A stretch of DNA of 63,985 bases, counting the filler, from an uncultured bacterium (GTDB lineage Bacteria > CAYSBA01), in the NCBI GenBank assembly GCA_964429075.1. It is 14 parts of 14 records of this genome, joined end to end, with 100 filler letters (N's around TTAATTAATTAA, not from the genome) between each part and the next. Parts side by side here need not be neighbours in the genome. Positions count along the whole stretch, not along the records: positions 9,491 to 14,097 come from CAYSBA010000141.1; 13 more parts are not named here. One strand, given 5' to 3'. Each line of letters begins with the position of its first letter. The stretch's first letter is position 1. Shown here piece after piece: positions 1 to 63,985 of the stretch. The notes beneath the pieces are model-generated. The model was not told the DNA's origin, made no database searches, and saw only the letters and a program-made list of their open reading frames with translations. A program made the translations under genes and the position numbers.

Positions 1-1701
1 TTGATTATCTTATTCGTCATTCTAACCTTTTTCTGCTTAAATACCGGTGCAACAGAAAAAAAAGTTCCTGATAAGGATGTAAAGAGTTATACCAAGAAGA
101 ATACAACAAACAGTAAGAAAAATGAAAAAGATAAAAAAACAGAAAAGAACTTAAAGCAAAGAATTACTATTAAAAATAAAAAAGCTCATACGAAAAAAAA
201 TCCTTCTGTGGAGAGACAAAAAAAATCAACAATATCTCAAAATGAAAAGGAAGTGAATTCAGATTTTAGTTTTAAAGGGGGTTTCAGGTTTGTATATACA
301 AGATTATCAGATTTTCCTGTGGACAGAGATGGCAACAGTATGACTCAATCACACATTTTTGAAACACGTCTTAGATTATCACCACATATTGAAATAAATA
401 AGAATCTAACCCTGTTTTCGCAATTTGACTTTTTAAATGGACCTATTGCTGGTAAATATCATGGTGAATATGCAACCTATGCTGAATATCCAAAAACTGG
501 ACCTATCAATATAAGAGACTTTGAAATGAGAGAGCTATATCTACGTTATAAGACATCATACGGTATCTGGGAGATAGGGCAGAATTTATCAGACTGGGGA
601 CTTGGTATATTTGCAAACGGTGGAGTGAGAAAAGATGAGTTTATGTTTGGCGATACACATTATGGTGATCTTGTAGAGAGGGTTCTTTTTGCTACAAAGC
701 CCTTTTATGCATTCTCTGGTGGTTCATGGGGTGAGGATATTATTACTGCCCTTGCATTAGATCTTGTATACAGAGATAGACTTGCAAAACTTAATAATGG
801 AGATCGTGGTTATAATTTTATTTTTGCAATCCTCTTTAAAAAAGATGAGGAACATCAGCTCGGTAGTTATATTACCTATAGATATCAGATCGATGGTAAT
901 GAATCCTCTGACAGAACAAAAGCACTTGCAGTCGATCTCTTTGGGAAATGGGAATTTCCATTAAATACAAACCTTCCTTTAATACAACGGGTAAGACTCT
1001 ACTCAGAGGCAGAGGGTGTTTTTATAACAGGCAGTACACAAAAGTTAAGAAATCAAAATGCACCAGATGGGGTAAAGGTCTTGCAGGGTGGTGGAGTCTT
1101 TATTGCCGGTGCAAGAGGTAGTTTTGCTGATCTTTCTTTAGAAATAGGTTATGCCTCAGGTGATTCTGATCCCAACGATAATAAGATGAATGCCTTTGTT
1201 TTTAATCCGGATTATAATGTTGGTCTTATTCTTTTTGAAGAGGTTCTGGCATGGCAGAGCGCAGCTTCTGCCTATAGAATGGCCGATCCTTCAATAACCG
1301 GTGAGAAACCCTACGGGACAGATCTTTTACCGACTAATGGTGCAGTGACAAATGCACTTTATGTGGGGCCACGTCTTTTATTGGGGCCACTTTATGACTT
1401 TAAGTTAAGGATTCAGGCCTTCTATGCCAGAAGTGTTGCACCTGTTGTAGATCCGTTATACTCCCTTCTGGAAGGTGGGCAGAATATTAATTATGTAGGC
1501 AGACTTTCAAAACCAGAAGATTATGGAGCAGAATTGGATGTGGGTATTGATTACACAAAAAGTTTAGTTAACAGTCTATTACTCAGAGCAACTCTTGAAA
1601 CCGGCTGGTTCTTCCCCTCCCTCGTATTTCGTCTCTCTGATGGCAGGGACATGTCCACTGTATGGTGCGCCAGGGTAAAATTCAATATAGGGTGGGAATG
1701 A
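1..1701 (+). CDS. Outer-membrane beta-barrel protein (alginate-export/TIGR04551-related fold); true start probably just upstream of window
   Basis: N-terminal hydrophobic signal-like stretch, Lys-rich low-complexity linker, amphipathic beta-strands, WGLGIFANGG and FNPDYNVGLILF motifs similar to those in the 16899-18580 barrel, aromatic C-terminus (FNIGWE). Confidence 0.65.
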   Translation: MIILFVILTFFCLNTGATEKKVPDKDVKSYTKKNTTNSKKNEKDKKTEKNLKQRITIKNKKAHTKKNPSVERQKKSTISQNEKEVNSDFSFKGGFRFVYTRLSDFPVDRDGNSMTQSHIFETRLRLSPHIEINKNLTLFSQFDFLNGPIAGKYHGEYATYAEYPKTGPINIRDFEMRELYLRYKTSYGIWEIGQNLSDWGLGIFANGGVRKDEFMFGDTHYGDLVERVLFATKPFYAFSGGSWGEDIITALALDLVYRDRLAKLNNGDRGYNFIFAILFKKDEEHQLGSYITYRYQIDGNESSDRTKALAVDLFGKWEFPLNTNLPLIQRVRLYSEAEGVFITGSTQKLRNQNAPDGVKVLQGGGVFIAGARGSFADLSLEIGYASGDSDPNDNKMNAFVFNPDYNVGLILFEEVLAWQSAASAYRMADPSITGEKPYGTDLLPTNGAVTNALYVGPRLLLGPLYDFKLRIQAFYARSVAPVVDPLYSLLEGGQNINYVGRLSKPEDYGAELDVGIDYTKSLVNSLLLRATLETGWFFPSLVFRLSDGRDMSTVWCARVKFNIGWE

Positions 1702-4631
1702 TTATGAAGTTAACACGTATATATTTTATAATTTTTATCTTATTGTTTGGAATTGGCTGTCAGAATACCGACCTAAAGGGTCTTTCTTTGAGTGAAGATT
1801 CCGGTGGTGTAAGGGTGGTTTTTGATCTATATGCAACTCCAGTTCCGGATATTCCATTCCCTATAGATATTGCTACCAAACCAGATCCAGATTCTCCAAC
1901 CAATCTCAGGTTGAACTTTAGTCTTGATGCCCCTACTGATATGGAAAAGAGGGTAAGAAGATTGATAAACACCCTCGATGGCTTTGGCACCTATAGTCCG
2001 ATAACCGTATCATTCACAGGGTCACTCGATGTAGAGGATATCAAAAAAAGACATTCAAATCTCGACTGGACAGACGATGCCATCTATGTGTTTAACATAG
2101 ATGAAGATTCACCGCACTTTGGAGAGGCTGTAAAACTCGATCTCGGAAATGGCAACTTCCCTGTAACATTAGAAAAGAATAACAACTATTTTGCAAACGA
2201 TCCACGAAAAGATGGGTCTAATCTTGTTTTTGAGACCTATAATGAAGACAAAAATGGTAATGGGGTCCTTGATTTTGGAGAGGATACAGATGGAGATGGT
2301 ATCCTGGATAGGCCCAATCTTTTTCCAGGAGCTGCAGATCCTTATGATGATCTTGTTGATTTTTTCGATTTTCAGACGAATACCCTGATAATAAGACCTA
2401 TTGTCCCACTCCAGGAGTGTTCAAAATATGCTGTAGTCCTTACAAAGAGACTCTATGGTGCAGACGGAAGACCTGTGGTATCTCCATTTAAATATATTAA
2501 TCACATCTGGCAGACAGATGAATTAAGACCACTGCTTAGGGTTCTACCGAAGTATGGCCTCGATATTTCTGTTGTTGCATTTACCTGGGCATTTACAACC
2601 CAGTGTGTTTCAAACGATCTTGTTGCAATAAGGGAAGGTCTGTATGGCTATGGACCATTTTCAGAACTCTCGCTGTGGTTCTCTCCTGTTGTTTCTGGTT
2701 TGATCAAACTAACTGACGACTCGTATGTATTAAGTGCAAAAAAATTGACTAATATAGCAAATACAATAGCTGCTTTAATTGCGCCAGACATGTCAGAGGG
2801 TATAAAAGCATTGATGGATTCTTACAAATATGTCGATTATTTAGCTATGTTTTCATTTGATTCACCAGATTTTATAACCCTATCTGCTGATCAGGTATTT
2901 CAGATAAACCCAAAGACAGGTTTGATAGATGCACTATCTACAGGGGAAATATATGCCTTTATGGCAGTGCCTAAAAGACATTCTGGCTACAAACCTCCAT
3001 TCCCAGTTGTGATATACAGTCATGGTTATACCTCCAACAAGATTGAAATGATCGGTTTTGCTGGGTTTATGGCCAAATATGGTATCGCAACCGTTGCTAT
3101 AGATGCCTACCATCACGGCATGGATATTAAAGATCTTGTAGGTTCAAACTATGATACAGTAAAAGATCTGGCTAAAAGTCTTGGTATATCCGGTTTTATG
3201 GACGCACTTGAGTTAGGCAGGGCAGTAGATCTAAATGGTGATGGTAAAATAGATTCCGGGGGTGACTACTGGACAGCAGATACATTCAGGACAAGAGACA
3301 TGGTAAGACAGACTACCGTGGATTATATGCAGCTTATCAGGGTTTTATCCAATTTCTGTACCTATCATTGGGAGTATGATACAGACGGTGATGGACATCG
3401 TGATATTGCAGGAGACTTTGATGGAGATGGTGTATGTGATGCGGGTGGTCCAGAAAATCGATATTACATTTGGGGAGAGTCTTTGGGTGGGATACAATCC
3501 ATGATTCTCCCTGCAGTTGAACCAAGGGTCATTGCTGCTGCACCAACTTCAGGTGGAGGAGGCCTGCTTGACATTGGTATCAGGTCAAAACAGGGGGGAG
3601 TCGTAGAGGCAGTTTTCCTTCAAATTATGGGACCCATCATTGCCGGTATTCCAGATGGAGATGGCAATATCGTTTTTGAATTTATAACAAATGATGTTAA
3701 TAAGGAGGCAAAAGTCCCATTTTTCAGGATAGAAGCGGCAGAGATCAAAGATAAAATCATCCGGGTTACAAATCTTAAGAATAACAAAGTCGATTCCATT
3801 TTGGTTAAAGATGATGGCAGCTTTAGGTTACAGATTCCATCTGACAGAGGAGATGGGCTTGTAATAGAGATAATAGACCCGGATTCGCAGGAGGTTTTGA
3901 AGAAGATAGATACCTTTGGGATGGATGTGGAATTTCAAACAGATACATACGCAAAAGGAGATCCACTTGTTGCAATACAGGAGGGCTTTGGAATTAAGCG
4001 TCAGACTCCAGATATGAGAAGATTCATGGGACTTGCACAGATGATCCTTGAAAAGGGGGACCCGATAAACTATGCCAGAAGGTATTTTCTTGAGCCACTT
4101 TTTATAAGACCAGAAGGAAGAGTGACGTCAAATGTGCTTATCATAAATACAATAGGTGATATGAATGTGCCAATAAACACCGGTATTGCACAGGCTCGTG
4201 CTGCAGGGTTAATTGACTATCTTCATATAGATGGTAGATACGGCACCTCACAAAACGATTTTCTTATCAAGAATTATGTACTTGAAGCATTAGAAAAATT
4301 GAAACGTTTTGACAACAGGGAGATCCTCTTTGATCCTGATGATCTCGACCAGAACACCGACGGTTTTGATGCACCATCCCCTGATGTACCTCTTCGTCTT
4401 ACAATAAACACCCCAACCGGTGTTTCTGCTGTAAGATTTCCATACATTAGCCCACAGGGAGCTCATGGTTTTGCCATACCTGAACCTGATCGTGCCTTTG
4501 ATGTTCAGACATTTATGGCAAATATGGTGGGTATTTATCTTTCAAGTGGTGGTAGGGTAATTAAGGAAGATCTTTGTATGCAGGATAATTCATGTAGGTA
4601 TATTCCAAAGCCTCTGGAGGATGAAAAATGA
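1698..4631 (+). CDS. Large lipoprotein with Ig-like N-terminal region and alpha/beta-hydrolase (lipase-like) domain
   Basis: ATG at 1698 overlaps upstream TGA (ATGA); lipobox LLFGIGC; oxyanion HG (YSHGYTS), nucleophile GESLGG, candidate Asp (GDMNVP) and His (GAHGF); several DxD/NxDG Ca-binding loops. Confidence 0.75.
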   Translation: MIMKLTRIYFIIFILLFGIGCQNTDLKGLSLSEDSGGVRVVFDLYATPVPDIPFPIDIATKPDPDSPTNLRLNFSLDAPTDMEKRVRRLINTLDGFGTYSPITVSFTGSLDVEDIKKRHSNLDWTDDAIYVFNIDEDSPHFGEAVKLDLGNGNFPVTLEKNNNYFANDPRKDGSNLVFETYNEDKNGNGVLDFGEDTDGDGILDRPNLFPGAADPYDDLVDFFDFQTNTLIIRPIVPLQECSKYAVVLTKRLYGADGRPVVSPFKYINHIWQTDELRPLLRVLPKYGLDISVVAFTWAFTTQCVSNDLVAIREGLYGYGPFSELSLWFSPVVSGLIKLTDDSYVLSAKKLTNIANTIAALIAPDMSEGIKALMDSYKYVDYLAMFSFDSPDFITLSADQVFQINPKTGLIDALSTGEIYAFMAVPKRHSGYKPPFPVVIYSHGYTSNKIEMIGFAGFMAKYGIATVAIDAYHHGMDIKDLVGSNYDTVKDLAKSLGISGFMDALELGRAVDLNGDGKIDSGGDYWTADTFRTRDMVRQTTVDYMQLIRVLSNFCTYHWEYDTDGDGHRDIAGDFDGDGVCDAGGPENRYYIWGESLGGIQSMILPAVEPRVIAAAPTSGGGGLLDIGIRSKQGGVVEAVFLQIMGPIIAGIPDGDGNIVFEFITNDVNKEAKVPFFRIEAAEIKDKIIRVTNLKNNKVDSILVKDDGSFRLQIPSDRGDGLVIEIIDPDSQEVLKKIDTFGMDVEFQTDTYAKGDPLVAIQEGFGIKRQTPDMRRFMGLAQMILEKGDPINYARRYFLEPLFIRPEGRVTSNVLIINTIGDMNVPINTGIAQARAAGLIDYLHIDGRYGTSQNDFLIKNYVLEALEKLKRFDNREILFDPDDLDQNTDGFDAPSPDVPLRLTINTPTGVSAVRFPYISPQGAHGFAIPEPDRAFDVQTFMANMVGIYLSSGGRVIKEDLCMQDNSCRYIPKPLEDEK

Positions 4632-4682
4632 TAAGATTAAAGTACTCTTTCTTTGTTGTTGTCTTTTTAATAACTACAGGGT
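4628..4682 (+). CDS. 5' fragment of an exported protein or lipoprotein, truncated by contig end
   Basis: ATGA overlap with lipase stop; MIRLKYSFFVVVFLITTG reads as a signal peptide. Confidence 0.5.
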
Positions 4683-4782
4683 NNNNNNNNNNNNNNNNNN
4701 NNNNNNNNNNNNNNNNNNNNNNNNNNTTAATTAATTAANNNNNNNNNNNNNNNNNNNNNNNNNNNNNNNNNNNNNNNNNNNN
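4683..4782. other. Artificial contig linker (44 N + TTAATTAATTAA + 44 N), representative of 13 copies
   Basis: Same 100-nt spacer at 4683, 9391, 14098, 18796, 23486, 28173, 32853, 37526, 42158, 46783, 51401, 56012 and 60524; flanked contigs fall steadily in length (4608, 4607, 4598 ... 4412). Confidence 0.98.
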
Positions 4783-6991
4783 GGCTTACAGAGCTTGACA
4801 TCAGTATAAACGGTCTTTCTATCTTTCTTGATAAGTCTAAGATGAGTAATGAAAGGCCGTTAGTCCATAGATTTTATGTTGGAAAGATCTTTAAAGAGAA
4901 TAAGAAAATATTTATTAAAACTGGTTCTTTTGTGTGTGTTGTGGACGAGGTAGCAATAAGAAGAATAGCACAATCCTATTTGATATACAAAAAAGGTAGC
5001 AGGAATATCACGAAAAGGGAACTAATGAGGGCAGAAAGTAAGATCAAAGCTATTTTGAAAGATGGGAGGAATATCCTTTTTTCAATAAGAGACAGAGATG
5101 AAGATTCAACCCTTCATTGCGATATAGAACAGGAACCTTCTATCAAGAGCGGATTCGTATTTTTAGATGGGCCGGGAAGGATAGTAACCTATATGTCCAG
5201 CTATTACAACAGGGATTTTGACTTTTTGAGGATGGGAAAAAGACAGACAGGGTCAGCAATAAAACCCTTTTTATATATACTTGCAATGGCACTTGGTTGG
5301 AAGCCTTATGGCAATGAAATCTATTATCTAAGGGATGATATTCACCCATTTTATGTCTTTAACNNNNNNNNNNTAATAATAGTGGTGAACCCTGGATCCC
5401 CTTATGGAAGGGACTTGTCAAGTCTCAGAATATTGCATCTGTCTATCTACTCGATCATCTAACACAATGGCTTACTCTCAAACAGCGAAAGAGGCTTACT
5501 GGCATTCTTGGATTGCTGAGGAGGTCAGACGAAAATAAAAAAGATTATATAAAAAGAATAAGGGATAGTTATGGGATTTTTTTTGATAAAAATTATATAG
5601 AAAAAACAGCCTTTGAATATGCAAAATACCTCCTTTTACAGCGAGAAGATATCAATCCAGAGTATAGAAAGGTCCTTATAAGACTATACTTTGGTGGTGG
5701 GGAGGATAAAGCATTGGCACTTGCAGAACGATTTAAAAATAGGGGATTGATTTCAAAAGAGCGTTTCAGCCAAATAAAAGATCATCTTAGAAGGACATAC
5801 AAAAGGGTCAGGGAAGGCTACTATTGTTTTAGTAACTTCTGGAAGAACAGGGGATCTGAAAAAGGGATGCTTTTTGTAGATAAAAATGGAGAGTACAGCT
5901 TTTTTTGTGAGAATACATTGGTAAAAGATTATATGCCTGTCACAGAATTAGACATGGTTGGAGACCAAGAAAAAGTAAAAATTAATGGTCTTTTGTATGT
6001 GAGGGATGTAAAATTTATAGAAGATATTATCAAAGACCTTAATTCAGATAGAGAGTCACTGTATGATCCGGATTATATTATCTTTCACCCGGAGTTCAGA
6101 AGACGAATGAATACCCTTTTGTTTTATAGGTTTTTGAAGGTACTTGGCGTCAATCTAAAAGGATATAAACCCCTCTTATCTATGGCTCTTGGGACAATGG
6201 AAATAAGACCCATAGACCTTGCTATTGCGCTTGCAAAACTTATTAAAGGGCCAAACTTTAAAGCCTATATCATTGATAGAATTGAGGATGAAAGTGGCAG
6301 ATTGATATATAAGACAGATTTAAATAAAAGGCAGAATGGTAAAAAGCTATGCAACATAGACATTTTGCTTGAGATGATGCATGGTGTTGCCACATACGGG
6401 ACAGCACCATTTTTGAACAGAATTGAGATCAATCAGAACCCCTCAGGGATATTGCAGACAATGCCAAAAGGTAGACTTACAATCAAATCTAACAACAGAA
6501 CATATCAATTATGGGCAGGTGGTAAGACCGGGACTACCAATGATTATACTGATGCATGGTTTAACGGTGTTTTTCTACTCCCACTTCATCCACCACCTTT
6601 AGATAAAAATGACCTCTGGAATGGAGTTGTATGGGTAGGTCAGAATTCTAAATCCAATAAACTGGTAAACCATACATTAAAGGTATATGGTTCTACATCT
6701 GCAAGATTGTGGTCAAAGATTTCAAGAATTATTTTAAAAAATAGGTTGAACGAGATCGATTTAGCAGATTGGTTTGATAGCAATATCGTAGAACTAAAAT
6801 TAGAAAAAAGCGGAGAGTCTGTTATGCTTGATCCTTCAACCGGTAGCATAATATCCGCATCCATTTGCATACCAGAGGGAAGATATTTTTGTAGAGAAGA
6901 TGACAGGCTAAAACCGATTAGATTTTTACCTGCAGATATTAATAGTTGTTTTGATAGGGTTTTAGATTTCATAAAAAGGCCAAATCAATGA
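4783..6991 (+). CDS. Penicillin-binding protein (PBP1A-like transpeptidase domain), 5'-truncated and split by the 10-N gap at 5364-5373
   Basis: RQTGSAIKPF (SxxK) before the gap; after the gap the frame of ORF 5513 reads GLVKSQNIASV (SxN), SMALG and GKTGTTND (KTG), so ORFs 4842 and 5513 are one gene. Confidence 0.85.
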
Positions 6992-7055
6992 TCACTTTTG
7001 GATAATCCCATATCTTTCTTGACAATATTAATATATTACTATAGTGCTTTTTGTT

Positions 7056-8954
7056 ATGGAAATCCAGTGCTCCAGCTGTGGAACCAGATACAACTTTGAT
7101 GAATCCTCAATCCCCGAAAGCGGGATGATGGTAAAATGTGCCTCCTGTGGCTTTGTTTTTAAGATCAAGAAACAGTCTGTAGTTGTAACAGAAGAGGTAG
7201 GTAAGCCCCTTGATCTTGGATCTACAGCAAGTTCAAGGCAGCAGAGTGTTGCTCAACCTATAAATTATACACATCAAAGCTATCAACAAGCTAATCAGAG
7301 TGGTTATAATCAGCAAATATCTGATCAGGGATGGTATCTGAGGAAACCAGACGGAAATATCTACCGATGTAAAGATTTAGCCACACTCAGTCAATGGATA
7401 ACAGAAAAAAGAGTTTTACCAACAGATGAGATCTCAAAGACTGGGCAAACCTGGAAAAGGATATCTGATGTACCAGAACTAAATGCATTGTTCAGTAATA
7501 TTACATCAAGATCTGTAACAGAGCTTACCCAGGAACAACTTATCAATCAAAATTCACAGGAAGCAACACAGCAAGCACATCAGGTTGTCACTCCACAGGA
7601 GACAGCTTTTCAGCAACAAGATCTGTCACAGACAAAGACAGAGTCCACTCTTGGATATGAAGAGGTTTCATATCAGGATGATCTTTATGACTTTTCAGAA
7701 TATGAAAGCGGTAGCAAAAAGGGTCTATTTTTTTTCATATTCCTCATAGTACTTATTGCTGGAATCCTGGATGGTTATTTTGGATACCTAAAACCTAAAG
7801 TAAAAGAAATAGATTCCGTGTTATCAGAGGCAAAAGTACTGGTAGAAAAGGGGGGTGTTGATAATCTAAAGCTCTCAATCGAGAAGGTAAAATCTGCCAA
7901 GGATATAATTGACTCTCTCTTTATTTCTTCTCACGGCAGGAATCTTTCTGAATTAATTAAGGCAATGGCCTATGTCAGGATCGGTGAGTGGTACAGCAGA
8001 TTGATGGTTTTGAACAAGGAGAAGTTTGATAAAATGTCTAAGGCCAAAAAAATAAATACAAATTTGCTGGAAAGACTTAAGACTACAATAGAACAGGAAC
8101 AGATAGAAAGTGCAAAGAATTTTGATAAAGCCTTTAAAATCGCCTCAGACTTTTTTAAGTCCAAAAAGGATTCAACAGATGCAAGACTTGCACTCCTTGA
8201 TTATTATAGGGCAAAGGGAGCACAGAAGGATATAATAAAGTTTCGTGAGGGTGTTTCAAGAAAGAAGGCGTCAAATAGAGAGCTTTTTGATCTAATTACA
8301 ATCCTCTCTGATCTTTACCTTGGTAAAAAGGACGCAAAAGATAGGGCAAGGAAGTTGCTCGATAAGCAGCCCATTGCTGAGCTTGGATATGTTGTTGCAA
8401 CACTGTACTTTGGTGAAAAGAATTACAGAGAGGCAAAGATTTTTTTGCACAAGGCCCTTAAAGCAAACCCGGCGTATACACCAGCAAAGGAACTTCTTGA
8501 TAAGATTATAAAGATAAAGGCCAGAAAGGCTGCAGCCAATCAGATAAATGTTATCAGAAAGGAAAAAAAGCGTGTTACATCTATCGATGCACTTCTAAAG
8601 CGTGGTAATAGATTACTCCAGGCAGGTAAATCCTCAGCTGCTGTCACATACTTTGAGAAGGTGCTCGAAAAAGATCCGTCTAATGCTGAGGCACATCTTG
8701 GAATGGGATGGTGCTATTTAGACATGCAATCCTTTGGAGCCTCTATTGCAGAATTTAAAAAGGCGCTGGAGAATAATCCAAAGACCTTTGAAGCATATAT
8801 AGGGCTTGGCGAATCATATAAACTGAAATGGCGGCTTACAAAACAGGACAGTGATAGGAAGAAGGCAATTAAATACTATTCAGAATATCTAAAAAAATTT
8901 CCTGATGGGCCAAGTGCAGTTATCGCAAAGAACAATATAGATGACCTAAAATAA
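7056..8954 (+). CDS. Zinc-ribbon (MJ0042-type) + GYF_2-like + single TM + TPR protein
   Basis: CSSC..CASC zinc ribbon, WYLRKPDG...WKRISDVPEL GYF-like domain, Gln-rich linkers, TM LFFFIFLIVLIAGIL, C-terminal TPRs. Confidence 0.8.
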   Translation: MEIQCSSCGTRYNFDESSIPESGMMVKCASCGFVFKIKKQSVVVTEEVGKPLDLGSTASSRQQSVAQPINYTHQSYQQANQSGYNQQISDQGWYLRKPDGNIYRCKDLATLSQWITEKRVLPTDEISKTGQTWKRISDVPELNALFSNITSRSVTELTQEQLINQNSQEATQQAHQVVTPQETAFQQQDLSQTKTESTLGYEEVSYQDDLYDFSEYESGSKKGLFFFIFLIVLIAGILDGYFGYLKPKVKEIDSVLSEAKVLVEKGGVDNLKLSIEKVKSAKDIIDSLFISSHGRNLSELIKAMAYVRIGEWYSRLMVLNKEKFDKMSKAKKINTNLLERLKTTIEQEQIESAKNFDKAFKIASDFFKSKKDSTDARLALLDYYRAKGAQKDIIKFREGVSRKKASNRELFDLITILSDLYLGKKDAKDRARKLLDKQPIAELGYVVATLYFGEKNYREAKIFLHKALKANPAYTPAKELLDKIIKIKARKAAANQINVIRKEKKRVTSIDALLKRGNRLLQAGKSSAAVTYFEKVLEKDPSNAEAHLGMGWCYLDMQSFGASIAEFKKALENNPKTFEAYIGLGESYKLKWRLTKQDSDRKKAIKYYSEYLKKFPDGPSAVIAKNNIDDLK

Positions 8955-9006
8955 TATTAGTATGTCATATAATAAAATCAAAAGTAGTTGATGAAAAAAA
9001 GATCTT

Positions 9007-9390
9007 TTGATGCATAAAGAAAAAAGACTATCGTGTAAAAAGGAAATATTTGTTTTTATATATCTTTTGTTTCTTACTAACTTCTGGTGTTACGTTATTT
9101 TTGCCGGTGAACTTGATTTAGAGCCTTATTTTTCTATCTTTCCTTCTTATAGCAACACAGAAATTGATAGTAAGGGTAAAGAGTTTGTGCTTTCATCAAT
9201 AGTTGGGGGTTCTTTTGTGTACAATTTAGAATATTTTTTTTTTGGTCTTACGATGGATTCCGGGCTATTATCTTTTAATCCCCCATCAAGACTAACAATA
9301 GACAATGATATGCCAGAGGAAAAGATAAAACAGACATTCTTTATACGTGAGTTGTACTCGGATATTTTTTTTAGTGAGAGGTTAAACTTA
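9007..9390 (+). CDS. Exported hypothetical protein (possible outer-membrane barrel), 3'-truncated
   Basis: Signal-like N-terminus; IRELY motif resembles the barrels in this window; open to contig end. Confidence 0.5.
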
Positions 9391-9490
9391 NNNNNNNNNN
9401 NNNNNNNNNNNNNNNNNNNNNNNNNNNNNNNNNNTTAATTAATTAANNNNNNNNNNNNNNNNNNNNNNNNNNNNNNNNNNNNNNNNNNNN

Positions 9491-9987
9491 ATATTTGGGA
9501 GGTATACTCTCGTATTGCAGGTGGTATACTGTACATTGGAATTCCTCTATCATTTTTAGTAAGACTCCATATGCTTGATCCTAAATGGGTTATAGTTGCC
9601 TTTATAGAGGTGTGGCTTACTGATACATTTGCTATGTTTGGTGGGATGATGTTTGGCAGGCATAAGCTTGCTCCTGTTGTAAGTCCCAATAAGACAAAAG
9701 AGGGATTTATTACAGGTATCCTGGGCGGTATAATCGGAATATGGATCGGTATTACTCTAACCGGAATTTTTATCGAAATTCGGCATGTAATTTTTCTTGG
9801 TATCTTGATGTCTATCTTCGGTCAGCTTGGTGATCTGTTTGAATCATTATTGAAACGAAGTTCGGGAGTTAAAGATTCTGGAACTATTTTACCAGGACAT
9901 GGCGGCATCCTGGATAAGATAGATTCTCTTTTATTTGCCTCTCCACTTTTGTTTTTGTATCTTGAAAATGTACTGGGTTATGTTTAA
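9491..9987 (+). CDS. cdsA: Phosphatidate cytidylyltransferase, 5'-truncated
   Basis: SPNKTKEG, GDLFESLLKR..GVKDSG.ILPGHGGILD signature. Confidence 0.95.
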
Positions 9988-10051
9988 CTCTGAGCTAAAA
10001 GATGTGTCGATATATAGGCAATAGTATTAATAGATCATGGAGGGTTAGAAA

Positions 10052-11569
10052 ATGACAGATGTAAGAAGAGATTTGATACTAAAAAATCTTAGAGAGACTC
10101 AGGTTGCCACAATCTCCACCAGGGGAAGAGATTCCATCAGAAGCAGACTTATGCATTTTGCTGTAGATGAAGATTTTAATTTTTATCTTGCATCAATGAA
10201 AGGGGATCCAAAGATAGACCAGATGACAAAAGATCCAACAGTAGGACTCCTTGTCTTTAATAGATCAGGCGATATGTACGAATGGTCTGAGACAGAGATT
10301 GAGGGCAATGTCAGCATCTTAAAAGAAGAAAAAGAAAGAACAAAGGCAGAAAGACTTTTAAAAGAGGTCTCCCCAGTAGTAAAGGGTATGGTAGAATCTG
10401 GTGCCGGAAATATGCTGGAATACCTGATTGTAAAACCCAAAAGGATACAATTTCGAATCTTTGGTGAGATTGTAAAGGGGAAGGTTCCCGATGTGATAGA
10501 ATTTCAAACAGAAAATAAAAATACTGTAGCGAAGGATATTGTTGATATAAAAAAGATTTTGCATCAATTTAAGTCGGCGCTACGGCTTCCATTTTTAACA
10601 GCGACCATTCTACCAGTTGTCACGGGAGCACTTCTTTACTTTCATGAGACAGGTAATTTGAACTGGTTTTATTTTATCCTATCTCTGGTGGGTGCTTCAT
10701 TTTTACACCTGAGTGTAAATCTATTTAACGACTATTTTGATCATTTAAATGGTTGTGATGAAGAAAACAAAGAATTTATAAGACCCTTTACAGGCGGTAG
10801 CAGGGCAATTCAAAGTGGTATATTTAGACCATCGATTATTTTATTATGGGCGATTGTTTTTCTTTTAGGCGGCAGTCTAATTGGACTGTACTTTTTATAT
10901 GTTGTTGGATTCAAGCTACTATGGATCGGACTAATTGCGATATTCAGTGTACTGTTTTATGTAAACAGAAGATTTTCACTCGCAAGTATTGGTCTTGGAG
11001 AGCTTGCAGTATTTTTAAACTTTGGACCCCTTGCAGTCCTTGGATCATATTTGGTACAGTCCGGCAGATTCTCTTTTGAGGCTATATTGGTCTCCCTTCC
11101 TCTTGGATTCCTGATAACAGCCGTACTCTATGCTAATGAATTTCCAGATTATGTAGCAGATAAAAAAACTGGTAAATGGAATCTCGTTGTAAGACTGGGG
11201 AGGATCAGGGCAAAGTGGGGTTATTTATTACTTATAGCAGCATCTTATGCATCTGTTCTATACCTTGTTGGTAACGGTATTCTTCCAAAATATGCGTTAA
11301 TCATCCTAGTTACCCTTCCCATATCTTTCTTTGCTATAAAGGTTCTTTTCAGGTACCATGAAGATACTGCTAAACTTGCACCCGCACTTGCTGCAACTGT
11401 TATTCTTCATCTTGTAATCGGTTATCTTATAGCAATCTCACTACTTTTTAGAGACAATATTAATATCCTGATGATAGTTTTGTATGCTGTTGGTGTGTTG
11501 TTTACTATAAAGAAGGGTATTGAGCTTGTGCGTGCAATGAGTGGAATCCTAACAGTTCATTCCAGTTGA
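10052..11569 (+). CDS. menA: Fusion: pyridoxamine-5'-phosphate-oxidase-like flavin-binding split barrel (aa ~1-150) + 1,4-dihydroxy-2-naphthoate polyprenyltransferase (MenA/UbiA family)
   Basis: N-term VATIST...RSRLM...K..Q...P.V.L pattern; C-term NLFNDYFD, PFTGGSR, GLGE, ANEFPDYVADKKTGK motifs with multiple TM helices; good SD (GGAGG). Confidence 0.85.
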   Translation: MTDVRRDLILKNLRETQVATISTRGRDSIRSRLMHFAVDEDFNFYLASMKGDPKIDQMTKDPTVGLLVFNRSGDMYEWSETEIEGNVSILKEEKERTKAERLLKEVSPVVKGMVESGAGNMLEYLIVKPKRIQFRIFGEIVKGKVPDVIEFQTENKNTVAKDIVDIKKILHQFKSALRLPFLTATILPVVTGALLYFHETGNLNWFYFILSLVGASFLHLSVNLFNDYFDHLNGCDEENKEFIRPFTGGSRAIQSGIFRPSIILLWAIVFLLGGSLIGLYFLYVVGFKLLWIGLIAIFSVLFYVNRRFSLASIGLGELAVFLNFGPLAVLGSYLVQSGRFSFEAILVSLPLGFLITAVLYANEFPDYVADKKTGKWNLVVRLGRIRAKWGYLLLIAASYASVLYLVGNGILPKYALIILVTLPISFFAIKVLFRYHEDTAKLAPALAATVILHLVIGYLIAISLLFRDNINILMIVLYAVGVLFTIKKGIELVRAMSGILTVHSS

Positions 11570-11573
11570 GGAT

Positions 11574-12548
11574 ATGGCTGAGATACTTGACCAGAAAAGT
11601 TTTAAGGTCCTATTCGAAAGGTCACTTGAGGGCTTTCTGACCTCTATGGATTTTCCTCTAAATGAACAGATAAAAGAGATCTCCATGGCAGGTGGTAAGA
11701 GGATCAGACCCTATCTGGTATACCTATGTGCACTCCAGAGTGGATTTGATGATATCGATACTATTACAAATGCCGGCCTTGTGGTTGAGTTGATTCATAC
11801 CGCAAGCTTAATACATGACGATCTAATTGATAACTCAGACTTTCGAAGGGGCAAGATGACTCTTCACAAACGCTGGGACTATAAAGTAGCCATGCTTGCA
11901 GGTGACCTTACTCTCATCAGGACATTTTTTATCATTGACAGTTTGCAGGACAGGATTCCATCTCTTCTGTTTGAATCCACCTCTACGCTTGTAGAGATGG
12001 TGGAAGGTCAGGTCCTTGAGGGAGCGTGTTCTCAAATAAAGGTACCGGATATTAAGACCCTAGAGATCATAAATGAAAAAAAGACAGCCTCACTCTTTGG
12101 ACTTGCCTTTTTTGTAGGTGTATCCTTAGCATCAGAAGATGACGAAAAGATCAAAAGGGCCAAAGAGGCAGGACGGTACTTCGGCCTTTTGTTTCAGCTT
12201 GTAGATGACCTTCTTGATATATTTGGCACAATTGAATCTACAGGGAAGAGTCCTCTGACAGATATTAAAGAGGGTCATCTAAAGATACCCTATGTTTTCA
12301 CCTATCAAAAGGATCCAACGATCCTCTCTTTAATAAGGGAGTTTCGCGTGGATAAGAAGATAGAGATTGCTGAAGAGATAAAGGAAAGGATCAAAAAGAC
12401 AGCAAGAAAAGAGATAGTCAAGCTTATCGATAGATACTGTGTACAGCTCAAAGATAGTCTGTCAAAGGCGTTTCCTGTTGATAAGCCTGAAATTGTAACA
12501 CCAATTGTTGATAATTTATATCATAAAGCAAGGGAATTAATTGGCTGA
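11574..12548 (+). CDS. Polyprenyl diphosphate synthase (long-chain, HepT/IspB-like)
   Basis: GGKRIRP, ELIHTASLIHDDLID...RRG (FARM), KTA, FQLVDDLLD (SARM). Confidence 0.92.
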   Translation: MAEILDQKSFKVLFERSLEGFLTSMDFPLNEQIKEISMAGGKRIRPYLVYLCALQSGFDDIDTITNAGLVVELIHTASLIHDDLIDNSDFRRGKMTLHKRWDYKVAMLAGDLTLIRTFFIIDSLQDRIPSLLFESTSTLVEMVEGQVLEGACSQIKVPDIKTLEIINEKKTASLFGLAFFVGVSLASEDDEKIKRAKEAGRYFGLLFQLVDDLLDIFGTIESTGKSPLTDIKEGHLKIPYVFTYQKDPTILSLIREFRVDKKIEIAEEIKERIKKTARKEIVKLIDRYCVQLKDSLSKAFPVDKPEIVTPIVDNLYHKARELIG

Positions 12549-13185
12549 GGGACCTTCCTGGCATATCTATTCTTGGCTTGCCAGATATTATGATCTATTT
12601 GCTTCATTACTACTGTTGCCCCTTGGAGGGATAAGATCTTTTTATAAAACCTTTCTTGACTCAGCTGGTATAAAAAAGGGTAAAAGGTTAAGATGGTGTG
12701 ATCTCTGTTGTGGTACAGCAAATCTATTCAGATTCTGTGATTGTAGTAATCTTGATTCGTGGCCACTGATTGTTGGTCTTGATGGATCAAAACAGATGCT
12801 TGAAAAGGCAAAGGGTCGCTCAATAAAAGCCTTTTTTGTTAGAACAGATGTTACTCAGATACCCATTGTGAGTAATCAATTCGATGTCTGCACAATGTCG
12901 CTCTGCCTCCATGAGATGGAAAAAGAAAAAAGAGATCAGGCGTTAAAAGAGGTACACAGGATATTAAAAGAGGATGCCAGGCTTGCGATCCTCGATTTTG
13001 GGACACCTAAAAATGTTTTGCTTAGGTTCATACTCGACACCTACCATAAAAATTTTGAACATCCATCCGCATTGAGTTTCACAAGGGAAGACCTATCTTC
13101 TACGCTTTATAGGTTGGGATTTAAAAATGTTATAGAGATCCCGTATAAAATGGGAATTTTTCGAATAATTTTGGCAGAAAAATAA
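12541..13185 (+). CDS. UbiE/MenG-family SAM-dependent methyltransferase
   Basis: ARYYD, DLCCGTA motif I, GLDGSKQML, EVHRILK; overlaps upstream gene by 8 nt. Confidence 0.8.
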   Translation: MAEGPSWHIYSWLARYYDLFASLLLLPLGGIRSFYKTFLDSAGIKKGKRLRWCDLCCGTANLFRFCDCSNLDSWPLIVGLDGSKQMLEKAKGRSIKAFFVRTDVTQIPIVSNQFDVCTMSLCLHEMEKEKRDQALKEVHRILKEDARLAILDFGTPKNVLLRFILDTYHKNFEHPSALSFTREDLSSTLYRLGFKNVIEIPYKMGIFRIILAEK

Positions 13186-13386
13186 AAATACTATAAGTTT
13201 AATTTTTTTTTGAACTTTTTTAAAGATGTTAGTGAAATTTCATATTCTAAAAACATGCATGATTCTACATCGTTAGAACAGTAAAAATTTAAGAAGATAC
13301 TTGGAAATTGATCAAAGATGGTATAAGCAATAAAGGGTTTACTTGTTGGGTTTGAAATTATTCTTACTCTGTTTTAAATACAACAT

Positions 13387-14097
13387 ATGAAGAAAAGAGC
13401 AATTGGAGTCCATGTATCGATAAGAGGAGGTATCTCTGAGGCTATTAATAGGGCTGAATCCTATGGTTGCACCGCTTTTCAGATCTTTACTGCAAATCAA
13501 AGGCAATGGAAGAGTTATCCCCTCAAAGATGAAGATGTTGAGCAGTTTAAAAAGAGACTCAAATCATCTACAATAAGATACGTTGTTTCACACGATTCAT
13601 ATCTTATAAACCTTGGAACGACAGACGAAAAAAACTTTAAAAGATCTGTGGACTCGCTCTCTGCTGAACTTATTAGATGTAGTCAGATAGATATCCATGA
13701 TGTGGTAATCCATCCAGGCTCACATCTTGGTAAGGGTGAAAAAACAGGTCTGTTAAATATTATAGATGGTATCTTACAGAGTTATGAAAAGGCAGGGTTC
13801 CCAGATGTGAGACTTCTTCTCGAGACTACTGCCGGACAGGGTACAAATCTTGGATACCGATTCGAACATCTTTCGTTCATTGGAGAGAAGATAGAAAGAC
13901 ATGGAATAAAATGGGGCGTATGTTTTGATACCTGTCATGTATTTGCTTCTGGCTACGACTTTGTAGAAGATGGCGGCTACGAAAAGGTGTTTGAAGAGTT
14001 CGATAGAGTGGTCGGTCTTGGGAGATTAAGACTTTTTCACATTAACGACTCTAAAAAGCCACTTGGCAGCAGAGTTGATAGGCACGAGCATCTTGGA
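13387..14097 (+). CDS. nfo: Endonuclease IV, 3'-truncated
   Basis: GVHVS, HDSYLINL, HPG, LETTAGQG, CFDTCH, HINDSK..GSRVDRHEHLG. Confidence 0.96.
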
Positions 14098-14197
14098 NNN
14101 NNNNNNNNNNNNNNNNNNNNNNNNNNNNNNNNNNNNNNNNNTTAATTAATTAANNNNNNNNNNNNNNNNNNNNNNNNNNNNNNNNNNNNNNNNNNNN

Positions 14198-14384
14198 CAT
14201 CAATCTCTTTTAGTCTCTTTTCTTCAATTAGTTTAAAGTAAGATCTATCCGGGATCCAGTCACTATCATCAATATGATGAGTAACTACTGTATGTACATC
14301 GGGCAGTGTCAAAGCAAGTTGTTTGCCCACCCTTCCTGCACCTACAATACAGATACCCCCTTTTTTATTCAGGGAATAGGTCAA
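14198..14384 (-). CDS. Rossmann-fold protein N-terminus (possibly DUF2520/oxidoreductase type), 3'-truncated
   Basis: ICIVGAGRVG dinucleotide-binding motif; ATGA overlap with ggt stop. Confidence 0.55.
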
Positions 14385-15985
14385 TCGATCACCTCTACAA
14401 CACCATCTCTTCTTCTGTCACCGGCCCCACCAAAAAAGCCAGAGCTGGGATCGTATACAACCATATTAACGCCACCGAAAAACATATTTTGTAGTTTAAA
14501 TTCTGTAACCCTGTAACCTTTTAGACTCTCAAACAGTTTCAGACGAATCTGATCATCAAGATCAAAGGTCTCTATATAGAGTTCGGCATTTGGTGGTGCA
14601 CCTTCCACATGAATCCTCGAAGAGTTGACTGCACTATCAGGGGCAAGATTATTGTCTAATATATTAATTAGACATTGTAGTATTGCCGTTCTAATGCGAT
14701 TACTGCCCCCAGTCCCAAGGACAGCAATTATCTTATCATCCTTTTCGACAAGTGTAGGTGCCATCATGGATGTAATGGTTTCGCCTGGTTTTCCATCTTC
14801 AAAACCGCCCGGGCTTATATCTTCCTCACCAAGAAAATTGTTCAGGATTATACCGGTATCGGGGATTGTGACAGCAGAGTTTTCTCCGTTTGATATGGTG
14901 ATCCCGATTGCATTACCATATTCATCCATAACAGACTTGTGCGTGGTGTTTTCAGGACCTTCATGCGGGTTGTTGATTGTCCCCTGGTTTAAGTTTAAGG
15001 TTGCATAATAGTCAATTAGCCTTTCATTGAGAATATTTTTACTATTATGTGGGTCAAAATCATTCTTTCTGAATATGTTCATTCGTGTGATTAGTTCGAC
15101 CAGTAGTTTTAGATAGTCAAGGCTTTTATAAGGAGGTAATCTATCTGCTAATCGCTGGAGAAGGGATAGACAGAAGGCAACGAGTGTCCCACCAGATGAG
15201 GGTGGGGGATTTGTATGTATCCTTTTATCTCTATAGTTAAAACTAAAGGGTTTTCTCTTTATAACCCTGTATTGCTTCAGGTCTTCATATGTGATAAGAC
15301 CACCATCTTCAAAGTGATTTGCAAATTTTCTGGCAATCTCACCTTCATAAAATGGATAAGGTCCTTCTTTTGCAAGCAGTTCGAATGTCTCAGCAAGCTT
15401 TTGATTGCGAAAATATTCGCCTTCTCTCAGGAGGTGTCCCTTGGGTGCAAATAGGGATTTCATCTCATCATTTGATAGCAGTATACTTTTTAGCACACTA
15501 AATATAAAAGCCTGTCGATTTGAAATAGGACACCCCTCTTTTGCCATTTCGATGGCAGGAGATATTACGACATCAAAGGGGAGTTTCCCTGCCTCTTCAT
15601 GTATCTGATATAGACCCTTAATTGCACCTGGTACCGCCACCGATGCCTTCCCGATGTGAAATATCTGTTTTGTTGGTCCAAAGTCTGCAACAACATCTTT
15701 GAAATCAACCTTTTTATTGTGATTTCTACCAAGCCCTGGAAACCTTGAAAAAAAATCGTATAACACTACCTCTTTTGAGCCCTCTTTTCTAAGTATGGCA
15801 AATCCAGAACCGCCTGCACTTGTCAAGGCAGGTTCACTTAAAAACGAAACGAAAGATGCAGCGACTGCGGCATCTATTGCATTACCTCCCTCTTTAAGCA
15901 TAGCTGTACCGGCGCTTGTTGTATGGACATCACCAGCAGCTACTACACCCTTTGTTGGTCTAAATTTTCTTAAAAACTCAGCCAT
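14381..15985 (-). CDS. ggt: Gamma-glutamyltransferase family protein
   Basis: GGNAIDAAVA, VAVPG, NTTH nucleophile motif, LGTGGSNRI, GDRRRDG; SD GGAGG before ATG 15985. Confidence 0.92.
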   Translation of the reverse strand: MAEFLRKFRPTKGVVAAGDVHTTSAGTAMLKEGGNAIDAAVAASFVSFLSEPALTSAGGSGFAILRKEGSKEVVLYDFFSRFPGLGRNHNKKVDFKDVVADFGPTKQIFHIGKASVAVPGAIKGLYQIHEEAGKLPFDVVISPAIEMAKEGCPISNRQAFIFSVLKSILLSNDEMKSLFAPKGHLLREGEYFRNQKLAETFELLAKEGPYPFYEGEIARKFANHFEDGGLITYEDLKQYRVIKRKPFSFNYRDKRIHTNPPPSSGGTLVAFCLSLLQRLADRLPPYKSLDYLKLLVELITRMNIFRKNDFDPHNSKNILNERLIDYYATLNLNQGTINNPHEGPENTTHKSVMDEYGNAIGITISNGENSAVTIPDTGIILNNFLGEEDISPGGFEDGKPGETITSMMAPTLVEKDDKIIAVLGTGGSNRIRTAILQCLINILDNNLAPDSAVNSSRIHVEGAPPNAELYIETFDLDDQIRLKLFESLKGYRVTEFKLQNMFFGGVNMVVYDPSSGFFGGAGDRRRDGVVEVID

Positions 15986-16859
15986 TTCTCCTCCTGCCAA
16001 TCTTCAGTATGTCTGCAATGTTTGCATTATCATCAAAAACAAGATCAAACTGTTTTGCCTTACCGGAAAGTATTGTGGTAACACCAGGACCATGACCAGA
16101 CAAAAAGGAACTTGAATGTACGACTATGCCTATGGTTAGCATCCCCTTTTTATAGGTCCTGCCGTAGAGACAATCATGGTCCTCTATAGCCACAATGTCA
16201 CCTAATCTTAGATCATTAAGTCTGTATTTTTCAAGTATCTTTTGATCAGATACCATAATGTCATAATCTCCAGATGATATATCGTTAAAACCGAGCCCGG
16301 AGCCCATAAGGTAAGGGGGTACTTTTTTTCTGACCTTTATAGATAGCTTGTTTTCTTTAACTTCTGCAATCTTAATAAAAAGCGCTGGATCAATATTGAC
16401 GACTCTGATTTCTTTAAAACCATCTATCTCAAGTCCTTGCCCATATGCTTCAATCAACATAGAGTCGCCATAGTTTATTTTTGAAAGCACCTCATCAGAG
16501 AAATCGATCAGTACATGTTCGACACCTCCATGAAATCCAGTTACAACACCTTCACTGCCTTTTGCATCGCCAGATGTAATACGAACTCTATTACCGATAC
16601 ACGCAAGTGAATTGAGAGAGCGATTTTTCCTCGAATTTCTATCTTTTTCATCCGATACAGCAGATACACAGGGCTCTATATGATCTCCCTGCCATCCAAA
16701 TGCAGGATCACCTACCTTAACATTGTATACAATCCCTCCAACTGAAGGGAGTATCATTGGATGTCCATCATGAGAAATCTCAAAGGGTGCAAAGACAATA
16801 GGATAGATTACACTGCATGGTACACCAAATTTTACGAGTTTGTCTGTATTAAGTTTCAT
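15978..16859 (-). CDS. DUF4438 family protein
   Basis: LPSVGGIVYNVKVGD...GDHIEP, GSGLG...GDYDI, GHGPGVTT motifs; SD GGGAG before ATG 16859. Confidence 0.8.
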   Translation of the reverse strand: MKLNTDKLVKFGVPCSVIYPIVFAPFEISHDGHPMILPSVGGIVYNVKVGDPAFGWQGDHIEPCVSAVSDEKDRNSRKNRSLNSLACIGNRVRITSGDAKGSEGVVTGFHGGVEHVLIDFSDEVLSKINYGDSMLIEAYGQGLEIDGFKEIRVVNIDPALFIKIAEVKENKLSIKVRKKVPPYLMGSGLGFNDISSGDYDIMVSDQKILEKYRLNDLRLGDIVAIEDHDCLYGRTYKKGMLTIGIVVHSSSFLSGHGPGVTTILSGKAKQFDLVFDDNANIADILKIGRRRNG

Positions 16860-16898
16860 AACATAACTCCCTGCTAACTGATTTTTTAGCAAGAATTC

Positions 16899-18580
16899 TT
16901 AGAATTTTATAAGCAGTCTTCCCTGGAGTGTGAAGGCATTTTTCGCGTCATAAACCATACCTCTGTCCATATAATCAAGACCACTCAATGCAAAGAGATA
17001 GCCCATTGCTATGCCTGCCTCAAAACCACCTTCAGTTTTATAGTAGAGATCACCGTCTAATTCTAACCCGAGGGGTAGCTTCCCTGTATATGTATCTATT
17101 TTTGCAAGTGCTTGGGAGTAGATAGCACCAAGATTAATACCGAATCCCTTTACCATCTGAAAGTCAAGCTTTGCTTTTGCATACCATGAGGCTGCTACAG
17201 CTCCTAGGATTTCTCTATAAAGAAGCATATCCACAATATAGTCTCTATCAAAGGCAAAGACAGTAATCTTGCCATCACTATCCTGTGGGTATCTCATTGG
17301 TTCTACTCCAAATCCCTGATCGCTTGAGTCTGCTGATGCTATCCCAAATTCTCCACCAAGGGTCAAACGATCAAACATTGTTTTGTAATCAAATTGTAAT
17401 ACCCCACCATACATATTAATATCTACAGGCTTTATATCCTCTTCTAAGGTCTGTCTATTATCACCTATCTTACCTATTATGGCAGCAGCCTCTGCCTCAA
17501 TCCTCCATTTATCAATGAGGATCTTAAACCAGATATCTGGTATGTATAGCGATACATCTCTTCTTATATAATCTTCCGGTTTGATGCTGTATGAATTGAT
17601 ATAGAGTTCTGAGTTGTCTACAGATCCCCAGTATAGGGCAGGCAAATCGGTGGCCTGTTTGCGTAATACAAAATATACCCCATAGTCTATAGCAGCTTTA
17701 CCATCAGCAAGTCTTTTTTTGACTTCAGACTCCTTTAATTTTTTGGCTATTGCTAATATGTATTCTATTGCATCATCCCTCTGGTCAAGATCTTTGGGCT
17801 GACCCGACATATAATCCTTGTAGGATGTATTGTCTCTTGTGCTGACCTTTTCTTTTACAGCGTTGGTCGGTCCAGTTGCAACATAGTCAATTGCAGGGAC
17901 AATATAATGACCTTTTATCTTGGTTATAAACATCAGCCTGTCGACTGTATCACCATAATCACAGTCATAACAGTTACCATCGTTTGAAAGTATTCCAAGT
18001 CCCCAATGAGTACCCATGCGACCGGCCTTTATAAGTCCCACTGGTGTCATAAACTCAACCCATGCCCTTTTCACCATTATTGAATCTTTCAACGAATTAA
18101 AACCATAAATTGGTGCATTCTGGCTCTGTGAGAATACAATCCTTGGTACGCGGTAGGATTTACCGGGGAATCCATCTGGAGTGCTTCCAAGCACAAGATT
18201 GTCGAGTACATCTATCTGTGTTTTAACTTTTATGTCATCTCCAATATTGATAGTTGGTTCTACTCTCAGTCTCATATTTGTTGTACCAATTGTGATATTT
18301 TCGTCATTTCCAATGTCTCCAGAAAGTGGAGTTGGTAGATAGGCATTATCGGTTGTAGATCGGTTGTTAAAAAAATTATAAAGTCCAAGATCGAGATGTT
18401 GAAAGATATCCCCCCTCAGTCTAAAATAGCCGTCTATCTCAAGTGTCTTGGTCTGTGAAACAGCCTTTTCTGCCTTTTCTATATGNNNNNNNNNNATGTA
18501 TTATCCTGAGCCAATGTTTGGTTTGTAAAAAACAAAATTAAGATCAGTAAAGATATAAGTTTTTTGATGCTAAGTACCAT
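16899..18580 (-). CDS. TIGR04551-family outer-membrane beta-barrel protein, interrupted by 10-N gap at 18486-18495
   Basis: SD AGGAGG + ATG 18580 with signal peptide; LEIDGYFRLRGD, NMRLRVEP, QIDVLDNLVLGSTP, KRAW...GRM..HWGLGIL.NDG, terminal Phe. Confidence 0.8.
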
Positions 18581-18606
18581 AAAAACCTCCTTTTAAATTT
18601 TCTGCA

Positions 18607-18635
18607 AAAATACATCATCAATCAATCATGGTCAA
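18607..18635 (-). promoter_or_regulatory. Candidate sigma70 promoter for the TIGR04551-DUF4438-ggt operon
   Basis: TTGACC-17 nt-TATTTT on minus strand. Confidence 0.45.
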
Positions 18636-18895
18636 GGATTGAGAAATTTGCTATTAAAACGCCTAAGATGTATGGTATTTTTACATAAGTCTCTGGTTTT
18701 TGACAAACTTAAATTGAGTTGTTATTAAATCTTTTTTAAAACCAAAGAGGGCTTTTAAAAAGGGAATAATTTCCAGATGTAAATCCTCGGCCTTTNNNNN
18801 NNNNNNNNNNNNNNNNNNNNNNNNNNNNNNNNNNNNNNNTTAATTAATTAANNNNNNNNNNNNNNNNNNNNNNNNNNNNNNNNNNNNNNNNNNNN

Positions 18896-19621
18896 GTAAA
18901 AACAGTTATTGTTCCTAAAAGGGAAAAAGGATCAAAAAAGATGCCTCTTATTTTATTATTACTTCTTTTAATAACAATAATAACCCTTTTTATACTTTGG
19001 CGTAAAGAGGTATCAAACAAAATTATTCACCCATCTATAATGACCTCAACCGGGGAATCCAGACATATCATACAGAAACAGAATATAAACAAAGACATCG
19101 AGATAAGGGAAACTGAGAACAAAAAGAATATAAAAATTAATAAAGTAAGCAGCAATAATGGCGTTAGGCATCCAGTTAAAAAGTCCAAAAAGATACCAGA
19201 ACAGATCAGCCTAAAAATGCGACAACAGAAATCTCAAAAGAAAATAAACGTTACATTAAAAAAAGATAAATTCAAGGTCCCCAACATATTGATACCAAAG
19301 GCACTCAGTGCAGGTTGTGGTATAAAACTTGATGGATTGCCCCTTCTAAGGCCGAAAAGTATTTCACTAAAAGATCCAATATTGGTAGAGCTTTTATGTC
19401 CAAGGTCTCTGGGTTATGTAAGATTGCGATTTGCCGAAAAAAGTCATAGGATAGTGATGTCAGCCCTTGCAAAACCCTGGGCAACTGTTTTTATTGGGAA
19501 CAATAAGGTTGGTGATACCCCATTGGGTCGAGTATTTTTAAAAAGAGGCATGAACAGGATTGAATTCTCATTTGAAAACAAAAGAAAGGCATTTTTAATC
19601 ATCGATGTAAAAAATCAATGA
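18896..19621 (+). CDS. C-terminal part of a membrane protein with PEGA-like domain (architecture seen in myxobacterial Ser/Thr kinases), 5'-truncated
   Basis: TM helix, Lys-rich linker, AKPWATVFIG...GDTPL motif; kinase domain itself not in window. Confidence 0.55.
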   Translation, partial: VKTVIVPKREKGSKKMPLILLLLLLITIITLFILWRKEVSNKIIHPSIMTSTGESRHIIQKQNINKDIEIRETENKKNIKINKVSSNNGVRHPVKKSKKIPEQISLKMRQQKSQKKINVTLKKDKFKVPNILIPKALSAGCGIKLDGLPLLRPKSISLKDPILVELLCPRSLGYVRLRFAEKSHRIVMSALAKPWATVFIGNNKVGDTPLGRVFLKRGMNRIEFSFENKRKAFLIIDVKNQ

Positions 19622-19670
19622 CAGCTGGAAAAATATATTTACTGATTGTACACAAAAATATCTTTTTAAA

Positions 19671-19691
19671 TGGCACAGATTTTGATATAAT
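19671..19691 (+). promoter_or_regulatory. Overlapping candidate sigma54 (-24/-12) and extended -10 promoter elements
   Basis: TGGCAC-AGATT-TTGAT (19671-19686) and TGaTATAAT (19683-19691), 9 nt before ATG 19701. Confidence 0.45.
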
Positions 19692-19700
19692 AATACTATC

Positions 19701-22025
19701 ATGAGAACAATACTAAAACTATTTATCCCTGTTTTACTTCTCTTTCTTTTAATAATATCCTGTACAAGAAGCGCAGTTTATCAAAAAGATCTGTTTGAGC
19801 CACCACTGTTACAGGGAGGGGATAATCTGTCAGAATATACTACCCTTGTGGGTAATATCAACTTTGGTGACACAGTGGAATACAGTACAGAAGAAAGAAC
19901 TAATGCCTATCTATTCGATTCAGACGGTACTAATTATCTTTATGTGCACATAGAGTCAGATGCAGATGCTGTAGGATTGTTTATATATGGACCAAGGGAT
20001 GAAAAGGGATATTTTGGAAGCCCCAGGGTTAAATCTGTTTCAATGTCCTCTGATGTATCGATTAGGGGCTTTAAGATTGAAGAAAATGGCACCTATTTAA
20101 TATTTATCATTTTTTCTTCTAAGAAAAATATTGTTGAATACAGATTGTCTTTGGGATGTGTTGGTAACTGTACAGAGCCTCCATGCGAAGATATTTCATG
20201 CGGCATATTCTGTGGCAGTGGAAGATTGGATCTTGACGAAAATTTCTGTCTGAGGAGGTGTAGGTGTGTTGATGCTGCATTGGACCAGAATAATAAATAT
20301 GGTGAAGATTGCACATCAATATGTGAATCTGAAAGTTATGATCCAGTATGTGGCATAGATGGTAAAACATATGCAAATATTTGTGAGTTAAAGTGTTATG
20401 GGGTACAGCTTGATCATGGTGGTGAGTGCAGCAGAGAATGTAACTTTGATACAGACTGTGGTCCTTATGAGAAATGTATTGATGGTAGTTGTGTGATCTT
20501 TGAATGTGATTGTCCTGATCAATGGGATCCAGTATGTGGTTCTGATGGATACAGCTACAAAAACAGGTGTGAATTGTTTTGCAGTGGTGCAACCTTTGTA
20601 TCTGAAGGTGTCTGCGCTGGTAACATGTGTCTGTCTGATCAAGACTGTGGCCAATCGCAATATTGCAAGATTCCCCAGGGATGTGATGGGACACAATGTA
20701 GCGGCATCTGTATGCCAAAGAATGATCAATGTCAGAATTTTGATTGTGCCGCAGGTTTTGTTGCTGTTTTTTCAAATGGTGAATGTAGATGTATTCCAGA
20801 TCCAGAATGTCCAACCATTTACTGTCCCTATGGCTGCAATTATATTGTAGATGAGTCAACAGGATGTCTCGACTGCTCATGTCTTTCTGATGGTGAATGT
20901 GCCCAGGATTCTGATTGTAAGGAGGGTGAGATCTGTCGTTATGACTTATGTCCAGCACCACCGTGTTTCCCGGGGACCTGTAGTCCGCCATATTGCAGCT
21001 CTTTTGTATATCCAGAGGATTACTGTGAATCTGGCATCTTAAAAAGATCTGGGAAGGACAATAAGGGTTGTCCAAGACCATTGAGTTGTATAGGCGCCGG
21101 ATGCGAGAATTCGTCTGATTGTGCAGAAACCCAGCTATGCATCGATGGAGATTGTTTACCGGCTGATTTCTGTCATGAAGATGTGGATTGTGAAGAAGGT
21201 AAAATATGTAACCTTTTTAATGATACATATGGAGTATGTGTTGTTGGTTGTAGAAAAGACAGTGACTGTGAGTCAGACAGGGTATGTGAAGATGGTCGTT
21301 GTAGAAAGAGGTGTGAGAATCAGAGTGATTGCGAAATCGGTGAGATATGCGACAAAGAACATAGACGTTGTAAAAGTGCGAGGTGTTTGAGTGACCAGGA
21401 TTGTCCTTCTGGATACAATTGTATAATGGTGGATGAGAACATCGGTATGTGTAATCCACAGTCAGAATACAGCTGCAATCCTTCAGGATGCTATGGAGAG
21501 ATCTGTAGTAGTGTACCTGTAACAGATCTTGAAGGATGTAACTGGCATGAGGAATACAACTGTCTGATATACTCTGAGTGTGTGCCCTATGGAGAGCATG
21601 ATTGTGCATGGAAATCTACAGAGTCTTTCTTAGATTGTCTGGCATCAACTGGATCTTTTGTTGGTGAGTGCAAAAACGATCTTGATTGTAATGCACCATT
21701 TGAATACTGTAACAATAATGTATGCGAGCCAAAGAGATGTGAATGCCCCGATAATATAGATCCTGTATGCTCTTCAGATCGAATATATATGAACTGGTGT
21801 CATATGGCCTGTGCTGAATGGATGGATAATCCTTACACCACATGCAGCAGTAATTCTTTAAACTGCAAGGAAGATAAAGATTGTCCATTTTCCTGGACAA
21901 TGTGCAGGCAATTTGAGAATGTGGCCTTCTGTGTACCAAAGCCATTTTGCACAACAGATATTGATTGTAAAAATGTAAAATGTGTTCACATATCTGCAGG
22001 CTCTGGCTACTGTGATAACAAATAG
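19701..22025 (+). CDS. Cys-rich surface lipoprotein with three Kazal domains, antistasin-like units, Dickkopf-like CxxDxDC repeats and an eight-cysteine-cluster-like domain
   Basis: Lipobox LLIISC; YDPVCGIDGKTYANIC, WDPVCGSDGYSYKNRC, IDPVCSSDRIYMNWC; repeated CxxDxDC; GCYGEIC. Confidence 0.8.
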   Translation: MRTILKLFIPVLLLFLLIISCTRSAVYQKDLFEPPLLQGGDNLSEYTTLVGNINFGDTVEYSTEERTNAYLFDSDGTNYLYVHIESDADAVGLFIYGPRDEKGYFGSPRVKSVSMSSDVSIRGFKIEENGTYLIFIIFSSKKNIVEYRLSLGCVGNCTEPPCEDISCGIFCGSGRLDLDENFCLRRCRCVDAALDQNNKYGEDCTSICESESYDPVCGIDGKTYANICELKCYGVQLDHGGECSRECNFDTDCGPYEKCIDGSCVIFECDCPDQWDPVCGSDGYSYKNRCELFCSGATFVSEGVCAGNMCLSDQDCGQSQYCKIPQGCDGTQCSGICMPKNDQCQNFDCAAGFVAVFSNGECRCIPDPECPTIYCPYGCNYIVDESTGCLDCSCLSDGECAQDSDCKEGEICRYDLCPAPPCFPGTCSPPYCSSFVYPEDYCESGILKRSGKDNKGCPRPLSCIGAGCENSSDCAETQLCIDGDCLPADFCHEDVDCEEGKICNLFNDTYGVCVVGCRKDSDCESDRVCEDGRCRKRCENQSDCEIGEICDKEHRRCKSARCLSDQDCPSGYNCIMVDENIGMCNPQSEYSCNPSGCYGEICSSVPVTDLEGCNWHEEYNCLIYSECVPYGEHDCAWKSTESFLDCLASTGSFVGECKNDLDCNAPFEYCNNNVCEPKRCECPDNIDPVCSSDRIYMNWCHMACAEWMDNPYTTCSSNSLNCKEDKDCPFSWTMCRQFENVAFCVPKPFCTTDIDCKNVKCVHISAGSGYCDNK

Positions 22026-22074
22026 GTCCTGCTTCAAGACTTTTTAATGGAAATTAACAAAATCTAAAAAAGGG

Positions 22075-22125
22075 TTGACATTTATAACGCACTGCGTTAT
22101 ATTACAAATGTAACGCAACGCGTAA
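22075..22125 (+). promoter_or_regulatory. Sigma70 promoter with two palindromic operator sites
   Basis: TTGACA(22075-80)-17 nt-TATATT(22098-103); palindrome TATAACGCA-C-TGCGTTATA (22083-22101); second copy TAACGCAACGCGTAA (22111-22125). Confidence 0.8.
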
Positions 22126-22146
22126 AACTCTTTTATGGAGGTTAAG

Positions 22147-22509
22147 ATGGAAAAGCGTGAAGAGAAAAGAAGGTTCTGGTGGAACCTTGAAGACATTCAA
22201 AATGCAAGGACACGTATCGAAGATGAAGCCAAACAGGTAATTGAAAAGCTAAAAAAGAGTGAAGAGGAGCTACTTGCACTTATCAAATACGAAGAGTTGC
22301 AGAAGGTACTCCAGCCCGCCCTCTACATTGAATCGGTAAAGAACATCAAATCTACATTTGAAAAGCTTACTCAGGCACAGATTGAGGCAATCCTATCCAG
22401 ATTCAACATTGCCACCAAGAATGATATAAATTCCATAAAGATCAGGTTAACCAACATCAACAAAAAGATCGACAAGATTATTAAAAAGCTCGAATCTGAT
22501 ACAAAATAA
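22147..22509 (+). CDS. Phasin-like (PHA granule-associated) coiled-coil protein
   Basis: SD GGAGG; amphipathic helices; C-terminal LSRFNIATKNDINSI..RL..I..KID motif typical of PhaF/PhaI-like phasins. Confidence 0.6.
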   Translation: MEKREEKRRFWWNLEDIQNARTRIEDEAKQVIEKLKKSEEELLALIKYEELQKVLQPALYIESVKNIKSTFEKLTQAQIEAILSRFNIATKNDINSIKIRLTNINKKIDKIIKKLESDTK

Positions 22510-22542
22510 GACATAAATCCTCCTTGCAGAGACAACCACACC

Positions 22543-22572
22543 AAAAGGGGAAGATTTTCTTCCCCTTTTTTT
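22543..22572 (+). terminator. Rho-independent terminator
   Basis: AAAAGGGGAAGA-TTT-TCTTCCCCTTTT stem followed by T-run, 33 nt after phasin stop. Confidence 0.88.
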
Positions 22573-22617
22573 ATTTCTGATATATATTACAGCTTGGTTG
22601 TTTATCAGGAGAGCAAA

Positions 22618-23485
22618 ATGCATATTCCAGATTATATGTTAAAGGGTAAAATATGTCCGGTGACAGCAGGATTGAGTCTCTCTGGTTTAGCCTGCTGCAC
22701 CTATCTATTAAAGAAAATCAGACCAAACTTTTCGAATAGTCTCTTCGCATCAGTAGCAGCATTAATTTTCACAATGCAGCTTTTAAATTTCCCAGTTGCA
22801 AATGGTACTTCAGGACATCTACTTGGTAGCATAATAGCAGTATCTTTACTTGGTGTACCAGGTGCAGTTTTGGCAATGGCCCTTGTAATAACCATTCAGG
22901 CACTTGTCTTTTCTGATGGAGGTCTTACTGTACTTGGTGCAAATATATTTAATATGGCCATTGTTGCAACTGGACTGGCTGGCCTTATATATAGAACCCT
23001 TAATAAAAAAAGCAGTAACAATGTGTTATCATCTTCTATTGCTGCCTTTATAGCTGTTTTACTTTCAGCCTTTCTGGTTACTGTTGAACTGTCACTTTCT
23101 GGTAGGATAAGCTTTTCTGTTGTATTTTATTCGATGATGCAGGTCCATTTCTTTGTTGCTATTGTTGAGGCTCTGGTCACGGGTATTTGTGTATATCTGC
23201 TTGCAAATAAAAGTGTATTTGCAAAAAAGAGAAAGGTTTCAAATTATATTGCGCTGAGTTCTATAATATCAATCTTCATGCTGCTACCCTTTGCTTCAAA
23301 TCTTCCGGATGGTTTGGAATACATTTCAGAAAAATATCAGCTCATAAATCAAAAGATGCCTGCATTCCGTGGACTTCTGAATGGGTATCATATTACATTC
23401 TTAGGGAATTCACTCTTTTCAACAATTTTGGCAGGACTTGTTGGAGTATCCCTTATATATATTGTTGCCTCAGTTACCCATAAAG
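22618..23485 (+). CDS. cbiM: ECF Ni/Co transporter substrate component, CbiM/NikM fused to PDGLE (NikN) domain; 3' end cut by contig end
   Basis: MHIPD N-terminus, GTSGHLLG, DGGLTVLGAN, LPDGLE. Confidence 0.9.
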
Positions 23486-23585
23486 NNNNNNNNNNNNNNN
23501 NNNNNNNNNNNNNNNNNNNNNNNNNNNNNTTAATTAATTAANNNNNNNNNNNNNNNNNNNNNNNNNNNNNNNNNNNNNNNNNNNN

Positions 23586-24008
23586 ATTTATCACGGGAGA
23601 GGTCAGGTTGTATATAGGAGATTTAGTGGCAAGGATAATAATCTTATCAGGGAATAACGATTTTTTATGATTGTATAAAGGAAATATCCAGCTTCCAACT
23701 GTAAGGTCCTTACACTCAGCATTCTCACCTGTACTCAGAAAGAGCTTTGTCTGGCTATTTATGACAACCGATAATGCTGCAGGTATAAATCTGTCACAGG
23801 TTTCATACTGGCCCCGACATGATGGTGAAGCCTTCATCAATCTAAGGGAAATCGTACCTGTTGCATCTTTCTTAATAATATCAGAAACGAGAAAGTAACC
23901 AGTAGATGTATTGCTTTTTTTCTCTCTACCAGAGATGTCTGAGACTATTGTTATACACAACATAAGAGTAACTAAATATATCCCTTTATCTTTTAATTTT
24001 CTAAACAT
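23586..24008 (-). CDS. Exported hypothetical protein downstream of pilY1, 3'-truncated
   Basis: Start overlaps pilY1 stop by 1 nt; N-terminal hydrophobic segment. Confidence 0.6.
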
Positions 24009-27000
24009 TACCTACTCTCCCAGTAGAGTGTCTTATACAACGACGATGTGCCTGATGCAGAAAGAACCTTTTTCTGGACTGCCGTACCACCTACATTTAC
24101 AAATGCCTTACCAGTACTGGTTACAGCCGGAGAAGATGCAGCCATCTGATTACTCCCTACCTTTACACCAACAGCCATCTTGCCGACACTAGAAATATAA
24201 CCAGAGCCACCTGATACATCAAAGACATCTTTGCCTTTTATACCTGCTCCGGTTTCGTATCTGACAATCATCAGGTATGAATCTCCTTGAGCATCACAGA
24301 ATGAACCATTAGAGACTGCCTTGGGTTTGTAGGTTGAAAAGTAGAACCTCTTAAACATTATCTGACCATCAACAACTACCCTTTCGCCAGGATCTGCACT
24401 CGGACCAAAGGGGACATTTGTAGATGCCACAGGAAATGTCCAGTACCAACCACGCTTATTGGCTGCAACTGTCTTTTGATTTGGATTTTCGTTAGAGAGA
24501 TATCGATATGTCTCACTTCCCAATGTTACTGTCTTTAATTCACCTCTTGATTCCAGTTTTGTAAAGGAAACAGTTGTTCCATCCTCATCAATTATCCCTG
24601 CCACCATCTGTGGACATTTTCCAAGGCTCCCGCTTATTGTCCCACCGGGACACTTCTGGTTAAAATTGGAGACATTCATATAGATATAAGGATCGTAATT
24701 ATCTGAAAAGTTAAGGTATCTACCCGTTCCAAACAAAATTATTGGATAAACACCAGATTTATTTGGATCTGGATCTCTAATATAAGATACAACAGGTTTC
24801 ATTGTTATTGGTCTGAAAAATCTTCTGTAAGAATAGGCCTGAGAAATGGTATATCCAGATTGTTGAGTAATCTCTGCGTATCCACCTGTTTTAAAGATGA
24901 GTTTCTTAGTATCAAGGAGAGTGGATGTGGTAGATCCTACATCTATCCTCCAGAGCCTTCCTGTTGAATCCCCAAAGTAAATATAGTCTACATAGTCGTC
25001 TCTTTTCATACTACTGTTGACCATATCAACAGGCACAGCCGATGTCAGGATGGCACCCTGCATTTCATTATAACTGGAACAACCGGAAAGATCTCTGATC
25101 AACTGGAGGGTAAATTTTCTTGCCTGATAGGTAGTCTGACTGCCACCCTCTTCGTCAACAATGATATAATAGATATCTGGAGTGTCTGTGATGTTAAGGG
25201 TTGTCTGAATAATCTCTCCATTTGTCGTACCAACCTGTTGATAGACACACTGGCCTGTCATTCCCCCCTTATAGATTGTTATTGATCCATACCAATCACC
25301 ATGAGGTGTGAACTTTAAATGAACCTTTTCTGTACATGAACGGTTGTTCCCAAGCACGACCTTTGCAACAAAATCGCGCCCTTTACCGGGTGTGGTAGCT
25401 GAACCACAGCTATATAGTTCATAATCATCACTGTAATTAGAAAGCTGATCTTTAATGACCATTCCGGGTGATACACACAGGGCACTACATACATACTCGC
25501 CAGGGTCATTGCATGTGGCAGATGGGACATCACCTGCACAATTACAGGGATAGGAATCACAACCAGGATATGTATAGGTGCTTCCACCAGCTGAGATAGG
25601 CTCTGCATCAAGGGTATTGCCTGTTGCAAGATCAACCGCAAAGATGTAGGGCCTTCTTAAGAGCAGCTTTGCTGTATTTTTCTCACCACCGCTACCTACA
25701 ATCATGACCCATTTTGGACTACCACCCACCTTGACTCTCGCTATAGCTGGCTGCCTGTCGGCCAGTCCTGCCCTCGAATCTGTCCAGGACCACAGATATT
25801 TTGGATTTAGAGGATCTGTCACATCAAGTGCATAGTATTTACTACCGTATTTTGTGCCGAAAAGAAGCAGGGTTTTCCAGGTCCCACCGATCTTTGCTGC
25901 GGTGACTGTAAGTGGCGCATCGGTAAGGGATAATCTCAGTTTTTCATATGCTATATTTGCATAGAACCTGGCGAGGGCTGGCAGCACATCTTCCGGGATA
26001 AATGCCCAGATTTCCTTTCCTGTATCTGCATTAAATGCATGAATCATACCATCGTTTGCTGGCAGGTAGATTACACCCTGCCTTGATGATTGAGCCTGTT
26101 TAAAGGCAGTATATCCAGATATATTATCGAATTTTTGATCCGGTGCTCCCCAGTATATCATATTTCCATGGGCTGAATCTCCAAGGACCCAGCTTGAACC
26201 AGCTAAATCTGTTCTTTTTCTGAATTTGGTTGTATTTGGTGCAATGGTCAGGGATTGGTTATCAGAGAGCTCAAGAGAATGATCACCTCTTACATAATTT
26301 ATCACATTGGATGCTGTAGTTACATCTGACAGTCCCATAGCGCTAAGGAGATTGTTTGCATTTGAACTGACAAAGTTTATCTTACCTTTGCCGGTTACAT
26401 AAGTCCAGATATTTCTGCCAGATACATTTGGACAGCTCTGTGATAGACACTCCTGGGTCTGCCATACAGTTGTTTTGTTAACGGTATCATAGGCCTTTAA
26501 TTTGCCAGCCCAGCTCTTTTGATTGAATTCATTGAGAAAAAGGATATCTTCGTTTGATGCATTGAGGGCGATCAATGAGACCGGCGATCCATATGATGAA
26601 ATGCTTATTGGATCAGTAAAGGTCCAGTATTCATAGAGATAGATAGGTCCTTTGTTGGGACTTGTTGAAGGTCCAAGCTTTATTTCTCTATAGACCTGGG
26701 CTATACCGTTGTCATAATAGTACTGATTGCTGCTACCGCCAGTGCTTTTTGTGTTGCATTTTGTACCTGTGTCAAGATAGGATTGAATCCCCTGTTTGTA
26801 TTGAAAATTCATGAGGGTACACCAGTTCTCAGACCAGTTATGGACCTGCTGGATCCAGCGGTCTGTGCAGCTTGTCGGTGGAGAAGGGCATGATGGTGGG
26901 TTGTTAACAGTATCTATGTCGCTCGGTGCTGGATTTATAGCTATTAATCCCTGGAAATATTGGAACCCTCCTGTACCACCAATGATGTCTGTCATTGTGC

Positions 27001-27649
27001 ATACATAACCAAATCCGTAGTCAAGCCCTGCTGTCATTGTATCCACACCGTGGATAAAGTTGAATTCAAAAGTATCTGGGACAGTCTCTAAGTGTTCGAT
27101 CTTCCAGACTATCTTAAACATATCAAGTCCTGAGACAGGGGTGATTGTCTCTGTGATCTTTAACCAGTAGTTTGATACACTGGGGTTGGTAATTGTTGCA
27201 GGGTCTTCAACCAGATAGACTACAATAACCTTATCTATGTGACCATCCGAATCGGTATCATAGGCAGTCTGACTGTCACATGTAAGGTAATATCTGTTTG
27301 AACTTGCAGAGATGCTTTCAAAGGATGATACACTGTCGGTATATAAAAGATGGGGAGAATATGTTGTCCCGCCTTTTGATATGATTTCGAGCATAATTGT
27401 ATTCGATGGACCGAGGATATCGGTATAGACCTGCGGTTCAATCCCCGTAAGTCCACTGTCTATAACAGGGAGTATATGACCACACGACATACTCTGAGAG
27501 TCTGACATAACGTAGATACTTCCATTACCAAGGGTACCAAAATTCTCTATTCTGGAAGTAGAGATTACCTGTGCAGTTAAATTTTTTACAGGGGTAAAAA
27601 GACTCAACAGGATATAGAGAAGTAGTATTTTTTTAACCACCAACTTCAT
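24008..27649 (-). CDS. pilY1: Type IV pilus tip adhesin PilY1/PilC-like protein
   Basis: Signal peptide; WAGKLKAY, INYVRGD, LGD, ANDGMIHAFNADTGKEIWAFIP, YALDVTDP, YFGDSTGRLWR, FGTG, GWY, C-terminal WESR. Confidence 0.88.
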   Translation of the reverse strand: MKLVVKKILLLYILLSLFTPVKNLTAQVISTSRIENFGTLGNGSIYVMSDSQSMSCGHILPVIDSGLTGIEPQVYTDILGPSNTIMLEIISKGGTTYSPHLLYTDSVSSFESISASSNRYYLTCDSQTAYDTDSDGHIDKVIVVYLVEDPATITNPSVSNYWLKITETITPVSGLDMFKIVWKIEHLETVPDTFEFNFIHGVDTMTAGLDYGFGYVCTMTDIIGGTGGFQYFQGLIAINPAPSDIDTVNNPPSCPSPPTSCTDRWIQQVHNWSENWCTLMNFQYKQGIQSYLDTGTKCNTKSTGGSSNQYYYDNGIAQVYREIKLGPSTSPNKGPIYLYEYWTFTDPISISSYGSPVSLIALNASNEDILFLNEFNQKSWAGKLKAYDTVNKTTVWQTQECLSQSCPNVSGRNIWTYVTGKGKINFVSSNANNLLSAMGLSDVTTASNVINYVRGDHSLELSDNQSLTIAPNTTKFRKRTDLAGSSWVLGDSAHGNMIYWGAPDQKFDNISGYTAFKQAQSSRQGVIYLPANDGMIHAFNADTGKEIWAFIPEDVLPALARFYANIAYEKLRLSLTDAPLTVTAAKIGGTWKTLLLFGTKYGSKYYALDVTDPLNPKYLWSWTDSRAGLADRQPAIARVKVGGSPKWVMIVGSGGEKNTAKLLLRRPYIFAVDLATGNTLDAEPISAGGSTYTYPGCDSYPCNCAGDVPSATCNDPGEYVCSALCVSPGMVIKDQLSNYSDDYELYSCGSATTPGKGRDFVAKVVLGNNRSCTEKVHLKFTPHGDWYGSITIYKGGMTGQCVYQQVGTTNGEIIQTTLNITDTPDIYYIIVDEEGGSQTTYQARKFTLQLIRDLSGCSSYNEMQGAILTSAVPVDMVNSSMKRDDYVDYIYFGDSTGRLWRIDVGSTTSTLLDTKKLIFKTGGYAEITQQSGYTISQAYSYRRFFRPITMKPVVSYIRDPDPNKSGVYPIILFGTGRYLNFSDNYDPYIYMNVSNFNQKCPGGTISGSLGKCPQMVAGIIDEDGTTVSFTKLESRGELKTVTLGSETYRYLSNENPNQKTVAANKRGWYWTFPVASTNVPFGPSADPGERVVVDGQIMFKRFYFSTYKPKAVSNGSFCDAQGDSYLMIVRYETGAGIKGKDVFDVSGGSGYISSVGKMAVGVKVGSNQMAASSPAVTSTGKAFVNVGGTAVQKKVLSASGTSSLYKTLYWESR

Positions 27650-28157
27650 TTACTACATACTCCTCGGCTACATGACGGCTCTTCCACTGTCCGTTTACCT
27701 TTTCCTGAAGAACCGACTTTATGCGATAGATCTTATTAGCACTTGTTGGTTGCTTTCTGCCGGCAAATTCTGCGCTGAACCCCACCTTTTCCTTGGAAGT
27801 CATTGAGACACCATTACCTACATTAGTTATTGTTATGACCAGCCTGACTTCATACGGACCTATAACATCACTTGGGGTTGGAAGTGTGGGGTTTGAATTT
27901 TTATCAATTATGTATTGGACCTTGCCGTAGAGTGTTCCTGGCATAGAAGAGCTGTTGGTAAGCATCTGTTGTTTTGCATATTCGAGACCAAACTCCACAT
28001 CAGCCATCATGGCCTTGTATTCTTTTATATTAGTGATCGATTTTGTCTCCAAAATAGAGGTATCGATAAGAGCATAGCCTATTATCATCACAATCATTGA
28101 GATCATCATTGTTACAATAAGAATAAATCCTTTTTGCTTTTTAACTGCTTTATTCAT
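27633..28157 (-). CDS. Minor pilin, PilX-like
   Basis: Class III prepilin site KQKG|FILIV lacking Glu+5 (PilX trait); directly upstream of and overlapping pilY1. Confidence 0.75.
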   Translation of the reverse strand: MNKAVKKQKGFILIVTMMISMIVMIIGYALIDTSILETKSITNIKEYKAMMADVEFGLEYAKQQMLTNSSSMPGTLYGKVQYIIDKNSNPTLPTPSDVIGPYEVRLVITITNVGNGVSMTSKEKVGFSAEFAGRKQPTSANKIYRIKSVLQEKVNGQWKSRHVAEEYVVNEVGG

Positions 28158-28272
28158 ATTACTTAAGATAGTNNNNNNNNNNNNNNNNNNNNNNNNNNNN
28201 NNNNNNNNNNNNNNNNTTAATTAATTAANNNNNNNNNNNNNNNNNNNNNNNNNNNNNNNNNNNNNNNNNNNN

Positions 28273-28566
28273 TTCAAAAGGGCATATGATATGGCATATG
28301 TACAAAAGGGCCTACTTGCATCAGCTATAGAGCTTGTAAAAAAGGGAGGCATTATTCTATATTCTGTCTGTTCTTTTATAAAGGATGAGACTGATAGGGT
28401 GCTTGAGTGTTTTAAAAAGGATGTCGATATATTATCGATACAATATTTTGAAAAATTATCCGAAATGGGACATCTGATAAAGACAGATTGTGGATATCTT
28501 ACCAGACCAAGCGAGGAGAATTCAATATATGATATCCTATTTTTTTCAGTTATGAAAAGGAGGTAA
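28273..28566 (+). CDS. rsmB: 16S rRNA m5C methyltransferase RsmB/NOP family, C-terminal fragment
   Basis: Q..LL..A..LVKKGGIILYSVCS motif; upstream of rpe, a common gene order. Confidence 0.75.
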   Translation, partial: FKRAYDMAYVQKGLLASAIELVKKGGIILYSVCSFIKDETDRVLECFKKDVDILSIQYFEKLSEMGHLIKTDCGYLTRPSEENSIYDILFFSVMKRR

Positions 28567-28568
28567 CA

Positions 28569-29222
28569 ATGGTAAAGTTGACTCCATCAATACTTGATGC
28601 TGATTTTCTTGGTCTAAAGGAGATACTTATCGAGATAGAAAAGGAAGGTATTGACTGGCTACACCTTGATGTTATGGATGGACATTTTGTGCCAAACTTG
28701 ACCTTTGGTCCACCGGTTGTGAGATCTTTGAGAAAAAATTTTACCGGTATCCTGGATGCTCACTTGATGGTGGATACACCAGAAAGATTTATTGATGGCT
28801 TTGTAAAGGCCGGTGTTGATTATATAACGATTCATCTGGAAGCAGACAGACACATTCATCGTTCCCTTTCAGATATAAAAAGAAAGGGTCTAAAAGCGGG
28901 TGTGGCAATCAATCCCGGAACACCTGTGATTATGGTAGAACCACTGCTTGAGATTGTTGATCTTGTCCTTATCATGAGTGTAAACCCGGGTCTTGGAGGC
29001 CAGTCTATAATAGAAGGATGTCTTGAAAAGATAGATTATTTAAAGGAGAAAAAAAGGGGTGGGGATTTATCCTTTCAAATCCAGATAGATGGAGGTATAA
29101 AGCTTGATAATATAGACAGGGTCATCGATACTGGAGTTGATCTTGTGGTTGTTGGGTCTGCCATTTTTAAACAAAAAGATCCAAAAGGAGCAATCCGTGC
29201 ATTTAAGAAAAGATTGAAATAG
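28569..29222 (+). CDS. rpe: Ribulose-phosphate 3-epimerase
   Basis: PSIL.ADF, HLDVMDGHFVPNLTFG, MSVNPG.GGQ, IDGGI. Confidence 0.97.
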   Translation: MVKLTPSILDADFLGLKEILIEIEKEGIDWLHLDVMDGHFVPNLTFGPPVVRSLRKNFTGILDAHLMVDTPERFIDGFVKAGVDYITIHLEADRHIHRSLSDIKRKGLKAGVAINPGTPVIMVEPLLEIVDLVLIMSVNPGLGGQSIIEGCLEKIDYLKEKKRGGDLSFQIQIDGGIKLDNIDRVIDTGVDLVVVGSAIFKQKDPKGAIRAFKKRLK

Positions 29223-29259
29223 ATTCATTTAACTACAAAAGTGTTAACATAAAAGGAGA

Positions 29260-30562
29260 ATGAATTTTATTTTTAAAAGATATCGTTTGATTACCATTGT
29301 TACTACAATCTTGGCAATTATAGGAACTCTTTTATCTGCAAGGCTAAAGATCAAGAGCAGCTTTTCTGATCTTCTGCCCGAAAAGGAACGAGTTGTTAAA
29401 GATCTCAAAAAAATTGATCACTTACTTGGTGGAATTGGTTTTTTAATAGTAACTATAGAGGGTAAAGATGAAAGACTTATTAAAGATACGATGATAAGGC
29501 TTGCTAAAAGTTTCAGAAAAGAGAAAGATCTTGTTAGATTTGTTAGATATAGATCGGGCAGAGACTTTGTAGAGAGATATGGTGGTTACTATTTATCACT
29601 GCAGGAGTTAAATAAGATATATGATCTTTTAATCCGCTGGAAAGAGAAGGAGATTGCAAAGAGGGTACCGGGCTACTTTGATCTTGAGGAGGAAAGATCT
29701 CAGGATCCTGAAAAAGAGTTGTTGAAGATTCTGCGAAACAAAAAAACAGGTTCCTTAATGGAAGACGATCTTTTGTATGATAAAAAGACAAAAATGGGGA
29801 TAGTGCTTATTAAGCCTGTCAGGTCTTCTGTCGACCTTAACTTTTCCAAAAGACTCCTCGATACATCAAAGAGAATAATTCAATCCGTTAAGAGAAATGG
29901 ACTGAGAATAACCCTTACAGGCCGATATGTAACAGGACGCGAAGAGATAGGACTGATAAAGAAGGACCTCGCCAAGACTTCCATTGTCGCCATTACCCTT
30001 ATCTCAATACTTTTGATGATTTTTTTTAACAGACCAGGCAGGGTACTTATAATGTCGATGGCCCTTTTGTTTGGAATAGCTATTAATTTTGGTATCGTCT
30101 ATCTTACATTGAATTATCTGAATGTAATTACAGTTATACTTGTTGCAATACTAATGGGTCTTGGTATTGATCATGGTATACATTTTCTTTATAGATATCA
30201 ACAACTCAGGAATCAGGGTCTTTCGCTCAATAGCGCCCTATCAGATACACTGCATAGAACTGGGAAGAGTATTTTTACCTCAGCACTCACTACTGCGATT
30301 GCCTTCTACTCAATAACCTTTACAGAGTTTAAGGGTATATCACAGTTTGGATTTATTGCAGGCACCGGGATGATTATTACCATGTGTGCAATGCTAATCT
30401 TTCTGCCGGCCTTTCTGATCTTTCTTGAGAAAGACCTTAAGATACCCTTTAATCTAAATCTGAAAGAGCCCACAATCCCTGAGGGGAGATTCCCGATGAC
30501 AGCTATTATCATAACTCTATCTTTTCTTGTTACTGTATATGCATCCACCCTTCTACCGGATA
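29260..30562 (+). CDS. MMPL/RND family transporter, N-terminal half only (cut at palindrome centre)
   Basis: TM + periplasmic domain + TM bundle with GLGIDHGIHF, TTAIAF, QFGFIAGTG; residues past 30562 are antisense read-through. Confidence 0.85.
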
Positions 30563-31865
30563 TATCCGGTAGAAGGGTGGATGCATATACAGTAACAAGA
30601 AAAGATAGAGTTATGATAATAGCTGTCATCGGGAATCTCCCCTCAGGGATTGTGGGCTCTTTCAGATTTAGATTAAAGGGTATCTTAAGGTCTTTCTCAA
30701 GAAAGATCAGAAAGGCCGGCAGAAAGATTAGCATTGCACACATGGTAATAATCATCCCGGTGCCTGCAATAAATCCAAACTGTGATATACCCTTAAACTC
30801 TGTAAAGGTTATTGAGTAGAAGGCAATCGCAGTAGTGAGTGCTGAGGTAAAAATACTCTTCCCAGTTCTATGCAGTGTATCTGATAGGGCGCTATTGAGC
30901 GAAAGACCCTGATTCCTGAGTTGTTGATATCTATAAAGAAAATGTATACCATGATCAATACCAAGACCCATTAGTATTGCAACAAGTATAACTGTAATTA
31001 CATTCAGATAATTCAATGTAAGATAGACGATACCAAAATTAATAGCTATTCCAAACAAAAGGGCCATCGACATTATAAGTACCCTGCCTGGTCTGTTAAA
31101 AAAAATCATCAAAAGTATTGAGATAAGGGTAATGGCGACAATGGAAGTCTTGGCGAGGTCCTTCTTTATCAGTCCTATCTCTTCGCGTCCTGTTACATAT
31201 CGGCCTGTAAGGGTTATTCTCAGTCCATTTCTCTTAACGGATTGAATTATTCTCTTTGATGTATCGAGGAGTCTTTTGGAAAAGTTAAGGTCGACAGAAG
31301 ACCTGACAGGCTTAATAAGCACTATCCCCATTTTTGTCTTTTTATCATACAAAAGATCGTCTTCCATTAAGGAACCTGTTTTTTTGTTTCGCAGAATCTT
31401 CAACAACTCTTTTTCAGGATCCTGAGATCTTTCCTCCTCAAGATCAAAGTAGCCCGGTACCCTCTTTGCAATCTCCTTCTCTTTCCAGCGGATTAAAAGA
31501 TCATATATCTTATTTAACTCCTGCAGTGATAAATAGTAACCACCATATCTCTCTACAAAGTCTCTGCCCGATCTATATCTAACAAATCTAACAAGATCTT
31601 TCTCTTTTCTGAAACTTTTAGCAAGCCTTATCATCGTATCTTTAATAAGTCTTTCATCTTTACCCTCTATAGTTACTATTAAAAAACCAATTCCACCAAG
31701 TAAGTGATCAATTTTTTTGAGATCTTTAACAACTCGTTCCTTTTCGGGCAGAAGATCAGAAAAGCTGCTCTTGATCTTTAGCCTTGCAGATAAAAGAGTT
31801 CCTATAATTGCCAAGATTGTAGTAACAATGGTAATCAAACGATATCTTTTAAAAATAAAATTCAT
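30563..31865 (-). CDS. Mirror copy of MMPL transporter fragment (probable artefact)
   Basis: Identical translation to the 29260 ORF. Confidence 0.4.
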
Positions 31866-31902
31866 TCTCCTTTTATGTTAACACTTTTGTAGTTAAATGA
31901 AT

Positions 31903-32556
31903 CTATTTCAATCTTTTCTTAAATGCACGGATTGCTCCTTTTGGATCTTTTTGTTTAAAAATGGCAGACCCAACAACCACAAGATCAACTCCAGTATCGA
32001 TGACCCTGTCTATATTATCAAGCTTTATACCTCCATCTATCTGGATTTGAAAGGATAAATCCCCACCCCTTTTTTTCTCCTTTAAATAATCTATCTTTTC
32101 AAGACATCCTTCTATTATAGACTGGCCTCCAAGACCCGGGTTTACACTCATGATAAGGACAAGATCAACAATCTCAAGCAGTGGTTCTACCATAATCACA
32201 GGTGTTCCGGGATTGATTGCCACACCCGCTTTTAGACCCTTTCTTTTTATATCTGAAAGGGAACGATGAATGTGTCTGTCTGCTTCCAGATGAATCGTTA
32301 TATAATCAACACCGGCCTTTACAAAGCCATCAATAAATCTTTCTGGTGTATCCACCATCAAGTGAGCATCCAGGATACCGGTAAAATTTTTTCTCAAAGA
32401 TCTCACAACCGGTGGACCAAAGGTCAAGTTTGGCACAAAATGTCCATCCATAACATCAAGGTGTAGCCAGTCAATACCTTCCTTTTCTATCTCGATAAGT
32501 ATCTCCTTTAGACCAAGAAAATCAGCATCAAGTATTGATGGAGTCAACTTTACCAT
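31903..32556 (-). CDS. rpe: Mirror copy of rpe (probable artefact)
   Basis: Identical translation to the 28569 ORF. Confidence 0.4.
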   Translation of the reverse strand: MVKLTPSILDADFLGLKEILIEIEKEGIDWLHLDVMDGHFVPNLTFGPPVVRSLRKNFTGILDAHLMVDTPERFIDGFVKAGVDYITIHLEADRHIHRSLSDIKRKGLKAGVAINPGTPVIMVEPLLEIVDLVLIMSVNPGLGGQSIIEGCLEKIDYLKEKKRGGDLSFQIQIDGGIKLDNIDRVIDTGVDLVVVGSAIFKQKDPKGAIRAFKKRLK

Positions 32557-32558
32557 TG

Positions 32559-32852
32559 TTACCTCCTTTTCATAACTGAAAAAAATAGGATATCATATAT
32601 TGAATTCTCCTCGCTTGGTCTGGTAAGATATCCACAATCTGTCTTTATCAGATGTCCCATTTCGGATAATTTTTCAAAATATTGTATCGATAATATATCG
32701 ACATCCTTTTTAAAACACTCAAGCACCCTATCAGTCTCATCCTTTATAAAAGAACAGACAGAATATAGAATAATGCCTCCCTTTTTTACAAGCTCTATAG
32801 CTGATGCAAGTAGGCCCTTTTGTACATATGCCATATCATATGCCCTTTTGAA
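32559..32852 (-). CDS. rsmB: Mirror copy of rsmB fragment (probable artefact)
   Basis: Identical translation to the 28291 ORF. Confidence 0.4.
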   Translation of the reverse strand, partial: FKRAYDMAYVQKGLLASAIELVKKGGIILYSVCSFIKDETDRVLECFKKDVDILSIQYFEKLSEMGHLIKTDCGYLTRPSEENSIYDILFFSVMKRR

Positions 32853-32952
32853 NNNNNNNNNNNNNNNNNNNNNNNNNNNNNNNNNNNNNNNNNNNNTTAA
32901 TTAATTAANNNNNNNNNNNNNNNNNNNNNNNNNNNNNNNNNNNNNNNNNNNN

Positions 32953-33980
32953 GATATAGATCTGTCTCTACTCTATTAGAAAAGACAAGAAGAGGTACAA
33001 TATCCTATATTGATTCTTCTACTTACAGAATTTCTCTTTTGCTCGAGAGGACAATTGAGATAATGGCCTTTTTTGCACTGATAGGTTTTGCTATCTCCAT
33101 ATGGGTACTTGTTATATTTTCCAAGCGTATGAGACGTATAGAATTCCTGAGCCGAATCTCTGAAAAGATAGGTAGTGGTGACTTTGATATCAAATTAAAA
33201 GAAGATGAGGATGATGAGGTGGGGATTTTAGTTAAAAGTTTTGCAAGGATGGTTGATGGGCTAAAAGAAAGAGAAAAAGAACTAAACGAAAAGGCAAAAG
33301 AACTTCTCAGAAAGGAACGACTTGCAGCTATCGGCATGATGTCATCCAAGATTGTGCATGAGATAAGGAACCCTTTGAACTCTATGGGGCTGAATCTTGA
33401 ATACCTGCTTGATAATCTTAAAAAGGAGGGGCTGAAAAATAGTGATCTTCTAACCGTTACAGAGGATGTCTACAGAGAAGTCGAACGTCTTACATCAGTA
33501 ACAGAAGAATACCTTCAGTTTTCCAGTTTACCAAGACCACAAAAAGAGAGAGTCTCACTGGGACCGTTTCTCGATCAATTCAAAAGAGAGATTTTACAGC
33601 TTTTTGAAGAGAGGGGCAATATTATCGAGATCTCACATAACAACGAAAGGGTGATGTGTGATCCTGGACACTTAAAACAGGCACTTTTAAATCTTGTAAA
33701 AAACGCAAGAGATGCTTCAAAGAGAGGGATGTCAATCAGGATAGAGGTAAAGAGGCTTGAAAAAAACAGGGTTGCAATAGATGTTATCGATCAGGGCGAG
33801 GGTATAGCTGATGAGGTAAAAAAGAGACTCTTTGAGCCCTTTGTATCAACAAAAAAGGGAGGCACAGGGCTTGGATTATCCCTTGCTAAGGAGCTTATGG
33901 TAATGAACAACGGAGATCTTTTGCTTGCAAAGTCTGATAAATCAGGTACTACCTTCAGGATTGTACTGTCCTCTTGTTGA
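32953..33980 (+). CDS. Membrane sensor histidine kinase (HAMP-HisKA-HATPase, NtrB/NtrY-like), 5'-truncated
   Basis: TM, DDEVGILVKSF HAMP, HEIRNPL, NLVKNA, DQGEG, GTGLGL. Confidence 0.92.
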
Positions 33981-35867
33981 AATTATCCGTAATATTGCCT
34001 CAACTATAAGCCAGAGGGTAAGAAAAAGGATAATGATACCGGTAAAAAGAGGAGCCATTCTACCATTTTTATAGAATTTTATCAGATTGAATACAGCAGA
34101 GTAGAGTGTAAAAAAGAGCACAAAGAGCATCGGAATGGTTGTATATAGGTGATTACGTCTTTTTAGATAAAGATAAATGGATACCATCAGCAATGCAAGA
34201 GCAGCAAGTACCTGATTGGATGTTCCAAACAGCTGCCAGAGTATAAGTCCGGCAGGTCTGCCATCTACCTTCATCAGGGCAAAAAAGGCAATTGAAAGAA
34301 CTGCACCAATGGAGGCAATATATTTATTTGTCAAAAACGATAAAAATCTCGTCTGTCTCCCTATTTCTTCTATGTTGTAACGCAACAGTCTGGTTGCAGA
34401 ATCAAGGGTTGTAAGTGCGAAAGAGACAACGATCACACTCACAAGGGTCATTGAAAATTTTTTATCAACCCCGAGTGATGATATTATGTTGCCGGCACCG
34501 GTTATAAAGGCATTTAATTTTGGACCAAGTCCGCTTGCTGCATGCCAGCTACCATACATCTTATACCAGGCATCGCTCGATCCTACACCTGCAGTACATG
34601 CAATCAGGACAAGTGCTGCAAGGACTCCTTCAAGTAGCATTGAACCGTATCCAATCATACGTGCGTCCTTTACCCTGTCTAACTGTCTTACCGTGGTCCC
34701 ACTTGCAGCAAGACTGTGGAAGCCAGAGACAGCACCACATGCAATAACTATAAACAAAAATGGAAAAATTGGCGGTGCATCCTTTGCATGATCTGTAACA
34801 GCTGGAGCCACAATATGTGGGTTTGAGATCAATATCCCGCCAACAATAAATATCAGACCGAGATAGAGGAGATAAGAATTCATATAGTCTCTCGGTTGCA
34901 AAAGTAACCATACAGGAAGAATTGATGCAAGAAGGGCATAAAACAGAAGGATCCAGGTCCACAGATCCTTTGCCTTTGTATCTGCAATTTTAACACTCCT
35001 TGCTGACTCAGTATCGGCCCTTGTATCAAAAAGACCTTCAAGAGCCTTTGGTCTGGAAACATCTATGGATCTATACTTAAGACCAAATCTCTTAAGAGAC
35101 TCTGCATCCTCTTTTGTCAGGATAGCCCCCTTTTCGATCTTTGTCTGGCCTGACGAGACTACATACACAGGATCTTTAACAGAATCTATCCTGTGAGCGA
35201 TCTTTTTTACGTTACTGTTTACAAAAAGTAGATAAGTCTTTATTGGGTTTTTAATACCAATATCTACAAATATAGCCATTAAAATCAATCCAAATATGGT
35301 AACCTGCCAGAGTTTAAGTCTGGTCTTGTAGATCAGTACACCGATGATTACGGCTATTCCAATCAGTGACAGGGTGGGAAAGACGGCACCAGGATAAAGG
35401 TCGTTAAATAGAATAGATATTACAAGCGCAAAGACACCCATAGCAAGAGATAAAATAAAGTAGATGATCAATAAAAAGAGGATACGTCCCCTTTTACCAA
35501 TTATATCTTCCGTAAGGTCTCCGATTGATTTACCCTTATGGGCAAGGGAGAGTTTCAGTGAGGCAAAATCGTGCACCGCACCTATAAATACATTTCCAAA
35601 GACAATCCACAGAAGGGCCGGGAGATATCCCCAGATAACTGCAATTGCAGGTCCTACAATTGGACCAAGACCGGCTATAGTTGCATAATGATGTCCGAAA
35701 AGTACCCATCGATTTGCTGGTACAAAATCGGTACCGTCGTACTGTTCATGTGCTGGTGTTGGATCATTACCATCAACAAGGACCTTCTCATCAAGCCTTT
35801 TTGAATAGACAAAATAACCAAATAGATAGAAGACAGCAACTATAATCAATATAATTACAGCGCTCAT
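33942..35867 (-). CDS. cstA: Carbon starvation protein A family peptide/pyruvate transporter
   Basis: TPAH..DG.DFVP, LFGHHY..IAG.GPIVGP, LLQPRDY, IACGAVSGFHSL, LWQLFG.SNQ. Confidence 0.93.
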   Translation of the reverse strand: MSAVIILIIVAVFYLFGYFVYSKRLDEKVLVDGNDPTPAHEQYDGTDFVPANRWVLFGHHYATIAGLGPIVGPAIAVIWGYLPALLWIVFGNVFIGAVHDFASLKLSLAHKGKSIGDLTEDIIGKRGRILFLLIIYFILSLAMGVFALVISILFNDLYPGAVFPTLSLIGIAVIIGVLIYKTRLKLWQVTIFGLILMAIFVDIGIKNPIKTYLLFVNSNVKKIAHRIDSVKDPVYVVSSGQTKIEKGAILTKEDAESLKRFGLKYRSIDVSRPKALEGLFDTRADTESARSVKIADTKAKDLWTWILLFYALLASILPVWLLLQPRDYMNSYLLYLGLIFIVGGILISNPHIVAPAVTDHAKDAPPIFPFLFIVIACGAVSGFHSLAASGTTVRQLDRVKDARMIGYGSMLLEGVLAALVLIACTAGVGSSDAWYKMYGSWHAASGLGPKLNAFITGAGNIISSLGVDKKFSMTLVSVIVVSFALTTLDSATRLLRYNIEEIGRQTRFLSFLTNKYIASIGAVLSIAFFALMKVDGRPAGLILWQLFGTSNQVLAALALLMVSIYLYLKRRNHLYTTIPMLFVLFFTLYSAVFNLIKFYKNGRMAPLFTGIIILFLTLWLIVEAILRIISTRGQYNPEGST

Positions 35868-35932
35868 AACCACTCTATAATTTTTTTTTTCTTTTTAGTA
35901 AATACCCAATGTTTACTTAATTATTACATAAA

Positions 35933-37525
35933 TTATAACAGATCACCAGCAACTTTAAAAAGATCACTTACAGAAAATGGTTTCTGTAAGACCTTCTCAC
36001 TTTTATCAATATCTTTTATAAGATTTTTGGGATAGCCTGTTATAAATACAACAGGAGCATTGAGGCCATATTTTCTCAATTCTCTGAGCAATACTGGACC
36101 CTTTGTACCATTCAGATGGACATCAAGCAGAATGAGATTAAATTGATCGTTTTCCTTTTTCAATAGGTCCATTACCATAGTTGGTGAATCTACTCCTGTT
36201 ACCTTAAAGCCTGCCCTCTTTAGAATCCTGCAATGGAGTTCCAAAGAATTTGAATCATCATCAATCAGCAAGATATGCTTTTTATTATTTATAAATGAAT
36301 TGAAGCTACCTTTTTTGACCTTTTCATTTAGCCCTATAGAGTCTTTTTTAGATGCCTTTGGAAAGTACAGCTTGAAGGTAGTACCTTTACCAGATTCAGA
36401 ATAGACCCATATGCTGCCTCCATTCTTTTTTACAATACTATAGACGATAGATAGACCGAGCCCCTGACCACGTCTTTTTCTTTTTGTTGTAAAAAAAGGC
36501 TCAAAGATCCTCTCTTTTGTCTCCTCATCCATACCGCAGCCTGTATCTGTAATCTTTATACATACATATTCCCCTGGCTCTACTTTGAGATGGAATTTTG
36601 CATATTCTTCTGTCAGGATACAGGTTTCAACCTCTATAATGAGCTCACCTCCACCCTCTTCCATTGCCTCTATTGCATTATTACAGATATTCAAAAGGAC
36701 CCTCAATATCTGACCCTTATCTGCAAGTATCGTTGCATTATCAGATTCAAAATAGGTCCTAAGTGTTATACCCATCTCCTTGAGCTTTGTTTCTATAAGA
36801 CTGCATACACCCTTTATTAGCTCCACCACATTTAGTTTCACAAAGACAGGTTCCATTGGGTTTGAGAAATCAAGAATCTGGGTTGTTACATCTGCAGCAT
36901 TCATAACGATCCGTCTTATTTCTTTTAGGTGTCCTACAAATTCATCTTTATCCGATGCAATCAACAGTGCCTCTTCTATCTTTGCAAGCATAGAGGATAA
37001 AAAGTTGTTAAAATCGTGTACAATCTGTCCTGCAAACATACCAAGAGATTCCATCTTTTTTGCTTGATAAAGCTGCTTTTGTAACTGCTCTTTTTGATCT
37101 CGTAGTCTCCTCAGTTCTCTTATGTCTTTTACGAGCACAAGGACTGAATTTTTACCCTCATACTCAAATATTCTGGCAGATACCTCCACATCAAGCCTGC
37201 TACCCTTTTTATCTATAAACACCTCTTCCATAGGAGGAACCCATCCCTTTTTTGTAATTACATCTGTTATTCTCTTTATTATTTTCTGCTGAAAATCCGG
37301 GTGGACAAATTCAAAGACACTTCTGCCAATCATCTCATCCATTGTATAGCCGAGAGTCTTAGCTGCATAGCGGTTGACATATTTTATAACACCCTCCTGA
37401 TGAACAGCAACACCGATAGGCATAGCATTTAACAGTGTAGTATACCTTTTTTCCTGTCTTTTTAGTTCATCGATGATTCTTTTGTCATGTTCGAGCTGAC
37501 TGTAAAGATTTGAACCAGAAATGCA
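35933..37525 (-). CDS. Hybrid histidine kinase (PAS-HisKA-HATPase-REC), 5'-truncated
   Basis: PAS (FVHPD), HDFNN, DTGCGM..IFEPFFTTK, GLGLS, receiver LIDDD...LLDV...KPF; frame open to contig end. Confidence 0.92.
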   Translation of the reverse strand, partial: CISGSNLYSQLEHDKRIIDELKRQEKRYTTLLNAMPIGVAVHQEGVIKYVNRYAAKTLGYTMDEMIGRSVFEFVHPDFQQKIIKRITDVITKKGWVPPMEEVFIDKKGSRLDVEVSARIFEYEGKNSVLVLVKDIRELRRLRDQKEQLQKQLYQAKKMESLGMFAGQIVHDFNNFLSSMLAKIEEALLIASDKDEFVGHLKEIRRIVMNAADVTTQILDFSNPMEPVFVKLNVVELIKGVCSLIETKLKEMGITLRTYFESDNATILADKGQILRVLLNICNNAIEAMEEGGGELIIEVETCILTEEYAKFHLKVEPGEYVCIKITDTGCGMDEETKERIFEPFFTTKRKRRGQGLGLSIVYSIVKKNGGSIWVYSESGKGTTFKLYFPKASKKDSIGLNEKVKKGSFNSFINNKKHILLIDDDSNSLELHCRILKRAGFKVTGVDSPTMVMDLLKKENDQFNLILLDVHLNGTKGPVLLRELRKYGLNAPVVFITGYPKNLIKDIDKSEKVLQKPFSVSDLFKVAGDLL

Positions 37526-37625
37526 NNNNNNNNNNNNNNNNNNNNNNNNNNNNNNNNNNNNNNNNNNNNTTAATTAATTAANNNNNNNNNNNNNNNNNNN
37601 NNNNNNNNNNNNNNNNNNNNNNNNN

Positions 37626-39345
37626 TCTGTTTGATAATTCTTTATTATAACAAATTGTTTTTGAAGTTCCTTTTCCATCTCTAAGAATCTATCCATAATC
37701 CTCTTTTTGTATTGCATGAGTGCATCTGTACTCTTTGGTAGATTCTCAAGCTGTCTCTCAAGTTTCTGCTTTTTTTTCTTTATTTCGGCCAGCCTCTTTT
37801 TGATCTTGCCTGGCAGCCTGCCCTCTACAAGCCTGAGTGCTATTGAGGAAATCTTCTTCTTGAGATCTATAAGTCTATTTTCAATAGTTACTGCCTTGGT
37901 CCTTGCTGCATCAAGCCCGGGAAACATGTATGTCTTTTTCTTTGATTGTAACGCCGCCTTAAGTTCAAGGAGGACATTCTTGGCCTCTTCAAGACTCTTT
38001 GAGCTTGCCTTAAGGTCATTAGATAGACCCTTTGCCTGACTGATATCCCTATCTGTAGATACCCATTTAACTGCAACTTCTGGCAGGAATACAGAAGGAT
38101 TGAAACTTTCAAGATCTGTGCCTACTATCTCTTTAAAGTACTGAGCAGGATCCACATTGTCCTTTGTAATCTTTTTGATCTTTTTATACACTCCATAAAA
38201 ACGATTGATAATGTCCTGATACACCTGCTTTGCCTCCTCATAACGCCCCATCCTCTTTAAAAGATGACCTTTGAGAATCTTTAATTCTGCCTCCTTCTCC
38301 GATTTTGGGTTATAAAGAAGTAGAAGATCAATATTTTTTATTGCTTCATCGTACTTTTTCTCTTTTATATATATCCACGTAATTTCATACAGATATCGTT
38401 CAAAATAGGAGCTATTTCTGTCTATCCGTTGATAGATATCAATTGCTTTCAGGTACTTATTTTTGTGATAGAGAATTCTTCCCATTGCAAGTATACAAAG
38501 ATCGTGTATCCTCTTTTGCGAAGGATTTATTACCTGAAACTTTGAGGCCTCTTCAAAGATCTTATAGGCATCATCAAGTCTATTCTGTCTTACAAGGATT
38601 GTGCCCATCATATATCTGGCATGGAGATAAAAAGGATTACTTTTGTCTATTCTGGAGAAAGCATCATATGCTGCCCTAAGGTCTCCAGATTCATAAAGGA
38701 ATCTGGCCTGTATATACCTTATACTTGGTCTCAACTTTGAGGGAGGGATCCTTTCTGTAAGTTTAAAATACTGACTTATATCAGCATAATCATTTATAAT
38801 GGGTGCAATCTCAATAAGTCTTGTTATTGCATTCTGGTACAGCCGATCCTCAAGATGGCTCCTGTTTGTACGAATCTTTCTTAGATATTTAATAAAAAAA
38901 CGCTTTGATTCAAGGTAATCCTTGATCTGATAAAGAGATTCGGCAAGATAGTAGTAAACCTCATCGTTGCCCCTCGATTGCTGAAATTCTTTACGCTGAA
39001 CAACATCGTAGAATATGACTGCTGCATGTGCGAAATCATTCCTCATAAAAAGAATCTTGCCATTGTTTATCTCATTCAAGATGTCATATTTCTTTTTGAA
39101 CCCACCTATCTTGGATGGTTTATATTCATTCAATAGACTCAAGATATCCTTTTTATATTTACCAATGGCCTTTTCTATCTCTTTTAGAGAACTCTCTATC
39201 TTTTCAAGCCGCTTTTTTTCTTTTGGATNNNNNNNNNNGAATTACCCTTGACCCCCTTTGATAGTGCAATATTTACAGAGGAAAGAATTACAATAAAACT
39301 AATTAGAGTAAAAGAAAAAGATCTTATGGCACGCTTCACAGTCAT
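37626..39345 (-). CDS. Exported TPR/coiled-coil protein, split by 10-N gap at 39229-39238 and 3'-truncated
   Basis: Signal peptide MTVKRAIRSFSFTLISFIVIL from ATG 39345; frame of ORF 39142 stays open to the gap; many TPRs then long coiled coil. Confidence 0.8.
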
Positions 39346-39358
39346 TTCCTCGAAGAGG

Positions 39359-40216
39359 TTACTCCTCTTCACTCTCTTTTTTCTTCTCTTCTGCAATATT
39401 CGTAATCTTTACATCGTATCTAATCGATGGCCTCTTTCTATAGTCGGTAAATATAGTGCCACGTTTGTAACCCACCACCTTGATCTCTGTAACCTTACCC
39501 TCTGCAACTCGAAAGGTGTAACTCGAACGCAGCTTAAACTTGTATCCCTTAAGGTATGAAAAAAATCCATATCCACTACCCTGATACACCATAAACACTG
39601 AAACGGTATGGCTTCCTGGTGCAAGCCTGCCTTCGTAAACAGTGACTGGATTTGAACTATTACCCTCATCTTCATTGAATTGTTTTGAGTATACAGGTGC
39701 ACCATCAAGGGTATAGCTTACATAAACCAGCCTGTACCCACTTCCCATGTCGTTCAGATGTATAATCCTCGCTTTTGCGCCTGATATTACACCATGAAGA
39801 ACAGCCTCTTTGAGCTTCAAAAGCTTTGCTTTTGACCTAAATATTTTCTCTTTTATGTCAAATATCTTCTCTTCAAGATTCTTCAGGGTTATTGAGAGTG
39901 AATTGTCCACATCAGTAGATTTTGATATTGACTTTTGAGCGTTCTCCTCTGTCTTTGCCTCTTTTGCTTGTTCGGCTTTATCTTCTTCTTTTGTAGATAT
40001 AACTTTTTTGTCTGTGTTTTTTTGTGCAGCAGAAGTCCCATTTTTGTCTGAATTTGTAACATCAGCAGTTGGTTCGTTATCTTTTTTATCTTTAACTACT
40101 GTCTTTTGATTATTCGTCTTTTCTTCTGCCCCTGTAGAACCAGGCAGTGCAATAAATATACATAAAAACAGCATTAATATGGATACAAAAAAACACTTTT
40201 TTGAATTTTTTTTCAT
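39359..40216 (-). CDS. Conserved myxobacterial-type exported protein (low-complexity linker, coiled coil, beta-sandwich)
   Basis: Signal peptide; KEKIFRSKAKL, LDGAPV, GYGFFSYLKGYKFKLRSSYTF motif recalled from myxobacterial proteins found upstream of TPR genes. Confidence 0.65.
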   Translation of the reverse strand: MKKNSKKCFFVSILMLFLCIFIALPGSTGAEEKTNNQKTVVKDKKDNEPTADVTNSDKNGTSAAQKNTDKKVISTKEEDKAEQAKEAKTEENAQKSISKSTDVDNSLSITLKNLEEKIFDIKEKIFRSKAKLLKLKEAVLHGVISGAKARIIHLNDMGSGYRLVYVSYTLDGAPVYSKQFNEDEGNSSNPVTVYEGRLAPGSHTVSVFMVYQGSGYGFFSYLKGYKFKLRSSYTFRVAEGKVTEIKVVGYKRGTIFTDYRKRPSIRYDVKITNIAEEKKKESEEE

Positions 40217-40332
40217 TTTAACCTCTCAATATATCCCTAAACCACTTAAAATAACATAATGGTTTTTAAATGTCAAAATACCCCCGCCTTCAAACTATAT
40301 TCAAACTCTTACCACAAATGAAAAAGATGTCA

Positions 40333-40805
40333 TTATTCATTAAACTTACAGACTTCCTGTTTTATTCCACCTTCTAACTGATCCTCAACAACCTCACAGG
40401 TCTTTCCCTCACAGAGGTTTATCTCCTTTTTCAAAATAAAGCATATGCAGATCCTCGTCTTCTCCTTTACCTCAAAATAGCTGCTTTGTCCCTGAGCAGT
40501 AAGATTGCCAGACTTAAAACCATCTACTATTACCTTAACGATACCTTTGGTAGGAAGTATTTTGTGATAGAAAAGGTATTGATCTTTGGATTCATACACC
40601 TTTGGAAACTGTGCCGCGTTGTAGAGAGTACCATCCTGATTCATAACAGAAACTCTGATAAAATCCACCTGATTAAAGGGGTCTTCACTCGCACCAGGTG
40701 GCGTACAGAGATCGATTATAGGGGAATTGTTAGGGTCAAACTTCTTACCACATCCATCAAATNNNNNNNNNNAATTAACACAGTATGTCTTACAATTTTC
40801 TTCAT
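40333..40805 (-). CDS. Putative lipoprotein, split by 10-N gap at 40763-40772
   Basis: ATG 40805 overlaps upstream stop (TGATG); MKKIVRHTVLI...FDGCGKK; continues in frame into ORF 40668. Confidence 0.6.
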
Positions 40806-41914
40806 CAATAGGGATGCCTCTTAATTATAATACCCATATCATTTCCACCAGAACCACCTGTCAGTATAATAGCACCTACTGTACTTCCTGCAACCACCCC
40901 ACCCAGGATTGTCCAGAACCACCACTTTTTAAATATCCCTGACTTCTTTGATGGGCCCTCTTTCTCCTCTTTTATAACCTTTAACCTACCTAAATTACTT
41001 TTATTCTCTATATCTCCAGGGGGAGGTGACAATTCCTCTTCATTCTTCTTTCTGATAATCTGCACCCTCTTTTTCTTTATAGTGGTTGGGAATAGTACTT
41101 CCATCAACATCTTTGCCTTCTTCCATACACCATCTGGCTCTGTAGGTCTGAAATTATCTGAAATATCGATAGATTGACTTGCCACAAAATTATGTACCGA
41201 TAGATCGTATACCTGCATATAGTAGGTATAGCCTATATCGTTTTTATATACCTTACCAAAGATAGTGTATTTCATGTTGATCATGCTGGCAAGATATTCA
41301 GCCACAGGAAGGGGCAGGACAGCATACTTAAGACCTGGAAACTTCTGTTTTATCTCCTTAAACTTTTCTACTACCTTTGGTGTGAACTTAGAGAAATCTA
41401 TCGGTGGATTCTGAGCAATTGTTGCCATAACCTTCAATCTCTCTTCTGCCTCGCTCTCTTCTCCCATGGTAAGCTGTATTGTTGCTGTATAGAAAATCGC
41501 CTCTGCCAGATCCATCTGAACAGCCTTTATGGGCATCAGGGTTATCAGCTGCTTCTCTGCCTCTTTAAGTAGAGTAAGAGCACCGTCGAAGTCCATATTA
41601 AAATATTTATCCCTGGCCATTTCAAGATTCTCCAGTGCCTTTGCATAAACAAGATTGGGATCTGTATTTGGGAAAAGTGCCCTCTGTATCTGAGGCCCCC
41701 AGACTATGGGTTTAATATTAATCTCTTCAAAGGTTGATGCAACAGACTCAATAAACTCACTAAATGCAGGATATTTATTCTCATCAGTTGCTATATTTAC
41801 ATAGGCAATAGCATTTTCGTTAGGACCTTTTTGTGAAAGAAGTATATCTGCCCTTACCAAGAGTGGATCAAAAATTATTGAAAAGATAATGCTATATATC
41901 AAAAGCCTCTTCAT
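40805..41914 (-). CDS. Exported helical/TPR-like protein with C-terminal KKWWFW-Gly-rich hydrophobic tail
   Basis: Signal peptide; C-term FKKWWFWTILGGVVAGSTVGAIILTGG, a tail common in myxobacterial PEGA/TPR proteins. Confidence 0.65.
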   Translation of the reverse strand: MKRLLIYSIIFSIIFDPLLVRADILLSQKGPNENAIAYVNIATDENKYPAFSEFIESVASTFEEINIKPIVWGPQIQRALFPNTDPNLVYAKALENLEMARDKYFNMDFDGALTLLKEAEKQLITLMPIKAVQMDLAEAIFYTATIQLTMGEESEAEERLKVMATIAQNPPIDFSKFTPKVVEKFKEIKQKFPGLKYAVLPLPVAEYLASMINMKYTIFGKVYKNDIGYTYYMQVYDLSVHNFVASQSIDISDNFRPTEPDGVWKKAKMLMEVLFPTTIKKKRVQIIRKKNEEELSPPPGDIENKSNLGRLKVIKEEKEGPSKKSGIFKKWWFWTILGGVVAGSTVGAIILTGGSGGNDMGIIIKRHPY

Positions 41915-41991
41915 CTGCTTGCTACAACAACAAAATTAACCTTTGATACCAACTATAACATAATAAAAGAACATTTCAAGTTAAGGTTCCC

Positions 41992-42020
41992 TTGATTTCA
42001 AAATCTTTTTAGCCTATAAT
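41992..42020 (+). promoter_or_regulatory. Sigma70 promoter, probably leaderless transcript
   Basis: TTGATT-17 nt-TATAAT, 6 nt before GTG 42027, no SD. Confidence 0.65.
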
Positions 42021-42026
42021 CCCTAT

Positions 42027-42157
42027 GTGGCTGTAGATATTGCAGTTATTGTCACCATACTCCTTTTTACTGTCCTTGGCGCAGAAACAGGACTTTTTCG
42101 TCAGATTGCAAACATCATTGCAATTGCAGCAGGATGGGTCTTTGCAACACCAACTGC
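42027..42157 (+). CDS. CvpA-family membrane protein, N-terminal fragment
   Basis: VDIAVIV...LG...GLFRQI...IAAGW pattern. Confidence 0.65.
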
Positions 42158-42257
42158 NNNNNNNNNNNNNNNNNNNNNNNNNNNNNNNNNNNNNNNNNNN
42201 NTTAATTAATTAANNNNNNNNNNNNNNNNNNNNNNNNNNNNNNNNNNNNNNNNNNNN

Positions 42258-42299
42258 CAATAATATTGCAAAGCTAAGCAGAATATGTAACAGCTTCAT
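42258..42299 (-). CDS. 5' fragment of an exported protein, truncated by contig end
   Basis: SD GGGAGG then MKLLHILLSFAILL. Confidence 0.45.
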
Positions 42300-42370
42300 C
42301 TACTGTCCTCCCTACAAAATCATAACATACTACTTTTAAATTACTTTATACTACTAATGCTGTAAAAAAA

Positions 42371-42853
42371 TCAAGATTCACTAACTTTTTTATCAAGGAT
42401 TCCAAGCTGTCGCATTGCCTCATAAAGACCTATCCCTGCACACATTGCCAGATTCAGACTCCTTACTTTTGTTAGATCTATGGGGATAAAGAGCATGCTA
42501 TGACATAGTTCACGTACATCTTCTGGAAGGCCTTCTGTCTCACTTCCAAATAAAAGGAAGTCGTTCTTTTGAAATCTGAAGTCAGTAAAACAGAGTTCTG
42601 CCTTTTTTGAAAAACCAACAAGTCTTACAGGTTGCATCATTTTTAAGAACTCATGAAAATTATCATAGACTCGCATATCTATATTTGGCCAGTAATCAAG
42701 CCCTGCTCGTTTCAGGTATCTATCTTCAAGGGAGAAACCAAGTGGTCTTATCAGGTGTAGTTTTGTCTGAGTTGCAGCACATAATCTGCCTATGCTACCT
42801 GTGTTCTGAGGTATCTGTGGATTTACCAGTACTATATGAAGATTACTCTTCAT
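42371..42853 (-). CDS. trmL: tRNA (cytidine/uridine-34-2'-O)-methyltransferase
   Basis: PQIPQNTG.IGR, LKRAGLDYW, FGSET.GLP, RSLNLA. Confidence 0.96.
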   Translation of the reverse strand: MKSNLHIVLVNPQIPQNTGSIGRLCAATQTKLHLIRPLGFSLEDRYLKRAGLDYWPNIDMRVYDNFHEFLKMMQPVRLVGFSKKAELCFTDFRFQKNDFLLFGSETEGLPEDVRELCHSMLFIPIDLTKVRSLNLAMCAGIGLYEAMRQLGILDKKVSES

Positions 42854-43875
42854 AAGATTAACATTGCATCACCATAAGAGAAGAATCTATAGCCAGATCT
42901 TATTGCCTCATTATATGCATCCATGATCATCTTTCTGCCACAAAATGTAAATACAAGACAGAGTAAGGTACTTTCTGGTAGATGAAAATTTGTAATGAGT
43001 GCAAAATCAAACCTGAATCTATAGCCAGGTCTTATAAAAAGATCGGTACTGAATCTATCTTTGCCCTTCCACGATTCAATTGCCCGTACTGTGGTTGTTC
43101 CTACAAAAAAGACCCGACACCCCCTCTGCCTCGTTCTTATTATCCTATCGATAACCCCATTTGGTATATTCACATTCTCACTATCCATCTTATGATCATT
43201 TAGGTCTTCTGTACGGACGGGTACGAATGTGCCAGGACCAACATCAAGATATACCTCTTCGAAATGGGCTCCTCTTTTTTTAATTTCATCGATAAGTCTT
43301 TCAGAAAAGTGCAGCCCTGCAGTAGGCGCTGCTACAGAAAAGCCATCTTTCGCATAGACAGTCTGGTATCTCGATCTATGAAAATCCTCCTGAGCCTTTC
43401 GATATTCAATATAAGGTGGAAGGGGTGTATAACCAAACTCATCAATCAATTCTTTAACAGATTTGTTGTTGATCCTTGCCCTTATATGTCCCTGACCAAG
43501 CTTTTCAACAATTTCAATTGATACCCTTCCATCAACCTTTAAAACCTCATTGACTTTTAGCCTGCTATAGTGAGAAGACAGCGCAACAAAGGATGTTTCA
43601 TCTATAGGTTTGAGTATCAACAGCTCAACTGTTGCACCCGTTTTGCGTACTGTATAGACGCGAGAAGGACGTACCCTGGTTGCATTCACTACAAAAAGAT
43701 CGCCCGGCTGGACCATATCTTTGATATCCTGGAATCTACTGTGCCATAGCCATCTTTTATTTTTGTAATAGGCAGACCTATCGATTATCAACAGTCTTGC
43801 ATCCTCTCTCTTTTTTGATGGCTTTTGTGCGATAAGATCTTTTGGAAGTTCAAAAAATAGATCTTGCTTTTTCAT
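42850..43875 (-). CDS. queA: SAM:tRNA ribosyltransferase-isomerase
   Basis: LIAQ.P, PLPPYI, YQTVYA, SVAAPTAGLHF, TNFHLP, FFSYGDAMLI. Confidence 0.97.
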   Translation of the reverse strand: MKKQDLFFELPKDLIAQKPSKKREDARLLIIDRSAYYKNKRWLWHSRFQDIKDMVQPGDLFVVNATRVRPSRVYTVRKTGATVELLILKPIDETSFVALSSHYSRLKVNEVLKVDGRVSIEIVEKLGQGHIRARINNKSVKELIDEFGYTPLPPYIEYRKAQEDFHRSRYQTVYAKDGFSVAAPTAGLHFSERLIDEIKKRGAHFEEVYLDVGPGTFVPVRTEDLNDHKMDSENVNIPNGVIDRIIRTRQRGCRVFFVGTTTVRAIESWKGKDRFSTDLFIRPGYRFRFDFALITNFHLPESTLLCLVFTFCGRKMIMDAYNEAIRSGYRFFSYGDAMLIL

Positions 43876-45464
43876 ACTGGCGTTATAAGACTCGGTTTTT
43901 TAAAGTTTTTATCATCTGTGTACGGGTAGTCTAAATTGTAGTGAAGTCCTCTGCTCTCAAGTCTCCACATTGCAGATTTTACAATCAATTCTGCAACAAG
44001 GGCAATGTTACGAAGTTCAAGAAGATCGGTAGTAATCTTGAAATCCCAGTAGTATTCCCATATCTCATGCGAAAGGAGACTGAGTCTTCGTCTTGCCCTC
44101 ATGAGCCTACGATTGGATCTGACGATACCAACGTAGTTCCACATCAGACGTCTTATTTCATCCCAATTATGTGATACCTCAACCATCTCTTCCGGGTCAA
44201 CAGTACTACCATGATACCATTGTGGAACATCTCTTATCATCTGATCAAATCCGTTAATATCACAGTACTTACTTAATAGAGAAGCGGCCCTCTCTCCAAA
44301 AACAAGTGCCTCTAACAATGAGTTTGATGCGAGTCGATTGGCACCGTGTAACCCTGTATATGCACTCTCACCTATTACAAAAAGCCCATCAATATAAGTC
44401 TTTCCCCACATATCTGTCACAACACCACCACAGCAATAGTGCGCTGCAGGAACAACAGGGATGGGCTCTTTTGTAAAATCAATGCCGAATGTTTTGAGTT
44501 TTTCACCAATCTTGGGGAAACGCTTCCAGAGAAAATCTTTGCCAAGGTGGGTCATGTCAAGAAAAACATAATCATCACCACTCTTTTTTAGTTCCTTGTC
44601 TATTGCCCTCGCTACAACATCACGTGGTGCGAGCTCTGCATCAGGATGATAATCTGGCATGAATCTATGTCCTCTTTTATCAACAATAACACCACCCTCT
44701 CCACGCATTGCCTCTGAAAGAAGAAAATTCTTTGCCCTGGCAGAGTATAGACAGGTTGGATGAAACTGAAAAAATTCCATGTTGGACACAGAAGCCCCAG
44801 CTCTATAAGCAATGGCTATTCCATCACCAGTAGCAGTATCAGGATTTGATGTGTATAGATATACCTTCCCACATCCTCCTGTTGCAAGTACGGTAACCTT
44901 TGCTGTAACAGGTATAATCTCATCTTTCTTTATGTCGTATATATATGCACCAAGACATCTTATATCTTTTAATTCTCCCTTTGTCTGTCTTGTAGTTACA
45001 AGGTCTATTGCAAACATATATGGTTTTAGAACAACGTTCTTTTTCTCTTCCACACGCTCCAAGAGTGTACGATGTAGAACCTCTCCGGTAATATCACCAG
45101 CGTGTACTATGCGCCTTTTAGAGTGACCGGCCTCTCTTCCAAGATCGAGTTTGTTTCCCTTTGTAGAAAAGGGAACACCAAGATCTTTTAGATGATCTAT
45201 TACTTTTGGCGCCCTATCAACACATAGCCTTACAACTTCTGGGTTATTAATACCATAACCCACTTTAAGGGTATCTTTATAATGAAGTTCCAGTGAATCC
45301 TCATCAAAGTCTGTAACAGCTGCAATACCACCCTGTGCCCTGCTGGAGGCATTTTCATAAAAGGATGTTTTGCTGATCAAAAGGACACGATATTTTTCTG
45401 GTATATTTAATGCACAGTATAGGCCTGCTACACCAGAACCCACAATAAGGACATCAACCTTCAT
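43872..45464 (-). CDS. nadB: L-aspartate oxidase
   Basis: GSGVAG, AQGGIAA, EAGHS.RRIVH, QFHPT, HGANRLASNSLLE, ESRGLH. Confidence 0.96.
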   Translation of the reverse strand: MKVDVLIVGSGVAGLYCALNIPEKYRVLLISKTSFYENASSRAQGGIAAVTDFDEDSLELHYKDTLKVGYGINNPEVVRLCVDRAPKVIDHLKDLGVPFSTKGNKLDLGREAGHSKRRIVHAGDITGEVLHRTLLERVEEKKNVVLKPYMFAIDLVTTRQTKGELKDIRCLGAYIYDIKKDEIIPVTAKVTVLATGGCGKVYLYTSNPDTATGDGIAIAYRAGASVSNMEFFQFHPTCLYSARAKNFLLSEAMRGEGGVIVDKRGHRFMPDYHPDAELAPRDVVARAIDKELKKSGDDYVFLDMTHLGKDFLWKRFPKIGEKLKTFGIDFTKEPIPVVPAAHYCCGGVVTDMWGKTYIDGLFVIGESAYTGLHGANRLASNSLLEALVFGERAASLLSKYCDINGFDQMIRDVPQWYHGSTVDPEEMVEVSHNWDEIRRLMWNYVGIVRSNRRLMRARRRLSLLSHEIWEYYWDFKITTDLLELRNIALVAELIVKSAMWRLESRGLHYNLDYPYTDDKNFKKPSLITPV

Positions 45465-45772
45465 TCTCTATTCCTTTGAATACATCCCTTATAGAGACCT
45501 GCCTCGATCTCGGCCTTTTTAGCATACCGAATAGATTCTTCTGCGAGCTCTTTTGAATAAAGTGGTTCAATCTGTGCCTGTGCCTTTGCCTTCTTATTCA
45601 GTCTTAAGGCAACCTCATAAAGATCGGGCGCACATACATCTGCACCCATCTTTTTTGCTCTGTCGATCTCAAGGTCTGATCGTCTTATGATACCATAAGG
45701 CGGACTCATAAACATTAAACAGCCGAATGATACAACTAAAAATAGCCAGATTAGGGAAAAAAGTCTCTTCAT
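45461..45772 (-). CDS. Small putative lipoprotein (DUF4398-like)
   Basis: ATGA overlaps at both ends; VVSFGC lipobox-like; A...GA...AP..Y..A helical pattern. Confidence 0.6.
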   Translation of the reverse strand: MKRLFSLIWLFLVVSFGCLMFMSPPYGIIRRSDLEIDRAKKMGADVCAPDLYEVALRLNKKAKAQAQIEPLYSKELAEESIRYAKKAEIEAGLYKGCIQRNRE

Positions 45773-46782
45773 TCCTTGCTTATTCCAGTAAATCTGAATC
45801 GATCGAGTAAGACAGCAGGTGCAACTGTACCACCAGGTCCCCCCCACCAGTTTGGTACAAATTTACGTTCTTTTGAGATGTCAATAATTCCTTCAAAGGC
45901 CTCAAGCATTGAATTGTTGAATCTCAAATTTTTTAGTGCCTTTTTTATCTCGCCATCTTCAATAAGAAAGGTACCACAACGTGTCATCCCGGTCATCAAG
46001 GCCCTTTTCGTATCAAGTAGGCCATTCACATAGTGAAAATCTGTAACAAGAATCCCCCGTTTTATAGATGATATCATATCATCAATAGATCTATCGCCAT
46101 TACCAAATATCAGATTTGTAGGATATGCACCATCATCAATCTCTCCTATACCGTGACCTGTAGGTGTATTTCCAGACTCATGAGCTGTGAAGATGTCATA
46201 GACTGGCTGTATTGCCAGACCATCTTTTATAATATCTACCCGTTTTCTCGGCACACCATCTCTATCAAAGGGGACAACAAATCCTAAACCATCCTCCTCA
46301 AGAGGACTATCATAGATATTCACCTTTTCTGATGTTATTCTCTGACCAATTCGACCGGATAAGAAGCTTGTCCCATCAAGATAGGATCTACTTCCAAAAC
46401 CTATATAGGTCATCCATTCAAGGATCTCAGCTGTTGCAAGTGGCAGGAGTAAGGTTGGATATTCACCGGGTTCTATCTCATCTACACCAAGCTTGCTTGC
46501 AAGTTCTACCTTCAGCAGGGATTCTTCAAGGAGTTTTTTAATATCATCCTCTTCTGGCTTTAATGTGCCAGAATAGGTAGAGATGCCCATTAAATTATCG
46601 TTGTAGGAGTAGAATTCAAGACCAAAGGCCTCAATCTGATAATTCGATGAAAGCCCATTTGAATTTACAAAAAGACAGCTATTTACCCTCTTTGAAAAGG
46701 TCCCGGATATATCAATCTTTCTATCTTTTGCAATCTTCTGTGACTCTCTAATAGATTCTGATATTTCTTTATAGTTTAATGG
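45769..46782 (-). CDS. TldD/PmbA family protein, 5'-truncated
   Basis: EPGEY..LL.P, PFDRDGVP, TGHG, PTNL, TGMTR.GTFLIEDG, NLRFN. Confidence 0.9.
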   Translation of the reverse strand, partial: PLNYKEISESIRESQKIAKDRKIDISGTFSKRVNSCLFVNSNGLSSNYQIEAFGLEFYSYNDNLMGISTYSGTLKPEEDDIKKLLEESLLKVELASKLGVDEIEPGEYPTLLLPLATAEILEWMTYIGFGSRSYLDGTSFLSGRIGQRITSEKVNIYDSPLEEDGLGFVVPFDRDGVPRKRVDIIKDGLAIQPVYDIFTAHESGNTPTGHGIGEIDDGAYPTNLIFGNGDRSIDDMISSIKRGILVTDFHYVNGLLDTKRALMTGMTRCGTFLIEDGEIKKALKNLRFNNSMLEAFEGIIDISKERKFVPNWWGGPGGTVAPAVLLDRFRFTGISKE

Positions 46783-46882
46783 NNNNNNNNNNNNNNNNNN
46801 NNNNNNNNNNNNNNNNNNNNNNNNNNTTAATTAATTAANNNNNNNNNNNNNNNNNNNNNNNNNNNNNNNNNNNNNNNNNNNN

Positions 46883-47137
46883 CTTTTAAAAGAACCTGTT
46901 CCTATTGTAGAAGAATCTGCTAACAAAAAATCAGAAGATATACTTCTTTCTGAAGAGAAAGAGATGTACCTTAAAGCCTTATCGGACATCAGATTTGAGT
47001 ACAATGCAGGCAAGCTCAGCAAAGAAGACTATGAAGCATTGAAAAAGGAATACATTTCTACAATAAATGAGATAGAAAATAAACTTAAGAAATATGAAAG
47101 TAACAATAAAGAGAATAATAAGCCCAACAATCAATAA
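46883..47137 (+). CDS. C-terminal fragment of hypothetical protein (CcmI/SHOCT-like tail)
   Basis: Open frame reading LKALSDIRFEYNAGKLSKEDYEALKKEY, stop TAA at 47135-47137. Confidence 0.5.
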   Translation, partial: LLKEPVPIVEESANKKSEDILLSEEKEMYLKALSDIRFEYNAGKLSKEDYEALKKEYISTINEIENKLKKYESNNKENNKPNNQ

Positions 47138-47696
47138 GAAAGACAGAATCCCACCAGGCCAATATGTTGAAACCGATCACTGGCCTGTTCTTCATGATGG
47201 AACGGTCCCTGATGTTGATCTTAAGGACTGGCGTTTTAGGATTTTTGGTCTTGTCGAAAAGGAGGTTGAATTAAGTTACGAAGAGTTTATGGAATTACCA
47301 AGAGTAGAGGTATTATCAGATATCCACTGTGTTACTGGTTGGAGTGTGCTTGACAATATCTGGGAGGGTATACCATCTGTTGCTCTCAGGGATATCGTAT
47401 CTATCAAAGATGATGCAAGATTTGTAATGATCCATGCAGAAGGGAATTTTACTACCAATATCCCAATTGATGATTTCTTTCAGGAAGATGTGCTTTTTGC
47501 TTATAAGAGAAACGGTAGTTATCTTAGTAGAGAGCATGGGTTCCCCCTAAGGCTGATTGTGCCAAGGCTATATTTCTGGAAAAGTGCAAAGTGGGTACGA
47601 GGGGTTGAGTTTATGAAACAGGATCGTCCTGGTTACTGGGAGATGAGGGGCTATCACATGCACGGCGATCCCTGGCTGGAAGAACGATACGGTTAG
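47094..47696 (+). CDS. Sulfite-oxidase-like molybdopterin oxidoreductase (YuiH-like)
   Basis: RIPPGQ, WPVLH, DIHCVTGWS, HGFPLRL, YFWKSAKW, GYWE.RGYH..GDPW. Confidence 0.92.
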   Translation: MKVTIKRIISPTINKKDRIPPGQYVETDHWPVLHDGTVPDVDLKDWRFRIFGLVEKEVELSYEEFMELPRVEVLSDIHCVTGWSVLDNIWEGIPSVALRDIVSIKDDARFVMIHAEGNFTTNIPIDDFFQEDVLFAYKRNGSYLSREHGFPLRLIVPRLYFWKSAKWVRGVEFMKQDRPGYWEMRGYHMHGDPWLEERYG

Positions 47697-47752
47697 CTTC
47701 TTAAATCTCTAATAGATCCCTGTTGTAGATCAATAAATGTATCAGGCCTGCC

Positions 47753-50700
47753 TTAAGGATGGTTGGCAAGATTCAGACTGCTATTCCCAGTTGAATCGAA
47801 GCTAATATACCAGAGCTTGTAGTTGCCAGTATTACTATATATAACACTTGGATCAACCTGCCATGTGCTACCGTTGTTTGATGAGGGTATGATTAAGGTT
47901 GAAAATTGGTAGTTTAAAAGATCAGAAGTAGAGGCCGATAGAATACTCCAGTTATCATTATTGTCCTGACCGGCATAAAATACCTTCAATATATTACCAT
48001 TATAGGATATCCACGGTGATGATACTGCTCTCTCAGTATAGACGCCACCATCTCCATTATTGATAACTGTACCAAGCCTTGACCAGATTATACCATCTAT
48101 CGAATAGGCCAGCAGGATTCTCCACTGCCAGTCCGGCACATAGGTATCGGGTATATTTACCTTTTGTTTACTACCTGCATAAAGCATATAATAAACATCT
48201 CCGATCTTAATAACTGCAGGATGTGCAACTGCCCATTTATCATCGCCTCCTCCGGACGGTGAAAGGACAGGTTCTTTGTTGTTCTGTACATCCCAGCTCT
48301 TACCATCAGTAGATGTAGCATAGCCTATATACCACATAAAATTGTTCCCTTCCCATCTGCCTCCAGCGTACCACATCTTATAAACACCTGCCTGTTTATC
48401 AAATATTACAGATGGTTGTGAACAGTAATTATTCTCCCACCAACTATTGCAATTACTATTGAAGGTTACCTGTTGAAAATTCTGCCATGTCTTACCATCT
48501 GAAGAATCGGCATACCATATGCTCGATGTATTGTTGTTTTGATCTATCTCTGTGTACCACATCCTGTAGATATTGGCATCGCTGTCAAAAAGTACAGAAG
48601 GGCTGGCAATCGATTTATTATTTGAACCACTGAATAGCTGCTGGTTATAGCTCATTGTCATTGGAGAATTAGCAACAACGGTAATCTCATCCCAAGACCT
48701 ATCACCAAAATAATCATAAACTGTAAGCCTTATTACATATGTACCTGGCTGAGTTATATCCTTCAACCATGCATATTTTGAGTCTGCGCTGGTTATTGTT
48801 GCCATACTCAGTGAAGGTGCACTCTCAATTGTCCAGTGATAACCAAGTGTATCATTATCAGGGTCATTGCTACCAGAGCCATCAAGCTTAACAATATCTC
48901 CCACATCAATGTCTAAATTATTGCCAGCGTTAGCTACAGGTGGTCTATTTATTACTTCTATTGAAACGGTTTCAAGATCACTCTGAAGCTGACCATCAGA
49001 CACAACCAACCCTATGGTGTATGTACCTCTTGCATCTGCTTTAAATGAGGCTGCGTCGTTGTTGATATTTAGCTGTGCCTGGCTCCCTGATGGCCTGGAG
49101 ATCCACATCCAGCTGTAAATAAGGACATCACCATTTGGATCGTAACTTGAACTGCCACTTAGATTAAATGTATCATCTTTATATCCAACTAACCTGTTGT
49201 CCTGAACTGTTATTATTGCAACAGGTGGAGTGTTGCCCAGAACCGCAGTAACCCTTACAATATCTGAATCTGAAGCGCCTTTATCATCAGTAACTATAAG
49301 CTCTATTTCATAATCTCCTTCAATATCGGGTGTAAAACTAACTGTCTGTGATGTTGTATTCTGCAGCGAGATAGAACTGCCAGATGGTTTTGAAATTAAG
49401 TACCAGTTGAAGGTTAAGGTATCACCGTTTGGATCGTAGCTGCCTGAACCATCAAGTGTAACAGAGCTATTAACATCAATTACTCTGTCTGGGCCTGCAT
49501 CAGCAACAGGGGAAGCGTTACCAGAGACGGTTGTAATAGTGACCCTATCAGAATCTGTTGCACCATTCTGATCTGATACCACAAGGATGACTACATAGCT
49601 ACCCACAACATCAGGGGTAAAACTGTATGTAATACTGTTTGAATCAATTGTTGATACTGCACTTTCTGTAGGTTTTTCTACAAGGTGCCAGCTGAAATTT
49701 AGGTTATCACCATTTGGATCATAGCTGCCTGAGCCATCCAATGTTACAGACTCGCCAACATTTACTACTCTATCACCACCGGCATCTGCAACAGGTGCAG
49801 CATTTCCATATACGACAGTTAGTGTTACCCTATCAGATGATGACAATCCTTCTTGATCTGTAACTACGAGTTCAAAGACATAGCTACCAACAACGTCTGG
49901 AGTTACCAGAAGAGTCGCGCTGTTAGTAGAACTGTCAACAGATAGACTGCTATCCTGTGGTTTGTTTACTATGTGCCAGCTAAAAACAATGGGATCACCG
50001 TTTGGATCGTAGCTGCCTGAACCATCCAGTGTTACACTTTCTCCAAGTTTAATTGTTACATCCCTTCCTGCATCTGCAACAGGTGATGCATTCCCATACA
50101 CAGCTGTGATGGTTGTTCTATCTGAGGATGTTGCCCCGTACGGGTCTGAAACAATTAGCTCCAGGGTATAAATACCCTCAACATCTGGAGTGAATTTTAT
50201 AAGAGAAGAGGTTGTATCTTGAAGTGTAACAGCACTGTTTGATGGTTTTGTGACAAAATGCCAGCTGTAACTAAGAGAATCACCATTTGGATCATAGCTT
50301 GATCCACCATCAAGGACAACCTCATTACCCACTTCTATAATCCTGTCCTGTCCGGCATCGGCCACAGGGGTTGCATTTCCAGATATAGCTGTCACAGTAA
50401 CCCTATCAGATGAGCTTGCCCCTTTTATATCAGATACTACAAGCTCAAAGATATATTGACCTTCAACATCCGGAACAAATGATAGAGTTTGATCATTTGT
50501 TCCGCTCAGGCTGATAGAACTCGAAGATGGCTTCTGAATGAGAAACCAGCTGAAAAAGATTGCATCACCATTTGGATCAAAGCTTTTACTTCCATCAAGG
50601 GTTGTTTCCTGACCAACTGTAGCAAGTGTGTCCATCCCGGCATCTGCAATAGGTGGTGCATTACCTGATATAACATCTATTTTGATCTCATCGGTATCTG

Positions 50701-51325
50701 ATGCATTCTGAGGATCGGTCACTGTGAGTTGTAAAACATATGTGCCAATGAGATCTGGAGTAAAAGTTACCTGAACTCCCTCTACATTACTAAACTCTAC
50801 AGCGCTCTGGTCTGGTTTTTGAACAAGATCCCATGTGTATGTGAGATCATCTCCATCAGGGTCACTGCTCCTTGAGGCATCGAGATAGATCCCTGAGATA
50901 GCATTATCGAGAGAGATGATGAGGTCTTTACCTGCATCTGCAACTGGTGGGTGATTTTTGTCTTTTACATCAATCTCTATCTGTGATGGTTGACTCCAGA
51001 GAAATCCATCAAATACCTTCAAAACCACAACATATGTGCCTGGTAAATCGGGTTTAAAGTAGGGTTTTGCAACAGTGTTATCTACAAAATCTACACTACT
51101 TCCCACCGGACTTTCTACAATCTTCCAGTAGAAACTGAGCTGTGCTCCTTCGGGATCTTTACTCTCAGAACCATCAAGCTGTACCCACATATCGACAGTC
51201 GGGTTTTCGCTGAGAAGGGAGATCTTCGCCAATGGTTCAAGATTTTTCTCTTTGTTTTTACATGCGAGTATTAAAGATAAAGATATAACGATAAATAGAA
51301 TGCTGTATTTCCTTTTGATTAACAT
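47753..51325 (-). CDS. Surface lipoprotein with nine PKD/K319L-like repeats and C-terminal five-bladed GH32/43-like beta-propeller
   Basis: SD GGAGG, lipobox LILAC; nine ~96-aa units with LDGSxSxDPxGD (most also PVADAG); five (S/Q/H/D)P...Y(K/R)MWY-type blades. Confidence 0.85.
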   Translation of the reverse strand: MLIKRKYSILFIVISLSLILACKNKEKNLEPLAKISLLSENPTVDMWVQLDGSESKDPEGAQLSFYWKIVESPVGSSVDFVDNTVAKPYFKPDLPGTYVVVLKVFDGFLWSQPSQIEIDVKDKNHPPVADAGKDLIISLDNAISGIYLDASRSSDPDGDDLTYTWDLVQKPDQSAVEFSNVEGVQVTFTPDLIGTYVLQLTVTDPQNASDTDEIKIDVISGNAPPIADAGMDTLATVGQETTLDGSKSFDPNGDAIFFSWFLIQKPSSSSISLSGTNDQTLSFVPDVEGQYIFELVVSDIKGASSSDRVTVTAISGNATPVADAGQDRIIEVGNEVVLDGGSSYDPNGDSLSYSWHFVTKPSNSAVTLQDTTSSLIKFTPDVEGIYTLELIVSDPYGATSSDRTTITAVYGNASPVADAGRDVTIKLGESVTLDGSGSYDPNGDPIVFSWHIVNKPQDSSLSVDSSTNSATLLVTPDVVGSYVFELVVTDQEGLSSSDRVTLTVVYGNAAPVADAGGDRVVNVGESVTLDGSGSYDPNGDNLNFSWHLVEKPTESAVSTIDSNSITYSFTPDVVGSYVVILVVSDQNGATDSDRVTITTVSGNASPVADAGPDRVIDVNSSVTLDGSGSYDPNGDTLTFNWYLISKPSGSSISLQNTTSQTVSFTPDIEGDYEIELIVTDDKGASDSDIVRVTAVLGNTPPVAIITVQDNRLVGYKDDTFNLSGSSSYDPNGDVLIYSWMWISRPSGSQAQLNINNDAASFKADARGTYTIGLVVSDGQLQSDLETVSIEVINRPPVANAGNNLDIDVGDIVKLDGSGSNDPDNDTLGYHWTIESAPSLSMATITSADSKYAWLKDITQPGTYVIRLTVYDYFGDRSWDEITVVANSPMTMSYNQQLFSGSNNKSIASPSVLFDSDANIYRMWYTEIDQNNNTSSIWYADSSDGKTWQNFQQVTFNSNCNSWWENNYCSQPSVIFDKQAGVYKMWYAGGRWEGNNFMWYIGYATSTDGKSWDVQNNKEPVLSPSGGGDDKWAVAHPAVIKIGDVYYMLYAGSKQKVNIPDTYVPDWQWRILLAYSIDGIIWSRLGTVINNGDGGVYTERAVSSPWISYNGNILKVFYAGQDNNDNWSILSASTSDLLNYQFSTLIIPSSNNGSTWQVDPSVIYSNTGNYKLWYISFDSTGNSSLNLANHP

Positions 51326-51365
51326 AATTCCTCCTGACCTTACTATTACATAGATATTTAGATGA

Positions 51366-51394
51366 ATTATAATCCTAAAATTACCTAATTTCAA
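51366..51394 (-). promoter_or_regulatory. Sigma70 promoter of PKD lipoprotein
   Basis: TTGAAA-17 nt-TATAAT on minus strand. Confidence 0.7.
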
Positions 51395-51500
51395 CAGCTA
51401 NNNNNNNNNNNNNNNNNNNNNNNNNNNNNNNNNNNNNNNNNNNNTTAATTAATTAANNNNNNNNNNNNNNNNNNNNNNNNNNNNNNNNNNNNNNNNNNNN

Positions 51501-52571
51501 GCTATCTTCATCAAAACTAATAGCGTATAGTGTGTTTTCTTTGTTTTCATCCTGATAAGAAAAAAGTATCTCTGGTATACCATCGTTATCAACATCACAC
51601 AGTGCCTCTTTTGTTGTATTTATTGCCGAATAAGGATCTTCTGAGAGAACAAACTCTGCTAATAATCTCAGATCATTGTCCCTTATTCCATACACAAAGA
51701 TCCCCCTTTCAGCATCGGGTCTGAGTTGAGTATTACCTATAATCAAAAGCTCGTTGCCATGTTTTTTATCGAGATCGGTCACCATAAGATTACCAAAGTG
51801 TCGCCTCAATTTTCCTGTGTCAAAGGTCCAGGTTAAAACAAGCTCTGGGCCGGGCATTATTTTAAAAATACGAAGATGGGGTTGCTGGCTGTGTGCACTT
51901 ACATGAATAAATTCATAAAGACCGTCGTGGTCTATATCTCCAAGAGTATAGGAGCCCTCCCAATCGTTTCTGTCAACATCCGTTGAATATAGATTCTGCG
52001 TGGGCGTGAGGGTAAGTATGTATGTACTTTCCATTGTTGTAAAGGAGAGATCAGTTATACCATCCCCACTGAAATCGTATAAAAATATGCCTGAACGACC
52101 TATGCCTCTCAGTATCCTTGAATTTAGAGTTAAAGAATACTTAACAGCTCCAGTCAAGCCAGACAGTATAACTACCTTTGATGTACTACCCCCAGATAGA
52201 TGATCCTTTATAGCAACTATCTCCTTCTGGCCATCTCCATCTAAGTCTTTTACACCGACAAGGAAGTTAACAGAAAGATTTTTGGTATCCCAGATGATCC
52301 TGTTTTTTTCGTCCTTGGCAATAACCTTACCCCCAAGAATAAAGACAATATCCTCTATATCATCGTTATTGACATCTCCGATTAGATACTGACCAAAGGA
52401 GAGAAACCGCAAGAGTCCCATACTTGTAAGCTCTGAAGGTGAGCTATTGATGTTAGATGTTGTTGAGGTCGAACCACTGTTTATCAGGTCCAGGGCAGCT
52501 ATTCTCTGCTCATGGATAAAGATAGCAAAAAGCAGGATGGTGATCAGATATATTCTTTTTATATTCTTCAA
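51501..52571 (-). CDS. Secreted FG-GAP/VCBS-repeat beta-propeller protein, 3'-truncated
   Basis: Signal peptide; GDVNNDDIED, DLDGDGQKE, DFSGDGITD, GDIDHDGLYE, DVDNDGIPE. Confidence 0.85.
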
Positions 52572-52676
52572 CCTATTTTTATAATATAACCTTCTTTATG
52601 TTAAATCAACTCAAAAGTCTTGATTACTTTTTGCTACCAATGTAGAGTAATTTTAAAAATATATGGAGTGATTTTT

Positions 52677-53576
52677 ATGAAAAAAGCGGTATCGAGGATA
52701 TTTTTTGGATTGGCTGATAGCTGGCCAAAGGATGATGAGATAAGACTTATAAAAGAGGGTGCCCATGGGGTCATCCTTTTTTCAAGGAACATTGAAAATT
52801 GCACCCAGCTAAAAGAACTAATAAGATTTCTAAAAAGTATAGACAGGGTAGATGCACCTCCACTTATAATTGCTGTGGACCAGGAGGGAGGTAGGGTAAA
52901 GCGTCTCAGGAGGGGTTTTGAAGATATGGTCTCACCAATGGAGATGGCAAGAAGGTTTACTCCCAAAGAGCTTACTACAAAGGCATTTAGATGGGGCAAC
53001 AGGCTAAAAGAGCTTGGTTTTGACCTGGATTTTGCACCTGTTGTCGATCTTGGTGATAAAAGTACTGATGGTATTGTTGGTGATAGGGCCTTTGGCAGCA
53101 CAGAGGATACTGTCATAAGATATGCAGAGGCATTTATAATGGGAATGCAAAAGGCAGGTATAAAGACCTGTCTCAAACACTTTCCCGGTCATGGTTCTAT
53201 CAAAAAAGATTCACACACAGTCCTTGCACACTGTCATCTGAGTGAACAGGAAATCAAAAGACACATTAAACCATTTTTGTCACTTCTTGACAGTGGAGTA
53301 TCATACATTATGACTGCCCATATAATATTTGATGTCATCGATCCAGAGCTACCGGTTACCCTTTCAAAGAGTGCGTTGGGAATTCTCAAAGAAAGATTAA
53401 AAAACAAAGATATAATGATCATAAGCGATGATCTTGAAATGCATGCAATTTCAGATCACTTTTCTATTGAAGATATTATAAAACTCGGTTTGGATGCAGG
53501 GCTTGATATATTTATGTTTTGCAGTGATCTTGAGAGGATTTTTTTAGCAGTCGAATGGATTGAACGCCTGAGTTAA
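52677..53576 (+). CDS. nagZ: Beta-N-acetylhexosaminidase (GH3)
   Basis: GVILFSRN, VDQEGGRV, APVVD, KHFPGHG...DSH, SDDLEM. Confidence 0.93.
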   Translation: MKKAVSRIFFGLADSWPKDDEIRLIKEGAHGVILFSRNIENCTQLKELIRFLKSIDRVDAPPLIIAVDQEGGRVKRLRRGFEDMVSPMEMARRFTPKELTTKAFRWGNRLKELGFDLDFAPVVDLGDKSTDGIVGDRAFGSTEDTVIRYAEAFIMGMQKAGIKTCLKHFPGHGSIKKDSHTVLAHCHLSEQEIKRHIKPFLSLLDSGVSYIMTAHIIFDVIDPELPVTLSKSALGILKERLKNKDIMIISDDLEMHAISDHFSIEDIIKLGLDAGLDIFMFCSDLERIFLAVEWIERLS

Positions 53577-53924
53577 TTAGATAGATTCGCTGTGAGATTC
53601 GACAATACTCTTTATAATCTGTATGGCCTCCTTCTCTATCTCCTTAAATGCTATCCCCATACCTATGTGAAGGTCCTTCAGTTTCAATCCCCTCTGACAC
53701 CAGACAATTTCACCGGTAGCATTGAAATACCTGTCATGGCTTGGTAGTTTCATCTTTAGATTGACCTTATCACCCTTTGAAAAAAATGAGGGTGCCTTAA
53801 GAAATACCCCTCCTTCACTTATATTGGCAATCTCACAGAAGATAGTTACCTTTTGGTGATCAATCTTTTCAAGCCAGCATTTCCCGCTTATTTGGACACG
53901 CTTGTATCTTCTTCTTTCCCTCAT
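53577..53924 (-). CDS. Stand-alone PilZ domain protein with intact c-di-GMP motifs
   Basis: RRYKR (RxxxR) and NISEGG (D/NxSxGG), GMGIAF. Confidence 0.9.
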   Translation of the reverse strand: MRERRRYKRVQISGKCWLEKIDHQKVTIFCEIANISEGGVFLKAPSFFSKGDKVNLKMKLPSHDRYFNATGEIVWCQRGLKLKDLHIGMGIAFKEIEKEAIQIIKSIVESHSESI

Positions 53925-53990
53925 TTTTACACCACTGCTGTTCAAAAAATTAACATAAATATTAACCAAAGTCAAGTGATGTGGTTTTTA

Positions 53991-54018
53991 TTTACTTTAA
54001 GAAAAAATCTGTTAGAAT
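53991..54018 (+). promoter_or_regulatory. Extended -10 promoter, probably leaderless transcript
   Basis: TTTACT-16 nt-TAGAAT with TG at -15/-14, 7 nt before ATG 54026, no SD. Confidence 0.55.
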
Positions 54019-54025
54019 AATCCAT

Positions 54026-54712
54026 ATGAAGAGGTTGATAGCTATTGTAGATGATGAGCTGGATATCCTTGACCTTGTTGATTATCACCTCAAAAAGAGC
54101 GGATTTGAGACACTATGTTTTACAAATGCACAGGATTTTATGGATTCACTCCAGGATAGAGAGATTGACCTTTTGATACTTGATCTTATGTTACCGGACA
54201 AGGATGGAATAGAGTTAACAAAGGAGCTTAAATCACAAAATGAATATAGAGATATACCTATAATCATGCTTACTGCCAGGGCTGAAGAGATAGACAGGGT
54301 TATTGGTCTTGAAATAGGTGCAGACGACTATATAACAAAGCCCTTTTCACCAAGGGAACTTGTAGCAAGGGTAAGGGCTGTTCTGCGCAGAACTCCATCA
54401 AAATCCGATAAAGAGATCAACAGGATGGTTATAAAAGAAAGAATTGTACTTGATACTGATGGCTTTAAGGTCCTTATTGATGGCAATGAGATACCATTTA
54501 CATCAACAGAGTTTAAGATACTCGAGCTGCTTTCAAAGAACAGGGGTATGGTATTTACAAGGGAAGAAATACTTGAACATCTATGGGGACTGGATAAGGT
54601 GGTAACAGACAGGACTATCGATGTGCATATAAGGAACATCAGAAAAAAACTGAAGGATCTTGGGAATCTTATAAAGAATGTAAGAGGTGTAGGCTATAAG
54701 ATGGACTATTGA
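54026..54712 (+). CDS. phoB: OmpR/PhoB-family response regulator
   Basis: VDDE, LDLMLP, GADDYITKPFSPREL, RTIDVHI, VRGVGY; coupled to PhoR-like kinase. Confidence 0.8.
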   Translation: MKRLIAIVDDELDILDLVDYHLKKSGFETLCFTNAQDFMDSLQDREIDLLILDLMLPDKDGIELTKELKSQNEYRDIPIIMLTARAEEIDRVIGLEIGADDYITKPFSPRELVARVRAVLRRTPSKSDKEINRMVIKERIVLDTDGFKVLIDGNEIPFTSTEFKILELLSKNRGMVFTREEILEHLWGLDKVVTDRTIDVHIRNIRKKLKDLGNLIKNVRGVGYKMDY

Positions 54713-56011
54713 TGAGGCGCTCCATAATAGCAAAGGTAATTTTTGGTTATGCACTTGTTATTGCAATTTTATCACTCCTTTTTTACTACTTTTCAATAAA
54801 GAGTATAAGGTCGCATTACGAAGGTATCCTGAGTGAAGACCTTACGCGATCTGCAAAGATCCTGATCCCACAGATAAAAGAGCTTGTTATTCAAAAAAGG
54901 TATCACAGACTGCTCAACTATGTAAGGAAGATGGGTCTTGAAACCAAAATAAGGATAACAGTAATCGCACCCGACGGAGTTGTACTTGCTGACTCAAAAA
55001 AGGATCCAGCACAGATGGAGAACCATAGAAACAGGCCGGAAATCAAGCAGGCCTTTTTTAAAAAAAGGGGTATATCGTTACGCTACAGCACAACACTGAG
55101 ACAGAGGATGCTTTACGTAGCCCTCCCTGTTTTATCAGAAAATAGAGTTATCTGCGTTATGCGCGTTAGTATGTTCGTAAAGGATATAGATGAGCTAATA
55201 GGTGTTGTCAAAAAGAGAATGCTTCATATCCTTTTATTTACAATTATTCTCGCCTTTATCATTTCAATAGTATTTTCACATGGAATAACAAGGCCAATCC
55301 GAGCACTGGCTGAGGCGTCAAAAAAGATAGCAAGTGCGGAGTTTAAGACCCGTATTGTTATTAAAAATAGAGATGAAATTGGAAGACTTGCCGTAGCTTT
55401 CAATCAGATGGGTGAGGAGATTGAACGACTCTTTATGGACATAAAGGCAAAAAGAGAAGAGCTCGAAGGTATACTTAAATCCATTTCAGATGCCATCCTT
55501 GTGATAGATAGAGAAGGTAAGATCATCCTCAACAATCAGGCATTTATTGATATTTTTGCCAGCTCAAATGATATAACAGGTAAAAGATTCTGGGAGGTGC
55601 CTGGATTTATGGAGGGGAATCTTGTTGCAAAGATAGATAATGCCCTTAAGGATAAAAAGCCCGTAGATACAGAATTTAAAAAGGGAACTCGATATTTTAC
55701 TCTAAGATTTTCTCCGATCAAAACCCATGGTGGTGGAGTATTTGTCTTTCACGATATAACAAAGATAATGAGGCTTGATAGGATAAAAAGAGATTTTGTC
55801 TCCAATGTGTCACATGAACTGAGGACACCACTTACAGCAATAAAAGGTTTTGTAGAGACCCTTGAAGATGAAGTAAAAGACAAAAACCAGTTGAGACACC
55901 TGGAAGTAATAAAACGACATACAGACAGACTAATCAATATTGTTGAAGATCTGCTTATTCTCTCTGAACTTGAGGATGAAAAGGCACTATTTAAGATGGA
56001 CAAGGTAGATC
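54709..56011 (+). CDS. phoR: PhoR-like sensor kinase (Cache-HAMP-PAS-HisKA), 3'-truncated
   Basis: RITVI..DG.VLADS, MENHRNRPEI, RYSTT, DFVSNVSHELRTPLT.IKGFVETL. Confidence 0.85.
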
Positions 56012-56250
56012 NNNNNNNNNNNNNNNNNNNNNNNNNNNNNNNNNNNNNNNNNNNNTTAATTAATTAANNNNNNNNNNNNNNNNNNNNNNNNNNNNNNNNN
56101 NNNNNNNNNNNCTATAATACTCTACTATTTCATACAGAGCTTTATCCTTTGGAAGATTATTCACTTTTTCCGAAATGACAAATATAAACTACCTTAATAT
56201 CTGTTCACTCAGTTTAAAGCACTCTTCCTTTTTCTATCTGTGACTATTGT

Positions 56251-56343
56251 GACAGGCAAGATGCCTGTCCTACCATATACGCATATCCCTTTAAAATATT
56301 ATCTCTTATGTGTATCTTTTGACAAGTGAGACGCTTGTCCTAC
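56251..56343 (-). repeat. Two GTAG-type REP-like hairpins in direct orientation, 70-bp period
   Basis: Minus strand GTAG-GACAGGC-ATCTT-GCCTGTC (56251-56273) and GTAG-GACAAGC-GTCTC-ACTTGTC (56321-56343). Confidence 0.7.
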
Positions 56344-56489
56344 CGTTATTATTAAACTTTATGTAATTATGATCTAATATATCACCTCCAATCTTCTGTT
56401 GCTCTCTACAAAGAACTCGATAAGATTCGCATCAAATCAGGCGGTAATCTTACCTCCTCCAAGATCCTTTTCGATAAGTGGCCTACCTT

Positions 56490-56695
56490 GCTATTATGTC
56501 TTTTCTCTATTAATTGCTGTTAACTGCTCTCTTTTCCCTTCTCCCCCTTCTCCCATCCTCCTTAGCCATTTCCCTATCGCATCTGATGTCGGTAGCCTCC
56601 TTTTCTCACCTTATTGGTGATTATTATATCACCTTTCCTTAAAGGAGGACACACCTTTTTCTCTATTCTTTACCCCTCTATTTCGGTTTTTGGGT
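56490..56695 (-). mobile_element. Probable IS1380-family remnant
   Basis: Minus-strand peptide RRLPTSDAIGKWLRRMGEG..K..L..IN resembles an IS1380 transposase motif; no intact ORF; CCCAAAAACCG possible left end. Confidence 0.45.
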
Positions 56696-56708
56696 TTAAG
56701 AAATACAT

Positions 56709-56737
56709 TTGACATATAAATATATCTATGATACATT
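56709..56737 (+). promoter_or_regulatory. Sigma70 promoter of barrel/Cys-rich lipoprotein pair
   Basis: TTGACA-17 nt-TACATT with TG extension; SD AAGGAG before ATG 56772. Confidence 0.65.
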
Positions 56738-56771
56738 GCTTTAAATTTTACAGTTATTTCAAGGAGATAAT

Positions 56772-58121
56772 ATGAAAAAAGTAGTTTTTTTTATTCTTTT
56801 CTTTTTACCCTTTTATCAACAGATTCTACTTGCATCCACAACCCGTCAGGACAGTCTTGGAGGTCAGGGTAGGTACATAATAGACGACTCCAACCTCTGG
56901 TTTTTTCCCTCTTTTATAACAGAGTATGGAAACTACTTTATACTTGAATTGGAGAGTACCGATGGAGGTACGAACTCAGACACCCTACCACCTCAGTCAG
57001 CTACCTTTGGTGGAATAGTAATCTCACCAGTAACCTCCTTTTATTTAGGGCTATTTTTAAGTAACTATAAAGATAGCTATGTCTCTACAGCACTAACAGA
57101 GTCTGGTGGAATCGACTTTTTACAGCAGGCAGGAGTAACTGATACAATCTTACTCTTTCCAGATGGAGAGACAACAACATCTGACAGAAAGTACGACTTA
57201 GTTTTAGGTTATGCAAAGGGTGCACTGTCTTTTGGAATTACCTTTGGCTACGGGTCATCCTTTTATGAGGCAACTCTAAGTGGTGCAGATCCCCAAACTC
57301 CCTACGAACCGGGTAAGTACAAGTTGTCTACCATCAAAGTACAACCAGGGGTTAGTTTTGAGATAAACGATAACCTGAAAGTCGATGGTTCCTTTATCTT
57401 TGCCAATCACGGTCTAACCAATTCGCCAAGAGGGGTAGACCTGATAGACTCAGGAGGTGGTAGTAGCTATATGCTTATTCTGAGGGCTCGCTACAGGTTG
57501 TTAGAGAGATTCTCTATAATTCCTGCCATCTCCTTCTCTGGTTCAGGATTGGACTACAAAATAAACTACAAGGTGAGTGAAGGAGACAACACTGTACAGT
57601 CACAGGATCAAGACTATCGCTTAGAAGGGAAATACAGTGACAACCTATTTGATATAGGTATTGGTAGTGTGTACAGTGGTATAGAAAAGGTCTATCTCTT
57701 CTCAACCTTGGGTGTGAGCTTTTTTAACCTCTCATCCAGCTACTTGACAAACATTCAACAAGATACCAAAGATGGTAGCTCTAAGGTGCTCCCCTATTTC
57801 AAACTTGGAGTGGAGGGTGAACTCTTTCCCTGGCTTATAGTTAGAGGTGGTGTGGTAAAGTTTGTTACCTCTTCAGTGACCAACTCGGAAGTAAAGACCA
57901 ACGATCCAAATACAAACACAAGAAGCGATGTAAAGAGGGGGACAAGTACAAATATCTTAGACAATACCTTCAGCTACACACTCGGTATGGCTATACAGAA
58001 GGGAGGTTTTGTTCTGGACTTTGAGCTAAACCCTGCCTTTTTATACACAGGACCCTACTACTTAAGTGGTGTTTCGTACAATATCTTTATGAAGGCCTCT
58101 CTAACCTATCGTTTTAAGTAA
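56772..58121 (+). CDS. Outer-membrane beta-barrel protein of unknown function
   Basis: Signal peptide, TRQDSLGG...IDDSNLWFFP plug-like N-terminus, amphipathic strands, C-terminal ASLTYRF. Confidence 0.75.
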   Translation: MKKVVFFILFFLPFYQQILLASTTRQDSLGGQGRYIIDDSNLWFFPSFITEYGNYFILELESTDGGTNSDTLPPQSATFGGIVISPVTSFYLGLFLSNYKDSYVSTALTESGGIDFLQQAGVTDTILLFPDGETTTSDRKYDLVLGYAKGALSFGITFGYGSSFYEATLSGADPQTPYEPGKYKLSTIKVQPGVSFEINDNLKVDGSFIFANHGLTNSPRGVDLIDSGGGSSYMLILRARYRLLERFSIIPAISFSGSGLDYKINYKVSEGDNTVQSQDQDYRLEGKYSDNLFDIGIGSVYSGIEKVYLFSTLGVSFFNLSSSYLTNIQQDTKDGSSKVLPYFKLGVEGELFPWLIVRGGVVKFVTSSVTNSEVKTNDPNTNTRSDVKRGTSTNILDNTFSYTLGMAIQKGGFVLDFELNPAFLYTGPYYLSGVSYNIFMKASLTYRFK

Positions 58122-58163
58122 AATGCCTTGATTTACAATAAAAACAGAGTTAAGGAGGTCAAT

Positions 58164-59323
58164 ATGTTTAGAATAAAGCGAAGCATCACTTTTTTAGTCC
58201 TGATCTTTTGTATAACTTTTGGCTGCAACAACAGAGAGGAAAGCCCTGTCTGCGACCCAGGTTACTTTCCCTGTAATGGTAGATGTGTGAACACAGAGAC
58301 AGACCCACAAAACTGTGGTTACTGTGGGGTTGTGTGTAGAGCAAACAATGTAGCAGAAGCTGAGTGTAAAGACTATAAATGTCAAATAATTAAGTGTAAC
58401 GATGGATATACAGACAAAAATGGTAAATTCAGTGATGGCTGTGAATGTACTGAGTCATCTGGGCAAGAGACCTGCAGTACACCACTTAATCCATGTGATG
58501 GTATAGACTGTGGTGCTCATGGTAGCTGTATGGTGACAGATGGTGAGCCAAGCTGTAACTGTGATGAGGGATATCATGAAGAAAATCTAACCTGTGTAAA
58601 GAACGGTGGTGGTAACAATGGTACAAATCAACCGCCACAGATATTGAGCCTTCAGGCAAACAGCACAACTATAAGCGACTTCGACACCCTTACAATCACT
58701 GCAGTGGTAAACGATCCTGATGGCCCCGGTGATATACTTGGTGGTATCCTTACAGAGGACTATCAAAACACAACCTATAACTACGGTGCCTTTAGCTGGC
58801 AGGCTCAGGGAACCTATAGCATAAGTTTAGACTGGTATGCTGTAAAACAGGTAAGGGACTTTGCTGAGGGAAGTGGTGATACAAGGACCTTTACCGTAAT
58901 ATTCTACGATAGTGCTAACAACGAAGTTTCGGATACAATAACCATAGAGTTTGTCTGCGGCGATGTTGATAGTCATACAAGGTACTACTGTGGTGGTGAA
59001 TGTGTGTATATATTTAACGACCCTTACAACTGTGGTGAGTGTCATAGAGATTGTTCCCAGCTCGATGATATATACAACCAGAGTCAATTATATGTATATC
59101 CATTCAACCCAGACTGCTACGGTGNNNNNNNNNNGGGTTGTGTGATTTAACCGTAAAATCTTTTGAAGATAATAAAAACTGCAACGATATATGCGGTATG
59201 TCCGGGCTTGATTGTGATATGGCAAGACTGCACGATGGAGGTTATGTCTATGACATAAGTTGCAGTGAAAAATTAACTAACGGGACAAATAACCACTATA
59301 TTACCTGCTATTGTAAAGGTTAA
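58164..59323 (+). CDS. Cys-rich lipoprotein (MXAN_6577-like Cys domains, EGF-like unit, Ig-like domain), split by 10-N gap at 59125-59134
   Basis: SD AAGGAGG; lipobox ITFGC; CVNTETDPQNCGYCGVVC and DPYNCGEC; DGCEC; C.C.EGY; ORF 59138 continues the Cys pattern. Confidence 0.75.
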
Positions 59324-59437
59324 TAATTCTATCAATACTCTGCTTTTATGTTGTTAGCCTGTGTAAGACTTTCTAATTTTTGTCATATCCGTTGAAAAGG
59401 CAAAAGGGATAAGGTGCAGCTTGAATAAGAAAGGAAT

Positions 59438-59610
59438 AAATTTGGAAAGATAGCGATTCTTTCCAATATGGATTGCGAAGGAAAGGAGATATATCTTCTT
59501 TATAAGCAGAGGGAGAATGTGGAAGTTGCTTTTGACACCATGAAGAATTGGCTTGAGTATGACAAGATTTATTTATCTGATGATGATGCTGTTAAAGGTT
59601 ATTTTTTATC
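59438..59610 (+). pseudogene. IS1634-like transposase C-terminal fragment (copy A)
   Basis: KFGKIAILSNMD...IYLLYKQRENVEVAFDTMKN.LE.DK.YL.DDDAVKGYF, homologous to 60352-60523. Confidence 0.75.
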
Positions 59611-59765
59611 CGTAACTCCTTAAACTCTTAGGGGATAATTTTGCCACCCAGATGAGATTTTTTCTTTGATAGATAACTTTCCTTTAAAATCAATGTGTAA
59701 TAAGAAAAAATGTCTACCCCTTGACAAAGATATTTTGTTTATGAATATTCCCTATTAGGATATAT

Positions 59766-60523
59766 ATGGAATCGTGGGTTAAAAAGATACTAGAGCAGGA
59801 GAAAAAAAGAGGGGGGTTGCCCTTGAGGTAAAGCAGATAGGGGGCAATTATTATCTTTATCACTCCACTACAGTATGGGTCAAAGAACAAGGAAAAAGGA
59901 AGAAGGTATCTAAGTATATAGGGAAGATTACTCCTAAGGGGGTAGTAACAGGCAGCAAGAGGAGCCGTTATGTGCGGAGTGTTTATGAATATGGTAGTGT
60001 TAAGTTACTGTATGAGATATCGCAGGAGATAGTGCCATTTTTGAAGGAGGCATTTGCTGATGAATACAATGAAATACTGGCAATGGCGATAGTGAAGGTT
60101 ATCCAACCTGTGCCCATAAAACTCATAAAGAGTGTGAGGAGGAATTTCAAGATAATAGATTATGGGATTGATATGCAGGGGAGTTTTGTTTATCGGAAGA
60201 GGGGATAAACTGGGCTAAGAAGGAGGTTCACAGAGGGGTATATCTATATTTGTTTAAGGATGTGAAATTGAGGGCAGAAGAGGGGACTACATTTATAGAG
60301 ATGATAAGTGAGGGTCAGAAGAGCAGGGAAGAAATGCTTAAGGAGAGTCAGAAGTTTGGGAAGATAGGTATACTTTCAAATCTGGATGCAGCAGGCGAGC
60401 AGATATATCTATTATACAAGCAGAGGGGATCAGTAGAGGCGGCCTTTGATGTTTTTAAGAATGAACTTGAAAGTGACAAGACATATCTCATGGATGATGA
60501 TAGTGTTAAGAGGTACTTTTTTG
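59766..60523 (+). pseudogene. IS1634-like (DDE) transposase pseudogene (copy B), frameshifted and internally deleted
   Basis: MESWVKK... shifts at the G-run near 59810 into LEVKQIGGNYYLY...KYIGKIT; second shift near 60205; YKQRGSVEAAF (Y-2-R-3-E) motif. Confidence 0.75.
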
Positions 60524-60642
60524 NNNNNNNNNNNNNNNNNNNNNNNNNNNNNNNNNNNNNNNNNNNNTTAATTAATTAANNNNNNNNNNNNNNNNNNNNN
60601 NNNNNNNNNNNNNNNNNNNNNNNATTCTAATAAGAGGACATT

Positions 60643-62778
60643 ATGAAAGGGCCCTTTATGTCAAGAAACCTAATCACATTGATTGTATTTTCTATTCTGG
60701 TTTCTTTTTATAGCTGTGGTAAAAAACCTCAGAAAAAAAATGATGAAGGTAATAACAACAACAATCAACATGTGGTAAAACCCACAGGACTTACCCTTGT
60801 ATCTCCAAATACAATCTATACCCACCCACAAAAAAAGGAGGATATTGTTGTACTTGTCCTGGCAGAACAGGTTGGTATTCTTGAATTTGTGCCGGTACAT
60901 TTCAGCTTGATACAGGCACCTCAGGGTGCCTATATGGAATCCGAAACGGTCTTAAGTGATGCAAGTGGAGTTGCAACCGGTGTACTTTATACAGGCGATG
61001 AGCCCGCTACATTTACGGTCAAAATAGAGGTTGAGGGTGTGGATCCAGTTGCAGTAACAGTTGTATCTACACCAATAACATGGACCCTTCAGATAGTTGG
61101 CTCCTCCCTGCGGAGTGCATACATAAATCAGAATATAACACTTCAGGCAAGAATATTTGAGACAGATACAGGCATTCCTGTAAGTGGTGTTGATATGACC
61201 TTCAAGATACCAGATAATATTGTAAATCCAGGTGGAGCCTCCACAGATCCTCAGACTGTTACCACAGATTTGCAGGGGGTTGGTACCACCACATTCTTCG
61301 CAGGTACAGAGCCTGCAAATTATACTGTTGAGGTATCTGTTGATGGTGTGGAATCACAGTACTTTGAAATAAAGGTCTATGAACCTGGGAGCTGTGGTGG
61401 CGATGCCTGCTGCCAGACCGATCATGATTGTGGGGTTGGTTATCAGTGTATAGATGGCAACTGTTTTCAACAGGATGTACACGATACCTGTACGCAGGAT
61501 TCAGAATGTCCTAACGGCTGGTTGTGTGTAGCTGGTTACTGCAGACAGGTTAGCAATGAATATCAATGTTATGAAGATTCAGACTGTCCTGCAAACAGTA
61601 TGTGCATTAAGGGGATATGCAAGCTAAGTGGTGACAATCAGTGTACCTCTGATCCTGACTGTCAGGGTGGTCAGGTCTGTATGATAGCAGCAGGGGATGG
61701 TCCGATCTCCGGTATATGTGTGGATTGTTATGAGGATTCGCACTGCCCAATTGGTGATAGATGCATTGCCAATTCTTGTGAACCCATACCACAACAGGAT
61801 ATAATCCCAGATCTTGAGGGTCTGTGGGATACTGCATATAAAATCGATCTGACGGATGCCCTGCCTCTTGGTCTTTCGAATCTTGGTGAGCCACTCAATA
61901 TCCTCGATCAGATATTAATGGGTAGTTTTGATTTCAGTTCAATTCCCTTTATTGGATCTCTTATAGAACAAGCAGTTCAGAGTTTTATACAGAATTATAT
62001 CCCGCCCTGGGTGCCAGAAGTGGTACATGTACTCGATAATATTGTTAACCTCTTTCAGGTAATGACAGCTCGAGGAACTATGGAAGTATGGCATATGAAT
62101 CCCCCAGATGTTGTACACTGTGAAGAGGACTGGGAGCATATTATAGTCTACTGGATAGAACAATGCCCGCAGGGCAGGCTGGATCCAAATTATCCTTCAT
62201 GTGCAGAGCTTGACATAGCTACAGGTGCCAACACCGTTGAGGTTGAGGTTTTACCCTTTGATGGCCGGATTGAAAACAGAAGCAATTTTATTGTCGATAA
62301 TAGAAGGGTCAAGATAAAGATGTATCAACTTGTATCCTATGTAGTAAACCTCGTTATCAGAATTACAACAGGGTACAACGATCTTGCAGATATGATGACA
62401 CATGTGATTGATTGTCAAGAGGTCCAGAACCAGGTAGACAGCATAGCGTGTAATATAGGGTGGTGTGGAGGAGTACCGGGCATCTATCAGGCATGTCAGG
62501 CAGCACTTCAGCAGGTGGCGAATCAGATTATGAATCAGCTCGCTGGGATTGGGGTTGGATGGACTGTATTTGAGTTCAAACAGGAAGCCACTATCATCGA
62601 TACCAACACAAATCTGCCAAGACCACCGGCAACAGATCTCATCGGATATGATCAGAGCTGTGTTATGCAGAATGGATTTGAGCCAGAATGCAGAGCACAG
62701 GGTAAAGGTCTTGAGGGAGATTGTAATGTTGTATTCACCGGCGATATCTCTGGAATATGGAAAGGTAAAAAACGCTAA
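60643..62778 (+). CDS. Lipoprotein with two invasin/Big_1-like Ig domains, Dickkopf-like Cys repeats and a C-terminal domain of unknown function
   Basis: Lipobox FYSC; SDASGVA and TTDLQGVG Ig motifs; five CxxDxxC repeats. Confidence 0.75.
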   Translation: MKGPFMSRNLITLIVFSILVSFYSCGKKPQKKNDEGNNNNNQHVVKPTGLTLVSPNTIYTHPQKKEDIVVLVLAEQVGILEFVPVHFSLIQAPQGAYMESETVLSDASGVATGVLYTGDEPATFTVKIEVEGVDPVAVTVVSTPITWTLQIVGSSLRSAYINQNITLQARIFETDTGIPVSGVDMTFKIPDNIVNPGGASTDPQTVTTDLQGVGTTTFFAGTEPANYTVEVSVDGVESQYFEIKVYEPGSCGGDACCQTDHDCGVGYQCIDGNCFQQDVHDTCTQDSECPNGWLCVAGYCRQVSNEYQCYEDSDCPANSMCIKGICKLSGDNQCTSDPDCQGGQVCMIAAGDGPISGICVDCYEDSHCPIGDRCIANSCEPIPQQDIIPDLEGLWDTAYKIDLTDALPLGLSNLGEPLNILDQILMGSFDFSSIPFIGSLIEQAVQSFIQNYIPPWVPEVVHVLDNIVNLFQVMTARGTMEVWHMNPPDVVHCEEDWEHIIVYWIEQCPQGRLDPNYPSCAELDIATGANTVEVEVLPFDGRIENRSNFIVDNRRVKIKMYQLVSYVVNLVIRITTGYNDLADMMTHVIDCQEVQNQVDSIACNIGWCGGVPGIYQACQAALQQVANQIMNQLAGIGVGWTVFEFKQEATIIDTNTNLPRPPATDLIGYDQSCVMQNGFEPECRAQGKGLEGDCNVVFTGDISGIWKGKKR

Positions 62779-63230
62779 GGTTCACTTAATATAAATCCTA
62801 TCTGCACAATTATATATGAGGTGGCAAAGGCCCATGAAATTGGTATAGTCCTTCTTTTACCATCTCGTTTGAAAAACCATCTTTCTTTGTTTTGAAAAAG
62901 GACAGCAAACAAACCCAACAGAAAAAAGGATACAGCAGATGCTCCCAAAAAGGTCAGTATTTCTGGCCAGCCCATTGAAAGACTCAAGGGCATGATGAAA
63001 AAGAAATCATTTTTGTCTATTGCCTTAAGGAGCACAGGCAATCCAACTATAAGTATATGGAGGCCAAGGCATAAAGGCAGGTTTATTGCTGAACTGAATA
63101 AAACAGGTATCGATAAAATCATGCCAACAACCCAGCTATATATTAACGGCTCGTGTCTGCTAAGAATGCTTATCCATAGATAAAAAGCGTATAGCAGGCT
63201 TAGTAATCTAAAGATTTCAACTATTTTCAT
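62775..63230 (-). CDS. Hypothetical membrane protein (weak A24-peptidase-like appearance)
   Basis: Several TM helices, TIPISWAF near C-terminus; overlaps neighbours. Confidence 0.55.
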   Translation of the reverse strand: MKIVEIFRLLSLLYAFYLWISILSRHEPLIYSWVVGMILSIPVLFSSAINLPLCLGLHILIVGLPVLLKAIDKNDFFFIMPLSLSMGWPEILTFLGASAVSFFLLGLFAVLFQNKERWFFKRDGKRRTIPISWAFATSYIIVQIGFILSEP

Positions 63231-63660
63231 CTTGATGTTTTATTTCTTGTCTCTTTTGTTTTTTGTCTAAAAGGAAGTGAAAAAGATATAGCAGGATAAA
63301 AAATATAAAAGAGGCCGATAGTGATGCCAGAAACCAGCTTTTACCCTGAATTATACCGAGTGATAGTGCAATGGCAATCTTAAGGGTATAGAAGAAAAGA
63401 AGGTATAGAAAGATATTCCATACTGGGGATTCATCTTGAGATAAAAGATGAAAAAGTAAATAGAAGATCAAGACAGCAGGCAAATAGGCAAATTCCTCTG
63501 TAAACATGAGCAGGAATAATTTAAAGCTCCTGTTAAGATCTAAAGAAATAAGATAAGACCATACACTACCTGTGATTATAAATTTTGCTGGGACAGTCCC
63601 AAAAAGGATTGCAAGGGTAGAAAAGAAAAAGGCTCGTGATATGTCTCTTACAATGTTCAA
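63217..63660 (-). CDS. Hypothetical membrane protein
   Basis: About four TM helices; start overlaps truA stop. Confidence 0.55.
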   Translation of the reverse strand: MNIVRDISRAFFFSTLAILFGTVPAKFIITGSVWSYLISLDLNRSFKLFLLMFTEEFAYLPAVLIFYLLFHLLSQDESPVWNIFLYLLFFYTLKIAIALSLGIIQGKSWFLASLSASFIFFILLYLFHFLLDKKQKRQEIKHQDENS

Positions 63661-63985
63661 AAGTCAACCTTAATAAGACATAGCCCTTTTGCAGGTGCAC
63701 ATGTACCTGCCATACGTCTATCTTTTGCATCTAAGATTAATTTCATCTCTTCTGGTTCAATGTTGCCACGCCCGATATCCACAAGTGTACCAACAATGTT
63801 TCTTACCATCTGTTTCAAGAAGGCCCTTCCATATATATCAAATACAATCTGATAATTTTCCTTTGTAATCTTAATTGATGTAAGTTCCAGGACAGTCTTT
63901 TTTTTTGGATCTGCACCAGAAGCCATAAATGATCTAAAATCGTGTACACCAGTTAAACATGCTGCAGCCTCCTTCATCCTTTTTT
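63657..63985 (-). CDS. truA: tRNA pseudouridine(38-40) synthase, C-terminal part
   Basis: G.HDFRSF, FLKQMVRNIVGTL, APAKGL.L. Confidence 0.95.
   Translation of the reverse strand, partial: KRMKEAAACLTGVHDFRSFMASGADPKKKTVLELTSIKITKENYQIVFDIYGRAFLKQMVRNIVGTLVDIGRGNIEPEEMKLILDAKDRRMAGTCAPAKGLCLIKVDF

Follow-up and report, generated by a model that had tools for sequence, protein, structure and literature searches.

Why would an enzyme that attaches the side chain of menaquinone carry a redox-type split barrel at its N-terminus? The question is raised by a locus of an uncultured bacterium (GTDB lineage Bacteria; CAYSBA01; GCA_964429075.1), located in the 63,985 nucleotides of DNA that were analysed here (the window). 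The window is a chain of pieces of about 4.6 kb spliced with N spacers; therefore, true adjacency is given only within a piece, here positions 9491-14097, which contain a partial cdsA, the fusion gene, a synthase gene, a methyltransferase gene and a partial nfo-like gene. The fusion ORF (10052..11569, + strand, 505 aa, ATG start, stop included) encodes a split barrel, a linker and a MenA-type prenyltransferase. It is followed on the same strand by ORFs for a trans-polyprenyl diphosphate synthase (11574..12548, 324 aa; PF00348, 180.2 bits) and a UbiE/MenG-like class I SAM methyltransferase (12541..13185, 214 aa, TTG start; PF01209). The ORF listing gives a gap of 4 nt between the fusion stop and the synthase start and an overlap of 8 nt between synthase and methyltransferase, exactly as in a preliminary description of this DNA. 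The fusion gene is translationally coupled to the other two and, as in MenA systems, the prenyltransferase has genes for a polyprenyl synthase and for a methyltransferase of UbiE-like type beside it. The earlier reading of the operon as a quinone module holds in the form of a tail-end module: together the three genes cover the last steps of menaquinone synthesis, in which the side chain is made and attached and the ring is methylated.

A 505-aa ORF of this kind could be an artefact in which two genes are united by chimeric assembly or by a stop or frameshift that was overlooked, and the window does derive from a fragmented metagenome assembly and shows a perfect fold-back palindrome in one of its pieces. 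A separate Logan assembly of run X1, probably the source sample, spans positions 9979-10724, from the barrel through the linker into the first transmembrane helices, and shows 0 differences and 0 gaps; positions 10725-10915 lie outside its coverage. In each of the 80 genome loci retrieved, the N- and C-terminal parts are contiguous and share a single frame. Full-length fusions make up 59 of the 120 best protein matches (clusters), and the linker residues G143, P145 and P146 are conserved family-wide. Since the X1 assembly bridges the junction without indels and all 80 loci are in frame, we dismiss the artefact reading, the probability of which is negligible: the fusion is real. Two of the observations that the preliminary description had named as able to overturn it, a stop or frameshift between the domains and homologues that are always separate, unlinked genes, are contradicted by these data, all 80 loci kept being fused. 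It is near certain that one polypeptide comprises the barrel, a linker helix and a MenA/UBIAD1-type membrane prenyltransferase.

The C-terminal part (residues 179-505, 10586..11566, + strand) has about nine transmembrane helices. It matches UbiA (PF01040) on residues 187-440 with 103.9 bits and passes the TIGR00751 (menA) equivalog cut-off in NCBIfam (119.4 vs 102.15, residues 183-461); on every PRK06080 sub-model its score stays far under the equivalog cut-off, e.g. 165.6 vs 264. Both Asp-rich motifs, N223-x-x-N226-D227-x-x-D230 (10718..10741, + strand) and D366-x-x-x-D370 (11147..11161, + strand), fall into invariant columns of alignments A1 and A3. The AF2 model (pLDDT 83.5) matched UBIAD1, DGGGP synthase and AfUbiA in Foldseek with UBIAD1 on top (8djk, E 1.1e-7), which was also the sole match of the C-domain sequence in the PDB (3.5e-12). 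By cut-off, motifs and fold the C-domain is a MenA-type UbiA enzyme, its naphthalenoid acceptor being putative. Canonical MenA (TIGR00751; E. coli / M. tuberculosis type, ~300 aa) shares both Asp-rich motifs and the UbiA fold, whereas the fusion has in addition an N-terminal split barrel of 150 residues and the linker helix. On the menA model fused proteins score ~91-130 bits vs ~175-257 bits for Chloroflexota MenA of ~300 aa. UBIAD1, the animal enzyme that converts menadione to MK-4, comes closest in structure and is the one sequence relative with a solved structure (~21% identity to the window protein in the structural alignment); unlike the fusion, it is a eukaryotic ER/Golgi protein without a fused redox domain and depends on external reduction.

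The two downstream ORFs are less sharply classified. The synthase reached no NCBIfam equivalog (HepT 138.6 vs 456.55, IspB 111.4 vs 412); A77/S78, small residues at positions -5/-4, precede its DDLID motif, which by the rule we assume suggests a long-chain synthase. Over its full length it is 39% identical to the synthase downstream of an unfused relative (locus L091). The methyltransferase matches Ubie_methyltran (PF01209) with 50.5 bits vs a cut-off of 20.1, covering 163 of 233 positions, and is below the MenG/UbiE cut-off of TIGR01934 (77.3 vs 158.35); it shares 26% identity with the UbiE adjoining the fusion in L055.

By profile match and fold, the N-domain (residues 1-150, 10052..10501, + strand) belongs to the PNPOx-like split barrels. 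The Pfam match to PNPOx_N (PF01243) on residues 12-106 is marginal (28.3 bits vs cut-off 28.1). AF2 modelled the strands and helices with a pLDDT of mostly 84-92, and Foldseek returned 3db0, 2i02, 1rfe, 6m0a and 3ec6, with many PNPOx-like structures at probability 1.00. With the family profile A2, 3ec6 (GSP26; 4.4e-9) and 3db0 (6.9e-9) were found in the PDB; free PNPOx_N proteins of 150-165 aa turned up in a profile search. These nearest solved barrels are structural-genomics proteins without assigned function. Such GSP26/Lin2891-type proteins (COG3871-like) have the same fold, basic residues aligning to K50 and K54 of the fusion and a dimeric assembly, which is predicted for the fused domain; they are, however, free proteins of ~130-140 aa, and two features set the fused barrel apart, M34-H35, which is specific to its family, and an extension at the C-terminal end that contains G143-x-P145-P146.

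Two conserved motifs, R30-x-R32-x-M34-H35 and S48-M-K50-G-D52-P53-K54 (10139..10213, + strand), form a candidate cofactor-phosphate site. A set of 22 fusions shows no variation at R30, R32, M34, H35, Y45, K50, D52, P53, K54, E80, E82 and G85, and the motif residues are nearly invariant across 27 N-domains; in a Chloroflexota subgroup (L050/L052/L053) the motifs are degenerate, H35 being lost and the basic motif incomplete. The conserved basic residues R30, R32, K50 and K54 are candidate contacts to FMN, FAD or heme, and the region around them may correspond to the FMN-phosphate site of PNPOx-family structures. The barrel is probably a small flavin-binding domain. The preliminary description had also considered F420, which is unlikely as a general cofactor because CofD (F420 synthesis) is over its cut-off in no more than 8 of the 50 genomes with the fusion; together with a score of 19.1 vs a cut-off of 79.05 on TIGR03618, this led us to reject an F420-dependent PPOX-class identity. 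The F420H2-dependent FDOR-A/Ddn type, split-barrel proteins too, are quinone reductases acting on menaquinone-type quinones at the membrane, from which the fusion differs in its low TIGR03618 score and in the rarity of CofD in its genomes.

The structure prediction of the barrel dimer that had been proposed earlier gave an ipSAE of 0.90 (0.91, 0.90 and 0.90 in three runs) vs 0.00 for the best control, with 100% contact agreement between runs and a partner pLDDT of at least 90. Among proteins of solved structure, 20 of 30 homodimers reach this ipSAE mark, as does 1 of 23 single chains, and since split-barrel dimers have already been solved, the pass may reflect no more than likeness to these. 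The predicted interface includes residues 27-33 (with R30 and R32) as well as E80, E82 and G85; the model thus predicts a homodimer with the candidate cofactor site partly in the interface. A linker helix (residues 158-177, 10523..10582, + strand; AF2 helix H158-177) leads from the barrel to TM1, and the unfused relatives P0045 and P0047 start at about the aligned position. TM1 comprises residues 179-200 and TM2 residues 205-232, ending in N226-D227-x-x-D230. With the barrel before TM1 and the first Asp-rich motif after TM2, the model would place the barrel on the active-site face.

The fusion is widespread. At least 264 species genomes, bacterial as well as archaeal, encode relatives, and the idea of a rarity of this window was not borne out; full-text literature searches gave no paper on the fusion, in agreement with the earlier statement that none had been characterised. 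Among the 80 loci kept for analysis, a synthase is located nearby in one and a UbiE-type methyltransferase at +1/+2 in seven; a free second split barrel is a neighbour in only two, and no neighbour family occurs in more than eight. The tight coupling to synthase and MenG, which had been presented as part of the system, therefore does not belong to the fusion as such. L091, whose MenA domain is the nearest relative and which lies in a quinone context beside an nqrABCDEF-like operon, is unfused yet retains the menA-synthase pair; this pair is shared by unfused relatives and not tied to the fusion. In the tree the C-domain of the window is sister to L091 (SH-aLRT 100) within a mostly unfused clade, and going by these relatives the barrel is dispensable for the core enzyme. 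The fused state requires at least five changes on the tree (53 fused and 50 unfused proteins, 16 undetermined ones set aside); a single fused clade was only borderline rejected in the AU test (p 0.038), the tree having been seen before the test.

Where does the head group come from in organisms with the fusion? In the 50 fusion-bearing genomes surveyed, MenB is over the cut-off in one and MenD in the same one, and PF02621 (MqnA/D) has two strong matches in ten and any match in 13; neither route was found in 36 of the 50, these absences coming largely from MAGs of unstated completeness. Unlike canonical MenA, the fusion relatives are thus mostly found in genomes without DHNA synthesis. UbiE/MenG is over the cut-off in 32 genomes and absent at that level from 18, including most archaeal ones. 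Among the 36 route-less genomes, 20 have UbiE/MenG over the cut-off and nine a cytochrome bd quinol oxidase. Fusion, UbiE and CydA occur together without a head-group route in six genomes (G003, G036, G038, G044, G045 and G050), four of which have loci with only 26-31% N-domain identity, among them L053, also a member of the degenerate-motif trio. In two futalosine-pathway genomes (G001, G002) a separate UbiA gene adjoins the mqn genes, and the fusion is thus an extra paralogue there. The window has 34 other large ORFs, and no men or mqn gene was found among them. A pathway reduced to its tail end, with the head-group genes missing as in the 20 route-less genomes with UbiE/MenG, is known from DHNA auxotrophs with only menA and ubiE, namely Porphyromonas pasteri and Tannerella spp.; P. 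pasteri grows on DHNA and weakly on menadione (passages of PMC9704088). The same genotype occurs in anaerobic dichloromethane degraders (PMC10344839). Two Proteiniphilum genomes of our survey (G044, G045) carry the fusion.

We infer that the fusion is a tail-end or salvage menaquinone prenyltransferase with a dimeric flavin-type domain that keeps the naphthoquinone acceptor reduced. The barrel would be cytoplasmic, sharing the membrane face of the active site, and would bind a flavin, most likely FMN and not F420, at the dimer interface. There it could reduce the quinone form of a naphthalenoid head group (oxidised DHNA, 1,4-naphthoquinone or a menadione-like compound) to the hydroquinone, or keep it reduced, if the UbiA-type enzyme can prenylate the hydroquinone only. 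Menaquinone might in this way be built from a scavenged or oxidation-prone head group, and such a salvage role fits because most fusion genomes are without a known head-group pathway. UBIAD1 prenylates a scavenged naphthoquinone only once it is reduced: without DTT no MK-4 was formed, from which its authors concluded that "reduction of MD is required for prenylation" (passages of PMC4398444). This mechanism for the acceptor is a tentative hypothesis, possible rather than probable. Against it stand the heme-binding split barrels among the Foldseek matches (6m0a, 5bnc and 3gas), the L050/L052/L053 subgroup, in which H35 and some basic-motif residues are gone, and the unfused sister L091. In addition, many fusion holders are anaerobes, in which DHNA should stay reduced unaided.

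The preliminary description had suggested, as one of several possibilities, that the barrel is a tethered reductase which re-reduces demethylmenaquinone for methylation by MenG/UbiE. This would make it an analogue of NDC1/NdbB, type II NAD(P)H dehydrogenases that, as separate proteins, reduce demethylphylloquinone before MenG acts; we know of this requirement only from oxygenic phototrophs. The translationally coupled methyltransferase, the bona fide UbiE in seven loci, the 32 genomes with UbiE/MenG and the predicted position of the barrel on the active-site face are all in line with the suggestion. It is nevertheless weak, because the coupling to synthase and MenG is no property of the fusion, and we consider it quite improbable: 18 genomes have no UbiE/MenG over the cut-off, the methyltransferase of the window itself is under it, and the product that MenA makes from DHNA is already a quinol. 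In family and in fold the barrel is unrelated to NDC1/NdbB, and an identity as type II dehydrogenase is rejected as Pfam finds no pyridine-nucleotide-disulphide oxidoreductase family (Pyr_redox) on the fusion. The likeness lies in the concept of a reductase devoted to the making of a naphthoquinone and is an analogy in role alone; NDC1/NdbB act after prenylation, whereas for the fused barrel we propose an earlier action. The data are better matched by a tethered redox domain whose target is the prenyl acceptor than by a reductase feeding MenG.

It might also be that the barrel is not catalytic and serves as a dimerisation scaffold, or as a flavin- or heme-binding sensor of redox state or ligand that tunes the prenyltransferase, for example limiting toxic quinone or DHNA levels. 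The strong predicted homodimer would suit this, as would the heme-binding barrels (with 9vyc as a further fold match), the family-specific invariant H35 as a possible ligand, the subgroup that keeps the domain after losing the basic motif, which fits a structural role, and the close unfused relatives that function without a barrel. We regard it as unlikely, for in the main group basic residues of the cofactor-phosphate type are invariant across bacteria and archaea, and the neighbourhoods of the 80 loci hold no conserved sensor output or regulatory partner. Alternatively, DHNA may not be used at all: the barrel would oxidise, reduce or aromatise another precursor, to which the prenyltransferase adds the tail, giving a quinone de novo. 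The PNPOx family does include oxidases that aromatise ring systems, and both the 36 genomes without MenB/MenD or any MqnA/D match and the lower menA scores of the fused proteins speak for another precursor. Yet no conserved partner genes that might supply a head group were found around the 80 loci, a free second split barrel is a rare neighbour, the C-domain falls within a group of ordinary MenA-like proteins that are unfused, and for the pattern of menA and ubiE only, salvage in cultured bacteria already offers an explanation (passages of PMC9704088). This reading is distinctly improbable, and very improbable is its extension, in which the fusion is a third, undescribed entry to respiratory naphthoquinone-type quinones with the barrel preparing a non-DHNA head group. 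If it were true, holders lacking the Men and futalosine routes would make their quinone de novo, with no scavenging.

MenA catalyses the membrane step of vitamin-K2 synthesis and is a drug target in pathogens. How prenyl acceptors are kept reduced has, to our knowledge, been studied so far only in plants, cyanobacteria and UBIAD1. Here, at least 264 species of both prokaryotic domains, mostly without a known head-group pathway, encode a conserved MenA that has a redox-type domain built in. Its distribution is observed; its role is proposed from the comparisons above. The fusion may be a dedicated quinone-salvage enzyme, which would bear on DHNA or naphthoquinone cross-feeding in anoxic communities and also on growing "unculturable" quinone auxotrophs, or it may be a missing piece of quinone biosynthesis.

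The open reading frame at 10052-11569 on the plus strand encodes a protein of 505 amino acids in which a split barrel is joined to a MenA-type prenyltransferase, and this fusion is real. The fused architecture had already been claimed in the preliminary description, and it holds: barrel and MenA part were contiguous in all 80 genome loci kept, and a separate assembly of the sequencing run X1 (labelled hot springs metagenome and probably the source sample), which contains the stretch, spans positions 9979-10724 and 11315-13093 with zero indels, leaving 10725-10915 uncovered. An assembly or gene-calling artefact as the origin of the fusion is excluded. With Pfam, the PNPOx_N domain was found on residues 12-106 with a marginal score (28.3 bits vs a cut-off of 28.1) and the UbiA domain on residues 187-440 (103.9 bits). 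The protein passed the NCBIfam menA equivalog TIGR00751 (119.4 vs a cut-off of 102.15) and missed all PRK06080 sub-models.

Two genes follow in the same direction. The polyprenyl synthase (11574-12548, 324 amino acids) matched the Pfam polyprenyl synthetase family with 180.2 bits and passed no NCBIfam equivalog. The methyltransferase (12541-13185, 214 amino acids) matched the ubiE/COQ5 and generic methyltransferase models of Pfam and stayed under the MenG/UbiE cut-off of NCBIfam (77.3 vs 158.35). The tight coupling proposed earlier is borne out by the coordinates, with a gap of 4 nucleotides and an overlap of 8 nucleotides. The window (1-63985) is a composite of roughly 14 pieces of about 4.6 kb and not continuous DNA; each spacer between pieces is made up of 44 N, 12 bases and another 44 N, and a few gaps of 10 N occur besides, so that gene neighbourhood is meaningful inside a single piece only. 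The genuine gene context is therefore restricted to 9491-14097, where the three genes are preceded by a truncated cdsA gene and followed by a truncated nfo-like gene. None of the 34 other large ORFs of the window, located on pieces that are not necessarily adjacent in the genome, belonged to the Men or Mqn families. Among these pieces, the one at 28273-32852 is a perfect palindrome of two 2290-nucleotide arms, 100% complementary and without spacer, so that genes for a ribulose-phosphate 3-epimerase and an MMPL-family protein are present twice, the second time with their order inverted; the piece almost certainly arose when the assembly folded back on itself. On the next piece of the window (14381-16892, minus strand), a gamma-glutamyltranspeptidase gene overlaps a DUF4438 gene (N and C domain), and after the DUF4438 gene comes a 458-amino-acid ORF without Pfam family. 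Two large secreted-type proteins are encoded at 19701-22025 (774 amino acids, Kazal protease-inhibitor domains) and 47753-51394 (1212 amino acids, eight PKD-like repeats).

Relatives of the fusion are found in at least 264 species, as revealed by a scan with one genome per species. Among the best 120 protein clusters, the query itself included, 59 had lengths of 466-530 amino acids at a query coverage of at least 83%, the best being 47% identical. Bacterial holders include Chloroflexota, Paenibacillus, Alkalicoccus, Chitinophagaceae, Proteiniphilum and Aminicenantes, and archaeal holders include Nitrososphaerota, Geothermarchaeota, Thorarchaeota, Thermoplasmata and Methanofastidiosia. Cultured carriers include Paenibacillus spp., Alkalicoccus chagannorensis and Ammoniphilus resinae. 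Despite this wide spread the fusion is rare: of 201 evenly sampled Chloroflexota genomes, which include the unpublished genomes G087 and G230 (no claim depends on either individually), the barrel profile matched only two, both already known carriers. A cross-tabulation of fused and unfused MenA in this phylum failed because of this rarity. Public annotation calls these fused proteins simply MenA, and our full-text literature searches found no paper on a split-barrel-MenA fusion.

The structure predicted with AlphaFold2 is confident (mean pLDDT 83.5, pTM 0.74) and places the barrel at residues 1-150, followed by a helix (158-177) and about nine membrane helices. Alignment of 22 fusions revealed invariant residues in all parts of the protein: R30, R32, M34, H35, Y45, K50, D52, P53, K54, E80, E82, G85, R96 and S107 in the barrel, G143 and P146 in the linker (P145 is nearly so), and the MenA motifs N226-D227-x-x-D230 and D366-x-x-x-D370. 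In a Chloroflexota subgroup (loci L050, L052 and L053), H35 has been lost together with a portion of the basic motif. The best Foldseek match was human UBIAD1 (8djk), the animal enzyme that makes MK-4 from menadione, followed by PNPOx-like barrels of both the flavin type and the heme-binding type. UBIAD1 is also the sole solved sequence relative of the prenyltransferase domain (3.5e-12), and the barrel profile has only GSP26 (3ec6) and Lin2891 (3db0) as solved relatives. Since the barrel precedes the first membrane helix and the first Asp-rich motif ends the second, the barrel should lie on the same membrane face as the active site.

The barrel is predicted to form a homodimer, with a score of 0.90 vs 0.00 for the best control; among proteins of solved structure, this mark was attained by 20 of 30 homodimers and one of 23 single chains. 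The runs showed 100% contact agreement and pLDDT values of at least 90. The predicted interface includes R30, R32, E80, E82 and G85. Because split-barrel dimers have already been solved, this pairing may only show likeness to those structures. A word-based search with residues 1-165 of the fusion found no short free homologues. The profile search against 1.84 billion representatives yielded 570 proteins at E ≤0.001; twelve of the 20 matches examined with Pfam were free PNPOx_N proteins of 150-166 amino acids, the best-scoring short ones being possibly cut fusions, and two were other fusions, joining PNPOx to an MFS transporter (560 amino acids) and to a class-V aminotransferase (544 amino acids; P0182 and P0189). 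Additional matches in the ESM Atlas were PNPOx_N look-alikes only.

The coupling to synthase and methyltransferase, suggested previously as part of the system, does not extend to the fusion in general. With the window proteins as queries, one of 80 genome loci had a synthase near the fusion and three had a methyltransferase, and when the 602 neighbouring ORFs were clustered the largest family was present in only eight loci; a conserved fusion operon was therefore rejected. An obligatory second, free split-barrel partner was likewise rejected, being seen in two of the 80 loci. When the 25 neighbour families with most members were annotated, they included a second UbiA beside the fusion in 4 + 3 loci, IspD/IspF in three to four and PAP2 in a few. 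An unfused UbiA-family gene of about 300 amino acids lies directly downstream of the fusion at L008, L018, L024 and L067, these being several Dehalococcoidales/Chloroflexota loci and one Ginsengibacter locus.

Metagenome loci were also selected by similarity to the window's prenyltransferase domain: of 80 such loci, 14 were fused and 66 had no visible barrel, although 16 of the 66 are truncated so close to the start of the contig that a barrel could have been missed; 20 of the 80 had an adjacent synthase. In a tree of 119 prenyltransferase domains, from which alternate genome loci and all rows below 240 amino acids were omitted, the window protein and the protein at locus L091, its closest unfused relative by the MenA domain, are sisters (SH-aLRT 100) within a mostly unfused clade. 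The fused state requires five changes on this tree, with 16 unsure labels set aside. A tree constrained to group every fused row is worse by 84 log-likelihood units, a borderline result (p-AU 0.038) for a tree seen before testing. L091 has the same gene order of menA followed by the synthase (synthases 39% identical), and both genes are divergent from a six-gene nqrABCDEF-like operon for a Na+-NADH:quinone oxidoreductase, an arrangement located at 2205-10077 of L091. A split-gene form was rejected, with no match to the barrel domain anywhere in the 17 kb of L091. The operon goes with the lineage and not with the fusion. Given the shared gene order and the nqrABCDEF-like neighbour, the clade is quinone-related, and the barrel is an accessory module.

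Gene content was surveyed in 50 fusion-bearing genomes, most of them MAGs of unstated completeness; control genomes gave the expected outcome in every search. MenB and MenD were over the cut-off in one and the same genome, MqnA and MqnD gave two strong matches in ten genomes and weak or fragmentary ones in three more, and 36 genomes gave no indication of a head-group route of either kind. The futalosine genes of Paenibacillus (G001) and Alkalicoccus (G002) adjoin a different UbiA gene, which makes the fusion an additional paralogue in these two. UbiE/MenG was present in 32 of the 50 genomes (20 of the 36 without head-group route) and cytochrome bd subunit I in 16 (nine of the 36). Six genomes, two Proteiniphilum and four Chloroflexota, combine fusion, UbiE and CydA without a head-group route. 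CofD, required for F420 synthesis, was found in only eight of the 50 genomes, and the protein scored 19.1 on the F420 model TIGR03618 (cut-off 79.05); F420 dependence of the barrel was rejected on these two grounds.

These data bear on several explanations for the barrel. A reductase serving MenG, as the preliminary description had envisaged, is weakened by the loose link between fusion and UbiE, a bona fide UbiE being located at +1/+2 of the fusion in seven of 80 loci. The dispensability of the barrel and its degenerate form in the Chloroflexota subgroup would both agree with a domain that is non-catalytic and serves for dimerisation or sensing. A role in a head-group route of a new kind fits the missing Men and Mqn pathways; however, no partner genes for such a route were found.

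The protein belongs to a widespread and uncharacterised group in which a well-known enzyme occurs fused to another domain. The rings that UbiA-type enzymes alkylate are electron-rich. A study of UBIAD1, the nearest solved relative of the prenyltransferase domain, reports that MK-4 was absent without DTT, and its authors concluded that menadione reduction must precede prenylation (PMC4398444). Bacteria with only menA and ubiE subsist on DHNA from their neighbours and less well on menadione (PMC9704088), and the same two-gene pattern is described in anaerobic dichloromethane degraders (PMC10344839). Based on this reduction requirement and on the DHNA users, we propose the barrel as an acceptor-reducing domain: it would be a flavin domain seated at the entrance to the prenyltransferase, where it would reduce the acceptor (naphthoquinone or DHNA) or maintain it in the reduced state. 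The results establish the architecture, its conservation and distribution and the prediction of a dimer, and from them we infer the cofactor, electron donor, substrate and reaction direction. Such an activity would serve salvage or an oxidation-prone acceptor supply, and the synthase and methyltransferase coupled to the fusion in the window complete a tail-end module.
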